From: a virus
Lineage: Duplodnaviria; Caudoviricetes
Strand: one strand, 5' to 3'
Virus record (IMG/VR): IMGVR_UViG_3300025099_000028
Location: 1 to 54,514 of that record
Length of the DNA stretch: 54,514 nt
The notes below the pieces were generated by a model, which was given only the letters and a program-made list of their open reading frames with translations, made no database searches and was not told the origin of the DNA. This document shows, in pieces, positions 1 through 54,514 of this stretch; within the stretch, counting starts at the first letter, position 1, and every line of letters begins with the position of its first letter. A program made the position numbers and the translations under genes.

Positions 1-84
1 TAGAGAGTGTCAAATTGGGAATAACAGCCCACGACTAGCCTCGCGGTTATAGTTCTCCACTCTCTGGTACCCTTAGCGGATAGC

Positions 85-231
85 CTATGAAAATTCTTTT
101 TTATTCTTCTTCCACTTAATAATTGCATCAAGAGCTTCTTTTTGGGTTTTATAACCACCTTTTATTCTTAGCTCTTCTAATAGTTCAAGTCCTCTAATTT
201 GATCTTTTGAGAATATATTAGTTAGGTCCAT
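85..231 (-). CDS. small hypothetical early protein
   Basis: ORF; start moved to ATG at 231, which has a GGAGG Shine-Dalgarno (SD) upstream on the - strand. Confidence 0.6.
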   Translation of the reverse strand: MDLTNIFSKDQIRGLELLEELRIKGGYKTQKEALDAIIKWKKNKKEFS

Positions 232-333
232 ATTGCCTCCAATGATTGGTATAAGTTTATTATAATATGATACGTGAGTGTGCACACGCCAATGGTATAC
301 ACACCCCGATATTGCAGGTAAGAAAAGAGTTCG

Positions 334-552
334 TTAGAACTCTTCCCCATCAAATGCTTCCCACTCAGTAGCGAGCAGTGCATTGAGCTGCTTCTTAGTG
401 AAGTTGTACTGCTTCTTAGGGTCATCAGTACGTGCAAACTTCACACGCTTGACACCATTCTTCACCTTCTGCTCATCAAGCATTTCAATCTCTACTTCCC
501 ATAACATTCCATCAACGTCCCACTCTATGTTGCATGTATCACCTGGTTTCAT
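334..552 (-). CDS. hypothetical early protein, probably the first gene of the leftward block
   Basis: ORF 334..627 trimmed to ATG at 552 with AAGGAG SD; MKPGDTCNIEWDVDG... Confidence 0.65.
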   Translation of the reverse strand: MKPGDTCNIEWDVDGMLWEVEIEMLDEQKVKNGVKRVKFARTDDPKKQYNFTKKQLNALLATEWEAFDGEEF

Positions 553-668
553 AATAAAACTCCTTTTTATTTGGTTTTTAACGTAAAAGGATAAGTGAAT
601 ATCCTTTCTCACCCGGATGGGTGACAAGTTTTACCCACACATACAAATTCTACAATTTTTGAAACCTC

Positions 669-697
669 TTGCATTTTTAACTAAAACGATTTAAATT
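669..697 (+). promoter_or_regulatory. sigma70-like promoter TTGCAT-17-TAAATT
   Basis: -35 at 669-674, 17-nt spacer, -10 at 692-697, at the head of the + strand block. Confidence 0.5.
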
Positions 698-720
698 ACT
701 TAGAGCAAAGGGGGGCCCTT

Positions 721-912
721 ATGACATGGGACCATATAATTATAATTTTAGTAGCATTGCTACTTCCTATGGGGCTGAAACACCTAGACAAACAGATTAC
801 GTACAATTGTCCCCCTTATTGTGCCGCGGATCATATGCATTATTGCCCTGCGACCAAAGGAGCAGGGTTGGATTACCAATCCGATTATTATCAGGAATGT
901 GTAGAAAGGTAG
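721..912 (+). CDS. small membrane protein with Cys/His-rich tail
   Basis: N-terminal hydrophobic helix, then CPPYCAADHMHYC. Confidence 0.55.
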   Translation: MTWDHIIIILVALLLPMGLKHLDKQITYNCPPYCAADHMHYCPATKGAGLDYQSDYYQECVER

Positions 913-966
913 TGTTAAGCATTAAGTCCCTGGTTTTACAGGTAGTTACTAGAATAAAAAAATTTA

Positions 967-995
967 TTGCATTTTAAGTAGAAAGTATATAATAT
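967..995 (+). promoter_or_regulatory. sigma70-like promoter TTGCAT-17-TAATAT
   Basis: same -35 hexamer as at 669; AT-rich UP-like tract upstream; AGGAGG SD downstream. Confidence 0.5.
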
Positions 996-1019
996 ATATG
1001 GTATAAATAGGAGGTGTTT

Positions 1020-1199
1020 ATGAAGACTTACATTTTGACTATTGAGTATAATGAAGAGACGGAAGAGATAGAATATCTTACCGAAGAGATACTTGAGGAT
1101 CATATGACCTTCCATTATGGAGATGTTGATGTATCAGAATACTGGGACGAAGAGACTCTAGAGCTACTTGCTAATGGGTACATTTTTGGGGAAACATAG
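1020..1199 (+). CDS. small acidic hypothetical protein
   Basis: AGGAGG SD, then ATG at 1020; very Asp/Glu rich. Confidence 0.65.
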   Translation: MKTYILTIEYNEETEEIEYLTEEILEDHMTFHYGDVDVSEYWDEETLELLANGYIFGET

Positions 1200-1438
1200 T
1201 AAACTCTGAGGAGTTTAATAATTTCTTCTTAACGCGAACAAGCGTTCGCTAAAGAAATTGAAATAAACAGGTAAACGAAAGGATGCTTTGATGGATCAAT
1301 ATGAGGTAGAACAGCTGGTAGGTAATCTTACTAGGTCTATTGAGGAGTTAACGTACAGGATATACACAATGGAGGACAGCCTTGCGCAAATTAATGCACA
1401 GGTTGAAGAACTTAAAGAACTACAACTGGAGGAAGAGA

Positions 1439-1669
1439 ATGCCTAGTTTAGATGGATATAGTTTAAATGAAGAGATCAAGAAGCTAAGAAGTGACGTCTT
1501 TGAAGAACTTACATCAATGAGAGAAGCATTTAGAGAGCTCTATCACTATCTTGATAATATAGAAAAAAAGGAGAAGGCATGCCAAGCAAAGAAAAGTGCA
1601 GCAAAATCAAAGACCCCAAAGAAAGACAAAAGTGCCTTGACTACAAAGGAAAATATGGCAAAGGCGTAA
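1439..1669 (+). CDS. hypothetical coiled-coil protein
   Basis: ORF 1382..1669, likely start ATG 1439 (MPSLDGYSLNEEIKKL) with GGAGG upstream. Confidence 0.5.
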   Translation: MPSLDGYSLNEEIKKLRSDVFEELTSMREAFRELYHYLDNIEKKEKACQAKKSAAKSKTPKKDKSALTTKENMAKA

Positions 1670-1731
1670 AGAAGTCTGGCAAGAAAAGTAGTGGTATGGT
1701 CTCTAAAAAGGGTATCAACCCAGGCTATTAA
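1579..1731 (+). CDS. small basic Lys-rich protein
   Basis: AAGGAG SD, ATG 1579, MPSKEKCSKIKDPKERQKC...PGY; stop overlaps next ATG. Confidence 0.45.
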   Translation: MPSKEKCSKIKDPKERQKCLDYKGKYGKGVKKSGKKSSGMVSKKGINPGY

Positions 1732-1886
1732 TGAAGAATCCTAAAACACATACATGACCATATAGTAATAAACCTCATCCGGTGGGTGAGAAGCATAAAT
1801 TGCCTAATGGCGATAGAATCCATGGGGAAGAGACTGGATCTATAGAGTATAGATATCCCAAAGGAATATATAAAGAGGGTAAATGA
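1731..1886 (+). CDS. small protein with in-frame TGA at codon 9 (possible selenoprotein, readthrough or pseudogene)
   Basis: MKNPKTHT*PYSNKPHPVGEKH...KEGK; TAATG coupling at start, ATGA coupling to terS at end; hairpin at 1774-1790. Confidence 0.35.
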
Positions 1887-2611
1887 GAGTATACCGTGTT
1901 AACGGAATAGAGCATAAAGTATTTGATCCTGACGATATCCTTCCAGAAGGACTGATTGTTCGGTCGAACTGGAGAGAAGGCAAGGTCGGCGAGTGGGTTA
2001 AAGCTGATGATGATTGTGTCTTAGAGGTATTACGACAAGGCATTATGAAGCGTCAGAAGGGGAAAGAGCGAGAGGTTGCTTATGTTGGAACATGTACCGG
2101 GACATTCCCCGCTTATGGTAGTTCTAAGATGGATACTTCTCGTAGATTAAATATTTATTCATTTGGAGGTGGTAGGCTTGCAGATGACGTCTTAATAGAG
2201 AGGGAGAATCTGTCTAAGCTAGAACAGGTTTTTGTTGTATATTTAGCATCAGGGTTTAACCCTCAGGATGCTTATATGAAGGCTTATCCAACTAATGACC
2301 CTGGATACGCTAAATTTAAATCAGCACAGTTAGTTAAAACTAGCAGAATAAGGACAGCTATGAAAGAAGAATTAAAGCCGGTTTTGGAAGAGTTGGATAT
2401 AGACGAGAAGTTTATTCTTAATAACATCAAGGAGGTTATTCTCTCATCCGAAAAAGATGATACTCGCTTAAAGGCTCTTTTTAAGCTGGCTGATATTATG
2501 GATATGGAAGATAAGACTAAGACTAACACAACAACATTAGCCGTAGGCGCATTTAAAGGTTTTAGTGATAATATATTAGATGAGGCACAAAGACCCAAGG
2601 AGTTAAAATGA
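1883..2611 (+). CDS. terS: terminase small subunit
   Basis: FVVYLASG..PQDAYMKAY HTH-like segment and C-terminal 'RLKALFKLA' helix typical of TerS; upstream of TerL. Confidence 0.7.
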   Translation: MRVYRVNGIEHKVFDPDDILPEGLIVRSNWREGKVGEWVKADDDCVLEVLRQGIMKRQKGKEREVAYVGTCTGTFPAYGSSKMDTSRRLNIYSFGGGRLADDVLIERENLSKLEQVFVVYLASGFNPQDAYMKAYPTNDPGYAKFKSAQLVKTSRIRTAMKEELKPVLEELDIDEKFILNNIKEVILSSEKDDTRLKALFKLADIMDMEDKTKTNTTTLAVGAFKGFSDNILDEAQRPKELK

Positions 2612-3006
2612 GTAATGAAAAAGAAGTACGTCAATTTGAAGATATCATAATGAATAAATTTATTAGTGACGAACTCCCTGTATTTGAGATAGAAGGCTTA
2701 TCGGGCGATTCTAAATATGACACATTGCCATCAGATAAAAAAGAAGCTTATGATCTTGCTATGTTTAAATACTTTCAGCAAGCTCAAACAGCTAAATCTG
2801 AAGCCAATGATAGATATGCTAGCATGGAATTTCCCAATTTTGTAAAGCTACATGATCCTAATCCTGGCTTCCATGAAGTATTAAGAGATAAAGATTCTGA
2901 GCCAGGAGCTGCTAATGTATGGCATGATATCTACAATAGAGATACAGCTCTTATGAAAGAGAGTGCATTAAAAGGATTGCGACGTATGATTGCGGCACAA
3001 ATGTAA
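2608..3006 (+). CDS. hypothetical protein
   Basis: 132-aa ORF, SD, coupled to neighbours. Confidence 0.6.
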   Translation: MSNEKEVRQFEDIIMNKFISDELPVFEIEGLSGDSKYDTLPSDKKEAYDLAMFKYFQQAQTAKSEANDRYASMEFPNFVKLHDPNPGFHEVLRDKDSEPGAANVWHDIYNRDTALMKESALKGLRRMIAAQM

Positions 3007-3203
3007 TGGATTTAAAGGGCTTGTCTGTCATGATAGGCGGGATGGTTGAAAAAGAAGTGTCTAGTAAAAGATTTGATATATGTAATGATTGTGATAGCTT
3101 AAGGGCTAATGATACATGTAAGGAATGTGGATGCTATATGAAGGCTAAGACAAAATTTAAGAAAGCATCTTGTCCATTGGGCAAGTGGGGCGCAACTGAG
3201 TAA
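3006..3203 (+). CDS. small Cys-rich Zn-binding protein (DUF6171-like)
   Basis: R..IC..C...C..CGC...KT.....CP.GKW pattern. Confidence 0.65.
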   Translation: MDLKGLSVMIGGMVEKEVSSKRFDICNDCDSLRANDTCKECGCYMKAKTKFKKASCPLGKWGATE

Positions 3204-3228
3204 TATAAATTTAAATAATGTTTCTAAG

Positions 3229-4752
3229 ATGGAAGAGCAGTTATTGCTCGCCAAGAATGATCTTATTGCATTCGGGAAGTTATTTCTACCTGATGACTTT
3301 ATGCGTTCTGAAACTCCTTTTTTCCATTATGCTGTAGCTGATAAGCTAAATGATATATCAATAAAACAATTAGCTGTAGTATTGCCTCGTGGCCATGGAA
3401 AGACAGTATTAACTAAGTGTAGTCTTGTGCATGATTTTGTCTTTGCAAAAGACCCCTTATTCTATGGTTGGGTAGCAGCTAGTAGTAAAATTTCAGTCCC
3501 AAATCTAGATTATGTAAAATATCATTTGGAATATAATGAGAGGGTGTCGTATTATTTCGGCGACGTAAAAGGGAGAAAATGGACAGAAGATGATATCGAA
3601 CTTAAGAATGGCTGCAAACTTATTAGTAAATCTAACCTCTCGGGGATACGTGGAGGTGCTAAGCTACATAAAAGATACGATCTCATCGTCTTGGATGATT
3701 TTGAAGATGAGAATAATACCGGTACACCTGAGTCTAGGGCTAAAATCAGTAATCTTGTTACGGCTGTTGTGTTTCCTGCTCTTGAGCCTAGTACTGGTCG
3801 GCTTCGTATCAATGGTACACCTGTTCATTTCGATGCTTTTATTACCAACATACTTAATGGGTATAATAAAGCACAAGTTCAAGGGGAGCATTTTTCGTGG
3901 GATGTAGTAACCCACAAGGCAATTATGCCAGATGGGACTCCCTTATGGCCATCATGGTTTGGTCACAAGGAAATGGAGCGAAAGAAAAAGTTTTATGCGG
4001 ACAATGGAGTTCCGCAAAAGTTCTACCAAGAATATATGATGGAAGTTCAGAATGAAGCAGATTCAATCTTTAATAGACATCATATCAAGAATTGGGAAGG
4101 GACTTTTTATAAAGATGAAGACACTGGGATTTCGTATGTTAGAACGGCTGAAGGAGATGAATTACCCATTAATGTATTCGTCGGTGTTGACCCTGCTACA
4201 GATAGTACTCGTAGGGATAGTGACTTTAGTGTATTGCTCGCTTTGGGTGTCGATGCTCATAACAACTGTTATGTACTTGATTATCTGCGTAAGCGGTCTT
4301 TACCTGTCCTCGGGATACCAGGGGACGATAAGAAAGGAATTGTTGACTATATATTCGACTATAATAAAATCTATCAACCGAATTTATTCTGCATTGAAGA
4401 CACAACTATGTCAAAGCCAGTATTTCAAGCTATTAACGCAGAAATGCGAAGGCGCAATGACTTCACTGTTAAATATACTGCAGAGAAGCCGGGTAATAGA
4501 ATGTCTAAAAGGGATAGAATACAAGAAATATTGGCACAAAGGTTTGCAGTGGGTTCAATCAAAATTAAAAAAGATCATTACGATTTGCAACAAGAAATAA
4601 TAACATTTGGTCCGAGAATGGGTCATGATGACACTATTGATGCTCTCGCTTATTCTTGTAAGTATGCGCATCCACCAAAGTCACTTAAGCAGAACAAGCA
4701 AGGTGAATGGCACAAGCATAAACCTAAGGCACGTAATTGGATTACAGCATAA
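3229..4752 (+). CDS. terL: terminase large subunit
   Basis: Walker A LPRGHGKT, Walker B LIVLDD, GTP coupling motif, RNase H-like VGVDPA and HDDTIDA. Confidence 0.95.
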   Translation: MEEQLLLAKNDLIAFGKLFLPDDFMRSETPFFHYAVADKLNDISIKQLAVVLPRGHGKTVLTKCSLVHDFVFAKDPLFYGWVAASSKISVPNLDYVKYHLEYNERVSYYFGDVKGRKWTEDDIELKNGCKLISKSNLSGIRGGAKLHKRYDLIVLDDFEDENNTGTPESRAKISNLVTAVVFPALEPSTGRLRINGTPVHFDAFITNILNGYNKAQVQGEHFSWDVVTHKAIMPDGTPLWPSWFGHKEMERKKKFYADNGVPQKFYQEYMMEVQNEADSIFNRHHIKNWEGTFYKDEDTGISYVRTAEGDELPINVFVGVDPATDSTRRDSDFSVLLALGVDAHNNCYVLDYLRKRSLPVLGIPGDDKKGIVDYIFDYNKIYQPNLFCIEDTTMSKPVFQAINAEMRRRNDFTVKYTAEKPGNRMSKRDRIQEILAQRFAVGSIKIKKDHYDLQQEIITFGPRMGHDDTIDALAYSCKYAHPPKSLKQNKQGEWHKHKPKARNWITA

Positions 4753-4753
4753 T

Positions 4754-5404
4754 ATGAACGATAATGAGTTATATAATAATCTATTAAATAAGGCAGCTTC
4801 ATCTGCTGGATTAAAGCCTGAAGAGATAGAATATGCTATGGATGTTATTATTAATCACGAAAGCGCAGGAACATTTGACCCATATATTGAGCAGACAGGA
4901 GGGGGTCCTGGTAGGGGGCTATTCCAGTATGAGATAATGGGTGGCGATGGAAGTGGAGCAGGCAGAACTGCAATGAATTATTTACATAGAGTTTTAGGGG
5001 GTCAAGCTGGCTATGGGAGTGGTAGAGACCCAGTTAATTTCCCAACTTGGATGAAAGAATTTTTTCCAAAAGAAACTCAGAGTGGAACTCCTACAGAGTT
5101 TAGGCAGCCTGTTGGCGAGGTAGATGTTACGAAACTAAATGTAATTCAGCAAAAGATTTTGTTTTTGGGTGATAAGATAGGAGATGGCAGTATATCTAAA
5201 CTTGGAGATAAATCTTTAGCCTCATGGTGGAGCGATCATCATCACAAGGGGAATGAATTAGTAAGAAAGGTCAGTTTTATTAAAGACCAGACTATGTATG
5301 ATGTTAATAAGGTTTATGATCAAGGTGTATCTCTTGTCTCTAAATTTTTTAATGATGAATATACTGAAGATAAAAATAAATTAAATAAAATTATAGGAGA
5401 ATAG
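4754..5404 (+). CDS. lysozyme-fold (transglycosylase-like) protein
   Basis: I..HES catalytic Glu, then Q..GGPGRGLFQ; likely start ATG 4754. Confidence 0.6.
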   Translation: MNDNELYNNLLNKAASSAGLKPEEIEYAMDVIINHESAGTFDPYIEQTGGGPGRGLFQYEIMGGDGSGAGRTAMNYLHRVLGGQAGYGSGRDPVNFPTWMKEFFPKETQSGTPTEFRQPVGEVDVTKLNVIQQKILFLGDKIGDGSISKLGDKSLASWWSDHHHKGNELVRKVSFIKDQTMYDVNKVYDQGVSLVSKFFNDEYTEDKNKLNKIIGE

Positions 5405-5405
5405 T

Positions 5406-5864
5406 ATGGCAAGTACAATAACATCAGCCCCATTAACAGTGAAGATTACAGAATCTTGCACTTTAAATGGAGTTCAGCAGGGTGGCACATATACAAAAAC
5501 AATTTCAGGCATTAATGAGATATCTAAAAGAATCGTTACTGCTACAACTACTTTATCTACTGTATTAGCTTTTGCCGCTGAAGTTGCAGCTGGAACATAT
5601 ATAATAGCAAATGTAAAATATATACGACTTAGCAATTTGGGAAGTGTAGATGTAACTGTTCAGATTAATAGCACGGCAGCCACTGAGGCTGCTGCTTTTC
5701 TTTTAGGGGCAGGTGAAAGCTTTATGTTATTTGATATTGATGATGCATTTGGAGCACATGATTCTTCCATAGGGGCATTAGCCGCAGATGCAGATATATC
5801 AGCAATTCAATTAGATACAGCATCAAGCACAGCTAATGTTGAAATTTTAGTCGCAAGTTCATAG
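5406..5864 (+). CDS. virion structural protein (paralog of next gene)
   Basis: Ala/Thr-rich beta protein; LTVKITES.TLNG..QG, INEISKRIVT, KYIRLSN. Confidence 0.7.
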   Translation: MASTITSAPLTVKITESCTLNGVQQGGTYTKTISGINEISKRIVTATTTLSTVLAFAAEVAAGTYIIANVKYIRLSNLGSVDVTVQINSTAATEAAAFLLGAGESFMLFDIDDAFGAHDSSIGALAADADISAIQLDTASSTANVEILVASS

Positions 5865-5873
5865 GAGACAATA

Positions 5874-6320
5874 ATGGCAGATACTTTAACAGTAACAATA
5901 TCAGAATCACTAACAATGAATGGATCAGCTCAAGGATCCACAAACAAAATGACTATAACAGATATCAATGAAGTATCAAGGCGGATAGTCACATGTCCTA
6001 CTTCAGCAATAACATTATTAACATTTGGAGCTGCCTATGGTGCAGGAACATTTGTTGCGGGAGATGTTAGATATGTACGAATAACAAATAAAGATACAGT
6101 AAATTCTGTAATGATCACTACTTTAGCTGCTAGCAGTACAGATTGTTCGATAAGATTGGATCCTGGAGCTAGTTATTTAATACAAAGCGATACTACTGCA
6201 GCAACAGGGGTAGTGGATTATGCAGCTGATGACAGTGATACATTGGAAGACGTCACTAGTATTACAGGAATTGCAGATACTGCTGTAGTAGATTTAGAAA
6301 TATTTGTTGCCACCGCATAA
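5874..6320 (+). CDS. virion structural protein (paralog of previous gene)
   Basis: LTVTISES.TMNG..QG, INEVSRRIVT, RYVRITN. Confidence 0.7.
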   Translation: MADTLTVTISESLTMNGSAQGSTNKMTITDINEVSRRIVTCPTSAITLLTFGAAYGAGTFVAGDVRYVRITNKDTVNSVMITTLAASSTDCSIRLDPGASYLIQSDTTAATGVVDYAADDSDTLEDVTSITGIADTAVVDLEIFVATA

Positions 6321-6332
6321 TAGGAGAGATTA

Positions 6333-8633
6333 ATGGCTCGTAAAGATAAAACAGCTGATAGGATAAGACAGCTATTTAATAGAGTTAATGCAAGCACTAG
6401 GATTCAGTGGGAGTATATGAATCAAAAAGGCTTTGACTTCTCTAATGATAATCAATTATCAGAAAATGAAAGAATATCCCTTGAAGAACAAGGTATGCCT
6501 ACTTTCACTATTAATCGTATTATGCCTGTAGTAGAGATGCTAAACTTCTATGCTACAGCAAATACACCTAGATGGCAAGCTATTGCTGCTGAGGGTTCTG
6601 ATACTGATGTAGCTGCTGTATTCTCTGATATAGCTGATTATGTATGGTATGGATCAGATGGTGGCACTTTATACGCAAATGCAATTAATGATGCTATTAC
6701 AAAGTCTGTTGGATATTTAATGGTTACAGTAGACCCAGATTCAGATAATGGAATGGGAGATGTAAAAATCACTCAACCAGAACCATTTGATGTATATATA
6801 GATCCTAAATCTAGAGATAGTTTATTTAGAGATGCCGCATTCATTATGATTAGAAAGGTTCTGCCTGTAAGCCATGTTCAATCAATGTATCCTGATCATA
6901 AGCGTAAAATTGCAAATGCAGCTTCTTCTGAGAATGTAGATTATGTGTATACAGAAAAATCAATGGGGAATGATCAAAAAGATTTTTCATATAAAGATAT
7001 TACAGAGTCAGAAAGTATTGATCCATCTACTGGGGAGAATGATAAGCTTATAGAATTATTTGAAGTATATGAAAAAGATAGGATTGCGTATGTAAATGTA
7101 TTCTATCGTGTTCCGCCAGATAAAGAGACTTTAAATCAGATACAGAATCAAGTAGATGTTAAGATGAAAGAAATGTCTCAAGAGATGGCTGTTCAATTAA
7201 AAGAACAAGATCTTAAAATGCAACAAGCAGTTGAAGCAGGATCAATGATACCAGAGAGATATCAATTAGAATTGCAAAAAGCTCAAGATATGATGAAACA
7301 GCAGCTAGAAGCAGCTAGACAAGAGTATATGAGTCAAATGCAGGCTGAAGCATCTAAGATTGAGAATAGAATTATTAGTGAGAAAGAATTTAAGATATTA
7401 GCAAAAGATCAATTATTTATGAGTATGATTGTAGATAAGATTGATTTCTATGGGACTAGGATTAAGCAAAGTGTTGTTGTGGGTGATAAAACATTATATG
7501 AAAAGCATCTACCAGAAAAGATACAAGAATATCCTATTGTACCGTTTTCTTTTAAATGGACAGGCACTCCATTCCCTATTTCTGCTGTATCACCTCTTAT
7601 AGGTAAACAACGAGAATTAAATAAGGCTCATCAGCTAATGGTGCATAATGCATCTTTAGGCTCATCATTAAGATGGATGCATGAAGAAGGTAGTATAGAT
7701 ACTGATTATTGGGAGCAATATTCTAGCTCTCCAGGAGCATTACTTCCTATACGACCAGGCGCTACACCTCCAACACCTGTACAGCCCGCTCCATTATCTA
7801 ATGCATTCTTTGGCATAGTTAATGAAGGCAAACAGGATATGGAGTATTTAGCTGGTATATATGGAGCCATGCAAGGAGATACATCATCTCAGCATGAAAC
7901 ATATAGAGGTATGTTAGCTATGGATGAGTATGGTACTAGAAGAGTTAAGCAGTGGCTTAAGAACTCTATAGAGCCTGGATTAAAACAATTAGGGATTGTA
8001 ACATCACAGTTTACTCAATCTGTGTATACAGCACATAAAGTATTTAGAATAGTGCAGCCTAGTGCATTACAAGAAGATAGGCAAGTAGAAATAAATGTAC
8101 CTATCTATAATGACTTAGGTGAAGCTGTTGGTAAATTTAAAGACTACGCTACTGGTAAATTTGACATACGTGTAGTTGCAGGCTCAACATTGCCCGTTAA
8201 TAGATGGGCATATCTAGATGAGCTAAAATCATTAATGCAGCTAGGAGTTATTGATGATATCGCTCTGTTAGCAGAAACCGATATTAGAAATAAAGAACAA
8301 ATTGCTAAACGTAAGAGTATGTACTCGCAACTTAGAAGTCAGGCTGAGTCCGCTCAGAATCAACTGAAAGATGCTCAAGGTACAATAGAAACTCTAGAGC
8401 GACAATTAGTTCAAGCTGGCATTAAGAATAAAGTCATGCAAGCGACTGTTGAGGTTAACTCAAGCAGAGATAAAGCCAAGCTTCAGGTAGATAAAGAAGT
8501 TATGGAAACTAAAGCTCATCAGAAGCATCTCAGAAACGAAAGACTTAGACATAATCAAAGTGTAAACGATAGATTAAGTCAGTTTGAAGAAGAGAGAATA
8601 AAAAACTTGACTTCCAAGGAAGAGAATAAGTAA
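6333..8633 (+). CDS. portal protein (P22-like podovirus type)
   Basis: 766 aa; Q(L)...E...L...G.P.FTINRI, YPIVPF, L...Q.ELNK, FDIRVVAG motifs; C-terminal coiled coil. Confidence 0.9.
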   Translation: MARKDKTADRIRQLFNRVNASTRIQWEYMNQKGFDFSNDNQLSENERISLEEQGMPTFTINRIMPVVEMLNFYATANTPRWQAIAAEGSDTDVAAVFSDIADYVWYGSDGGTLYANAINDAITKSVGYLMVTVDPDSDNGMGDVKITQPEPFDVYIDPKSRDSLFRDAAFIMIRKVLPVSHVQSMYPDHKRKIANAASSENVDYVYTEKSMGNDQKDFSYKDITESESIDPSTGENDKLIELFEVYEKDRIAYVNVFYRVPPDKETLNQIQNQVDVKMKEMSQEMAVQLKEQDLKMQQAVEAGSMIPERYQLELQKAQDMMKQQLEAARQEYMSQMQAEASKIENRIISEKEFKILAKDQLFMSMIVDKIDFYGTRIKQSVVVGDKTLYEKHLPEKIQEYPIVPFSFKWTGTPFPISAVSPLIGKQRELNKAHQLMVHNASLGSSLRWMHEEGSIDTDYWEQYSSSPGALLPIRPGATPPTPVQPAPLSNAFFGIVNEGKQDMEYLAGIYGAMQGDTSSQHETYRGMLAMDEYGTRRVKQWLKNSIEPGLKQLGIVTSQFTQSVYTAHKVFRIVQPSALQEDRQVEINVPIYNDLGEAVGKFKDYATGKFDIRVVAGSTLPVNRWAYLDELKSLMQLGVIDDIALLAETDIRNKEQIAKRKSMYSQLRSQAESAQNQLKDAQGTIETLERQLVQAGIKNKVMQATVEVNSSRDKAKLQVDKEVMETKAHQKHLRNERLRHNQSVNDRLSQFEEERIKNLTSKEENK

Positions 8634-8636
8634 ATT
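8607..8636 (+). promoter_or_regulatory. sigma70-like promoter TTGACT-18-TAAATT for head genes
   Basis: just upstream of the scaffold gene SD (AAGGAG). Confidence 0.45.
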
Positions 8637-8663
8637 AATATATCTTGAAAGGAGATAAATATT

Positions 8664-9509
8664 ATGTCAAAAGACCAAGAAGGTAACCCTCAAGGAGGCT
8701 CTTCGGATTTTTTTGAAGCAATGGATCGCCAAGTTAATGGGGCGATTTTAGATGATCAGCCAGAACAGGTAACTCCACAAGCAAGTCAGGAACCCGTAAG
8801 GACAACCCCTGCAAAAGCTACGGACCCTACAAATAAAGCGGTTGATTGGGAGAAGAGGTATAAGGACTCAAGTCGCGAAGCTGTAAAGATGCGCGAGACT
8901 TTGAATGATTTAAAACCCTTTGTACCGGTTCTCGATGCGATGAAACGCGATAGTGGCCTTGTTGATCACGTGCGTGGATATTTGGTTAATGGTGGTGAAC
9001 CATCAAAGAACATTACTCAAAAGCTAGGACTAGATGAGGATTTTGTATATGATGCTGATGAAGCATTAAAAAATCCAGAGTCTGATTCTGCTAAAGTGTT
9101 TAATGCTCATGTAGATGGAGCCGTCGAAAAACGTGTCGGAGGCATTCTAGCTGGAGAGAAAAAGCAGGCAATGATGGCAAAAGCTAAACAAGCTCAATTG
9201 CAGGAAATTGCAGCTTTTAAAGAAAAGCATGGAATGGATGACGACCAAATCAATGAAATCATTAATGGGGCAAAACAACGTAAACTTAGCCTAGAAGATC
9301 TTTATTTCTTACAGAATAAAGGCAAGGCTAACGCTAATGTTGCTAATGCAACTAAAGAGGACATGATGAACCAAATGCGAAACGTAAGGAATATACCAAC
9401 AAGTGCCGGTAGTGTCAATAGTCCAAGAGCAGATAAATCAGCAGATGACCAAATCTTTGAGTCTATTGTTGGATCTGATACGGACTTTGACGACTTGTTC
9501 GGCGGGTAA
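8664..9509 (+). CDS. capsid scaffolding protein
   Basis: between portal and MCP; acidic and helical; WEKRYKD motif. Confidence 0.75.
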   Translation: MSKDQEGNPQGGSSDFFEAMDRQVNGAILDDQPEQVTPQASQEPVRTTPAKATDPTNKAVDWEKRYKDSSREAVKMRETLNDLKPFVPVLDAMKRDSGLVDHVRGYLVNGGEPSKNITQKLGLDEDFVYDADEALKNPESDSAKVFNAHVDGAVEKRVGGILAGEKKQAMMAKAKQAQLQEIAAFKEKHGMDDDQINEIINGAKQRKLSLEDLYFLQNKGKANANVANATKEDMMNQMRNVRNIPTSAGSVNSPRADKSADDQIFESIVGSDTDFDDLFGG

Positions 9510-9560
9510 CATTTTGTTATACTGCCATAATTAATAACCTAAAATAAAGGAGATAATCTC

Positions 9561-11048
9561 ATGGCAGATATCTTTAATTTAGGGACACCTACAGGTGCAA
9601 TTGCAGATAATGATCTGGGAGCAACCGGTGGCCGTTCGGGCACTGATCTTGATACCGGAAAACTGCGTCGAAGATTTAATTTCGGCGACAGAGTATCTGA
9701 ATTGATGATCTCACAGGATCCCTTTTTTCGATTCGTAAGTAAGGCTGCAAAGCAGTCAACAGACGATCCGGCTTTCAAATTTACTGAAAAGCGCGCATCG
9801 TGGCATAAACGGTACGGTTATGTAGAAGCTCATGGCTCTGCATTTGCAACTGCAGCTTCAGCTGCTGTTACAGCACAAGAAGCTGTGACAGATACTGTTT
9901 ATTTGAAGATCGGTACTGATTATTCAAATAGCGGTAATATGCAAAACGTACTTGGACAAACAATAGTGCATGACATTGGTGATGCTGATACACAACCTCA
10001 ATTTTTCTTGCCTGGTCAAGTAATTAAGGTTCCTGTATCTGCAACTCATAATGGTGCTGTAGCAGATTATCAGTTAGTTAAGATAACAGATGTTGATCTT
10101 AGTCTATCTGGATATGCTAAGTTAACAGGTACATGTATAAAAGGCTTTACCTCTGGGTATTTTTATAATCTTCCAGGTACAGTTGATGCTGGTTCAACGG
10201 CTGCAGGTGATGTTGCTGCTAATAATGAATCATTAGAAGCAGGTAGAGTATATGTAGTTGGTTCAGCTTATGCTGAAGGTTCTGGTTATCCTGAAACATG
10301 GAAAGATCAACCTTATGGTACAGGTTATGGGCAAACTCAGATCTGGAAAACATCAATGGCTATGACTAACTCAATGCGTGCTACTGCTCTTAAATATGAG
10401 CAGAATGAATGGTCACGTATTTGGCGTGAAAAGCTAGTTGAACATAAATGGGATATTGAACAATCTTTATTGTTTGGGTCTCAATATACTGATGCTGATG
10501 GCGTACAGTATACTCAAGGTGCAGTTGATTTTGCTCTTAACTTCGGTAATAAGTTTAGTCTTGATATCGCAACAAAGACAGCAGATGACTTCCTTGATGA
10601 TATGTCTGGATATTTAGATCCACGATATAATAATGGTAAAGGTACTATTTTCTTCTGTAACACAGAAGTTTATAACTGGCTCCATAAATTAGGTGGGTAT
10701 TTCAAGAACAATATTGAAATCTCTTCTAACTATCGTGCAGACATGGCTATCACAGGTAAAAAGAAGGTGTTTGGTGTAGATATTACTACAATCTCAACAC
10801 CTTATGGAGATATGAATGTAGCTCGTAACATCCATTTGGATGGTACTAATGTTAAGCTTCTTGGCTTAAACATGAGTCATTGTAAGTATCGTCCATTGGC
10901 AGGTAACGGCATTAATCGTGATACTTCTGTATACGTTGGTGTTCAAACATTAGAAAACAGCGGAATTGATCGTAGAGTAGATCTCATTCTTACCGAAGCC
11001 GGTATGCAGTGGGAAATGCCTGAATCACATGCTGTTTGGACAGCTTAA
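9561..11048 (+). CDS. major capsid protein (HK97 fold, SU10/DUF5309-like)
   Basis: position; DPFF, F.FTE, TQIWKT, EHKWDIEQSLLFG, STPYG, LTEAG motifs. Confidence 0.9.
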   Translation: MADIFNLGTPTGAIADNDLGATGGRSGTDLDTGKLRRRFNFGDRVSELMISQDPFFRFVSKAAKQSTDDPAFKFTEKRASWHKRYGYVEAHGSAFATAASAAVTAQEAVTDTVYLKIGTDYSNSGNMQNVLGQTIVHDIGDADTQPQFFLPGQVIKVPVSATHNGAVADYQLVKITDVDLSLSGYAKLTGTCIKGFTSGYFYNLPGTVDAGSTAAGDVAANNESLEAGRVYVVGSAYAEGSGYPETWKDQPYGTGYGQTQIWKTSMAMTNSMRATALKYEQNEWSRIWREKLVEHKWDIEQSLLFGSQYTDADGVQYTQGAVDFALNFGNKFSLDIATKTADDFLDDMSGYLDPRYNNGKGTIFFCNTEVYNWLHKLGGYFKNNIEISSNYRADMAITGKKKVFGVDITTISTPYGDMNVARNIHLDGTNVKLLGLNMSHCKYRPLAGNGINRDTSVYVGVQTLENSGIDRRVDLILTEAGMQWEMPESHAVWTA

Positions 11049-11060
11049 GGAGGTTTGATT

Positions 11061-11528
11061 ATGGCAATACCTTTTTACGGACAAAATAAAGATGGTGGCG
11101 TACTAGATGCTGTTGCAAGCGGTCTTACACGTGGTCATGAAGTAATGCCTTTAGCAGCTGATGCTACATTAAATGCGGCTGATAGCGGTAAAATTATAAT
11201 GGCGGATGCAACAGGTGCGGCTGGAGAAGTGGATATTGCACTTCCAGCTCCATCTGCAGGCCTTAATTATAAGTTCATCGTTAAGGAAAACACCCCAAGC
11301 CAAGACATTAAGATTGTTGCTACAGGTGCAATTGTCTATGGTGTTATCATGGTGTATTTTATTGAAGCAGGTACAACTGTAGATAACGTAGTTTTAGCTG
11401 CCGGATCAACTAATGTCTTAATTGATACAACAGCTAAAAAAGGTGACTGGCTAGACTTCTACTGTGATGGAACTAATTGGTTCATCAGAGGTGGCGGTTC
11501 TGTTACAGGTGCCTTTACAGTAAGTTAG
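11061..11528 (+). CDS. capsid decoration/auxiliary protein
   Basis: follows MCP; L.AADSGKI...LP....G.NYKFI...GD......DGTNWF. Confidence 0.7.
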   Translation: MAIPFYGQNKDGGVLDAVASGLTRGHEVMPLAADATLNAADSGKIIMADATGAAGEVDIALPAPSAGLNYKFIVKENTPSQDIKIVATGAIVYGVIMVYFIEAGTTVDNVVLAAGSTNVLIDTTAKKGDWLDFYCDGTNWFIRGGGSVTGAFTVS

Positions 11529-11538
11529 GAGGTAACTG

Positions 11539-12003
11539 ATGGCTAACGCAAAACTAGGCAGTCAAGCTTCTTGGAACAATGATTATGCTGAATCAATAAC
11601 TACTACTAAGCAATTAGCACGTGGTGATTCTGGCAAAATATTCTTTGTTGATCAAGGATCTGGCGCTTATGTTATCAGCCTACCCAAACTGTCTAGCGAT
11701 ATTGCTGGATGGAATGCTGAGTTTATTCTAAGAACTGCAGGTGATGCAGTTGAGGTAAACTGTTATGGCGTTCCTCAAGGTGGTATAGCTGCTGCTGGTT
11801 CAACTACTGATGATAGCGATTTAATGTATGCTGTAGAAATAGGGCATACAGAAGACGTTGACTCTGCAACAGATGGAATATCATTTGGCGCAAGCGCAAC
11901 GAGTCTTGGCGCAAGAATCAGAGTTACTACAGATGGTACATCTTGGTATGCTATGGGATTTGGTGGCATTGCTGCTGATATCGTAGACCTAGATACTGAC
12001 TGA
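11539..12003 (+). CDS. capsid decoration/auxiliary protein (paralog of previous gene)
   Basis: L..GDSGKI...LP.....GWN.EFI...DGTSWY. Confidence 0.7.
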   Translation: MANAKLGSQASWNNDYAESITTTKQLARGDSGKIFFVDQGSGAYVISLPKLSSDIAGWNAEFILRTAGDAVEVNCYGVPQGGIAAAGSTTDDSDLMYAVEIGHTEDVDSATDGISFGASATSLGARIRVTTDGTSWYAMGFGGIAADIVDLDTD

Positions 12004-12026
12004 TAACTAGTTAAAACAAAATAAAT

Positions 12027-12075
12027 CTGCCCCTTCCCAGGGATATTCTCTCCCCACGGAGGGGGTGGGTTTTAT
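12027..12075 (+). terminator. probable intrinsic terminator after the capsid genes
   Basis: GC-rich imperfect hairpin (ctgcccttcc...ggagggggtgg) followed by a T tract. Confidence 0.6.
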
Positions 12076-12087
12076 TAAAAGGATTAT

Positions 12088-12822
12088 ATGGCAAGACTAA
12101 CATTAAGTAGTAGAGTAGTAGCATTAACAGGGCTTAGTGATTCCACTAATATAGCTCAATATGTGTATGATGGATTATCTGATGTAGTAAAACATGTATT
12201 AAAAAAGATGCCTACTGATCTAGATCAATTTACAGTAACAGAGGAGTTTACAAAAGCTCCTTTTACTATTTCATCTGGGATTATTGCCTCCTTAAAAAGA
12301 AAGGCTGGAACTTTTGTTAATGATAAGGGTGTAACTGTAGATGATTATAGGACTGCATCAAAAGGCAATATTAGTAGTTTTACTAGAACTCAGGATACCT
12401 CCAGTCTATTATATCAATCAAAGTTTAATCCTGTATATGTTATAGACAAACCATTAAATACTCATGAGGGCAATGTATCGATTGATGTATCTCCAAGTAT
12501 ATCATCTGATGAACCTATAAAGGTTACATATGTTGATATGATTCCTTTAGGTTCAGTAAATGGACAGGCCTATGAGGAATTAAATCCATCTCTACATACA
12601 TACTTAGGTAATGTTCCTGATCAATATTTACATGTAATAATGTTATATGCAGGTATGAAAGTATTACAAAGAAAACTAGCATCTCTTATTCTTGATGAAG
12701 AAGATGTTGAATTAGAAGAGGCATTGCGAAGTAGGCTTGCAGATCTACTTAAAGAGTATCGAGAATATTTAGGTTTATCAGAGGCACCTCCACAACAAGC
12801 ACAACCATCTAGGAGAAGATAA
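12088..12822 (+). CDS. head-tail adaptor/ring protein
   Basis: position; VP.QYLHVIMLYA motif typical of adaptors. Confidence 0.65.
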   Translation: MARLTLSSRVVALTGLSDSTNIAQYVYDGLSDVVKHVLKKMPTDLDQFTVTEEFTKAPFTISSGIIASLKRKAGTFVNDKGVTVDDYRTASKGNISSFTRTQDTSSLLYQSKFNPVYVIDKPLNTHEGNVSIDVSPSISSDEPIKVTYVDMIPLGSVNGQAYEELNPSLHTYLGNVPDQYLHVIMLYAGMKVLQRKLASLILDEEDVELEEALRSRLADLLKEYREYLGLSEAPPQQAQPSRRR

Positions 12823-13097
12823 TGAAAGTACAAGAATTAATGGAAAGAGTTGGAAGTACTAATACAGGGCTAATGATAGCATATATTAAAGATGGATTAG
12901 AAGAAATGAATATTGACAATGAAACAAGTATAACTAATTCTAAGATTGATATTGTAAAGAATCAAAGGATGTATGATCTTCCTTCAGATGCCCTCCAGAT
13001 TACTGGAGTTAGAGTTAAGAATAATAATACTACTACAGGAGCTTATACCCCTGTAGGAAGAATAATGGGCAAAATATTTAAAGGTGATAATAGTTAA
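12822..13097 (+). CDS. tail ring/adaptor-like protein
   Basis: IVKNQRMYDLPSD..QI..VR motif. Confidence 0.6.
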   Translation: MKVQELMERVGSTNTGLMIAYIKDGLEEMNIDNETSITNSKIDIVKNQRMYDLPSDALQITGVRVKNNNTTTGAYTPVGRIMGKIFKGDNS

Positions 13098-13543
13098 TGG
13101 CTGAATCAAAAAAATATGCATATTTTATAAAAGGTGGGAAGTTAGGGCTTGTTGAGTCTAGCACCAGTGAGGGCACTGGGCTTGAATATGCAGATGAATA
13201 CCCTAGAGTAACCCCTGGTAGTAGGACATCAGGATTAAGCGCTGTAATATCTGGATTTGATGGTTGGGTAAGCCCTAAGGCGGATTTAACTAATGGGATT
13301 GAGATAGAATATACATCTGTTGCCGGAGAGAACCTTTCAGATGAATCTTCAGAGATCCCAGTATCAGATTACTTAGCTAAAGCATTAATCTATTATATTA
13401 AAGCTAGATTATCAGAAGCTGAGAAAGATTTTCAAACGAGAGAATATTATATGAAACAATTTTACAAAGGTATAGAAAAGAATAATAATGCCAAGATTTA
13501 CGGAGCTCGAAGAGTTTCCCCTGGCAATCATAGAATTAAATAA
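13097..13543 (+). CDS. tail ring/adaptor-like protein
   Basis: IEY...EIP...LAKALIYYIKA..E...YY..QF motif. Confidence 0.6.
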   Translation: MAESKKYAYFIKGGKLGLVESSTSEGTGLEYADEYPRVTPGSRTSGLSAVISGFDGWVSPKADLTNGIEIEYTSVAGENLSDESSEIPVSDYLAKALIYYIKARLSEAEKDFQTREYYMKQFYKGIEKNNNAKIYGARRVSPGNHRIK

Positions 13544-13595
13544 CAATAAACGAGCCCATTCACGGACGGTCAGTCCTTAGGGCAGGAGGTTAAAT

Positions 13596-13940
13596 ATGGC
13601 AAACTTACATAAATTAACAGTACAAGAAGCACTAAATGCATCAACCGGTAATTCTGGTAATTGGAGTGTAAACTCAAGGCAAACGATTAATGCAACTGGT
13701 GGGACAACAATTCATCTTGAATTAAATTCTGGTACTCATATTCTTTTATTACAACCAACAGTTGATACTCAAATTAGTTTTACTATAGCAGAAACAGATA
13801 TTGTTGCAAATGATGATATATCAATTCCAGGAGGTACTTTAACATCAATGCAAGTACCAAGGGGCATAGGGAATACTATTATTCTTAATATGCTTAGTAA
13901 TAGTGCTGCTACCGGTACTATGAGAGTAGTGGAGGTATAA
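13596..13940 (+). CDS. virion structural protein
   Basis: AGGAGG SD; beta-rich 114-aa protein preceding the fibre gene. Confidence 0.6.
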   Translation: MANLHKLTVQEALNASTGNSGNWSVNSRQTINATGGTTIHLELNSGTHILLLQPTVDTQISFTIAETDIVANDDISIPGGTLTSMQVPRGIGNTIILNMLSNSAATGTMRVVEV

Positions 13941-13941
13941 T

Positions 13942-16116
13942 ATGCTGAATGGAATGATAAACTCAATATCTGGAGCAAGTGTTTCTGGTGGAAGTTCTGC
14001 TGAAATACATTCAGATAAAACTAGAGATAATTATGGAATGGGTGAAAATCTAGTATTTAATACTAATTCTACTAACAATATAGCTATTGGTGAAGATGCT
14101 TTAAATAGTACTGGTAATGCTGCTCACTATAATATTGCTCTTGGTACTGAGGCTTTAACTGCAAATGCTACAGGCGATGGTAATGTAGGTATAGGTCATG
14201 GTGCTGGAAAGATGCTTGTAACAGGTATTAATAATGTTATAATAGGTTATGGGGCTATGGATGCAGCAGCTGGAAGTGAGGAATATAATGTAGTTATAGG
14301 TAGTGATGCTATGGGTGCAGTTGATGAAGGCACAGGTGGAGGTTCGGCTAATTCTAATATTGCCATAGGGCATGAAGCTGCAAAAGGTGCTGATTTTGCT
14401 GGGGCTAATAGAAGTTTTATTGGTCATGTTGCTATTGGTCATCAAGCATTAGCAACAGGTAGTACAACTACTTCTACCACAGGAAATGTAGCTATAGGGT
14501 ATCAGGCTCTTACTGCAAGTGAAGGAGTAGGTGGTCAAGTAGCTATTGGCTATCAAGCTGGAAAAGCTTTAACAGATGGAGTTGCCAATCTAGCCATTGG
14601 TTATAATGCTATGCTAGAGCATACTACAGGTGGATACAATATAGCTATTGGTTATGGGGCTATGGATGATACAGGGGCGAATGATTGCCCTGAATCTACA
14701 GATAATGTATTTATAGGTTATCATTCTGGTGGTGGTACATGGACTACAGATGATTCCAATTACAATGTAGGTGTAGGAAACTATACTATGGATTTCCAAA
14801 TGAATGGGGCTATACATAATTCAGCTCTAGGGTATCATGCATTAGGGGGAATAACAAGTGGGACTAATAATACAGCTCTTGGTAGTAATGCTGGATTGTC
14901 TGTTAGTACAGGGATAAATAATACATTCGTTGGTAGTGGCTGTGGAGATGCAGTTACTACTACAAACAATAATACAGCTGTTGGTTATGCTGCTTTATCG
15001 GCAGGAGCTGGAGTTGGAAATACTGCTATGGGATATTCAGCAGGGACTAATCTTACTTCTGGTACATATAATACTGCTATAGGCTATAACGCTATGCAGA
15101 CTTCTGCAGCTACACACAACGCTGTTGCTATAGGCTCACACGCACTATATAGTGCTAGTGCAGATGATACTAATGGCACAGTTGCTATTGGTCAAGCTGC
15201 CGCATACAAGTATGCTCCTACTTCTGGAGGTACTTATACTGGAGCATCTACTATCATCGGATACCATGCTGGATATGATGATACTGGGGCTGGAGGAGGA
15301 CTAACAACAGGAATACAAAATACTGCTGTAGGGCATGAAACTTTAGGTGCTAATGCAGGAGATGGAGTTGCCTTAACAGGTAGTGGTAATACTGTAATGG
15401 GATATAGGGCTGGGTATGGGCTGAATGGTAGTTCCTCTTATAATACATTGATTGGTCGTCAAGCAGGAGATGCCGTGACTACAGGTGCAGGGAATACTGC
15501 TGTTGGTTATAATGCAGATGTACCAGCTCAAGGAACTTATCAAACAGCTATAGGTTATGCTGCTGTATCTCAAAATAACAATGAAACTCGTGTAGGAATG
15601 CATGGTGGGTTTCAATTTTACAGCAGAGAGATTACCTGTGATTTAGGGGGGGGTGCTGAAAATGACCCTGCCCACGCAACTCCTATAGGTAAAATCCCAC
15701 GATATGCCGTTATCACAAGAGCAACAGCAGTAGTGATTGGATTAAGTTCTGATGCTAATCATACTTTAAAGCTTGTACTAGCTACAGATGGAACTGGTGC
15801 AGATAATACTGCATTAAGCGGAGTGCAAGAGGTCATTGGAGCAGGTGCATCTAACTCATGGAGTTCTACAGGTGCAGCTGGAGCAGCCGCTGATATAAAT
15901 GTCGCAAGTGGAGCTGTTGAAAAAACAGCATATACAGCAATCCCTTATGACCCAGCAGGGGCAACAGATTCAGGTCTTGCAGCCTTAGATACAACTGGAG
16001 GAGATTTATCTCTATACTTAGCTTTTGCAGATACTAATTACACTAATGGTGATTCATCTAACCCAAGTACAGCACCTATAGTTAGAGTATATATAGAGTT
16101 CGCAGGTCAAGATTAA
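13942..16116 (+). CDS. tail fibre/adhesin with YadA-head-like (N-x-A-I/V-G-x-x-A) repeats
   Basis: many ~14-aa NxAIGxxA repeats; Gly/Ala/Thr rich. Confidence 0.8.
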   Translation: MLNGMINSISGASVSGGSSAEIHSDKTRDNYGMGENLVFNTNSTNNIAIGEDALNSTGNAAHYNIALGTEALTANATGDGNVGIGHGAGKMLVTGINNVIIGYGAMDAAAGSEEYNVVIGSDAMGAVDEGTGGGSANSNIAIGHEAAKGADFAGANRSFIGHVAIGHQALATGSTTTSTTGNVAIGYQALTASEGVGGQVAIGYQAGKALTDGVANLAIGYNAMLEHTTGGYNIAIGYGAMDDTGANDCPESTDNVFIGYHSGGGTWTTDDSNYNVGVGNYTMDFQMNGAIHNSALGYHALGGITSGTNNTALGSNAGLSVSTGINNTFVGSGCGDAVTTTNNNTAVGYAALSAGAGVGNTAMGYSAGTNLTSGTYNTAIGYNAMQTSAATHNAVAIGSHALYSASADDTNGTVAIGQAAAYKYAPTSGGTYTGASTIIGYHAGYDDTGAGGGLTTGIQNTAVGHETLGANAGDGVALTGSGNTVMGYRAGYGLNGSSSYNTLIGRQAGDAVTTGAGNTAVGYNADVPAQGTYQTAIGYAAVSQNNNETRVGMHGGFQFYSREITCDLGGGAENDPAHATPIGKIPRYAVITRATAVVIGLSSDANHTLKLVLATDGTGADNTALSGVQEVIGAGASNSWSSTGAAGAAADINVASGAVEKTAYTAIPYDPAGATDSGLAALDTTGGDLSLYLAFADTNYTNGDSSNPSTAPIVRVYIEFAGQD

Positions 16117-16145
16117 ATAAAACTTAAATAAAAAGGAAAGTAACG

Positions 16146-16463
16146 ATGCGATATAAAGACTGGAGCACATTAAAAGCTGCTGGTAAAGTATCTTTTAAAG
16201 AGATAGCAGCAGTAGCACAAGTAGACGAAGTGCTTAATAAAGATGGAAGCATTAAGACAGCTGGCGTTTCATCTCAAAAAGCATATACTGTGCTTGAAAG
16301 GAAATCTTACGATCCAGATACAGGGGCAGAATCTACTGTTGAAGAGAGATTAAGTCAAGTTGATTTGGAACGTAGAAAGTCAGAACTTACAGCTGAACTA
16401 GCAAAAGTACAAGCCGAACTTACGGAAGTTGGCAAAATGATAACTGCAATCAAAAAGGTATAA
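16146..16463 (+). CDS. hypothetical protein (possible fibre chaperone)
   Basis: follows fibre gene; C-terminal coiled coil. Confidence 0.6.
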   Translation: MRYKDWSTLKAAGKVSFKEIAAVAQVDEVLNKDGSIKTAGVSSQKAYTVLERKSYDPDTGAESTVEERLSQVDLERRKSELTAELAKVQAELTEVGKMITAIKKV

Positions 16464-16465
16464 TA

Positions 16466-16687
16466 ATGAAAACTAAAAAGGTAACATCTAAAGAAGTAAC
16501 TGATTCTAAAGTATCTGAAAATGGAACAATAGATAAACCAACTCCTGAAGAAGAGTTAGAATCTATTAAGTTGCAATATCAAGATTCAATAGAAAAGCAG
16601 CAACAATACGCTGCTATTGCTCAAAGATGTTTGGGAGCGATTGAAATTCTCGAGAGATTAATCGGAATCGAGGATACTAGTGAGTGA
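16466..16687 (+). CDS. small coiled-coil protein
   Basis: QRCLGAIEILE; coupled to neighbours. Confidence 0.6.
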   Translation: MKTKKVTSKEVTDSKVSENGTIDKPTPEEELESIKLQYQDSIEKQQQYAAIAQRCLGAIEILERLIGIEDTSE

Positions 16688-16826
16688 TTCACTTAAAGCT
16701 ATAGGGACTAGTGCCGGAACTATATTAGTTAATGTATGGGAGCTAGTCCCTGAGGCACTAGGAGTTGTATTGATCGTAATGAATATAATCTATATATGGC
16801 TCAAAATCAAGAGATTATCTAAATAA
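16680..16826 (+). CDS. small membrane protein, holin-like
   Basis: GTG start after GAGG; MSDSLKAIGTSAGTILVNVWELVPEALGVVLIVMNIIYIWLKIKRLSK. Confidence 0.55.
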   Translation: MSDSLKAIGTSAGTILVNVWELVPEALGVVLIVMNIIYIWLKIKRLSK

Positions 16827-16844
16827 ACTAATCAGGGAGAGAAG

Positions 16845-17630
16845 ATGGGTAGATGGAAAAAGGGAACTGTTAAAAGGGCAATTGTAACCCCAGACAAACA
16901 TTTCCCCCTTGCAGATAAACCAGCAATGAATTGTTTAACACAAGCAATCGAAATAGTTAAACCAGATATATATATTGATCTGGGTGATGTGGGAGAATGG
17001 AGTGGCTGCTCCCATTGGCAATGGAATAGAAAGAAGAGGCCACCACTAGAGTATCAAATGCCATTTATTGATGAAGATATACATGATGTTAATGAGGGTA
17101 TGGATCAGGTGGACAAGGCTTTAGATAAGGCCAAGTGCAGGCAGAGGCATATGATCGAAGGAAATCATGATGCTTGGATGAATGCCTTTGTTGCAGAAAA
17201 TCCCTTCTTAAAGAGCGACTACTTATTTAAGAATGCGGTCAGGCTTAAAGAGAGAAAGTATAATTATCATAAAAATGGTGATTTTTTAACAATAGGGAAG
17301 TTAAACTTTTATCATGGGAATCATTACGCTACTATCAATCATGCTCGCAATCACTTAGCTAAGCTTGGTACTAATGTAATGTATGGGCATCACCATGATA
17401 TACAGCAGGCTAGTGTCACTCACTTAGGTGGGCAGAAATCTGCTTGGAGTATTGGATGCTTAAAAGATATGAGCAAAGAGAAAAATGCATGGTTAGGTGG
17501 AAGACAGCACAATTGGTCTCATGCCTTTGCCGTAGTAGACTTCTATGATAAGGGACTGTTTACTGTCCATGTCGTACAGATAGTAAATGGAAAGACAAGT
17601 TTATGGGGAGAAGTACTGGATGGTAATTAA
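16845..17630 (+). CDS. calcineurin-like metallophosphoesterase
   Basis: PDKH, LGD, GNHD, HG and GHHH motifs. Confidence 0.9.
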   Translation: MGRWKKGTVKRAIVTPDKHFPLADKPAMNCLTQAIEIVKPDIYIDLGDVGEWSGCSHWQWNRKKRPPLEYQMPFIDEDIHDVNEGMDQVDKALDKAKCRQRHMIEGNHDAWMNAFVAENPFLKSDYLFKNAVRLKERKYNYHKNGDFLTIGKLNFYHGNHYATINHARNHLAKLGTNVMYGHHHDIQQASVTHLGGQKSAWSIGCLKDMSKEKNAWLGGRQHNWSHAFAVVDFYDKGLFTVHVVQIVNGKTSLWGEVLDGN

Positions 17631-17893
17631 TGGATATATTTGCAATAGTAGAGAAGTTTGGAATACCGGTAGCTGTTGCTATGGCTTTCGGTTTCTTTAT
17701 ATGGAAGCAAAACAAATTCATTCAAGATACCTTGATGGAGGAATTAGAAGAGAGTTTTAAAAGATTGGAAGGCATTATCATACAGTTGATCAATCAACAA
17801 AAGTTAATGCAAATAGAGCAAAAAGGGATTGAAAAATCCTTTAAGTCAATAGTAACAATAATATCAAAGTTAATGAAAAAGGATACAAAATGA
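17630..17893 (+). CDS. holin-like membrane protein
   Basis: one N-terminal TM helix (FGIPVAVAMAFGFFIW) plus coiled coil. Confidence 0.6.
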   Translation: MDIFAIVEKFGIPVAVAMAFGFFIWKQNKFIQDTLMEELEESFKRLEGIIIQLINQQKLMQIEQKGIEKSFKSIVTIISKLMKKDTK

Positions 17894-18087
17894 GTATATT
17901 TAGCAAATTAGGGGATGACATTATAGATGAAGTATTTAATGATGAACTACAAAAAGAAGTAGTAAAGGCATTAAATGACAGTGTTGATATTCCTTTCTTA
18001 TCAGAGAAGACAGAAGAGAAGATTATGAATGCAGTATATGATACTGTTGAAGGCGTAATAAAGGCGGCGTTAAAGAAAGCATTATAA
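17890..18087 (+). CDS. hypothetical protein
   Basis: LN..VDIPFLSEKTEEKI; coupled to neighbours. Confidence 0.6.
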   Translation: MSIFSKLGDDIIDEVFNDELQKEVVKALNDSVDIPFLSEKTEEKIMNAVYDTVEGVIKAALKKAL

Positions 18088-18189
18088 TGCATAAAGAAAA
18101 GAAAGATCCTCGTGTTGAAGATTGGGAAAGATATGAGGGGAATGGCGATGAGTTATATTCATATTTAAAGAAAAAAGGGAAGCATCAAC

Positions 18190-21100
18190 GTGCCGAAAAA
18201 AAGCCTAAAAATAGATAAATTTGAAGGGGGATTAGTAAATCACTACAACTCTCGAGATATCCCTGATAACTCTCTAGTAGAAGCACAAGATGTTATGGTA
18301 GATATATTGGGCAAGATACGTCTTATGGGATCTCATAATATATATGTTGATGGAGATCTTCCTTTAGATAATTTATTGGCTCAATGTTCTCCTGGATATG
18401 GATTATATGCATTTTCTGCCGATTACAATATGGCGGATGAAAGTGAAGAAATAGAAATGCTAGCCCTACAAAGGGCTGGGTCTATTGGGATATTTGATAG
18501 AACATTAAATTCAGATCAAATTATCCTCACAAATGATAATAGCCCTAGCATGGGACACAAATGTAAGCCAACATTCTTTTATATTAATGGAGCATTAAGA
18601 GTATCAGACGGGTATATTGAAGATGTAGATTCTGCAGGGGCTCAATCTCATGATGAGATAGATAATAAATGGTTTGGATATATAAATAGGACTTTATTTC
18701 CAGGGCTAGCTGAGCCGGATCCCACGGTAGATAGGAATTTAGGTTGGACTGATGAGATTCAAGAGTTGGTTACTCCAGCAGCAAGTGCATTAGCATCTGC
18801 GACAACCCCTGCTGCAGGAAGCTTAGGTATAGTAACTTCATGGGTTACAGATAATTCAGAGGGGGAATGGCATAGCGGCCAATTGGATACTTTAACATTC
18901 GGATATTCATGGCTATATGATGATGAAAAGCAAGAATCTAAGATAGTCCTGTGTACCGGATCAGATAATGTAGATGGGACTGAAGACCAGGCATTAAGAT
19001 TACAAGTATACATTAATAATACAGACTTTTCTGGTGTTCCCAATAGAGTAACTGGATTTAGAATTTACTGGATGGGTGAAGGTGGTGATTTATTTGAAGA
19101 TCCATTCCAATTAGCTGAGGGGAGTTTTGTTGATGGCACTATGACAGGGCATAATAATACTGTTGTTAATTTTTCAGTCAGCGGTGATTACTATATAACT
19201 CCGGCAGCAGGAAGTGCTTTAACCTTGCCAACCCAGCCAGCATTAACTTTTAGATTAGTTAATGGATATAAGCATGATGTAGACTCTATTATAGCTAGGT
19301 ATAAAACTGCTGTAATAGCTAATGGAGTAGCTTACATTGGGAATTTACGGCAAAATGGTAGAAACTATCATGATCGAATGATTAAGTCTGCAATTGGTCC
19401 TGATGGAAAGGGATTCTTTGATGTATTCCCTTCTGATAATTTCTTAGATGTAGCCGTACAAGATGGGGATGCAATAACCGCATTAGAGGAATTTTCCGAT
19501 AGATTACTACAGTTTAAGCGAAAAAGCTTATATATTATTAATATCTCTGGAGACTTTGAATATATAGAGGCTCATCATCTTCATATGGGAGTAGATAATG
19601 CCTCGGCTGTAACAAAAGTAGCAGAAGGAATAGCATGGGTTAATACTAGTGGATGCTATCTTTTTAATGGCGAGGGGGTTATTAATCTTATTACTAATAA
19701 AATTAATCCTTTTGAATGGAAAAAGTTTATAGGTACTACTGGAATGATTGGCTATATTGGCACAAGACAGCAACTTGTTATTGCAGGGACCTTTAGTGCT
19801 ACAGAGGGGCCTCAAGATATATACATATATGATATTCGGACAGGATCGTGGACTATTGGAAGAGATAAGCTTCCTTCTAATACTAAATCAAATTTTATTA
19901 GCAGCTATAAAAATACATTATTGTTTGCATCAAATGATACTAATGATGAAGAATCTCTAGATATAAGGACTCTTTCTGCAGTAACATCCTATATAGACGG
20001 AGTATGGGAAATTCCTGATTTAGAAAATCTTGACTTTATAAATACTACATTAAATATTAATAGTATTCCTGTAACTAATACTTTTTCCTACTCTAACGAA
20101 GGGGCAGACCAAAGCCCCCAAGAAAAAATAGCTACTGAAATCGCTACTGGGCCTTATAGTAATAGACTTAACTGCAATCCAAGTGGGAATCCACTGCCTT
20201 TAGTTGTTACTATGGATGGCCATTTAACTGATGATTGTAGTGATAATATATCTGGTCCGATGGTCTTTAGCGTCCCTCCTGTTAGGTCTGCTGCAACTCA
20301 AGTTTTTACTGGATCTTTAAATCAAAATATTAGCAATACTTCAGGCAGCCCAGATTCATCAACTATGGATTTTACATTAACTGCATTGTCTGATTTCGGT
20401 GATAGACCTCACTTTGCTGCGGTAACAACAGAGCAGGGATATAGTGACACGACTAATGGGCAAGAAGTGCATATAGAGATGGACTGGGGAGCTGCAATGT
20501 GGAACGGAAGTGTCCAGAATAGCTCTAGAGATGGCTATTATGTGGCAGAGGGATCAGGTTATTGGTGTGGATTGCGTGCTGCAAGACAGGATGGATATTA
20601 TCTGCGAGCAATTCAGCCTGGTAAAACGTCTGGTATAAAATTATCTGGATTTACTTATACTACTTCTTATTTGGGAAATACTATAAATTCCTCTTTATTG
20701 AATGACTCTATGTTTTATCCAGTATTACGTTTTGATGAAAACGGTGGGGGTCAGGGTGAAGAAATAGTAAGGGCCGGCATGCTTCAGGCTGTGAATATGA
20801 CATGGGGTGCATATGCGTCTCTATATACTGCTGCTCATAGGGTTCAACTTTGGGGGATAATAACTGAGGATATTGGTTTAGGATATGGAGATAAGATTGT
20901 AGACGATAATATTGATTCAGATCTTGGATTTCAGATGAGCTCTTTAAGGCTAGATAGTATGTTCGAGCCAATTAATAACGATTTTTTACTAGCTATATCT
21001 TTTCCTCACCAAGTCGGGGGAGATATAGCCTCTCAATATACAAACACGGGCAATTATTACGATGTATGTGTATCTATTGCTGCCGTAGGTACAGAGTGGA

Positions 21101-22401
21101 CGTTAACAATCACAGGGACTGATTCGATCGTAAATGAAAAAACCCTTATAACTGTTGCTAGCTATATAGATGACTGGGGGGCTGCGTGGAACTCCCCATA
21201 TTTTGATAATAATGGAGGTGGTAGTCTAGATTATTATAGGGATCAATATCTGACAAATGGTCAAGCTTGGTATAAACCTCATACAATTATAGTAAAAGAT
21301 GCTAATCATACCCCAGGACTTGATTGGTCTCCTCTAGAAGATATTGAAAAGTCTCAAACCTATCATGAATCATACACAATAACTAGTGCTGCGGGAAGTT
21401 TTACTGTGGAGCCCCCTAATACCGTAAGTCTTCCAAGTGAAGGAGCAGGAGGAAGAAAAATTATAGTTCCTAAAAGAGGTGCAGCACAGGATGGGGGGAT
21501 TGTTTTTAAGGCTACAGTCGAATCTTCTTCTGGAGTGGATACAGACTTAATCTATACTACTAATACTGATGACAATCCTTTAGAAATAGTAGAGGGATTT
21601 GACCAGGCGATTGCAGGAGAGAATACGAGCGATATGAATATTACAAGTGCTACTAAGGTTGAAGTAACCGATCTAAATATAGATGTTAAAGTTGATACTG
21701 GTGTCTATACTATAGAGGGGCCTGGACTTATTGCTGCAGGATTTACAGATGATATGGAAGTAGAATTAGTAGCTGGCGCAACTGGTGCTGCTGGCAGTAA
21801 TGATGGCAGTAGGTTCTTAATAACAAAGGTAGAGGCTACCGCATCGAGCGATGATATATTAACTATTAATCCAGCTGTCAATAATCCTTATAGCGGACTG
21901 TCAGCGCCTGCAGCACAGGATAACAAACATTATGATCTTAAGGGTGGAGCTATAATTATTGAAGATATGCCCCCACAGCCTAATAGCTCATCAGATTTTT
22001 CAGTTACAGGATCGGTGGAAAGTGGTAAAATAATTCTGCATGAGTTTACCAATAGTTCACATGATGATGAATTGTCAGTTAATAATACTTCCAGTGAAGT
22101 TAAAATTTTAACAAAAGAATTTGATTTTGGAGATTTAACTAAAAAGAAAAATATTATAGCACTATATATTACTCATAATAATCATGATAAGATAAAGGTT
22201 CAGTATATCATCAATAATGAGGCATCTGAAGAGATATCTCCTGAGGTTGTAGGTTCAAATATTAATATGCATACAGTAAAATATCCAATATTTGCAAAAA
22301 ACATTAGAACATTCCAAGTCTTATTAACTTCTAGAGAATCTATAACTAATTATGAGATAAACGATATTTCAGTTGTGTATAGAGAAAAACCTTCCAGATA
22401 A
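18190..22401 (+). CDS. tail nozzle/stabilisation protein (P22 gp10-like beta-propeller) with large insertions
   Basis: F.GGL N-terminus, DRMIKS, DGDAITAL..F.DRLLQFK, TKEFDFG and C-terminal I.DISVVYR motifs. Confidence 0.75.
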   Translation: MPKKSLKIDKFEGGLVNHYNSRDIPDNSLVEAQDVMVDILGKIRLMGSHNIYVDGDLPLDNLLAQCSPGYGLYAFSADYNMADESEEIEMLALQRAGSIGIFDRTLNSDQIILTNDNSPSMGHKCKPTFFYINGALRVSDGYIEDVDSAGAQSHDEIDNKWFGYINRTLFPGLAEPDPTVDRNLGWTDEIQELVTPAASALASATTPAAGSLGIVTSWVTDNSEGEWHSGQLDTLTFGYSWLYDDEKQESKIVLCTGSDNVDGTEDQALRLQVYINNTDFSGVPNRVTGFRIYWMGEGGDLFEDPFQLAEGSFVDGTMTGHNNTVVNFSVSGDYYITPAAGSALTLPTQPALTFRLVNGYKHDVDSIIARYKTAVIANGVAYIGNLRQNGRNYHDRMIKSAIGPDGKGFFDVFPSDNFLDVAVQDGDAITALEEFSDRLLQFKRKSLYIINISGDFEYIEAHHLHMGVDNASAVTKVAEGIAWVNTSGCYLFNGEGVINLITNKINPFEWKKFIGTTGMIGYIGTRQQLVIAGTFSATEGPQDIYIYDIRTGSWTIGRDKLPSNTKSNFISSYKNTLLFASNDTNDEESLDIRTLSAVTSYIDGVWEIPDLENLDFINTTLNINSIPVTNTFSYSNEGADQSPQEKIATEIATGPYSNRLNCNPSGNPLPLVVTMDGHLTDDCSDNISGPMVFSVPPVRSAATQVFTGSLNQNISNTSGSPDSSTMDFTLTALSDFGDRPHFAAVTTEQGYSDTTNGQEVHIEMDWGAAMWNGSVQNSSRDGYYVAEGSGYWCGLRAARQDGYYLRAIQPGKTSGIKLSGFTYTTSYLGNTINSSLLNDSMFYPVLRFDENGGGQGEEIVRAGMLQAVNMTWGAYASLYTAAHRVQLWGIITEDIGLGYGDKIVDDNIDSDLGFQMSSLRLDSMFEPINNDFLLAISFPHQVGGDIASQYTNTGNYYDVCVSIAAVGTEWTLTITGTDSIVNEKTLITVASYIDDWGAAWNSPYFDNNGGGSLDYYRDQYLTNGQAWYKPHTIIVKDANHTPGLDWSPLEDIEKSQTYHESYTITSAAGSFTVEPPNTVSLPSEGAGGRKIIVPKRGAAQDGGIVFKATVESSSGVDTDLIYTTNTDDNPLEIVEGFDQAIAGENTSDMNITSATKVEVTDLNIDVKVDTGVYTIEGPGLIAAGFTDDMEVELVAGATGAAGSNDGSRFLITKVEATASSDDILTINPAVNNPYSGLSAPAAQDNKHYDLKGGAIIIEDMPPQPNSSSDFSVTGSVESGKIILHEFTNSSHDDELSVNNTSSEVKILTKEFDFGDLTKKKNIIALYITHNNHDKIKVQYIINNEASEEISPEVVGSNINMHTVKYPIFAKNIRTFQVLLTSRESITNYEINDISVVYREKPSR

Positions 22402-24293
22402 TGGCTAGAAATTCCAGAGAGCTTCAGCATTTAAAGTCGTCTAGGACTACAACCAAGAAAGGGATTCCTCGTCATGATGAAGGTTCTGATGGAGATCTTA
22501 CTCTAAGGTTAACTAATACAGGGCTGAAGTTATTTGCTAAATATCAAAATAGATGGTATATAGTTGGTGAGTATATGAAAGAAGCTGTCTTAGACGAAAG
22601 AAGAATGTCTCACCATCAAGTTCATGCGCAATCTCCGGCATCACTTACTCGCAATGGAGATTTAAGTCTTCAAAGCGGAAGGGCTGTATCTTTTGATGGA
22701 GATAAGGGAAAGGTAAGTATTGGTGGCGATCCTGACACATCCGGGAACAATCGTGATATTCTAGTAAAAGTACAATCTGGAGCATTGAAAATAGAAGATG
22801 ATGGCGTAGCAACTGGTACTCCTCAGTTGCTACTTAAGTCTAACAGTGATACAGGGTCAGGAGGATTTTTAGGTTTTATTAAGGACAGAGATGGAGTTGG
22901 AGGCACTGCAAATGATGATGGAGATACCATTGGAGGTATAATATGGCAGGGTTTCGATTCGGCCACTCCACCTAACCCAACACAATTCGTGAATATATCT
23001 GGATATGCTTTGGATACCACTAGTGACACTGAGGCGGGGAAATTAATGCTTAGTGTAGCAACAAAGACTTCGGGAGGTTCTACTATTGCCGATGGCATTA
23101 TACTATTAGGCTCAGATACAAACAATGAAGTAGATGTATCAATTGGGAAGGGGACAGCATCTATGACTACTATTGCTGGGAACTTAGATATAGATGGGAA
23201 TAAGATAACCTCAGCAGGAGCATTAGAAATAGAGACTGGTGGGAGTGGTGGTTTAACTTTAGATGTCGCTGGCAATGTAACAATAGATGCTGATGGTGGC
23301 TATGTATATATTAACGATACTTCTCCAGCAGCTTTTAGCCCTTCTCTTTGGTTAAAATCAACTGATACTGGAAATGAAGGCCCTTATATTTTCTTTCAGC
23401 AAGATACTAGTGATAATAGCCCGGCTGCAGGCGATGTATTAGGTGGGCTTGCATTTTATGGAGATGATGTTGGCGGTGCTATTACTAACTATACAAGCAT
23501 ACTATCTAAAATTTCATCCACTGCAGCTGGCGCAGAAGAAGGTCAAATGATCTTTATGTGTGTAGCTGGTGGGGCCATTCGTGAAGGCTATAAGATGACA
23601 GCCAATGGCAGTAATATTGATGTTCAAGTTGGTTATGGGGCTACCTCTACAACTACTATAACAGGTAATTTAGATATAGATGGGGCAAAGATTACAAGTG
23701 TAGGGGCTTTAGAGATAGACCCAGGTGGACAATTATCCGTTACAGGTCAAGACATGAGTGTTGACTCAACTAAAAAAGTTATATTTGGAGATGCTGGTGA
23801 ATATATAGTTGGGGACGGAACTGACTTGAATATTGTTTCAAGTGGGCATGTAGAGTTTGATGGTTGTGGAGTAGGGTTTGATAAGGAAACTACAGCATTT
23901 ACTGCTGCTGCTGTAACATCTGAAGGTAATGATTCAACTGATATTGACTTTAGACTTGGAAATAAGCATGAATTAACACTTTCTGATAATATTGCAGGAT
24001 CAGGCGAGCATATAAATATGATATTCCCAGCTACTTCAGGTAATTTTATATTAGCATTAATACAAGATTCTTCTGGGAGTCGAACAGTTCATAGTGATGG
24101 ATGGAAGGCTTATGCTTCTGATGCAAGTTTATGTGATAATACTTTAGGGGCAAATGGTACAGATGGAGAGGTAAGATGGCCAGGAGGAACCGCTCCTACG
24201 TTAACAACAGGAGCAAGAAAAACAGATATAATTTCAATATATTGGGATGCAGATAATCAAACTGCTTGTTGCGTAGCGAGTTTAAATTTCTAA
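22401..24293 (+). CDS. tail fibre/spike with an internal duplicated module
   Basis: Gly/Ser/Thr-rich; C-terminal QDSSGSRTV..W...WPGGTAPTLTT...DII fibre-tip motif. Confidence 0.75.
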   Translation: MARNSRELQHLKSSRTTTKKGIPRHDEGSDGDLTLRLTNTGLKLFAKYQNRWYIVGEYMKEAVLDERRMSHHQVHAQSPASLTRNGDLSLQSGRAVSFDGDKGKVSIGGDPDTSGNNRDILVKVQSGALKIEDDGVATGTPQLLLKSNSDTGSGGFLGFIKDRDGVGGTANDDGDTIGGIIWQGFDSATPPNPTQFVNISGYALDTTSDTEAGKLMLSVATKTSGGSTIADGIILLGSDTNNEVDVSIGKGTASMTTIAGNLDIDGNKITSAGALEIETGGSGGLTLDVAGNVTIDADGGYVYINDTSPAAFSPSLWLKSTDTGNEGPYIFFQQDTSDNSPAAGDVLGGLAFYGDDVGGAITNYTSILSKISSTAAGAEEGQMIFMCVAGGAIREGYKMTANGSNIDVQVGYGATSTTTITGNLDIDGAKITSVGALEIDPGGQLSVTGQDMSVDSTKKVIFGDAGEYIVGDGTDLNIVSSGHVEFDGCGVGFDKETTAFTAAAVTSEGNDSTDIDFRLGNKHELTLSDNIAGSGEHINMIFPATSGNFILALIQDSSGSRTVHSDGWKAYASDASLCDNTLGANGTDGEVRWPGGTAPTLTTGARKTDIISIYWDADNQTACCVASLNF

Positions 24294-24841
24294 TGGCTTT
24301 TAAAGACACAACATTAACCTTTGAAGATGATAAAATCCTAACTGATGATGGTGGAGAGGTTATGATGTCTTGGGAAGCTTCAATAATGGAAAAGAGTGCT
24401 GAATATATATGCCATAATAGTGGAGATGTTTTAGAGATAGGTTTTGGTATGGGTATCTGTGCTGATTATATACAAGCACAAGGAGTTAATTCACATACTA
24501 TTGTTGAGATACATCCACAGGTTATTGAAAGGTTAAATACGTGGGCAAGTGGTAAATCTAATGTTACTGTAATAGAGGGTGATTGGAATAGTGTTAGTGG
24601 ATTAGGAACTTATGATGGAATATTTATAGATACATTTGGTGATGATGATTGGTTTAGTTTTAAAGACTTTGCTACTTCAAAGGCTAAATCAGGAGCAAAG
24701 ATAACTTATTGGAATAACTTTACAGATAATAGAAATGAGCATAATTTTGATTCTGTTAGTTTTGAAAACATATCAGTAACACCTGATGATAACAGTTATT
24801 TTACATCAAATACTTATAATATGCCAAAGGTAGAACTATAA
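24293..24841 (+). CDS. class I SAM-dependent methyltransferase, GAMT/Rmt2-like
   Basis: VMMSWE..IM, VLEIGFGMG, HTIVEIHP, GDW, YDGIFIDT; start ATG 24293 coupled to the upstream stop. Confidence 0.85.
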   Translation: MAFKDTTLTFEDDKILTDDGGEVMMSWEASIMEKSAEYICHNSGDVLEIGFGMGICADYIQAQGVNSHTIVEIHPQVIERLNTWASGKSNVTVIEGDWNSVSGLGTYDGIFIDTFGDDDWFSFKDFATSKAKSGAKITYWNNFTDNRNEHNFDSVSFENISVTPDDNSYFTSNTYNMPKVEL

Positions 24842-25518
24842 TGGCTACGATATATGCACATGCAAATGATGGATATGTAGTAAGATATAATCAATCAAGT
24901 TGGTCTGATGCAAGAGCAAATACAGCTGGAACAAGTGCTAGTAGTACTGGAAGTGGTTATTTTTCAGCAATCCAAGCAGATAGAACTGCTGCAAGAGGTG
25001 GTGGGTATGTTTTTTCTATTAGAAGGTCTTTCTTTTTCTTTGATACATCAGGAATATCAGCAAATGTAGATAGTGCAACATTAAAAATTCGTGGTTATAG
25101 TCAGGGAGGAGGAGATTTAATTGCAGTAAAATCAAATTCAGATATAGAAACATTAGGAACAGCAGATTTTGGGTCAATAGTAGGTTGGAATACAACAACA
25201 GATGGAAGTGGTGGGGGTGATAATGAAAGCAATGTCACTAAATATTCTAGTGAAATAACAAGTTGGAGTACATCAGGTTATAATGATATAACTTTAAATG
25301 CACAGGCATTGGCTGATATGAGAGATGATGATACTGTTTATATATGCCTACTTAATTATGATTATGACTTAAAAGATGTAGCACCAATAGGTTATACTTA
25401 TCATAGAAATGGGCTGTATTATACAAATTATACAGGAACAAGTAGAGACCCATATATAGACTATACAGTAGCAGTAGCAAGTACAGACAACGCAATATTT
25501 TTTGGAACAAATTTTTAA
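24841..25518 (+). CDS. putative tail-associated beta-sandwich protein
   Basis: RSFFFFDTS.I...V.SATLKI...DPYI.YT motif typical of carbohydrate-binding appendages. Confidence 0.6.
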   Translation: MATIYAHANDGYVVRYNQSSWSDARANTAGTSASSTGSGYFSAIQADRTAARGGGYVFSIRRSFFFFDTSGISANVDSATLKIRGYSQGGGDLIAVKSNSDIETLGTADFGSIVGWNTTTDGSGGGDNESNVTKYSSEITSWSTSGYNDITLNAQALADMRDDDTVYICLLNYDYDLKDVAPIGYTYHRNGLYYTNYTGTSRDPYIDYTVAVASTDNAIFFGTNF

Positions 25519-25576
25519 TAGTTGGAAAAATATACAATAAAGAATTATATTACAAGCATTTACCAAGGAGTAATAG

Positions 25577-26284
25577 ATGAGTAATGCATTAAACGCAAGT
25601 ATAGCAAACGCTTGGTTCTCAGCAGATATAGCCGCGAATAAGTTTGAGTTATACAATTTAAAGCGTGAAAAAGAAAAAGAATACCAGACTGTATTAGATA
25701 GCGTAACAGATGCTCAAGAAAGCGCTGCGAAAGGTGAATCAGATGCTAGTTTATTTGGGAGTATTGTTGGGGCTGCTATAGGATTTTATGTTGGGGGTCC
25801 TGCAGGAGCTGTTAGTGGTTGGAAAATTGGTGGAGGCGTTGGTGAATTTGGGTATGATATTACTCATGATGAAAGTGACTTACAGTACTTAGAAGATGAA
25901 ATTGCTGAATTTGATTGGGACTTAGGACAAGTTGGAGATAGATATCAAGCATTAGAATCTGCGAAGTATGAAGATACAGGTGAGGACTTGAACAAAAAAA
26001 CAGCTAAAGCTTTTGATGATTGGCAAGATGATTTCTACGATCCATGGTATGAAGATTTAATCAATGATGTAGCTATCCCTATTGCTAGTCAATTTACTAT
26101 GAGTCAAATATCCGGATTTGTAGATCAAAATATTATGGGTAACTTAGGGTTGGACTGGTATGATGACATGATGTTACCAAAAGATATGGCTAATATTAAT
26201 CCAAACACAGGATTGCCTTATGTATATAGTACTGAACCTACTGGGTCTTCTTTATTTTCACACTATTATACCGGGGGTATATAA
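25577..26284 (+). CDS. internal virion/ejection protein with Gly-zipper segment
   Basis: LFGSIVGAAIGFYVGGPAGAVSGWKIGGG. Confidence 0.65.
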   Translation: MSNALNASIANAWFSADIAANKFELYNLKREKEKEYQTVLDSVTDAQESAAKGESDASLFGSIVGAAIGFYVGGPAGAVSGWKIGGGVGEFGYDITHDESDLQYLEDEIAEFDWDLGQVGDRYQALESAKYEDTGEDLNKKTAKAFDDWQDDFYDPWYEDLINDVAIPIASQFTMSQISGFVDQNIMGNLGLDWYDDMMLPKDMANINPNTGLPYVYSTEPTGSSLFSHYYTGGI

Positions 26285-27324
26285 TGAATCAAGCAGAATG
26301 CGAAGCACAAGGAGGTGAGTGGTTTGGCCCATCAGGTGACTGTAATATGGAAGGAGATCCTAATGTAGGGGGGACTAACGATACAACAGATGAAGGAGAT
26401 AGTACATTAGAAGGAGGAACCTTCAACAATGATTGGCAATTTGAAGGATTAGATCTAGACGATATTGAACATACACCTACAACCTGGGAGACAGGCTCTT
26501 CATGGAATGTTACTGATGAGTTCTTAGCTCAAGATGGTATACACACCTTTAATTCAGAAGAAATATTAGCATGGCTTGGACAAGAAGGTTTTGGAGACGA
26601 TATAACACAAGCACAGTCTGATTACATGCAAACATTTGGAGATATTGGGGAGCATTTAGCATTTGATCAGTCTCAAATTGATGAACTCGGTATTGGCTTT
26701 GCTATGCAAGAAGATGCTATGGTTAGTGAGTATGCAGCATGGGAAGAAGGAGCTCATGCTATGCTATTTGGAGAGGGTTGGAATGCAAGTATGGGTTCAG
26801 ATGCAATAGGTGGTGCGATAGGTAACATGAAAGCCTTAGCTCAACAAGAGTTAGATGCATTTGAATTAGCCAATACAGAGCGTAGAAGCCAGGAAAAGAA
26901 AGCTACTGCAGATTTAAGGCGATCAGCATTACAAGGTCTTGCCACAACAAGGAGAGCATCAGCTAGAAGTGGGATATCTTCTGGGATGGGGTCTACAAAA
27001 GGATTAGATAGTTTTGTGAGTAAATCTCGAGAACAATCAGTAGGGTCTAGAGCTGCACAAAAAGACTATTTAGCCTCTGTAACTTCTATTGAAACACAAC
27101 GAAATTTTAATGTTCAGTCAGCTATAGATACTTTTACAAATGAGCAAAGTGCTAAACGATTGGCAAATGAGAATGCAATGACGCAGATGAACTATGATTT
27201 TGCAGCACAAGCTTCTTCTGCATACGATGACTGGTATAGTAGTCTAGTTGGAATGGCGGGGGCTTACTTCCAAACTGCAGCATCTGATGGTGAAAATTTC
27301 GATTTATTTGGAACAGGAGGATAA
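26284..27324 (+). CDS. internal virion protein
   Basis: acidic N-terminal half, Ala/Gln helical C-terminal half with ARSGISSG. Confidence 0.6.
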   Translation: MNQAECEAQGGEWFGPSGDCNMEGDPNVGGTNDTTDEGDSTLEGGTFNNDWQFEGLDLDDIEHTPTTWETGSSWNVTDEFLAQDGIHTFNSEEILAWLGQEGFGDDITQAQSDYMQTFGDIGEHLAFDQSQIDELGIGFAMQEDAMVSEYAAWEEGAHAMLFGEGWNASMGSDAIGGAIGNMKALAQQELDAFELANTERRSQEKKATADLRRSALQGLATTRRASARSGISSGMGSTKGLDSFVSKSREQSVGSRAAQKDYLASVTSIETQRNFNVQSAIDTFTNEQSAKRLANENAMTQMNYDFAAQASSAYDDWYSSLVGMAGAYFQTAASDGENFDLFGTGG

Positions 27325-27325
27325 G

Positions 27326-28402
27326 ATGTCTACTTATACAGACTCACAATCAGATTTATTTTGGGATCCATTTGCCTCTCATTGGGAGCAATTAGGCTTT
27401 ACTGGGGCAGATGAAGTTTATGAGCGTTATGGAAAATTATTTCCTGGATATGACCCGCATGAAGAGAATATGTTATACGCGCAAACTGATGCTCAGACTT
27501 CTGGAGAATTAGCGGCCTATAATTTAATGGCCTCTAATGAAAGCAATCGAATAGCTCTTAATGTAGAAAATAGACAGACTATGTCTGAACTTGGTCTAGA
27601 TAGTTTATATAGAAATCAAGGTGCTAATGAGGAATTAAATTCCTTAAAGAAAGACTCTATTACAAGAGCTGCTATTGAGTCTATTGATAAAGCTAAATCT
27701 GCTGCAGGTCGATCTGGATTGAGTTCTGGTTCTATGATGAGTAGTATGGATATGGCTGTTGATACTGTTAAATCAAAGATTAATGCAGCTAATGCCTCAC
27801 AATCATTTTCTCGTAAAAAAACAAATCAATCTATTGAAAATTTAAAGGCTAATGTTGGTTATTTAGACGCTAACAGAAACTGGGTACAAGGTTCACAAGG
27901 GAAACTAGAGCAATTAAAATCAGAAACCAGTTTAGGTATGGCAAATCTTAAAATGGAGAATAGACATGGTATTAGAGATTTTGATACTGAAATGAAGGCT
28001 GGCGACATGTATGAAGCATGGCAGCAAGATATTATTGAGTCTGTAGGGAAAATGTTTAGAATGGATCCACGTGGAGAGAATGCAACAAACTGTACGGATA
28101 GTTATGGTGAAGGCGCTTGGGATGTTGCTACAGCGACATGTACAGGAGCTCCTCCTCCTCCCGTTAGCTGCTATGAAGCTTGTATAAATGCCGGTGGACT
28201 TCCAACGCATTGCGGGCAAGATTGTGCTGAGGAAGAGGCGCAACAAGATCAAGGTGATGCTTCTGGAGATGATTATGATTCAGGCTATGGCGATGAAGGA
28301 GATGAACAAGGAGGTGGTGATTGGGATTATGGTGACTCTGACTATGATGACTATGGTGACTATGACTATGGCGATGAAGGCGATTATTATGACGGCCCTT
28401 GA
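27326..28402 (+). CDS. internal virion protein with Cys-rich and DYGD low-complexity tail
   Basis: start ATG 27326 after GGAGG; GRSGLSSG segment like the previous gene. Confidence 0.6.
   Translation: MSTYTDSQSDLFWDPFASHWEQLGFTGADEVYERYGKLFPGYDPHEENMLYAQTDAQTSGELAAYNLMASNESNRIALNVENRQTMSELGLDSLYRNQGANEELNSLKKDSITRAAIESIDKAKSAAGRSGLSSGSMMSSMDMAVDTVKSKINAANASQSFSRKKTNQSIENLKANVGYLDANRNWVQGSQGKLEQLKSETSLGMANLKMENRHGIRDFDTEMKAGDMYEAWQQDIIESVGKMFRMDPRGENATNCTDSYGEGAWDVATATCTGAPPPPVSCYEACINAGGLPTHCGQDCAEEEAQQDQGDASGDDYDSGYGDEGDEQGGGDWDYGDSDYDDYGDYDYGDEGDYYDGP
28322..28392 (+). repeat. degenerate GAYTATGGY/GAYTAT short tandem repeat encoding DYG/DY
   Basis: gattatggtgactctgactatgatgactatggtgactatgactatggcgat. 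Confidence 0.6.
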
Positions 28403-28479
28403 TGCTTGTTTGGTGGCGGGTAATCAATACTATAGTAGAAAACCTATCAAGATAAAAGATAGAAAAAGGAATTATTAAT

Positions 28480-29736
28480 ATGGGTTCAGGAAGTTTACAA
28501 GAGTCATTAGGAAAACTATTAGAACTGTCATATAAAGGATATGCTGAAGAACAGGCTAGTCTTTTAACTGCTATGGATACTTTAGCTACAGCTTCTAGTA
28601 AGTTTACTACTGAGGAACAATATGCCAAAGCATTAAGTTTAGCAGGGGAGACTATGGCTAAGGTCAGAGGATCTGCGAATGAAAAAGTTGCTGATGCATA
28701 TAATAATGCATTACAAGATAGTTTCATTAACTTTGAAACAGATAGAAGCATTGCTCAGTCTATTGGAGCATCAGAAGCTGCTATAGCTAATTTAATGGAT
28801 GAATATAAAACATCAGAAATGCAAGATATCCTGGGAGCCTTACATAAAGTAGCGGGTGAATACAGGGGGAATGCATCTGCTGCTACTATGGGTAAATTGC
28901 AAACTCAGATCAAGAGAGCCCATGATATAGCAGATCTTGCAGAAGAGTTTAAGAAATATGATTCTGAGAAAACAGTTTATCATGATGCTCCAGCACTAAC
29001 AAATGAGCAAGTAGAGGCTATGACTACAGACGAATATGATGCATACTTAGAGGATCATTTAACGGCTGAGAGCCCTAAAGGATCGTTTGTTACTGGAGAA
29101 GGCATTCAGCTTGTAAATGAAGATTTAAAAGATGCCTATAATAAATTATCAAGACTAGACCTTAAGGGGGCTACAACAGAATTTGATAAAGCTGAAAAAG
29201 CTTATGTAAAGGATACTTGGTCTGGTAGTGGTAGAGTATTGGCATCTGTTATTTCTAGAGCTAATTCTCATATTGCAGATACCTATGATAAGAAGGTTGA
29301 CTATCAAGCCATCCCTACTGAAGGTCTAGCCAACCTAGATCCTTTATTATTAAAACAAACTGAAGAAAATATCAATAACGCATTAGTTGATTTTATCGAG
29401 AGTAACGAGGGTATCAGAGAGGGAACTGGAAAATTAGGCAAGGCTTATAAGGCTGATGGAGTTCGTGGATTAGCTGCAGAAATGAAAAAACAAATGGATG
29501 CTAAATCAGCTACTGATCATTCATTTGCATCTAAAACAGATTATGCAAAAATAAAACACATTAGCGGCACTGTCAACTGGAGTGATTTCGGTCCATGGAC
29601 TGGTGGTCGCGGTGGATTCTTCGGTGGAGATAAAGCTGGAACCAATGAGGCTTTTGCAAGTCTAATGGAAGCAATGTATGAAATTGGCAAAGTAGAAGCT
29701 AATGTCTCATCCGCATTAAACTTAGATATATTTTAA
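28480..29736 (+). CDS. internal virion/ejection protein
   Basis: 418-aa helical, Cys-free ORF in the cargo cluster. Confidence 0.65.
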   Translation: MGSGSLQESLGKLLELSYKGYAEEQASLLTAMDTLATASSKFTTEEQYAKALSLAGETMAKVRGSANEKVADAYNNALQDSFINFETDRSIAQSIGASEAAIANLMDEYKTSEMQDILGALHKVAGEYRGNASAATMGKLQTQIKRAHDIADLAEEFKKYDSEKTVYHDAPALTNEQVEAMTTDEYDAYLEDHLTAESPKGSFVTGEGIQLVNEDLKDAYNKLSRLDLKGATTEFDKAEKAYVKDTWSGSGRVLASVISRANSHIADTYDKKVDYQAIPTEGLANLDPLLLKQTEENINNALVDFIESNEGIREGTGKLGKAYKADGVRGLAAEMKKQMDAKSATDHSFASKTDYAKIKHISGTVNWSDFGPWTGGRGGFFGGDKAGTNEAFASLMEAMYEIGKVEANVSSALNLDIF

Positions 29737-29737
29737 T

Positions 29738-32700
29738 ATGAGCGTAAATAAGTATGATAGCGAAGGATTTGCAGCTAGGCTACGTGAACACTTTCCTACT
29801 CTATATGGTAGTACTCAATGGACTGATGATGAAATAAATGAAAATTGGATACAATCCCACCCTGAAGATATAGCACACCTATCACAAGAAGCTCAAAATA
29901 AATACTTAGATTATGATGTTGCATCTGGTAATTATGGCTATAAGCATACTGCTACCCAAGCTATTATGGATGATAGTTATGATGATACAGCGTATGCTTT
30001 TGCAAATAGAATAGTCCATGGGATGAAGCAATTCCCGTCAATGATGGTAGAGGGAGCATTAGGAATCCCAAATAGTACGAGGCAGTGGATAAAGTCTTAT
30101 GATGAAGCTGTTAAGAGTGGGCTTCTTAAGCGTGGCAGTCAACTTGGGGTTGGGTCTAAATTTATCAGAGATGAGCCATACAGGCCTGATTATGAAGAAC
30201 TAGATGAAGCCGGAGTCAATTACCTTGAAAAAGAAGATGTTCCTGGTTTAACTACCGCAATGACGGGATTGAATATGATTGCAGATGGTTCATTTCATGC
30301 GTCTGAGTATGTACGAGAATGGACAAATAAAAAGGCTGATGAATGGATAGCTAATGATGTAGAGCTACAATCATATTATGCATGGAAAGAAGATAACCCT
30401 TATACCATAAAAGATTTTATAGCCCACCCATTTAGAGCGATGAAGAACGGGATTGCAGATATGGCCCCAAGCGTAATTATGATGCTATCTCCTGGATGGC
30501 TAGCAAAGGCAGGCGGATATGCGGCTAAGGTAGGAATGGCCGGGAAAAAAGCTCAAGCATTAAGTGAGGCTGGTAAGGTAGGCAATTGGGCTAAACTAGA
30601 CAAGGCCTCTACATCTCTATATAATGCTAGTAATAGCGTTGGGCTTGGTTTAATGTTTGCTTTAGAGGGTGGCAGTCAATATCATGAGGCAATGAATTAC
30701 CTTGTTGATGAACAGGGTATGGATGCAAAAGAAGCTGCTGGCTTAGCTGGTCTTTCAGCAGCCATGTATGCTCCTGTATCTACATACTTAGAAAAATTAC
30801 AATTCAATTCTATGCTTAGAATGCTTGGATTAAGTAAACGAGCAGATAAGGTTATGTTAAGTGCTATTATGAATAAAGTAGCAGGTAAAGGTGGGGTCAA
30901 GTCTTTCGTGCAAACAGCCAGAAGAGATGCATGGAAGAAATTCGGCCTAGGAGCATTAGACATATCAATCAATGCGTTTGAGCAAGGGGTTGTTGAGGGT
31001 TGGCAAGAAACATGGGGAAGTGTTATAGAGGAGTCTATGAAGCAAGGCTATGGAACTGACCCTGACAGTGCAATAAATGGTATGTTTAGTGCAATGCATG
31101 ATAAGATGGCTGAAGGGGGGCTTGGAGGGATAGCGAAGGGATTAGCCCCTTGGGCATCCGATGATAAGCATGTAAGAGAATCATTCTTCTCTGCCTTGTT
31201 TGGCTCTATAATGCCTGGTGGATTTAATTTGGCTGGAACGGGTAGAAAGGCTTATAAAAGATATCTACAAGGATTAGAAGCTGGAGAAGGTGGTGGATTT
31301 AAGGTTGAAGTTAAGGGGACAAGGGTAACTGTCTTTGATAAAAAGGGTAAGCTTGTATCTGTATATGAAGCAGGTAGTGAAGAAGACGCACAAAGATCTG
31401 CAACAGAGTATGAGCAAGCAATACAAGAAGAGGCTATAACTCATTATGTAGAAACTATGGAAGATATAGATGATCTTGATGAGATGCTTGATAATCTGGA
31501 CATAGATATAACTACTGATAGTTTTGATACTGTTGAAGGTTACGCTAGGAATCTAGCGACTCAAATAGAAAATGGATTTGATGAAATTAATTCTAGCATG
31601 ACCCCTGCAGATAAGTCTAAGCTTAGTGAGATAGAGCAATTAGTCAAGGATGGAGAGGCTCATGATGATAATGTAGGGCTTAAAGCATTAAATCTTATTA
31701 AATATTCAGGAAATGCAAATATATTTAGAAAAGCTGGAGTTTCTTCTGGGACTATTGATGCTATCGAAGCTGCTGCTGTAGTTGCTATTAATGCTATGAC
31801 TGCTAATTCTTTATTAAAAAGATTAAAGTCTGGTAAAAAGGTTAGCAAGGGGGCTATGGATAAAGCACTCTCTAAGGCATCAACAGTAGAAGTGTTGGCT
31901 CATATAGCCAATGGAACTTATATGGATGTTTTAGTGCCTAGCTTGCTTAAAGAAGCCAAGATAGAGGTGAAACCCCGCAAGAAGCGTAAAAAGGTTACTA
32001 AAGAAACCGCAGAAGAGTTCAATCAAGCATTAGAAGATGAAATAAACGATAAGATAAACTCTGAGCCTGATATTACTCCAGGCCCACAAACTTCTATGAA
32101 AGATTCATTAGAGAAAAAGATAAAAGGAAAAGATTTCTCTAAGATTAATAGTAAGAAATTAACTGCAAAAAATATTACAGACCACTTAAAATATACTTTT
32201 CTTAAAAGTGGTAGCACTAAACTTGCAAATATATTACGAACTCTAAATAAGACTAATATTTATAAAATATCTAAGTCTCTTGGTATCAAGATGACTAAAA
32301 AGGATATATCTACTAATCAAACAGCTGCATTAGAGGCTATAGCTAGAAAAATTATGTCTCAAACTGATCCTATTAGTGTGGCTGCCAATGCAGTTGACAC
32401 ACAAACAGTTGATGAAGATGGAGACTGGAAGGATACTGAAGAGCCTAAGCCTAAAAAGAAGGCTACTAAAAGAACTACCAAAAAGAAGCCTGCTCCTAAG
32501 CAAAAGCGAAAAGCTACCAAAACTACTAAAGCTATTGATGAAACTATTGAGTCTGAAGAAGCTCTCAGTGATGACCCAGTAGTACTTAAAAAGCAAATAG
32601 CTGCTATCAAGAGAAATCTAGCACGCAATCAAAAGATTGCTGATAAGCCTGCAGCCAAGAAAGAAATAAAGCGTTTAAAGACTTTATTAGGCTCGCTTGA

Positions 32701-32998
32701 AGTGAAGCTTAGTGCTATAGAAGCAGCTGCTGAATTTGAGCAAGAAGCTGAAGAACACTTAAGCGATCCTAGTCCTCCTGAAAAAGAGGTTGAAAAGTTT
32801 GTTGAAGAGGGAGAAGATGATGGATGGGGAGTCCCTAGTAAAACAGCCCTAACTGCAGAAGAATTAGCAGAGCTACAAAAAGAAATGGGCACACCTGGTA
32901 AAGGTAGTTTAAAAAGCAAGGGTGCTAAATCTAAAAAGGCAGGGGAGTCTGCCGCTAAAAAGGCAGAGGATAAAATTGATGATGAATTATGTTGGTAG
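29738..32998 (+). CDS. large ejection/cargo protein with Lys-rich C-terminus
   Basis: 1086 aa; hydrophobic Gly/Ala helices with E...EG.QE motif; single Cys at penultimate residue. Confidence 0.75.
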   Translation: MSVNKYDSEGFAARLREHFPTLYGSTQWTDDEINENWIQSHPEDIAHLSQEAQNKYLDYDVASGNYGYKHTATQAIMDDSYDDTAYAFANRIVHGMKQFPSMMVEGALGIPNSTRQWIKSYDEAVKSGLLKRGSQLGVGSKFIRDEPYRPDYEELDEAGVNYLEKEDVPGLTTAMTGLNMIADGSFHASEYVREWTNKKADEWIANDVELQSYYAWKEDNPYTIKDFIAHPFRAMKNGIADMAPSVIMMLSPGWLAKAGGYAAKVGMAGKKAQALSEAGKVGNWAKLDKASTSLYNASNSVGLGLMFALEGGSQYHEAMNYLVDEQGMDAKEAAGLAGLSAAMYAPVSTYLEKLQFNSMLRMLGLSKRADKVMLSAIMNKVAGKGGVKSFVQTARRDAWKKFGLGALDISINAFEQGVVEGWQETWGSVIEESMKQGYGTDPDSAINGMFSAMHDKMAEGGLGGIAKGLAPWASDDKHVRESFFSALFGSIMPGGFNLAGTGRKAYKRYLQGLEAGEGGGFKVEVKGTRVTVFDKKGKLVSVYEAGSEEDAQRSATEYEQAIQEEAITHYVETMEDIDDLDEMLDNLDIDITTDSFDTVEGYARNLATQIENGFDEINSSMTPADKSKLSEIEQLVKDGEAHDDNVGLKALNLIKYSGNANIFRKAGVSSGTIDAIEAAAVVAINAMTANSLLKRLKSGKKVSKGAMDKALSKASTVEVLAHIANGTYMDVLVPSLLKEAKIEVKPRKKRKKVTKETAEEFNQALEDEINDKINSEPDITPGPQTSMKDSLEKKIKGKDFSKINSKKLTAKNITDHLKYTFLKSGSTKLANILRTLNKTNIYKISKSLGIKMTKKDISTNQTAALEAIARKIMSQTDPISVAANAVDTQTVDEDGDWKDTEEPKPKKKATKRTTKKKPAPKQKRKATKTTKAIDETIESEEALSDDPVVLKKQIAAIKRNLARNQKIADKPAAKKEIKRLKTLLGSLEVKLSAIEAAAEFEQEAEEHLSDPSPPEKEVEKFVEEGEDDGWGVPSKTALTAEELAELQKEMGTPGKGSLKSKGAKSKKAGESAAKKAEDKIDDELCW

Positions 32999-33006
32999 GA
33001 GAATAA

Positions 33007-36000
33007 ATGGCTAATAGTTGCGTCCCAAGACATATTATAGACAAGCAAATTAAGCGTATTGCTACTTTACTTAAAAATGCTGTAGTTGTAGAGATTGATA
33101 AGGTAAAGAAGACTGGTGTAGAATTAGATCCTGGCGAAATAGTTGCTAGCATAAGATCTAATATATTAGATATGCCTGGCAGAGAATGGCTTGCTCCTCT
33201 TATAGATGAAGCTATTGAAATGGCATGGCCAGGTGATAACTTTGTATCTTATTCCTATCATCACGCAATAACTGATATGAACTTTAAGCCTATAACTGTG
33301 GCAACTTTTACAGCCGATGAGTTTGTTAGTAGGGTTGATGAGTTGAAAGAGACTGAAGGTTTTGAAGAAACAAAGGAATATGGAGAAGACCTTGTGGGGT
33401 ATTCATCCCAGAAGTTTGGTGATACTGGGATGGATGCATTTGATGTTAATTTTGACATGGTTATTGGGAAGCGTATATCTGATAAAGACAGACGATTAAA
33501 CGAGACTAGAGCTAGAGAATTTGATAGTTTTGATGACTATCTAGATTGGGTTAAAGATTATTTTGGTTTAGAAACTATATATGATGTTCATATCCCAATG
33601 TTTTATGATAAGGCCCATAAAGATGATACCGGAGATAATAGAGATGTATGGGTAGTCCCGACACTAGAAGATGCTCAGCTGCAATTAGATTCTATTAAGG
33701 CTGGGCTCGGGGGAGGAAAGAATTTTGCTAATAAAATTACTAGATATGGTGATCACTATATTATCTTACATGATAAAGGAGATCATAAGCATATATACCT
33801 AGAGGGTTCAGAACCTACAACCTTAAAACCAGATAAGAAGAGAGAGCCTGGAAAGTCATACAAAAAAGAAATGACTCTTACACAAAAAACAAATCTTCTT
33901 ATATATTGGAACACCCATAATGCAAAGAACTCTATGGAATTTGAAAAAAGGATGCAATATGTATGGACTAATATGGATCCGAATATGGCTATGGAAGATA
34001 TGGAAGATATTGTAAATGCTATTGTAATAGATGGAGATAAGGGAATTATTGGGAAGCCTAATTTCTCATTAAACAACGAGAGGAAAGAGCCTAGATTCCT
34101 AGCAAAGAATTATATCGACAATCTCAAGAGAACAATAAGAGAAAAGCAAGTCGGGAGAATGACACAATATCACCCGATGAAAGAGGCTGGCACTATGATT
34201 CCAAAGAAAGATGGTTCATGGTGGATGAAGCCAGATCAAAATAGATTCAGTAGAAAAGATTTATTGCGATTTGAATATGATTTATCTCAAAACACTAAAG
34301 GTGGTACGCCTGCTCCTATGGTAATGGTAGGGATGACTCCAGGAGATACTGGCACTATTATTACTACTCTAGTTCATCCTGATCATGTAAAAGATTTATT
34401 TGATCCTAAGGAAGCATTAAACACAATGATAAATCTTGGTTTCCCTGATAAAATCATTAATGAATTTAAAGCTCATATAGCTAAGGGTGGCTCTGTTGCT
34501 AAATATCTAATGAAGATGGATAAAGAGCAGCAAGAATTTGACAAGGCTAGAAGAGTTTCAGAGGTTAAGTATAGCGAAGACGCCATAGAGCAGATGGATG
34601 AGCTTAGAACTAAGATAAAAGATATGGATGGCGTTGAGGGTATGGAGGCTGAGCTAAAAGAGGCTAAAATGCTTCTTAAAACTTTGCGTAAAACTGGCAA
34701 AAAGACTAAAGCTCCAAAGATTACTCCTATTGTAGCTGCTCGTATACAGCAAAATAAAGCGTTCCATGCTGCAATGTGGGGACATGGAGCCTCTAAGCTT
34801 CAAGAGTATTTGCAGATAGAAGTTAATGATGGCAATATGACAGCTGAAGATGCTAAGAAGATATATGATGATGCAATAACCTCTATGGCTAAAACTAATA
34901 TGGGAGAGTTAGTTACTCCTTATACAGTGCATTTAGGTGGAGTTATAGCTAGAATAGAATGGCTTAAAGCTGTTCGTGGTGATGATTTCATGCAATATGG
35001 AGCTGAAAAGGATGGTATAAAGAAAGGGGCTAATGCATTTAATGTATTTGATCGTCTCAGAATAGCATTAACTAAAGGAATTTCTCTGTCTGAGATTTCA
35101 GATAGAAGAACTTTTATCATTGATAATAATAGAGTAGAATACTGGCTTGATGGAGAGAAGCTAGACCATGGGCATTTAACTGAAAAGTTAACTGAAATAG
35201 AGAATATTTTTGATGGCGGGTCTATGTCTGGGACTGAAAGCCTAGACTTAATCGCAGAGAAAAATGGCTCTCAAAAAATTAAAGGTAAGGATCATAATCT
35301 CAGAGAGATAAAGACTACAGAGTTTCATGTCGGTGAAGAAGGGATGTTTGAAAAGAAACATGCATTATTTGCTGCTATTGCAGGCCTTGAGATTAGAGAG
35401 ATTGGGAAAAAGGGAGAGCAAGGAGACTTAATCGTTCAAGTAAAAGAAGAAGATGGTCATATAAGGATGAAAGATATAAATGGTAGGATTGTACATCAAA
35501 TATCAGATATGGATGCTACAAAGACTGCTACAGGAGAATATAATTTATTACCAAAAGAAGGTAAAGATGGAAAGGTAAGGCAGTCTAAAGCACCTTATGT
35601 AGAAGCTATGCTTAGCATGGATGACTTTAAAATTGTTATCAGCCCTCATCCTAAATCTTCAGAGACTACATATGGGGCTGTTCAATACTTATCTAATCTT
35701 AATTTTGATTTAAATGAGCTCACACCAGAAGAACGAACATCACTAGAGAAATATCAAAAAGTAATGGAGGATATGATAGGAGAGCAATCTGATATATATA
35801 TTGAGCTGCTATTAGAAGCATCATCTAACCCTAGTGTTTTATGGGATATCATTAAGCATTCATACAGCGATAAGGCTGAGGCCAAGCATGCATTAAAATC
35901 TATACTTAGTACCACTGGCGGTGCAGGACTCTATCACCCTAATAATTTGTCCATGATTAAGCCATTAATATTAAATATGCTAGTCAAAAGAGGTTCAATG

Positions 36001-38058
36001 CAGGCAAGAACTACTGATGATAGGCTGATTAATAAAATTACCAACCCAGTTCTTAAAAAGAAGCTACAGAAAATGGCTAAACATGGGTCTCATTATATCT
36101 TAAAGCCAGGTAGACGTGTTGAAAAAGGTTCTGTTATTTTGTCTGCTGATAATCATGTAATATTTGATCAAATAGTAAAGAAAATATATGATACTGGATA
36201 TTGGAAGGCATGGCGTCTAGCCACCGCACAAGTTACAGGTGACAATACAGCGCCTACCTTTGATCAGTTAAGTGACGAAAAGAAAGCTGAAGTTATGTCT
36301 GCCTTTTTAGAAGAGTTTCCTCAACATGTATTAACCTATAGGTCTCCTATTGGTCAATCAGCCGCTGTTGAGCCCAGAAGGATACAAGCATTTACTTATG
36401 ATGAAGGTAATGCTATATATCACCATCCAGACGATACTTTTGACAGACTTGTTGGTGACCATGATATTGATGAGGCTGGTGTGGTTATGATTACTGATAA
36501 ACAATTGAAAGATATACAAGAATTTCAAAATACTGATCTATATAAGCAGTTCCAAAGCCTTAATGCAGATATTAGCATCTTTAAGCGTGGTGAATCTAAG
36601 CATGTTGGTAGTATTGAAGATACAAGGGATACTATATTAGCCCTTTTAAATGCTACACATGTGCAAGGGCAAGCTGTTAATGCAAAGACTGTTGCATCAG
36701 CCCTGTCTACTAAGTTTGAAGAGATTGAATTGTCTACGGGATTAAAATTAAAACCCAAGAAACTATTCTCTCATAAGAAGAAACATAAGGTTATTATGAA
36801 TTATGCTCCTTTAAGAGAAGGGTTTAATCCAAAAGATTTACCGCCACATGCAAGAGCGGTTGGATATAATAAGAAGGTTAGGAAATGGGAAGACTGGACT
36901 CCAGCTCATGGTAATATGTATATAGAGACAAGTGCAGAGCATGAGTTCTTACTTATTATGAATGCCGCTGTAGATGTAGGTAAAGACGGCATGATGATGA
37001 ATATGTGGGGAGCTTCAGCAGAAAATTGGTTTATAGATAGGATGTTTACCTTTAATAAAAAAGCTCCAGATAAACTTGAATACAAAGCAATAAAAGAAAT
37101 ATTAAGAAAATTTAAAAATAGTAGCCTAAGAAAACTTAGGACTGATAAAACTCAAAAGCCAATGGATATGGGTTTATTGTTTTATATTTTAGGAGAAAAG
37201 CGTAAATTATTAAACTTGAATAGCTCCCAATTAGCAGATTATATAAAGAAGATGCCTGAAGTAAGCTATAGTCAAGGTGAAGGTGAAAATCCTACGAAAA
37301 AGATGGGGGTTACTGTTAAAAATGTTATCATGGTTAATGATGCTAGGATTAATGAGCTCAAATCACAAGAGAAATTAACTAAAGCAGAAAAGAATGAGCT
37401 AAAGAAGCTTGAAGAAGGTACGGTTGAGACACTGGAAGAGAAGTTTATAATGCGCTTGTATGATAAGTTTCAAGAGAAGTTCCCTCAAGGAGAAGGTCAA
37501 CTCGTTGAAGCTCCTCTTATTTTTAATCCCGACAGACAAGATATAGCGCATTCATATGCCCGCAATGAACTCCATGCAGAAATAAAGAGGCGGACCGACG
37601 ATGGGGAAATCTCTGTAGAAGAAATAGAAGAGGGCACTAAATTGGCAGAGAAATTTGCCGATGAATTTTATCCAAATATTGAAGATCTAGAGCCAGCAAA
37701 TGATTCAGATGATACTAAAGAAGAAGCTCGTGAACGATATATTAAGACTAAGCAGGTTGAATTTGATGAAATATTATATGATCTAACTGAAAAGTACAAC
37801 AAAGAGATAGCAAAATTAGAGTCTGAATATGGAGATGCTGTAAGAACTATATTTACTGACAAAATGTTATTTGGAGTAGGTGATAAGAAAAAAATTAGAT
37901 ATATCCCTCCTGTTGAATTACTATCGCCAGATTTAGTCCGTCAATATTTTGAATCTTGGGATAATCATTTTCTAGATAAATCTATATCTAAAGGTGTATT
38001 AGACCAGTCTCAATATGCTTATGATGAGTTAATTAAAATTGCAAGGGAGAAATGTTAA
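33007..38058 (+). CDS. virion-packaged single-chain two-barrel RNA polymerase (crAss/phi14:2 gp66-like)
   Basis: FDGG (35209), K..KKHA, YRSP (R at 36340), GDHDID (36454-36471), GQAVN and AAVDVGKDG (36964-36990) in the expected order. Confidence 0.8.
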   Translation: MANSCVPRHIIDKQIKRIATLLKNAVVVEIDKVKKTGVELDPGEIVASIRSNILDMPGREWLAPLIDEAIEMAWPGDNFVSYSYHHAITDMNFKPITVATFTADEFVSRVDELKETEGFEETKEYGEDLVGYSSQKFGDTGMDAFDVNFDMVIGKRISDKDRRLNETRAREFDSFDDYLDWVKDYFGLETIYDVHIPMFYDKAHKDDTGDNRDVWVVPTLEDAQLQLDSIKAGLGGGKNFANKITRYGDHYIILHDKGDHKHIYLEGSEPTTLKPDKKREPGKSYKKEMTLTQKTNLLIYWNTHNAKNSMEFEKRMQYVWTNMDPNMAMEDMEDIVNAIVIDGDKGIIGKPNFSLNNERKEPRFLAKNYIDNLKRTIREKQVGRMTQYHPMKEAGTMIPKKDGSWWMKPDQNRFSRKDLLRFEYDLSQNTKGGTPAPMVMVGMTPGDTGTIITTLVHPDHVKDLFDPKEALNTMINLGFPDKIINEFKAHIAKGGSVAKYLMKMDKEQQEFDKARRVSEVKYSEDAIEQMDELRTKIKDMDGVEGMEAELKEAKMLLKTLRKTGKKTKAPKITPIVAARIQQNKAFHAAMWGHGASKLQEYLQIEVNDGNMTAEDAKKIYDDAITSMAKTNMGELVTPYTVHLGGVIARIEWLKAVRGDDFMQYGAEKDGIKKGANAFNVFDRLRIALTKGISLSEISDRRTFIIDNNRVEYWLDGEKLDHGHLTEKLTEIENIFDGGSMSGTESLDLIAEKNGSQKIKGKDHNLREIKTTEFHVGEEGMFEKKHALFAAIAGLEIREIGKKGEQGDLIVQVKEEDGHIRMKDINGRIVHQISDMDATKTATGEYNLLPKEGKDGKVRQSKAPYVEAMLSMDDFKIVISPHPKSSETTYGAVQYLSNLNFDLNELTPEERTSLEKYQKVMEDMIGEQSDIYIELLLEASSNPSVLWDIIKHSYSDKAEAKHALKSILSTTGGAGLYHPNNLSMIKPLILNMLVKRGSMQARTTDDRLINKITNPVLKKKLQKMAKHGSHYILKPGRRVEKGSVILSADNHVIFDQIVKKIYDTGYWKAWRLATAQVTGDNTAPTFDQLSDEKKAEVMSAFLEEFPQHVLTYRSPIGQSAAVEPRRIQAFTYDEGNAIYHHPDDTFDRLVGDHDIDEAGVVMITDKQLKDIQEFQNTDLYKQFQSLNADISIFKRGESKHVGSIEDTRDTILALLNATHVQGQAVNAKTVASALSTKFEEIELSTGLKLKPKKLFSHKKKHKVIMNYAPLREGFNPKDLPPHARAVGYNKKVRKWEDWTPAHGNMYIETSAEHEFLLIMNAAVDVGKDGMMMNMWGASAENWFIDRMFTFNKKAPDKLEYKAIKEILRKFKNSSLRKLRTDKTQKPMDMGLLFYILGEKRKLLNLNSSQLADYIKKMPEVSYSQGEGENPTKKMGVTVKNVIMVNDARINELKSQEKLTKAEKNELKKLEEGTVETLEEKFIMRLYDKFQEKFPQGEGQLVEAPLIFNPDRQDIAHSYARNELHAEIKRRTDDGEISVEEIEEGTKLAEKFADEFYPNIEDLEPANDSDDTKEEARERYIKTKQVEFDEILYDLTEKYNKEIAKLESEYGDAVRTIFTDKMLFGVGDKKKIRYIPPVELLSPDLVRQYFESWDNHFLDKSISKGVLDQSQYAYDELIKIAREKC

Positions 38059-41000
38059 TGGCAACTGCATGTCAAATAGGTGAAGAAATGGGTGATAAGC
38101 TTAGTGCAAATAAGGCTAGGCTAGAGCAGACTTATATTAAAACCTTTGGTATACCATTCCTCAATAAGAATGCATTAGGCTTAAGCTTAAAGAGATTAGC
38201 CGCTAAACGCAAGATCCTTAAAAAAGAAATTGGATTCATTAATAAGCAAATGTCTGAGAAAAAAGCTGTAGCTGATGAAAAGTATGGTAGAATGCTTATT
38301 GAATTGCAAGAAGTAGAAGATAAAATTAAGCAATACAGACGTGATTTCATATTTAACGATAAAAAGAATGCTTCTTTAAGAAAGATTCATGATCTTATAC
38401 TTGGAAGATTATCAAAGTATCAGCATGACACTCTATACTCATTAGATCCAGAAACTCAGTTCCCAGTTATATTTGAATACATACAGGGGCAATATACATT
38501 ACCATTTACTAGCTTAAGAGATCTGCCTGCACAAGATTTAGCATCTATTGCTAACAAAATAGAGGCTGTATTCAAAACTGCTGATAAAAAAGCAGCTCAA
38601 AAGAATAGAGGTGAGCTTACTGCGTTTGAGAATACCGTTATGGATCCTGCGCTTGCTATGATGGAGTCTGATGTATCTACGTTAGGATTTCAAATTATTA
38701 ATAAATCTCGTAAGATTATAGATGATGCTAATTCACAAGCAGCTCCATTAAAGAGGAGATTAACTAATGCATTATCTGAGATTGATATGCATGCTAAAAG
38801 CCGTATAGAATTAAATGATTCAGAGAAAGATGCTCTCAAGGTAGAATTAGTAGCTCAAGTGCATAGAATCCTTGATGGAGAAGAAAGACATTTCAAGCCT
38901 ATGCCTGTTATCCAATGGGATAAAAAGGGTAGGGCTAGGTATACCTTTAAAAGCAAGGAAGTTAAGAACTTATACAATAAAATTTTAAGAGACAATATAG
39001 ATAATGATTGGAACGAAGGTGGAGCCATACAGAAGATAGAAATAGATGGCAGGATATCATATTTTATTCCTATTAGGGAGCCTGGAACAGAGGTATTTAA
39101 TGCATATGAGGTTCCATATCAAGTAGGGGCTAATGGCAGGCATAGCCTTTTATACCCCATGACTAGACGTAACCAACAGCAATGGATGGATTTCTTTGCT
39201 AGCGAAGGATTAGCCTCGCATATTGATATATATGGTAATAGAAATGCTGGTATGATGAAGGAGGGTAGATATAGAGCTACTGAAAATGCTCCACGTCAAG
39301 GTCAAAATAAAAAGGGTAAAGAGATTACTGTCCGCTCATATAGTAAGTATGAAATGATTGATGACCAAGCTGCTCCAATCAGTCAAGTAGAGAACTTAGT
39401 AACAGAAGCTCGGGCTGTTTTCAAGGAAATTAGGGAAGTAACAAATCAGAGGGTCCTTGATCAAAAAGGTTTAATGACAGAGGCTGTTCGTACTATGGCA
39501 AATCACCATGGAGTAACTGTGAAGAAGTTTATGGCCAGTGATGAGTTAAATGCAGAATTTATGAAGGTTACTGGCTTAGATAGCTTGAATCTTAATTTCT
39601 CATTATATAATGGCAGAGCTATTAGTATGAATCAATTCTTTAATGAGATGCATGATTATGTTCCCTATAGATATTCAGCTACTGATATGCTTATTGGTGC
39701 TGTAAGAGCTCGTGATGAGATTGCTACAAAGATTGCTAATAAAACCTCTAAACTTAAAGCATTAAATGAAACTGCTGGAGTTGAACGTGGTGTTGATAAA
39801 ATTGCAATAAGGAAAGAGATAAAAGAATTATCAGAGCAGATGAAGATACAAGATGATAATGTTAATGTTATATCTGGTGTAAAACAAAAGCATCAAGTGG
39901 ATAGTGGCAAGATTAATGAGACCACTAAGATGAATGCAGTTAAGCATAGAGGCACAATGATGGAACCTATGCCTTTATATAGAAATGAGCATGGCTTACC
40001 TACTTTTGAGAAGATTGATGCATATGGGCGTGAAAGAGAAATGATATCTCATGGTCGTCGTACTGACTTTGGTGTATTTACTGAGTATATTGATGATGCA
40101 TTCAGACAGATAGAACAAAATGATCTTAAGATTGATCTATTGCATGGGACTTTACAAATGAGTAAAGCTACAAACGACTTTGTTATTGATCATGTAAAAG
40201 CATCCATGGGGAGGCTTGACGTTAAAGCTGGGTTCTTTAATTTAGATTACAGTGATTCTAAATGGGCAAAGATGTTGACTGGTGTTACTAAAAAATTCTG
40301 GGGAAATGAAGACTTTGAGGTAACTGAAGAAATGGTATATAGAAGTGCTAAGTTCCATAGCATGGTTATCTCAGGTTCACTATTGGGATATACATCAGCA
40401 TTAAATAACTACTTTCAACGTCTAAGTGCATGGATAGAAGGCACTGCTAATGGATACTCAGAAGCTAAGAAGTTTATTGATGATTATCCAGTGCTGGCAG
40501 AACAAATCGCTGATGCTGCGGGTGTAACTGACACATTAAACGCTATGGCTGATGCTCTTATGGGTGCATCTGATGGAGCATATACTAAAGGTAGCGGAAT
40601 GCTTGCATTAGGTAGTTATGCTATATTAAAGTTAGATAAGCAGAAGTTCCTAGAAAGTGCATTAGATAATCAATGGTGGCGCAATAGAGTTAATGGTATG
40701 ATTGCCCGTAAAGACCCCAGTAAAAAAATTGATCTAACAACAATGAGGCAGGCATTAAGCGCTATACATGATGCAACTCATGGGGCTCAAGCTTTTATGG
40801 CTAAGAATGAGTTATCTAAGTTAAGCCCAAAACAACTTAAGTCTTTTACTAAAAAGCTAGAAACTATTATGGAAGTAGAAGAGATTAATAAGTATGTGGG
40901 TTGGAAATTGAATGGTGGTTTTTTGGCTGAAACTAAAGCTGGTACTAAATTGCTTGGATTTCAGCCTAGTGAATTAGAGATGCGTAAGCAAATTGCAGTT

Positions 41001-41771
41001 CAAGGAGTACTTGAAGCTGAAAAAGCTGGCATGATTCCTTCCACATGGAGAGAAACATTTGCCGATAATACATTTAAAAGATTAACACATCCTAATGCTA
41101 TTGCATATTCAAGATTATTAGTATATAATACATTATTCGGATTATCTCCTGCATATTTACCTAAAATGTTTAGAGGTGCTTGGGGTACATTCTTATGGAA
41201 ATTCAAGCCATATCAATGGCATCAAGCTAGAAATGAAATGCGTACTATGGAAAACTGGTGGAGAGGAGTTCCTGAAGGCCAAAAAACCAAGGAATTAGTT
41301 AGAATAATAGGCCTTTCTGTTAAGGAATCCCCTTATCTGCCAGGGAAACCAGATTCAAGCTTATCTAATACAGAGCGTAAAATGGCTAGGTTTATAATAT
41401 CTCGCGGATTAATTTCATTACTTACCACAGGGCTTGTGCATACTCCAATGTTTAATTGGGCAATTAATGCCATGAAATATAAAGTATTTAATCGTCAGGT
41501 ATCAGGAGCTGTTCAACGTGGTGGTGAATCAGTACTAGTAAGTGGAATGTTGCAACTATTATTAACAGGAGTTGCTATAACAGGAATGGGATTTGGTGAT
41601 GATGATGAGAGAGGTGATATTTATCAAGGGGCTTATAGATATTTCTTGCCTATCTTTGCGAATGTGCTTATAGACACCTTTACCGGTGAAGATCCAACTA
41701 AAGCTTTACAGATCTATAGTAAAGGTGCCCATACAGCGGTTAACCTTGTATCTGATATAGTATCAGATTAG
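38058..41771 (+). CDS. large ejection/cargo protein with C-terminal hydrophobic region
   Basis: start ATG 38058 overlaps the previous stop, GGGAG SD; TLFG..P...RG..G....KFK.Y segment and TM-like helices. Confidence 0.75.
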   Translation: MATACQIGEEMGDKLSANKARLEQTYIKTFGIPFLNKNALGLSLKRLAAKRKILKKEIGFINKQMSEKKAVADEKYGRMLIELQEVEDKIKQYRRDFIFNDKKNASLRKIHDLILGRLSKYQHDTLYSLDPETQFPVIFEYIQGQYTLPFTSLRDLPAQDLASIANKIEAVFKTADKKAAQKNRGELTAFENTVMDPALAMMESDVSTLGFQIINKSRKIIDDANSQAAPLKRRLTNALSEIDMHAKSRIELNDSEKDALKVELVAQVHRILDGEERHFKPMPVIQWDKKGRARYTFKSKEVKNLYNKILRDNIDNDWNEGGAIQKIEIDGRISYFIPIREPGTEVFNAYEVPYQVGANGRHSLLYPMTRRNQQQWMDFFASEGLASHIDIYGNRNAGMMKEGRYRATENAPRQGQNKKGKEITVRSYSKYEMIDDQAAPISQVENLVTEARAVFKEIREVTNQRVLDQKGLMTEAVRTMANHHGVTVKKFMASDELNAEFMKVTGLDSLNLNFSLYNGRAISMNQFFNEMHDYVPYRYSATDMLIGAVRARDEIATKIANKTSKLKALNETAGVERGVDKIAIRKEIKELSEQMKIQDDNVNVISGVKQKHQVDSGKINETTKMNAVKHRGTMMEPMPLYRNEHGLPTFEKIDAYGREREMISHGRRTDFGVFTEYIDDAFRQIEQNDLKIDLLHGTLQMSKATNDFVIDHVKASMGRLDVKAGFFNLDYSDSKWAKMLTGVTKKFWGNEDFEVTEEMVYRSAKFHSMVISGSLLGYTSALNNYFQRLSAWIEGTANGYSEAKKFIDDYPVLAEQIADAAGVTDTLNAMADALMGASDGAYTKGSGMLALGSYAILKLDKQKFLESALDNQWWRNRVNGMIARKDPSKKIDLTTMRQALSAIHDATHGAQAFMAKNELSKLSPKQLKSFTKKLETIMEVEEINKYVGWKLNGGFLAETKAGTKLLGFQPSELEMRKQIAVQGVLEAEKAGMIPSTWRETFADNTFKRLTHPNAIAYSRLLVYNTLFGLSPAYLPKMFRGAWGTFLWKFKPYQWHQARNEMRTMENWWRGVPEGQKTKELVRIIGLSVKESPYLPGKPDSSLSNTERKMARFIISRGLISLLTTGLVHTPMFNWAINAMKYKVFNRQVSGAVQRGGESVLVSGMLQLLLTGVAITGMGFGDDDERGDIYQGAYRYFLPIFANVLIDTFTGEDPTKALQIYSKGAHTAVNLVSDIVSD

Positions 41772-41939
41772 TTCTTTGGCAGCTTCTCTTTCTACCATAT
41801 AGGATAATTCTTTCATCCTAGTTTCTAATTGCCGAAACTTTTTATAGATATCAGCATTTGTATGAGAAGGGTGATCATCGTATTGAGCAGCATCAAATAC
41901 AATATCCCTGCAGCGTTTGCATAAATCATTCTTTTTCAT
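41763..41939 (-). CDS. small hypothetical protein (CxxC)
   Basis: GGAG SD; MKKNDLCKRCRDIVFD...; converges on the end of the + strand block. Confidence 0.45.
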   Translation of the reverse strand: MKKNDLCKRCRDIVFDAAQYDDHPSHTNADIYKKFRQLETRMKELSYMVEREAAKELI

Positions 41940-42276
41940 CAATCAACTCCAAGAATTTATTATATTCAAATGCTACATATGTTTTAGTTCTATTACGCTT
42001 AAAGACTAGCACAGGAGTTCTATCTTCACAATTACTATCTGCTTGCTCCAATGACTTCCATAAATCTAATCTCTCTACGTTCTTACACTCAAAGCTATAA
42101 GGTATTAACTTCTTTGCTGCCGGAGACAATACTACATCTTCTCCTGTCATACCCATAGTTTGAGACTTTATGTCGTCATCCTCCAGGCGAGAGGAGTACA
42201 TTTCACGTAAACTATCTCTTACATGATTCTGCAATCTCCTCCCCTTAGCCTTTGAGGACTTTACGTTAACTCCCAT
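41926..42276 (-). CDS. Holliday junction resolvase (PD-(D/E)xK)
   Basis: SKAKGRRLQ...GED......SFECKNVE...QA.....PVLVFKRNR. Confidence 0.85.
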   Translation of the reverse strand: MGVNVKSSKAKGRRLQNHVRDSLREMYSSRLEDDDIKSQTMGMTGEDVVLSPAAKKLIPYSFECKNVERLDLWKSLEQADSNCEDRTPVLVFKRNRTKTYVAFEYNKFLELIDEKE

Positions 42277-42285
42277 AAGGAAAAT

Positions 42286-42498
42286 CTACCATTCTTCACC
42301 TGGGTCCATGGGCTCCCAAGCGCTTTCTCTTAATGCTCTTGCATCTTCAATAATATCATCAAGCACCATATGTGATGCTGGAAGATCTTCATAAGATAGA
42401 ATCTTTCTTACAAATGCTTCTAGATTCTTTATCTCTTCCTCTAATAGGTCTACTTTTGAAGCTTTCATAATTAGCTCTTCTTTTGTTGCCTTGTTCAT
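42286..42498 (-). CDS. hypothetical protein
   Basis: ORF with AAGGA SD. Confidence 0.55.
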   Translation of the reverse strand: MNKATKEELIMKASKVDLLEEEIKNLEAFVRKILSYEDLPASHMVLDDIIEDARALRESAWEPMDPGEEW

Positions 42499-42499
42499 A

Positions 42500-42694
42500 T
42501 TATTCCTTTATTGTGATTAGCCATGTATTAATATCCATGGCATCTTTTTCTACTAATAGCTTATTAAAGTCCTTATGCGCAGTTGATCCCACAAGTGCAT
42601 ACGCTACAAGGCTCGCTATCTTCATTGTCATCGAGTGACTTATTTTCACTTTGTAATCTTTTGATTGCTTTTGCAATAATTTGATTCCTTTCAT
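42500..42694 (-). CDS. hypothetical protein
   Basis: ORF in the - strand operon; overlaps the upstream ORF. Confidence 0.45.
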   Translation of the reverse strand: MKGIKLLQKQSKDYKVKISHSMTMKIASLVAYALVGSTAHKDFNKLLVEKDAMDINTWLITIKE

Positions 42695-42887
42695 TAGATG
42701 TTAATAATATTTTGTTTAAACGCTCTTCTTTGATCTTTTGTTCCTGATTATTTACATCAAGGACGAACTCTAGGGCTTCTATCCACCCCTGGTTACAAGC
42801 CCAATCCATTTCATCCATTGGCTTTGTTCCATCTCGATCATCATATTCTTTTTGTAATACCTCCTCTATAGTCTCCTTATTCTTCAT
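42573..42887 (-). CDS. hypothetical protein
   Basis: likely start MKNKETIEEVL; NQGWIEALEFVL motif. Confidence 0.45.
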   Translation of the reverse strand: MKNKETIEEVLQKEYDDRDGTKPMDEMDWACNQGWIEALEFVLDVNNQEQKIKEERLNKILLTSNERNQIIAKAIKRLQSENKSLDDNEDSEPCSVCTCGINCA

Positions 42888-43104
42888 CGAAAAACCACTT
42901 TCTCTTTTTATTTTTATTGCCAATCTCTTTAATGGCACATTTTTTACATATTTTCTTTTCATAATCAGGCACAAGTGCGGCTATGGCAGGATGTGGCCTA
43001 CGAATATAGAAATTCACAGGCCTAATCCATGATGTCTTACAGCCGTCACATTTAAAGCTAGCCTTCTTCTGATCTGGATTTTGTAGTGTTGGCAAGTTCT
43101 TCAA
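42877..43104 (-). CDS. small Zn-finger protein
   Basis: CDGC...CKKC. Confidence 0.5.
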   Translation of the reverse strand: MKNLPTLQNPDQKKASFKCDGCKTSWIRPVNFYIRRPHPAIAALVPDYEKKICKKCAIKEIGNKNKKRKWFFDEE

Positions 43105-43258
43105 TAATTAACTCCAATTCATTAATTTGGCGGAATAAATCAAGCATTCTTTTTGTTGTCTCATCTCTGAATGCATTTATTCCATCTCTCCAATCAGCAT
43201 CTTCTGTGAGTTTATCCTTATATCTTTCTCCAATATTTCCCATATTCTCTCTACTCAT
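43058..43258 (-). CDS. hypothetical protein
   Basis: ORF coupled to the upstream gene. Confidence 0.5.
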   Translation of the reverse strand: MSRENMGNIGERYKDKLTEDADWRDGINAFRDETTKRMLDLFRQINELELIIEELANTTKSRSEEG

Positions 43259-43674
43259 ACTGTTTCATCTCCTAATGATTGATACGTTACCTCTCCAGTA
43301 TCTTGGTTAAATTTATTGCTATTGACAAATCCGCTGTCAGCCAAGAACTCTTCCGTGCCCCATTCAACATTGGCTTCAGCTTCAGCCATTGCCCATAACA
43401 GGGTAAGGTATACAATGGCATCTTTAATTCTGCCTCGTACATCTTCTCTTTGAGATGTGTGCCCATTTACATGAGCTATAATTCCATCCATATGCTTTAT
43501 TAAGAATGTCATTAACACCTTATCTCTCGTTGTACCTAATTGCTTTGCTGTTCTTTCAAAGTTTGCAAATACATTAATTACATCATGAGCATACTCCTTT
43601 TGTCCTTCATCTCTTGTTTGTTTGATATCATTAATGATTTCTGTGAAGAACTCATCAAATTGATCTTTTGTCAT
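43255..43674 (-). CDS. DUF1599/nucleotide-modification-associated all-alpha (MazG-like) protein
   Basis: K.EY......ANF......KH......E....RI.D.IVY..LL. Confidence 0.7.
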   Translation of the reverse strand: MTKDQFDEFFTEIINDIKQTRDEGQKEYAHDVINVFANFERTAKQLGTTRDKVLMTFLIKHMDGIIAHVNGHTSQREDVRGRIKDAIVYLTLLWAMAEAEANVEWGTEEFLADSGFVNSNKFNQDTGEVTYQSLGDETV

Positions 43675-45461
43675 TAATACTCTCCAATCTCTACTATTTC
43701 ATTTTTAATTAACTTATTATTGATTACTTCTAACCTCATATCTACATGCTCACGTTCACGATTAGCCTCACATCTAATACGTAGTTCTTCAATTAACCCT
43801 GTAACTTTACTTTTTGAAGGGATAACTGATAATAATTTATTAGTATTATATGCGGTTCTAAATGAACCTTTAGCTGAAGCTACATTCATATTACCTTCAT
43901 GAAATGCACCTTTTGTTATTTCGCTAACTGTAAATACCACTATATTATGCTTAACAGCTACTTCCATTAGTGCCTGAGATGCTTCTTCAGTCTTCATATT
44001 TGGATCTCTATGTTTAGATTTAAATAAACCCATATGATCAACTACTACTATTTCTGGCTTAGAAGATAGCATTGATATACGTTTATCTAATTCGTTAGCA
44101 TAAGGACAAGAATAATCGACTGTAAGCCATCCAAACCTTTCATCCATGCCATTTTTACCTTTAGCATAATGCTGTCGTAATTGATCTTCGCTCCATCCCA
44201 TTTCTATTTGAACAAACCTAGACCATATTTGTCTTGGAGACATTTCCATCTCTATAAAGTATGTAGGTCTTTTAAATCCATTCATTAGATTCTGTAAGAA
44301 CATAGTCTTCATGCTCTTTGGAGGTGCTTGAACAACTACTACTTCACCTGGATATATGGGAAAGTTCTCACCAGTCCATATGTCTCCAAAGTCAAGAGGC
44401 TTTTGATTGCTTGTTAAGAAATTAATTAGTGATGTTTCCATGGTATTGGAATCCATAACTGTCTGGTTTTTCTTAGACTTATAGAGTTTGCATGTATTTT
44501 TACAATGGTTATCCATTATCTTATCACCACATCCATATCTATTCCCAGATCCTCCATGAGCATCATATGAGCTATTTACTATGCTTTCCATTTCTTTCAT
44601 TGTAAATGGACTGCTAGGATCGTCTACTTGTTGTCTCCATCGCTCCATAACCGTACAAACAATAGACTCAGGATAAAGCCAACGAAACCAAGCAGAGAGC
44701 CGTAAAGCAGTTGCATGTCGTTCTCCGTGGGCATTAGATGCAAGCATACTAGATATACAAGGGTAATTAACTGGATCAGGATTCCTACCTTGATTGATAA
44801 ATTCTGGCGTACTTTGTTCTTCATATTTATTCCTTTTCATTACATCGAATACGGGATCGCATTCTAATTCAAATTCAGATACTGGCCCTGGTTTTTTACC
44901 TATGCTTTGCATATGAGCAGTTATATCTTTTGTATCTAAATCTTTACGACTTATTTCTCTTTTCCATAATTGAGCTTTAAGATTCATGGTATTAACTACA
45001 CGTATTAATCTAATCTTATCTGTAACCGATGGATCTGCATAGTCAAATATTCCAGCATTAGTTAAAGCATCTTTTACTTTTAAATGTAATAAAGGATCTG
45101 GTTTCCACCTAAAAGCTGTGGCAGGGATCCCTACATGGAAGCCTTTATTACCGCTAAAATAAAGCTTATAAGGTATAGATAGATCGTCCAACAGTAACAA
45201 TAATCCTATTGTTTTCTGTCTAGCATTTTCTAAATCATTTTTATCTTTACCATCTACATCTAATATAAATTCATCAGGTATATAAACTAGTCCATCAAAT
45301 CCAGATAATGTATGCTTCTTAGCAAAAAAGTCTTTAATTTCATCGTCAAATTCATATAAAGACATATAAGTATCTTTATCTATGTTCATCCAGTCACATA
45401 TACTGGAACTGTCTTGAAAATAATGTCTTTGAGTTAATCCAAAGGCAAATTCTTTTATCAT
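43674..45461 (-). CDS. AEP primase (primpol) fused to a DnaB/RecA-like helicase domain
   Basis: ILDVD, FSGNKGFH, R.IR...T.N; Cys-containing linker; P-loop APPKSMKT, FIEMEM, Walker B VVVDH. Confidence 0.85.
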   Translation of the reverse strand: MIKEFAFGLTQRHYFQDSSSICDWMNIDKDTYMSLYEFDDEIKDFFAKKHTLSGFDGLVYIPDEFILDVDGKDKNDLENARQKTIGLLLLLDDLSIPYKLYFSGNKGFHVGIPATAFRWKPDPLLHLKVKDALTNAGIFDYADPSVTDKIRLIRVVNTMNLKAQLWKREISRKDLDTKDITAHMQSIGKKPGPVSEFELECDPVFDVMKRNKYEEQSTPEFINQGRNPDPVNYPCISSMLASNAHGERHATALRLSAWFRWLYPESIVCTVMERWRQQVDDPSSPFTMKEMESIVNSSYDAHGGSGNRYGCGDKIMDNHCKNTCKLYKSKKNQTVMDSNTMETSLINFLTSNQKPLDFGDIWTGENFPIYPGEVVVVQAPPKSMKTMFLQNLMNGFKRPTYFIEMEMSPRQIWSRFVQIEMGWSEDQLRQHYAKGKNGMDERFGWLTVDYSCPYANELDKRISMLSSKPEIVVVDHMGLFKSKHRDPNMKTEEASQALMEVAVKHNIVVFTVSEITKGAFHEGNMNVASAKGSFRTAYNTNKLLSVIPSKSKVTGLIEELRIRCEANREREHVDMRLEVINNKLIKNEIVEIGEY

Positions 45462-45573
45462 TTGTTACTCCTTATTAAAATATAAAAGCCTACTTAGAAC
45501 CTTGGCATGTGCTCGCAAACTGATAAGTCATATAACACGGATTCATTTAGCAGGCTTTTATATATTTATCTAT

Positions 45574-46107
45574 TTAGAAAGGAATGTCATCAGTCACAGT
45601 ATCTGCTGTAGCAGCCGGCTCATGAGGTTCATCTTTCAATTTAGGTTCTACCCATTTAGCAAAGAATGCTTCTGCTTTACCTTTAAAGTAAGTAACATCT
45701 TTCTCAGTAAACTCTTCCACTATATTCTTAAATGGAACTGGAGCTACATTTTGTAAGATTTTATTAAACTTACCATCTTTATAAAACATAACATTAATAG
45801 TTTTACCTGCTAATGCTTCTTCACTATCATCTATCTTAAGAACAGTTTCACCTTCTGCACTTTCTAATGCATCTGTAATACCAGCATTAGCAAAACGATA
45901 TAGATTGCCTATTGCAAATTCTTCACCATCTTTACCAACTTTAGCATATATACGCATATTAAAGTTTTCTGGATATCCATCAAACCATACGTCAATGAAC
46001 TTAGTTCCTGTCCATTCACCATAAGTGGCTTTAGATATTGTTAGTGTGTGCCAACCTTCTGACCAGTTGCCTGATCCTTTTTTTGGTAATGTAAACGTTC
46101 TTGCCAT
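45574..46107 (-). CDS. single-stranded DNA-binding-like protein
   Basis: EGWH...I N-terminus, acidic DDIPF tail, adjacent to ERF. Confidence 0.65.
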   Translation of the reverse strand: MARTFTLPKKGSGNWSEGWHTLTISKATYGEWTGTKFIDVWFDGYPENFNMRIYAKVGKDGEEFAIGNLYRFANAGITDALESAEGETVLKIDDSEEALAGKTINVMFYKDGKFNKILQNVAPVPFKNIVEEFTEKDVTYFKGKAEAFFAKWVEPKLKDEPHEPAATADTVTDDIPF

Positions 46108-46111
46108 TTAA

Positions 46112-46621
46112 TTAACCTTTCTTATTTACTTGATCACTCGGACGTGGAGCACGCTTAATACCTGCATTCCCATCGTCGTCTGCTTGTGCTATACCTACCA
46201 TTGAACTCAGTAAGTATCGTCTTCCATATGTAGTAGCTGCACCTATACCATGAGCATCTTTCTTTGCTATTGGCATACGTATTTCACTTTTAATCCATTC
46301 ACCTGAACTATGCATTAGTGTTGAGGTAATATAAAACCCATTATCACTAGGATCCCATCGATTACCTTGTACTAATGCAATACCATATTTATTTAATGCA
46401 GGCATTGCAGTCTCTAGCACTGATGCTAAGGATGCATACTTACTATTAAAGAATGGATTAGTGCTTTTAGCTTCTACCATTGTCATCTCACCTTGGGCTT
46501 TAGCTAATGCTCCAGCTATTGCTCCAATAGTTTTAGATGTATTTTCTTCGACCATCATATAATCAAATGGTCCTTCACTGGGGTCGATGTAATCTTCCAC
46601 AGTTGTGGTTCCTTCTTCCAT
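46112..46621 (-). CDS. erf: ERF-family single-strand annealing protein
   Basis: AL.KAQ....NPFF.SKYA.L; L.H.SGEWI; G.A.TYGRRY.L....GI...DDDG. Confidence 0.92.
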   Translation of the reverse strand: MEEGTTTVEDYIDPSEGPFDYMMVEENTSKTIGAIAGALAKAQGEMTMVEAKSTNPFFNSKYASLASVLETAMPALNKYGIALVQGNRWDPSDNGFYITSTLMHSSGEWIKSEIRMPIAKKDAHGIGAATTYGRRYLLSSMVGIAQADDDGNAGIKRAPRPSDQVNKKG

Positions 46622-46727
46622 ATTATTCCTTTTGGTTTAGAGTTGAGAAGGGGGCAAATTCATAAGAATCTACCCCCAGGGTTTACACACGAATAAGGAG
46701 TATCAGTGTTGTAATTATGACTATAAT

Positions 46728-47387
46728 TTACACTACCATCGCTGACTTTTCCAATAACATATTGGGGAAGTTAAACGAAAATTCCTTATTATAAGGCTGT
46801 CCTGTTGCTAGTTTACGTACTGCATTTGCTATAAAACTACCACTCATAAATGCGCAGTATGCCGTTGCTTTTGCAGCACAAGGTTCAGGAGATCCTTCAT
46901 TATCTGAGTACCATGTCTTCTTGTATTTACTTACAGTAGGTTTATCAAAAATATACTGTTGATAGTGCTCTGCCCCCATCCTGCCGTCTATTAAATGTAT
47001 TGGCTTAATAGTTGGGTTAGAGCATAAAGCCTCTACTGCTTGTAATCTTGCTTCCATAGAATCAAAGCCTAATATTGCAATATCTGATTCACCTTGAGGA
47101 TAAAACTCTGTAAATCTTTCGTTATACATGTTAACATGATTAACACCTATAGATTCTAAATGCCCTTTTAATGCATCTACTTTAGACTTATCTATATCTT
47201 CAAGTATATATTGAGATACTCCAATATTTACATCTTCTACTTTATCCATATCATATAGACAAAATTTATTAGCTCCCATTCTCGCTAATTGCATGGCAGT
47301 GGAGCTACCTATAGCCCCACAACCAAGAATGTGAAAATGAAAATCCTCTAAATTGTTTACCAATCCACTTGATCTTTCATTAATCAT
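46728..47387 (-). CDS. ThiF/MoeB/E1-like ubiquitin-activating enzyme
   Basis: ILGCGAIGS, D.DKVE..N, KV.AL, FDSM.AR, IDGR; candidate catalytic Cys in EPCAAK (46878-46880); no CxxC Zn pairs. Confidence 0.9.
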   Translation of the reverse strand: MINERSSGLVNNLEDFHFHILGCGAIGSSTAMQLARMGANKFCLYDMDKVEDVNIGVSQYILEDIDKSKVDALKGHLESIGVNHVNMYNERFTEFYPQGESDIAILGFDSMEARLQAVEALCSNPTIKPIHLIDGRMGAEHYQQYIFDKPTVSKYKKTWYSDNEGSPEPCAAKATAYCAFMSGSFIANAVRKLATGQPYNKEFSFNFPNMLLEKSAMVV

Positions 47388-47536
47388 TAGTCTCCTTTCA
47401 TAGTATGATTTTCTTTAACCCATAATGATATATTTAGCAAAGAGTGAAATATATGATCTTCAGAAGGGTTTTCTTCATAATGTCTTTGCTCTTCATCTAA
47501 ATACATATCAACTATCTTTATTAAATCATTGATCAT
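47387..47536 (-). CDS. 49-aa hypothetical protein between JAB and E1
   Basis: TAATG-coupled on both sides; MINDLIKIVDMYLDEEQRHYEE... Confidence 0.55.
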   Translation of the reverse strand: MINDLIKIVDMYLDEEQRHYEENPSEDHIFHSLLNISLWVKENHTMKGD

Positions 47537-48444
47537 TAATATATACCTCCATAACTTTGATTAAAATACCATTCATCTTTTTTATCGTCTGCATCTTTAT
47601 TTTCTCCCCATACAGCCATATCTTCTGGGCTATATAAAGGTTCAATAAAGTCTTCAGATTTACGATGAATAACATCTTTCTTCAGCTTTTCTTCACTTGT
47701 AACATCATCAATATACCAGTCATTCAGCTTTAAATTAAATGCTGCAACAATTCTTTCCCATTCATTGAATGTGATTTCACCTGCTGCAAATCTATAATTT
47801 AATGAAGTGATTAATTGAATAGCATTTTTAGCTTCTTGATCTGAATCTATATTAGTAGCCTTAATCAAAGATGTTTGATTTGGATTAGGTTTAACATATG
47901 CTTTTCCATATTGATAAGCAGTATATTTACGTTTACTACATAGCTTTTCAACATCATTCAAGATCTTCTTGGGCACTTTTCTTTCTTCACCTTCAAGTAA
48001 TTCAACCTTTGTATCTATATGCATCTCAAATGGTTTCCAGCAAGAAACCCTGAATATATGCTTACCTTTAAGGTTTATTACAAGCGCAAAGCTAAAGTCA
48101 CCATCAGAATATTCTTTAATGGCAGTTAAGTCTGTTCCTGACCAAAAAGCATCCATTGTGTGATGACTATGCCACCATACAAATCTAAAGTTAGAGTCCT
48201 TATGCTTGACCCCAGCCTTAGTATAGTATAATGCTAAGGCATCTTTATCTAGTATGCAATTAGATCCAGATATTTCTTGCTTCAATATAACAGGATCTTC
48301 TAGTATCCAGTCGCCATCTTTATCTTCTACAGCTACTAACATACCTCCTATTTCTGATTTATGCTTATCATATGCTACTTGTGCATAATCATGCAATTTT
48401 TGCCAGTTTGCCTCTGATGTGTAAAATGATTGATTCATTTTCAC
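47536..48444 (-). CDS. JAB/MPN+ metallo-isopeptidase
   Basis: SEIGG catalytic Glu and WWHSHHTMDAFWSGTD (HxH-x7-S-x2-D); start may be ATG 48438. Confidence 0.9.
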   Translation of the reverse strand: MKMNQSFYTSEANWQKLHDYAQVAYDKHKSEIGGMLVAVEDKDGDWILEDPVILKQEISGSNCILDKDALALYYTKAGVKHKDSNFRFVWWHSHHTMDAFWSGTDLTAIKEYSDGDFSFALVINLKGKHIFRVSCWKPFEMHIDTKVELLEGEERKVPKKILNDVEKLCSKRKYTAYQYGKAYVKPNPNQTSLIKATNIDSDQEAKNAIQLITSLNYRFAAGEITFNEWERIVAAFNLKLNDWYIDDVTSEEKLKKDVIHRKSEDFIEPLYSPEDMAVWGENKDADDKKDEWYFNQSYGGIY

Positions 48445-48461
48445 CCCTTTCTCTTATTAGT

Positions 48462-50141
48462 TTAAAATGGTAAGTCAGCGTCAGCAGACTCTCTAGTTTC
48501 GGTAACCTGTATTGGTATACCTCTACCTGAGGCTGAATAACTTTCCAGTAATTCTCTTTCTAGTTCACTAGTAGTATTATGCTCTGATGTTTCTGTTTCC
48601 ATTGGTATTATCTGAGGGGTTATAGTTCTATCATGATAGTAACTATCTAACCATGAATAAAAGCCATCAGCTCCCATTTCATAATCTTCCATATGATCTA
48701 TAGTCTCAGCAAAACTTATCTCTCTAACTAAAGATGCCATAATATATAACATAGACTCAGAATCAACATTTATTGCAAAGTATGTATGAATATTGCGTAC
48801 CATTCTGTTAATATGGTCCTCTGCGGCACTCCAATTATCATTCATTTGAACTAAAGCTCTGTCCATTCGGCTAGAATATATAGCCTCATCACTTAGTGTC
48901 TCAAAGTTGTGTCCTCTAGATATCATATAGTTTGCTAATATTTGCTCTCTCATGGCTAATATTGCATCATCAACAACAGTATATGCATTTTCGTATTTAC
49001 GGCAGACACTCCTCATTGTACATTCATAAGCATCACAATAAGACTCAGATTGTATTAATGGCAAATTATATTCACAGCTTCCTGATGTGCGATGACTAAG
49101 CAAGCCATCCATATCCCCATCATATAGTGCGCTTGGAGAACCATAATACATTTTGGTGTAATTATTTAATGGTCCAGTTGTATTGATATTATAGAAACTA
49201 CCCCAACTATTCAGCCAAAACATTACTTCATCAAGTCTACCTTTAGACATTGGCTTTAAGATTCTATCTTTTAAGTCACCGAAACATAAAGAAGTGTATC
49301 CATCTTTATTTGATCCTTCATATGTATTTGCACTTGTTTCGTCCATTCTAGTATAACTTTGGACTTCATTATAATTAATAACCCTTGATGAATATCCTCT
49401 GCCACTACTAATATATGGAAATTCTAATCCTTTATTTAATGGGACATATTGACCACCTAAATGATAACCATGATGCTGATATCTATTATCAAAGCGTAAT
49501 TCATTACCTGATATAGCTCCTCCAATTATTTGAACTAAATCTAATGCAATGAACATCTTAACTTTGCCGGTTTTAATAGGAGCATATAATGTACTTTTAC
49601 CTATATTCATATTAAAACTGTCTACTTCTATGATAAATACAATATAATCTTTATTCATATCATCATTTCCTTGAGCATGATAAACTTTAAAATTATATTC
49701 ATTATCGGTATTATTAATAACTTCAGTAGTACTCATGATGTTATTAAACCATTCATGTGTACTTTCTATTACTGATTCAGAATTATCCTGAAATGTTATT
49801 CTATTAGACCTTAACCTATATAGCATTGAATCTATAGAAGTAACATCTCGATTTAATTGCCTTGCATACCATTCATTATTAGATATTCTATTAAATGCTG
49901 TTTTTACATTCTTAGGAAATGTAGTAAGCTTCATAACCTTTAGCTGTAATGCATGTAATTTCTTATAGAAACCAGGTTCCCATCTGAATGTCTTTGTACA
50001 TCTAATATCTGAACCAAATCTAAAATTAAATGCATTAATCTTAGATAAAACTTCCTCTTGTGGACCTACTATTACTCTCTCAGCTATATCATTTAAGTCT
50101 ATAGAATGGTCGGTAATCTCTGATTTTAAATTGAATTGCAT
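48462..50141 (-). CDS. putative prokaryotic E2-like conjugating protein with extra domains
   Basis: FPYIS...LCFGD (Cys at 49284-49286) resembles the HP(N/H)I...C(L/F)G core of prokaryotic E2s; adjacent to JAB and E1; downstream Cys cluster. Confidence 0.55.
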   Translation of the reverse strand: MQFNLKSEITDHSIDLNDIAERVIVGPQEEVLSKINAFNFRFGSDIRCTKTFRWEPGFYKKLHALQLKVMKLTTFPKNVKTAFNRISNNEWYARQLNRDVTSIDSMLYRLRSNRITFQDNSESVIESTHEWFNNIMSTTEVINNTDNEYNFKVYHAQGNDDMNKDYIVFIIEVDSFNMNIGKSTLYAPIKTGKVKMFIALDLVQIIGGAISGNELRFDNRYQHHGYHLGGQYVPLNKGLEFPYISSGRGYSSRVINYNEVQSYTRMDETSANTYEGSNKDGYTSLCFGDLKDRILKPMSKGRLDEVMFWLNSWGSFYNINTTGPLNNYTKMYYGSPSALYDGDMDGLLSHRTSGSCEYNLPLIQSESYCDAYECTMRSVCRKYENAYTVVDDAILAMREQILANYMISRGHNFETLSDEAIYSSRMDRALVQMNDNWSAAEDHINRMVRNIHTYFAINVDSESMLYIMASLVREISFAETIDHMEDYEMGADGFYSWLDSYYHDRTITPQIIPMETETSEHNTTSELERELLESYSASGRGIPIQVTETRESADADLPF

Positions 50142-50322
50142 TTTTCATCTCCTTTATACAATATAAACACCTTTCTCGTTCTATGCCAGCTTGTGGAAAA
50201 TCTGCGTAAAATTCGGTACCATATTGAGCACCATAACACCAATATTCCCAAGTTCTTTTACAAGATTGACACACTTTAACATTTCTTGTCGGATTCTTTT
50301 CTTCTTCTCTAAATCGCCCCAT
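50089..50322 (-). CDS. small Zn-finger protein
   Basis: CQSC...CLYC; GGAGG SD. Confidence 0.6.
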   Translation of the reverse strand: MGRFREEEKNPTRNVKVCQSCKRTWEYWCYGAQYGTEFYADFPQAGIERERCLYCIKEMKNAIQFKIRDYRPFYRLK

Positions 50323-50414
50323 CTAAAGCCTCCTGACAGTCGCTACATACTTTTTGTTTATGCTTTAGTGGAAATCCAGCTAAATATTCACCACATTCTA
50401 CGCATACAGGCTCA

Positions 50415-50747
50415 TCAACTTGATTCATATATAAATAATCCTTTCGTATTTGCTTCTACTTCACGACCTACAGCTATAACTTCAGCTTTAGCCATATTAA
50501 TAGCATTAATTACCTTATTTTCATCCCAATCATCAACAAGAGCTCTGAATCTTTTAAATAATAAGGCTGTTAAGAATGCTTCTATATCTTTATAGAAATA
50601 TCTTTCACCTCTTTTAATCATTGCCTCTTCAGTTGAATGGGGTGGGCCAGTTATCAATATCCATTGATGTTCATCTTTGGTTAAAATGCATCTACGTTTA
50701 CCAACATTTGAATTTACTATAATTGTTTTGTCAAGTATTTTAAGCAT
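50415..50747 (-). CDS. hypothetical protein
   Basis: L..D..QWIL...Y(F)Y..IE motif common in small phage proteins. Confidence 0.6.
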   Translation of the reverse strand: MLKILDKTIIVNSNVGKRRCILTKDEHQWILITGPPHSTEEAMIKRGERYFYKDIEAFLTALLFKRFRALVDDWDENKVINAINMAKAEVIAVGREVEANTKGLFIYESS

Positions 50748-51030
50748 TTAATCTCCAGATATGTGTGTTTTTACCATAGCTACTCTTCTGTAACTCATCG
50801 GTTTTAGTTAACTTATCAGCTTTAGTTAAAGTATTTATGGCTCGTCTAATACTAGTAATTGGCCATGTCTTACCTAAATCTAAGCATCGTAATTCTATAT
50901 CTTCAGGTGAAAATCCTCGTCCTGGGTTCCATATAAATATTTGATATATTAACTCTTCTTGTTTTGCGGTTTGTATCCATGATGACCTTAGTTGAGGTCC
51001 AGTTTCATTGGTCGTATTATAATATGTCAT
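50740..51030 (-). CDS. winged-HTH DNA-binding protein
   Basis: ITSIRRAINTL...KL.K......YG....IW. Confidence 0.7.
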   Translation of the reverse strand: MTYYNTTNETGPQLRSSWIQTAKQEELIYQIFIWNPGRGFSPEDIELRCLDLGKTWPITSIRRAINTLTKADKLTKTDELQKSSYGKNTHIWRLNA

Positions 51031-51176
51031 TTTTTATCCTTCTTTAAATCATTTAAGCTTTTAAATGCTACAATCTTACCTTTAACCATTTTGGCAAATT
51101 TCATTGCTTGATGTCTTATATTAAAAGATTTAGATATCTTTTCTTTACCCATCTTAAACTTAACTATATATCTCAT
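51027..51176 (-). CDS. small basic protein
   Basis: AAGGAG SD; MRYIVKFKMGKEKISKSF...; ATGA coupling to the next gene. Confidence 0.5.
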   Translation of the reverse strand: MRYIVKFKMGKEKISKSFNIRHQAMKFAKMVKGKIVAFKSLNDLKKDKK

Positions 51177-51422
51177 GTGTTCTCCTTGTTTGTTCTATAG
51201 CCACACTCCTTGAAAATCACGTGGTCAGACGCAAAACCCATAGAATGTGGCTTTAGAATTAATAATATATAGTAGAATTTATGCAGTTTCAGTGACCTTC
51301 GTGGTTTGAACCCACCTGATTTCTCCCGTTGTTTAATAGCAGGCACTATTAAAGACTACATATTATTGGTCTTGTTATCAATATTTGGGTGTGTTATACT
51401 CCCACCCAAGAGTACTGAGGAC

Positions 51423-51629
51423 TTACTTCTCTCCACCAGTTTTATCATTGCTAACAGCAGCTACTAGATCACCATCTTGTAAGCTATATGAATTAGATTT
51501 ATTAGATCCATTCACTGCTACAGATGCACTAGAGCTAATATCAAGCTCTTCTCTAAGCTCACATATTGTTTCTGCTCTAACTTCTTGCTCTACGAAGCCG
51601 CCACCGGCTAACACTTTTATACTTGGCAT
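51423..51629 (-). CDS. ubiquitin-like (beta-grasp, ThiS/MoaD-like) protein with C-terminal GG-EK
   Basis: 68 aa; TI.ELR..L, VAVNG, L.DGD.V, KTGG-EK; AAGGAG SD. Confidence 0.85.
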   Translation of the reverse strand: MPSIKVLAGGGFVEQEVRAETICELREELDISSSASVAVNGSNKSNSYSLQDGDLVAAVSNDKTGGEK

Positions 51630-51640
51630 TTGATACTCCT

Positions 51641-51838
51641 TTAACTAGTTAACTTATGAATTGCAGTTCTCACCTTCAGCCATATCGGGTGATCTGCTTT
51701 GTATTGCTTTTCGCAATTTTGTACTGTCCCAATTGAGACTTTATAGATATCTGCTACAAATCTATACTTAAATCCATCAAGTATTCGCATTAATGCTATC
51801 TTTTTTCTTAACTTTTTTGGAAATGGCTTTCTTCCCAT
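51641..51838 (-). CDS. HTH DNA-binding protein
   Basis: YRFVADIYKVSIGTV. Confidence 0.65.
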   Translation of the reverse strand: MGRKPFPKKLRKKIALMRILDGFKYRFVADIYKVSIGTVQNCEKQYKADHPIWLKVRTAIHKLTS

Positions 51839-52052
51839 TGTTTTCTTCTCCTATTTTAGCTATTCTAAACATACCTCTTACTTCATCGGGTTTATTGTCA
51901 TCGGTATGATTAATAATTGCATCAACATACCCTGTTAAATACATTTCTGCCTCTATTTCTAATTCAAAAGGACGAAGAGGGTGATCTTGGACCACCCCAG
52001 CTTCATCTTTACAGGAGAACAAAACAGTATATCGATAATTAAATTCTTCCAT
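51777..52052 (-). CDS. hypothetical protein
   Basis: likely start MEEFNYRY with GGAG SD. Confidence 0.55.
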   Translation of the reverse strand: MEEFNYRYTVLFSCKDEAGVVQDHPLRPFELEIEAEMYLTGYVDAIINHTDDNKPDEVRGMFRIAKIGEENNGKKAISKKVKKKDSINANT

Positions 52053-52260
52053 TAGCTTCTCCATTCTTAGAAACAGGTTTATCAAATATAGCAATAGTTA
52101 AGCTTGATTTAAGCTCATTAAGTCTACGTTCTGTAGCTCCTATTAATACATCTGATATTCTAGCCCCAAACTCAGTATAATGTATATTCTTTGCTTGAAG
52201 CTTTCTAAACTTTACTAATTGCAATTGATAAAAGCGAATAATTTCATGCTTATTCATCAT
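52039..52260 (-). CDS. hypothetical protein
   Basis: ORF with AAGGAG SD. Confidence 0.55.
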   Translation of the reverse strand: MMNKHEIIRFYQLQLVKFRKLQAKNIHYTEFGARISDVLIGATERRLNELKSSLTIAIFDKPVSKNGEANGRI

Positions 52261-52549
52261 AATCTATTTCTCCTTCCATTATTTGACGGAATATTTCTTC
52301 CATATTAATATCTTCAGTAGTATTATCAGCTATCCAATTGCTTGCCTTAGCTGCACCTAAAACTTTATATAGTTCCCTGTATTGATCTTCCCTATTTGGT
52401 TCTTCTATTGGTGCATTGTGCTTAACTGGATATTTCTTTGCATCCATTTTAGGATCATCATACTTATCGATCATCCTAGTTTCATAGCATTTCTTGTGAT
52501 AATCTATCCCTTCTTGGACAGGTTTATCACATCCTTTACATTTATACAT
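52250..52549 (-). CDS. hypothetical protein with N-terminal Zn knuckle
   Basis: MYKCKGC...H..C; AAGGAG SD. Confidence 0.55.
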   Translation of the reverse strand: MYKCKGCDKPVQEGIDYHKKCYETRMIDKYDDPKMDAKKYPVKHNAPIEEPNREDQYRELYKVLGAAKASNWIADNTTEDINMEEIFRQIMEGEIDYDE

Positions 52550-53306
52550 GAGCGTTCTCCTTCTCATTAGTGGTTAAGTAGTATTTACCTATATCTTTAT
52601 TAAAACCTATAATGCCAGTTTGCATTAATGTTTCTACAATAGGATTTATAGATCCGTGAGCTTTACTGTGTGTAGATACATTGCATAAATATAAATTTTC
52701 AAGACGGTTGTCTTTCTTATTCATGTTAATATGATGTACCGATTCAGTAGGTAATAATGGTCTACCTAAATGCTCTTCCATAATAACTCTATGTTCAAAG
52801 ATAGTTTTCACTGCATATCCATCTTTACGACCATTCTTTTTATACTGTTGTATAAAATTACCATTTTCATCCAGTTTTCTTTCAGTCCATCCAATATAAT
52901 CAGAAATTAAAGTAGGGTTATTTCTTGTGTATTTAGTTTTACTATGTCGTATTTCTAGCCCAATTGAATCAATCGTTTTTTTACATTCACTATGGCCTTT
53001 AATATCTTGACCACAAGTCATACTACCATCTTCTGTTTTGCATTTACTTGGATGTCTAGTAGTTAAAGCTTCCTTACCACATACTTTACAGTTATATTTA
53101 TAGAAAAATATATTACTAACGTTTTTAAAGTCAGATCTCCTACCATAAACAGGTGTTCCTTTAACTATTCTTACCTTTAAATCATTCTCAGGATTATATG
53201 GTAATTGTTTAGTCATTCTTATATCACTCTTGCCATTAATTACATCAAAAGGACCTTCATAACCAGTATTTTCATTATAAGTTGCATTAAAATATGCGTA
53301 TGTCAT
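52542..53306 (-). CDS. HNH homing endonuclease
   Basis: EHRVIMEEHLGRPL...VHHINMNK.DNR.ENL; N-terminal CxxC motifs. Confidence 0.88.
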   Translation of the reverse strand: MTYAYFNATYNENTGYEGPFDVINGKSDIRMTKQLPYNPENDLKVRIVKGTPVYGRRSDFKNVSNIFFYKYNCKVCGKEALTTRHPSKCKTEDGSMTCGQDIKGHSECKKTIDSIGLEIRHSKTKYTRNNPTLISDYIGWTERKLDENGNFIQQYKKNGRKDGYAVKTIFEHRVIMEEHLGRPLLPTESVHHINMNKKDNRLENLYLCNVSTHSKAHGSINPIVETLMQTGIIGFNKDIGKYYLTTNEKENAHV

Positions 53307-53359
53307 TTGTTCTCTCCTGTTATGTAAAGAGGCAAGACCTGCATCCTGCCTCGTTACGT

Positions 53360-53860
53360 TTAAAGTGGTGTAGTGCAGCTTCTGACTATTGTGTCTGGAT
53401 CTCCTAATCCATCACCGTCACTGTCAACAAACCAAGTTTTTATACCTTCTCCTCCACACACACCACATTCATCAATATAGTTCTCTGGGCAATAGAAGTT
53501 ATCATTTACATCATCTCCTACTTGTATCCAATTCTTAGGTATTTCTGATTCTAATAATGTAGTATATGTTGCACTATGCCATATGAATGTTTCATCTTTA
53601 CCTTTCATACGACGCATTAGGTTAAATGCTTCATCAAAGGTTAGGTCGTCAATATCAATATGAATTTCATTATTGTATCTACGCTCTTCTTCAAGCATTG
53701 CTTTCCATAATACTACTTCATCCTCTACCCCGTGTTGTTGGGATAGAGTTTCAGGTTCAGTTGGTGCTGGGCAATCTCTACCCATATAAGCTATAGCTAC
53801 TAGCATTAAGCCCATTAAAACCATTGCTATGAGCATTTTATGCTCTTTTATTGCTTTCAT
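53360..53860 (-). CDS. membrane-anchored exported protein with DECGVCGG and DxDGDG motifs
   Basis: N-terminal TM/signal helix; C-terminal IDECGVCGGEG..WFVDSDGDGLGDP....SC. Confidence 0.7.
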   Translation of the reverse strand: MKAIKEHKMLIAMVLMGLMLVAIAYMGRDCPAPTEPETLSQQHGVEDEVVLWKAMLEEERRYNNEIHIDIDDLTFDEAFNLMRRMKGKDETFIWHSATYTTLLESEIPKNWIQVGDDVNDNFYCPENYIDECGVCGGEGIKTWFVDSDGDGLGDPDTIVRSCTTPL

Positions 53861-53861
53861 G

Positions 53862-54065
53862 TTACTCCTTTTTGTGTTTTACTGTTGTTAATATGAATCT
53901 TTTTGTTGATATTGTTCTTAAAGATCCATTAGTTAATTGCATTCTAACTCTATGTCCTTGAACTCCAAGGCGATTTACTTCGTAATAAGATAATTCACCT
54001 GTTTGAGTGTCTACTAGTTCAAGTGCAATCATGATATAAGTAATCCATAATAGCCTCTCCAACAA
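53862..54065 (-). CDS. hypothetical protein
   Basis: ORF; start uncertain (possibly 54032). Confidence 0.4.
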   Translation of the reverse strand: MLERLLWITYIMIALELVDTQTGELSYYEVNRLGVQGHRVRMQLTNGSLRTISTKRFILTTVKHKKE

Positions 54066-54171
54066 ATGACTCTCGCTCAGATTTATATACTATTAATTTG
54101 ACATTAGGATGTGTCTTACATTTATCCTCTTTGATTATATGTCCACATTCAGAGCATATTTTTGTTATCAT
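54019..54171 (-). CDS. small Zn-ribbon protein
   Basis: AAGGAG SD; MITKICSECG......C..HP. Confidence 0.5.
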   Translation of the reverse strand: MITKICSECGHIIKEDKCKTHPNVKLIVYKSERESFVGEAIMDYLYHDCT

Positions 54172-54189
54172 TATCTTTTCTCCTTATTT

Positions 54190-54514
54190 AATTTTGAGGG
54201 AGACATAGCTATCTCCCTATGGTAATCTCACGCTTGCAAGCCATGGTGAGTAGTTCACTAACTACCTAGTCGGGTCGACTAATAATGAAAGCACGTCCTA
54301 ATCTCCCCCTCTCAGACCATTGGAAGTATTAAAGATATTCTAAGGTATAAGGGTGCGACCCCTATTTCATGTTATAGCTTCATGAGCTAACCACTTATTC
54401 GGTACCTTTGTCAGACATGCCACGATATCCCCGAAGTTGGTCTTGGGATATACTTTTAATATTATATATCGGTAGAATGAATCATAAGCGAACTGTTATC
54501 ATTCTTACTGGCTA
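54190..54514. ncRNA. candidate structured non-coding RNA/leader (unclassified)
   Basis: ORF-free, locally GC-richer, with many hairpins (e.g. agggaga/tctccct, tagtcg/cgacta, atatccc/gggatat, agaatga/tcattct). Confidence 0.35.

What the first reader, a model, noticed from the sequence alone, without database searches (positions are those of the whole stretch)
29738..41771. Three giant cargo proteins contain Cys only at their abutting ends: a head-to-tail linked chain?
Seen by reading the translations: ~4000 aa contain only four Cys. These are ...DELCW* (protein 1 end), MANSC... and ...REKC* (RNAP ends) and MATAC... (protein 3 start). The two outer termini have none. Inference: C-terminal to N-terminal disulfides (or shared metal sites) join the separately translated proteins into a pseudo-polyprotein. 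It would be packaged stoichiometrically, threaded through the tail in order and released by cytoplasmic reduction.
Basis: partly seen in the sequence, partly recalled or inferred. Interest (0 to 1): 0.8.

Follow-up and report, generated by a model that had tools for sequence, protein, structure and literature searches.

The report
Terminal cysteines may chain phage cargo
Three giant proteins that this phage carries in its head, one of them an RNA polymerase, have cysteines only at the ends that face each other; the rule holds across crAss-like phages and vanishes where the genes are fused, suggesting the proteins are clipped end to end into one chain for injection.

Summary
The three ORFs (1086, 1683 and 1237 aa) hold 4 Cys in 4006 aa, about 32 expected. 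They sit at P1 residue 1085, P2 residues 5 and 1683, and P3 residue 5.

P2 folds like the virion RNA polymerase of crAss-like phage phi14:2.

The pattern is conserved:
- 84 of 85 distant relatives with a complete C-end carry a Cys in their last 10 residues, with 4 interior Cys in 127,949 aa.
- All 14 GenBank crAss-like genomes examined follow the rule, two with caveats. They include phi14:2 and crAss001, whose trios are detected in virions.

The Cys pairs track gene architecture:
- three genes carry four Cys;
- P1-RNAP|P3 or P1|RNAP-P3 carry one pair, at the remaining split;
- full fusions (3902 and 3651 aa) carry none.

In one matched pair, the fused protein has Ser where its split relative has the C-terminal Cys. 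It then runs straight into the P3 N-terminus.

Most likely they are disulfides that make a redox-cleavable pseudo-polyprotein. The chemistry, ordered threading and reductive release remain untested.

Cys depletion of ejected proteins is already known for N4-like phages. I found no description of the terminal pairs in the papers searched.

The parts
29738..32998 (+). P1, 1086 aa. First protein of the trio, with a conserved Gly/Ala-rich hydrophobic N-terminal region and a Lys/Glu-rich tail. Its single Cys is at 1085.
   Evidence: Homologs P0015 and P0016 both end ..DELCW with a single Cys. The N-terminal region recurs at the start of P1-RNAP fusion proteins.
32990..32992 (+). TGT codon of P1 Cys1085, penultimate residue
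33007..38058 (+). P2, 1683 aa. Two-barrel single-subunit RNA polymerase of the crAss-like virion RNAP / QDE-1 type. Cys only at 5 and 1683.
   Evidence: AF2 model of residues 490-1683 has pLDDT 81 and pTM 0.81. Foldseek top hit is 6vr4_A at E 5.6e-11. C5, C1683 and D1151/D1153/D1155 are invariant in 27 full-length relatives.
33019..33021 (+). TGC codon of P2 Cys5
36457..36471 (+). DHDID (D1151-D1155), presumed catalytic DxDxD metal-binding motif
   Evidence: invariant columns
38053..38055 (+). TGT codon of P2 Cys1683, last residue
38058..41771 (+). P3, 1237 aa (alternative start at 38052). Mostly helical, with one strongly hydrophobic segment near the C-end (1158-1181 of the 1239-aa form). Its single Cys is at 5.
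   Evidence: All 10 homologs have a Cys at position 3-7. AF2 model has pLDDT 75.
38070..38072 (+). TGT codon of P3 Cys5

Best explanation
The three genes encode a split version of one long ejected 'polyprotein': P1, then a crAss-type virion RNA polymerase, then P3. Every interior Cys has been purged, as in other phage proteins that must leave the capsid through the narrow tail channel. The only Cys kept sit within 0-10 residues of the two split points. I propose that the C-terminal Cys of P1 pairs with the N-terminal Cys of the RNAP, and the C-terminal Cys of the RNAP pairs with the N-terminal Cys of P3. The pairing is most likely a disulfide that forms once the virion is outside the reducing cytoplasm. 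The result is a linear head-to-tail chain whose side stubs are only a few residues long, so it could thread through the portal and tail like a single polypeptide. The host's reducing cytoplasm would cut it back into three proteins.

Shown here: the Cys positions, their conservation, their covariation with gene fusion and fission, the RNAP fold, and synteny with the phi14:2 and crAss001 trios.

Inferred: that the pair is covalently linked, that the link is a disulfide, the threading, and the reductive release.
For: (1) Position and depletion in the window: 4 Cys in 4006 aa against 31.8 expected, all at the abutting ends.

(2) Conservation among close relatives.
- RNAP homologs P0005-P0014: 10 of 10 have a Cys as last or penultimate residue. 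9 of 10 have one within the first 8 residues. The tenth is an N-truncated 1065-aa record.
- P1 homologs: 2 of 2. P3 homologs: 10 of 10.
- 5 of 5 IMG/VR loci L002-L006 show the pattern at every junction present.

(3) Conservation among distant relatives (profile search of 1.84e9 representatives, 148 proteins kept).
- 84 of 85 with a complete RNAP C-end have a Cys in the last 10 residues: 31 at the last position and 41 penultimate.
- Interior Cys number 4 in 127,949 aa.
- 17 of 18 stand-alone forms have a Cys in the first 10 residues.
- 0 of 25 long forms have one there, and 24 of 25 long forms have exactly one Cys.
- The C-terminal Cys is one of 6 invariant columns in 40 sequences at 17% mean identity, beside two catalytic Asp.

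(4) Covariation with gene architecture.
- Long forms carry the P1 domain at their N-end, so they are P1-RNAP fusions.
- In 14 of 14 loci with such a fusion it has exactly one Cys, in its last 2 residues, and the next gene (P3) has a Cys within its first 12 residues.
- P0147 (3902 aa, with P1, RNAP and P3 domains) and P0098 (3651 aa, RNAP plus P3) have 0 Cys.
- P0147's nearest IMG/VR relative, L045, is split as 2782 aa (single Cys at 2780..YYNKCKV) plus 1183 aa (single Cys at 5, MATTC..). In P0147 the aligned place reads ..YLEKSNV and continues directly into the P3 N-terminal region.
- P0098's nearest relative, P0109, ends ..KYCG.

(5) GenBank crAss-like genomes: 14 of 14 examined follow the rule.
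- phi14:2: g067 C1797/1797, g066 C3 and C2179/2180, g065 C3.
- crAss001: gp47 C2339/2341, gp50 C5 and C2404/2412, gp49 C5.
- Intestiviridae have P1 | RNAP-P3 fusions (fusion confirmed by blastp). The only terminal Cys are at the remaining split.
- Suoliviridae and Fpv1 have P1-RNAP | P3. Fpv1 gp33 is 4401 aa with a single Cys at 4400.
- In crAss001, DAC15 and cr128_1 the P1 gene lies on the other strand, so the Cys are not a by-product of a gene junction.

(6) Both Cys codons are used (16 TGT and 6 TGC at 22 junction positions, my count), and the distance to the end varies.

(7) Feasibility and logic. Disulfides are seen in the crAss001 virion tail and portal vertex (passages). Cys suppression in ejected proteins is documented for Schitoviridae (passages). 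I confirmed it for N4 gp50, gp51 and gp52 (0 Cys) and for T7 gp15 and gp16 (0 Cys).

(8) Weak only: complex prediction on the last 200 aa of P2 with the first 200 aa of P3 scored 0.51 against a best control of 0.28. That mark was reached by 58 of 80 solved complexes and 2 of 110 mismatched pairs, but at 0.60 or under by only 7 of those 80 and by both mismatches that passed. The runs agree in at least 0% of contacts, and the partner's pLDDT is at least 71.
Against: There is no chemical evidence: nothing here shows a bond.

Disulfides should not form in the cytoplasm where virions assemble. Many crAss-like phages also live in the anoxic gut, and the disulfides seen in crAss001 virions came from purified particles.

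The phi14:2 preprint supposes that fused polyproteins are cleaved into components (passage). If so, continuity of the chain may not be needed after assembly.

Independent events are few. In the tree of 74 RNAP modules, all 22 stand-alone Cys-Cys forms make one clade. The covariation therefore rests on roughly five or more transitions counted across this family and Crassvirales, not on dozens.

Exceptions and soft spots:
- P0134 has a complete C-end but no terminal Cys.
- 11 proteins of 1383-1984 aa lack an N-terminal Cys. They branch beside long forms and look 5'-truncated (P0119 ends like the 2885-aa L009 protein), but this was not proven for each.
- L003 P3 needs a GTG start.
- crAss002 gp33 needs a start 32 codons downstream of the annotated one.
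- The cr10_1 Cys is 10 residues from the end.
- Gut crAss proteins keep some interior Cys, for example 15 in cr271_1 gp48.

The two full fusions are database protein predictions whose DNA I could not inspect.
Confidence: 0.6

Rival explanations
1. The junction Cys pairs do join neighbouring proteins, but not by a disulfide. The two thiolates share a metal ion, or another thiol chemistry is used. Such a link could already form in the reducing cytoplasm and so also serve co-packaging.
For: The same comparative evidence as the main reading. It also answers the objection that disulfides cannot form before assembly or in anoxic habitats.
Against: There is only one Cys per terminus. The termini printed show no conserved His, Asp or second Cys beside it, so a normal 3-4 ligand site is not evident. 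In the same proteins Cys is avoided everywhere else, which points to oxidation as the relevant chemistry.
Confidence: 0.12
2. The terminal Cys act independently of the neighbouring protein. They might make homotypic dimers of like termini, attach to another virion part such as portal, capsid or another cargo protein, or carry a modification. They would then be lost on fusion only because a terminus no longer exists.
For: The sequence alone cannot tell which Cys pairs with which. Other lone near-terminal Cys exist without an obvious partner: p-crAssphage 861-aa protein C860, crAss002 gp30 C550/557, T7 gp14 and gp6.7 Cys2.
Against: The outer ends of the chain (P1 N-end, P3 C-end) never carry a Cys in any architecture. 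The number of terminal Cys is 4, 2 or 0, matching 2, 1 or 0 split points, so a function served by independent anchors would vary or vanish between relatives. In P0147 the two partner ends are joined seamlessly at the Cys site. The window's portal candidate has no Cys.
Confidence: 0.15
3. An enzyme ligates the termini. The phage-encoded ThiF-family E1-like protein would activate a C-terminus that is then attacked by the neighbour's Cys.
For: A ThiF-family gene at 46728-47387(-) lies beside a weak Prok-JAB match in the window. crAss001 also has ThiF gp76 next to a metalloprotease-domain protein gp77 (annotation).
Against: The residues after the C-terminal Cys vary (none, G, K, S, N, W, T and others) rather than forming a Gly-Gly-like tail. 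This scheme does not explain the C-terminal Cys itself. The ThiF gene sits in the replication module. No link between the two was tested.
Confidence: 0.03
4. Chance, or a nucleotide-level by-product of overlapping stop/start signals at tightly coupled genes.
For: In the window the last Cys codon of P2 overlaps an alternative ATG of P3. Many junctions are ATGA/TAATG-type overlaps.
Against: Both Cys codons occur, and distances to the ends vary. Some junctions have gaps of 9-170 nt. In crAss001, DAC15 and cr128_1 the P1 gene is on the opposite strand, yet its product still ends in a lone Cys. Conservation reaches 17% mean identity. The positional chance in the window alone is 6e-11.
Confidence: 0.01

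Closest known systems
Virion RNA polymerase module of crAss-like phages (phi14:2 gp67-gp66-gp65; crAss001 gp47, gp50, gp49)
   Same: There are three giant proteins in the order flanking protein, RNAP, flanking protein. The RNAP fold matches 6vr4_A (E 5.6e-11). The trio is present in virions of phi14:2 and crAss001. Fusion of the three into one polyprotein in some phages is already noted (passage). The same terminal-Cys rule holds, as found here.
   Different: There is no detectable sequence similarity: tblastn, hmmsearch and hhalign were negative or weak. The genome is 54.5 kb against about 100 kb, and the proteins are about one third shorter. No HExxH zincin motif occurs in the window's trio, although related long forms have one.
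Schitoviridae (N4 gp50, DEV gp71) giant virion RNA polymerase and ejection proteins
   Same: The RNAP is ejected ahead of or with the DNA through a channel of about 35 A. It is thought to travel unfolded as 'beads on a string', with an N-part, RNAP and C-part (passages). Near-total suppression of Cys is known (passages) and was confirmed here: N4 gp50 has 0 Cys in 3500 aa.
   Different: It is one polypeptide with a T7-like RNAP fold, so it has no split points and no terminal Cys.
Disulfide-linked two-chain bacterial toxins (mechanistic analogy only)
   Same: A single interchain disulfide holds a cargo chain to its partner until reduction in the target cytosol. Sources are the abstract of PMC6899712 in the listing and, beyond that, my own knowledge.
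   Different: Those chains arise by nicking one polypeptide, the disulfide is not at the extreme termini, and they are unrelated in sequence, fold and biology.
T7-like internal core / ejectosome proteins (gp14, gp15, gp16)
   Same: They are ejected proteins stored in the capsid and are Cys-free (gp15 and gp16 have 0 Cys). The weak top Foldseek rows for P3 are T7 and PhiM1 core proteins (E 0.017 and 0.048, prob 0.41).
   Different: The fold match is not significant, and these proteins include no RNAP.
Polyvalent proteins of phages and conjugative elements (Iyer et al. 2017; recalled, not read here)
   Same: They are giant multi-domain proteins delivered with the DNA. The nearest named Atlas clusters carry LPD domains in 25-66% of their members (leads only).
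   Different: No Pfam LPD family matches the trio. Here the chain is split into genes and, by my reading, re-joined.

Membership tests
crAss-like virion RNAP (phi14:2 gp66 type, two-barrel single-subunit RNAP) | Double-psi beta-barrel RNAP fold | tested here: met
   AF2 model of P2 490-1683 has pLDDT 81. The Foldseek top hit is 6vr4_A at E 5.6e-11 and prob 1.00, followed by QDE-1 and bacterial beta'. TM-scores are low (0.19-0.38), so the match is domain-level.
crAss-like virion RNAP (phi14:2 gp66 type, two-barrel single-subunit RNAP) | Catalytic Asp triad (DxDxD; DFDxD in crAss-like phages per the abstract) | tested here: met
   DHDID at 1151-1155. D1151, D1153 and D1155 are invariant in 27 relatives.
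crAss-like virion RNAP (phi14:2 gp66 type, two-barrel single-subunit RNAP) | Sequence homology to Crassvirales RNAPs | tested here: not met
   tblastn against phages found no match. hmmsearch of family profiles against 24 crAss proteins hit only what I take to be the zincin-like part of the long-form profile, inferred from which proteins matched; coordinates were not examined. hhalign gave probability 1.7%.
crAss-like virion RNAP (phi14:2 gp66 type, two-barrel single-subunit RNAP) | Packaged in the virion and ejected | not testable with these tools
   Inferred from its place at the end of the structural module and from the phi14:2 and crAss001 data.
crAss-like virion RNAP (phi14:2 gp66 type, two-barrel single-subunit RNAP) | Flanked by two giant virion proteins, fused with them in some relatives | tested here: met
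Order Crassvirales (the phage as a whole) | Homologous portal, capsid and terminase, and a genome of about 90-105 kb | tested here: not met
   The record is 54.5 kb and rated complete. tblastn of 11 window proteins against 50-kb stretches of phi14:2 (which includes portal, capsid and part of the terminase gene) and of crAss001 found no hit at E 1e-3. This used sequence-level searches only.
Cys-suppressed phage ejection proteins | Cys frequency far below the proteome's | tested here: met
   0 interior Cys in the trio against 0.79% elsewhere in the window. 4 interior Cys in 127,949 aa across relatives. Schitoviridae precedent.
Split intein / protein trans-splicing | Intein halves at the split ends, with Cys as the first extein residue | tested here: not met
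   No Pfam domain was found. Only 2-7 residues precede the N-terminal Cys and 0-10 follow the C-terminal one.
Bacterial lipoprotein (lipobox Cys) | Signal peptide with a hydrophobic core before the Cys | tested here: not met
   The Cys is at position 3-8 with no hydrophobic stretch before it.
Disulfide-linked hetero-oligomer | A demonstrated inter-chain S-S bond | not testable with these tools
   Only covariation and a weak complex prediction are available.

The most novel reading that the evidence does not exclude
Head-to-tail disulfide concatenation is an old and general design of crAss-like phages and their small relatives. The RNAP cargo is one 'polyprotein' that evolution has repeatedly cut into genes and re-fused. 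Wherever it is cut, a pair of terminal Cys restores the chain after translation. The bond would be a redox-cleavable linker. It lets 4000-9000 residues thread through the tail as one string and then frees, and perhaps activates, the polymerase when it meets the reducing cytoplasm. The same trick may serve other split giant cargo proteins (loci L021-L025).
Probability: 0.5. Interest if true: 0.9.

Novelty: new variant of a known kind. Interest (0 to 1): 0.85.

Why it matters
Crassvirales are the most abundant phages of the human gut. How their huge RNA-polymerase cargo is stored, ejected and switched on is an open question: the phi14:2 preprint says activation 'remains to be determined' (passage), and the crAss001 atlas could not resolve the cargo.

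A four-residue rule that holds from a 54-kb uncultured phage to phi14:2, crAss001 and p-crAssphage gives a concrete hypothesis that is cheap to test in cultured systems. Suitable tests are non-reducing gels, disulfide mapping and Cys-to-Ser phage mutants.

If true, it would be a new way for a virus to build a polyprotein, by re-joining separately translated chains end to end. It would also add a redox timer to phage infection. In addition, it would give annotators a simple marker for finding the partners of split cargo genes, even when they lie on opposite strands.

Tried and rejected
Searches that found nothing:
- Pfam and PHROGs on the trio: no family.
- tblastn of P2 and of the long form P0066 against 50,697 phage records: no match.
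- PDB sequence searches with P2 and with profile A2: nothing relevant.
- The search for related loci with P2 alone, with A7 and with P0098: nothing. With A4 the alignment was too diverse to search.

Links to Crassvirales at sequence level:
- hmmsearch of my P1, RNAP and P3 profiles against 24 GenBank crAss proteins returned nothing at default filters. With --max only the long-form profile matched; I take this to be its zincin-like part, inferred from which proteins matched, since coordinates were not examined.
- hhalign gave probability 62-81% over 31-70 columns for P1, 0.2-0.4% for P3 and 0.2-1.7% for RNAP.

P3 fold:
- Foldseek gave no hit at E <= 0.001. The top rows were T7 and PhiM1 core proteins.
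- The VIA second look was filled by a generic N-terminal helical hairpin. The P3 fold is left open.

Other leads:
- The Atlas gave only leads.
- The published Nature version of the phi14:2 paper is not held, so I read passages of the preprint only.
- Supplements and extended tables could not be seen. These include crAss001 Extended Data Table 2, which lists disulfides and of which I saw only the legend, 'stabilising the tail assembly'. They might bear on cargo disulfides.

Readings rejected:
- A nucleotide artefact of gene junctions, because of opposite-strand P1 genes, both Cys codons and variable spacing.
- A lipobox.
- A split intein.
- A cysteine switch on the zincin domain, because the window's trio has no HExxH motif.
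- A single four-Cys metal hub, which cannot hold in the two-Cys and zero-Cys architectures.

Downgraded claim: I first took loci L021-L024 (1224 aa plus 2713 aa) for P1|RNAP-P3 forms. No RNAP or P3 profile and no DxDxD motif matched them. That architecture now rests on Intestiviridae instead.


Full report
**1. The observation.** The window is a whole IMG/VR virus record of 54,514 bp, rated complete. Terminase, portal, capsid and tail-spike genes are followed on the + strand by large unannotated genes. The last three of these are the finding: 29738-32998 (P1, 1086 aa), 33007-38058 (P2, 1683 aa) and 38058-41771 (P3, 1237 aa, or 1239 aa from an ATG at 38052).

A script finds Cys only at P1 1085/1086, P2 5 and 1683/1683, and P3 5. 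The other 44 ORFs taken as genes hold 98 Cys in 12,328 aa, so 31.8 were expected in the trio. P(<=4) is 7e-10, and the chance of the four positions is 6e-11.

**2. What the proteins are.** Pfam, PHROGs, tblastn against 50,697 phage records and PDB sequence searches gave nothing.

An AlphaFold2 model of P2 residues 490-1683, built on 40 relatives, reached pLDDT 81 and pTM 0.81. Its best Foldseek match is 6vr4_A, the virion-packaged RNA polymerase of crAss-like phage phi14:2 (E 5.6e-11). QDE-1 polymerases and bacterial beta' subunits follow. DHDID at 1151-1155 is invariant. The label 'RNAP' therefore holds at fold level, although sequence-level links to Crassvirales are absent.

P3 is mostly helical with one strongly hydrophobic segment near its C-end. 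Its fold search was not significant, with T7 and PhiM1 core proteins on top at E 0.017-0.048. The second look was uninformative. P1 has a conserved Gly/Ala-rich N-terminal region that recurs in all related long proteins.

**3. Conservation.**
- RNAP homologs at 26-89% identity: 10 of 10 end in a Cys at the last or penultimate position. 9 of 10 have a Cys within the first 8 residues, and the tenth is a truncated record. Only one has interior Cys.
- P1 homologs: 2 of 2. P3 homologs: 10 of 10.
- Five IMG/VR loci with RNAPs at 25-35% identity show the same four-Cys pattern at every junction present. L003 needs a GTG start for P3.
- A profile search of 1.84 billion representatives gave 227 hits, of which I analysed the 148 listed as new records. 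84 of 85 with a complete C-end have a Cys in the last 10 residues (31 last, 41 penultimate). Interior Cys number 4 in 127,949 aa. 17 of 18 stand-alone forms have an N-terminal Cys.
- The C-terminal Cys is one of only six invariant columns in 40 sequences at 17% mean identity.

**4. Covariation with gene architecture (the key result).** Proteins of 2000-3650 aa carry the RNAP module at their C-end and the P1 domain at their N-end, so they are P1-RNAP fusions.
- 0 of 25 such long forms have an N-terminal Cys, and 24 of 25 have exactly one Cys, at the C-end.
- In 14 of 14 IMG/VR loci with such a fusion, the next gene is P3 with a Cys within its first 12 residues.
- Two proteins continue from the RNAP into a P3 domain: P0147 (3902 aa, with P1, RNAP and P3) and P0098 (3651 aa). 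Both have no Cys at all.
- P0098's nearest relative, P0109, ends ..KYCG.
- P0147's nearest IMG/VR relative, L045, is split into 2782 aa (single Cys..YYNKCKV) and 1183 aa (single Cys, MATTC..). In P0147 the aligned place reads ..YLEKSNV and runs straight on into the region that aligns with residue 7 onward of L045's P3.

A peptide bond thus sits where the Cys pair sits in the split relative.

**5. Crassvirales.** I chose 14 of the 141 GenBank records that match phi14:2 gp66, picking by eye for taxonomic spread. All 14 follow the rule.
- Steigviridae (phi14:2, crAss001, DAC15, cr128_1) have three genes with four terminal Cys. In three of them the P1 gene lies on the opposite strand.
- Intestiviridae (p-crAssphage LMMB, crAss002, Rudgehvirus, cr271_1, cr3_1) have P1 | RNAP-P3. 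blastp confirms the fusion. There is a Cys at the P1 C-end and at residue 3 of the fusion, and none at its C-end.
- Suoliviridae (cr1_1, cr50_1, cr60_1, cr10_1) and Flavobacterium phage Fpv1 have P1-RNAP | P3. Fpv1 gp33 has one Cys in 4401 aa, at 4400.
- Soft spots: crAss002 needs a start 32 codons downstream of the annotated one, the cr10_1 Cys is 10 residues from the end, and gut phages keep some interior Cys.

**6. Comparators and literature.** N4 gp50 (3500 aa), gp51 and gp52 have no Cys. T7 gp15 and gp16 have none, whereas the non-ejected T7 RNAP has 12.

The DEV paper already reports Cys suppression in Schitoviridae ejection proteins. It cites the idea that this reflects passage through the periplasm (passages). 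Interior depletion is therefore a known kind of feature.

The phi14:2 preprint states that the trio is in virions and is fused into one polyprotein in some phages. It contains no occurrence of 'cysteine', 'disulfide' or 'Cys'. The crAss001 atlas reports disulfides only in the tail and portal vertex. Seven full-text searches found no paper describing terminal Cys in these proteins. The published Nature version of the phi14:2 paper and all supplements could not be read.

**7. Mechanism.** The simplest account of 4, 2 or 0 terminal Cys for 2, 1 or 0 split points, with the outer ends always free of Cys, is that each pair bridges its split.

A disulfide fits three facts. These proteins otherwise shun Cys. 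Virions of this group do carry disulfides. The Cys lie at the extreme ends, so a linked junction would have only short stubs and could pass a narrow channel like a single strand. Release by cytoplasmic reduction follows by inference.

A complex prediction for the P2 C-end with the P3 N-end gave only weak support: 0.51 against 0.28 for the best control (calibration counts are given in the For line).

**8. Limits.**
- No bond has been shown.
- Disulfides cannot help packaging in a reducing cytoplasm, and their formation in anoxic habitats is unclear.
- Fused forms may be cleaved after assembly.
- The stand-alone forms in this family are one clade, so independent events are few: about five across both groups, by my count and from taxonomy.
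- One clear exception (P0134) and several probably truncated records exist.
- The two full fusions are predicted proteins whose DNA I could not see.

**9. Verdict.** It is a new feature of a known kind of system, and it is directly testable in cultured phages.

Noticed in passing
window 46728-48444 (-): A ThiF-family (E1-like) protein (E 8e-18) lies next to a 302-aa protein with a weak Prok-JAB match (21.5 bits, below the 25-bit cut-off). crAss001 has the same pairing: ThiF gp76 and metalloprotease-domain gp77.
   Followed up: partly
L039 (phage N4) and L040 (phage T7): N4 gp50, gp51 and gp52 have no Cys. T7 gp15 and gp16 have none. The ejected T7 gp14 and gp6.7 each have a single Cys, at residue 2.
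   Followed up: partly
L021-L025 (IMG/VR loci): Adjacent giant proteins share only an HExxH-containing region with the long forms and have no detectable RNAP or P3 profile or DxDxD motif. They still carry Cys only at abutting ends, for example 1224 aa with a Cys at the last residue followed by 2713 aa with a Cys at residue 5.
   Followed up: partly
P1-RNAP long forms, e.g. L007 3202-11151 around residues 1000-1170; L027 and L028 third proteins: A zincin-like HExxH motif (PHEYAHI) sits between the P1 and RNAP parts in the long forms and in the third protein in L027/L028. It is absent from the window's trio. The domain seems to move within the 'chain'.
   Followed up: partly
L031 1539-4124; L032 1456-3129; L037 490-2763: In Intestiviridae the cargo-like protein two genes upstream of P1 also has a lone Cys near its C-end (860/861, 550/557, 747/757). 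No partner is obvious.
   Followed up: no
gut versus marine relatives (L029-L038 versus L030, L033 and the window's family): Interior Cys are somewhat tolerated in gut crAss cargo proteins (up to 15 in 4620 aa). They are almost absent in phi14:2, Fpv1 and the window's family. This would fit oxidation as the selective force.
   Followed up: no
window 27248-28402 (+): This 384-aa ORF has six Cys clustered at residues 282-326. The ORF at the corresponding upstream position in L002 (homology not tested) has ten Cys in its C-terminal part. No family was found.
   Followed up: no
L036 8094-8339; L037 25780-26055: Some crAss-like genomes annotate a small thioredoxin-like gene in the early/replication region. 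I found none in the window by Pfam among the ORFs tested.
   Followed up: no
P0009: One RNAP homolog is named 'polyhydroxyalkanoate synthesis regulator phasin' by its source. This is probably a low-complexity mis-annotation.
   Followed up: no
L042 (cr60_1): The annotated cargo genes contain 9-55 in-frame stops under table 11, so the phage reads a stop codon as sense. The terminal Cys rule still holds.
   Followed up: no
window about 41.8-41.9 kb: A strand switch occurs, with a sign change of GC and AT skew, directly after P3. The trio closes the rightward structural block.
   Followed up: no
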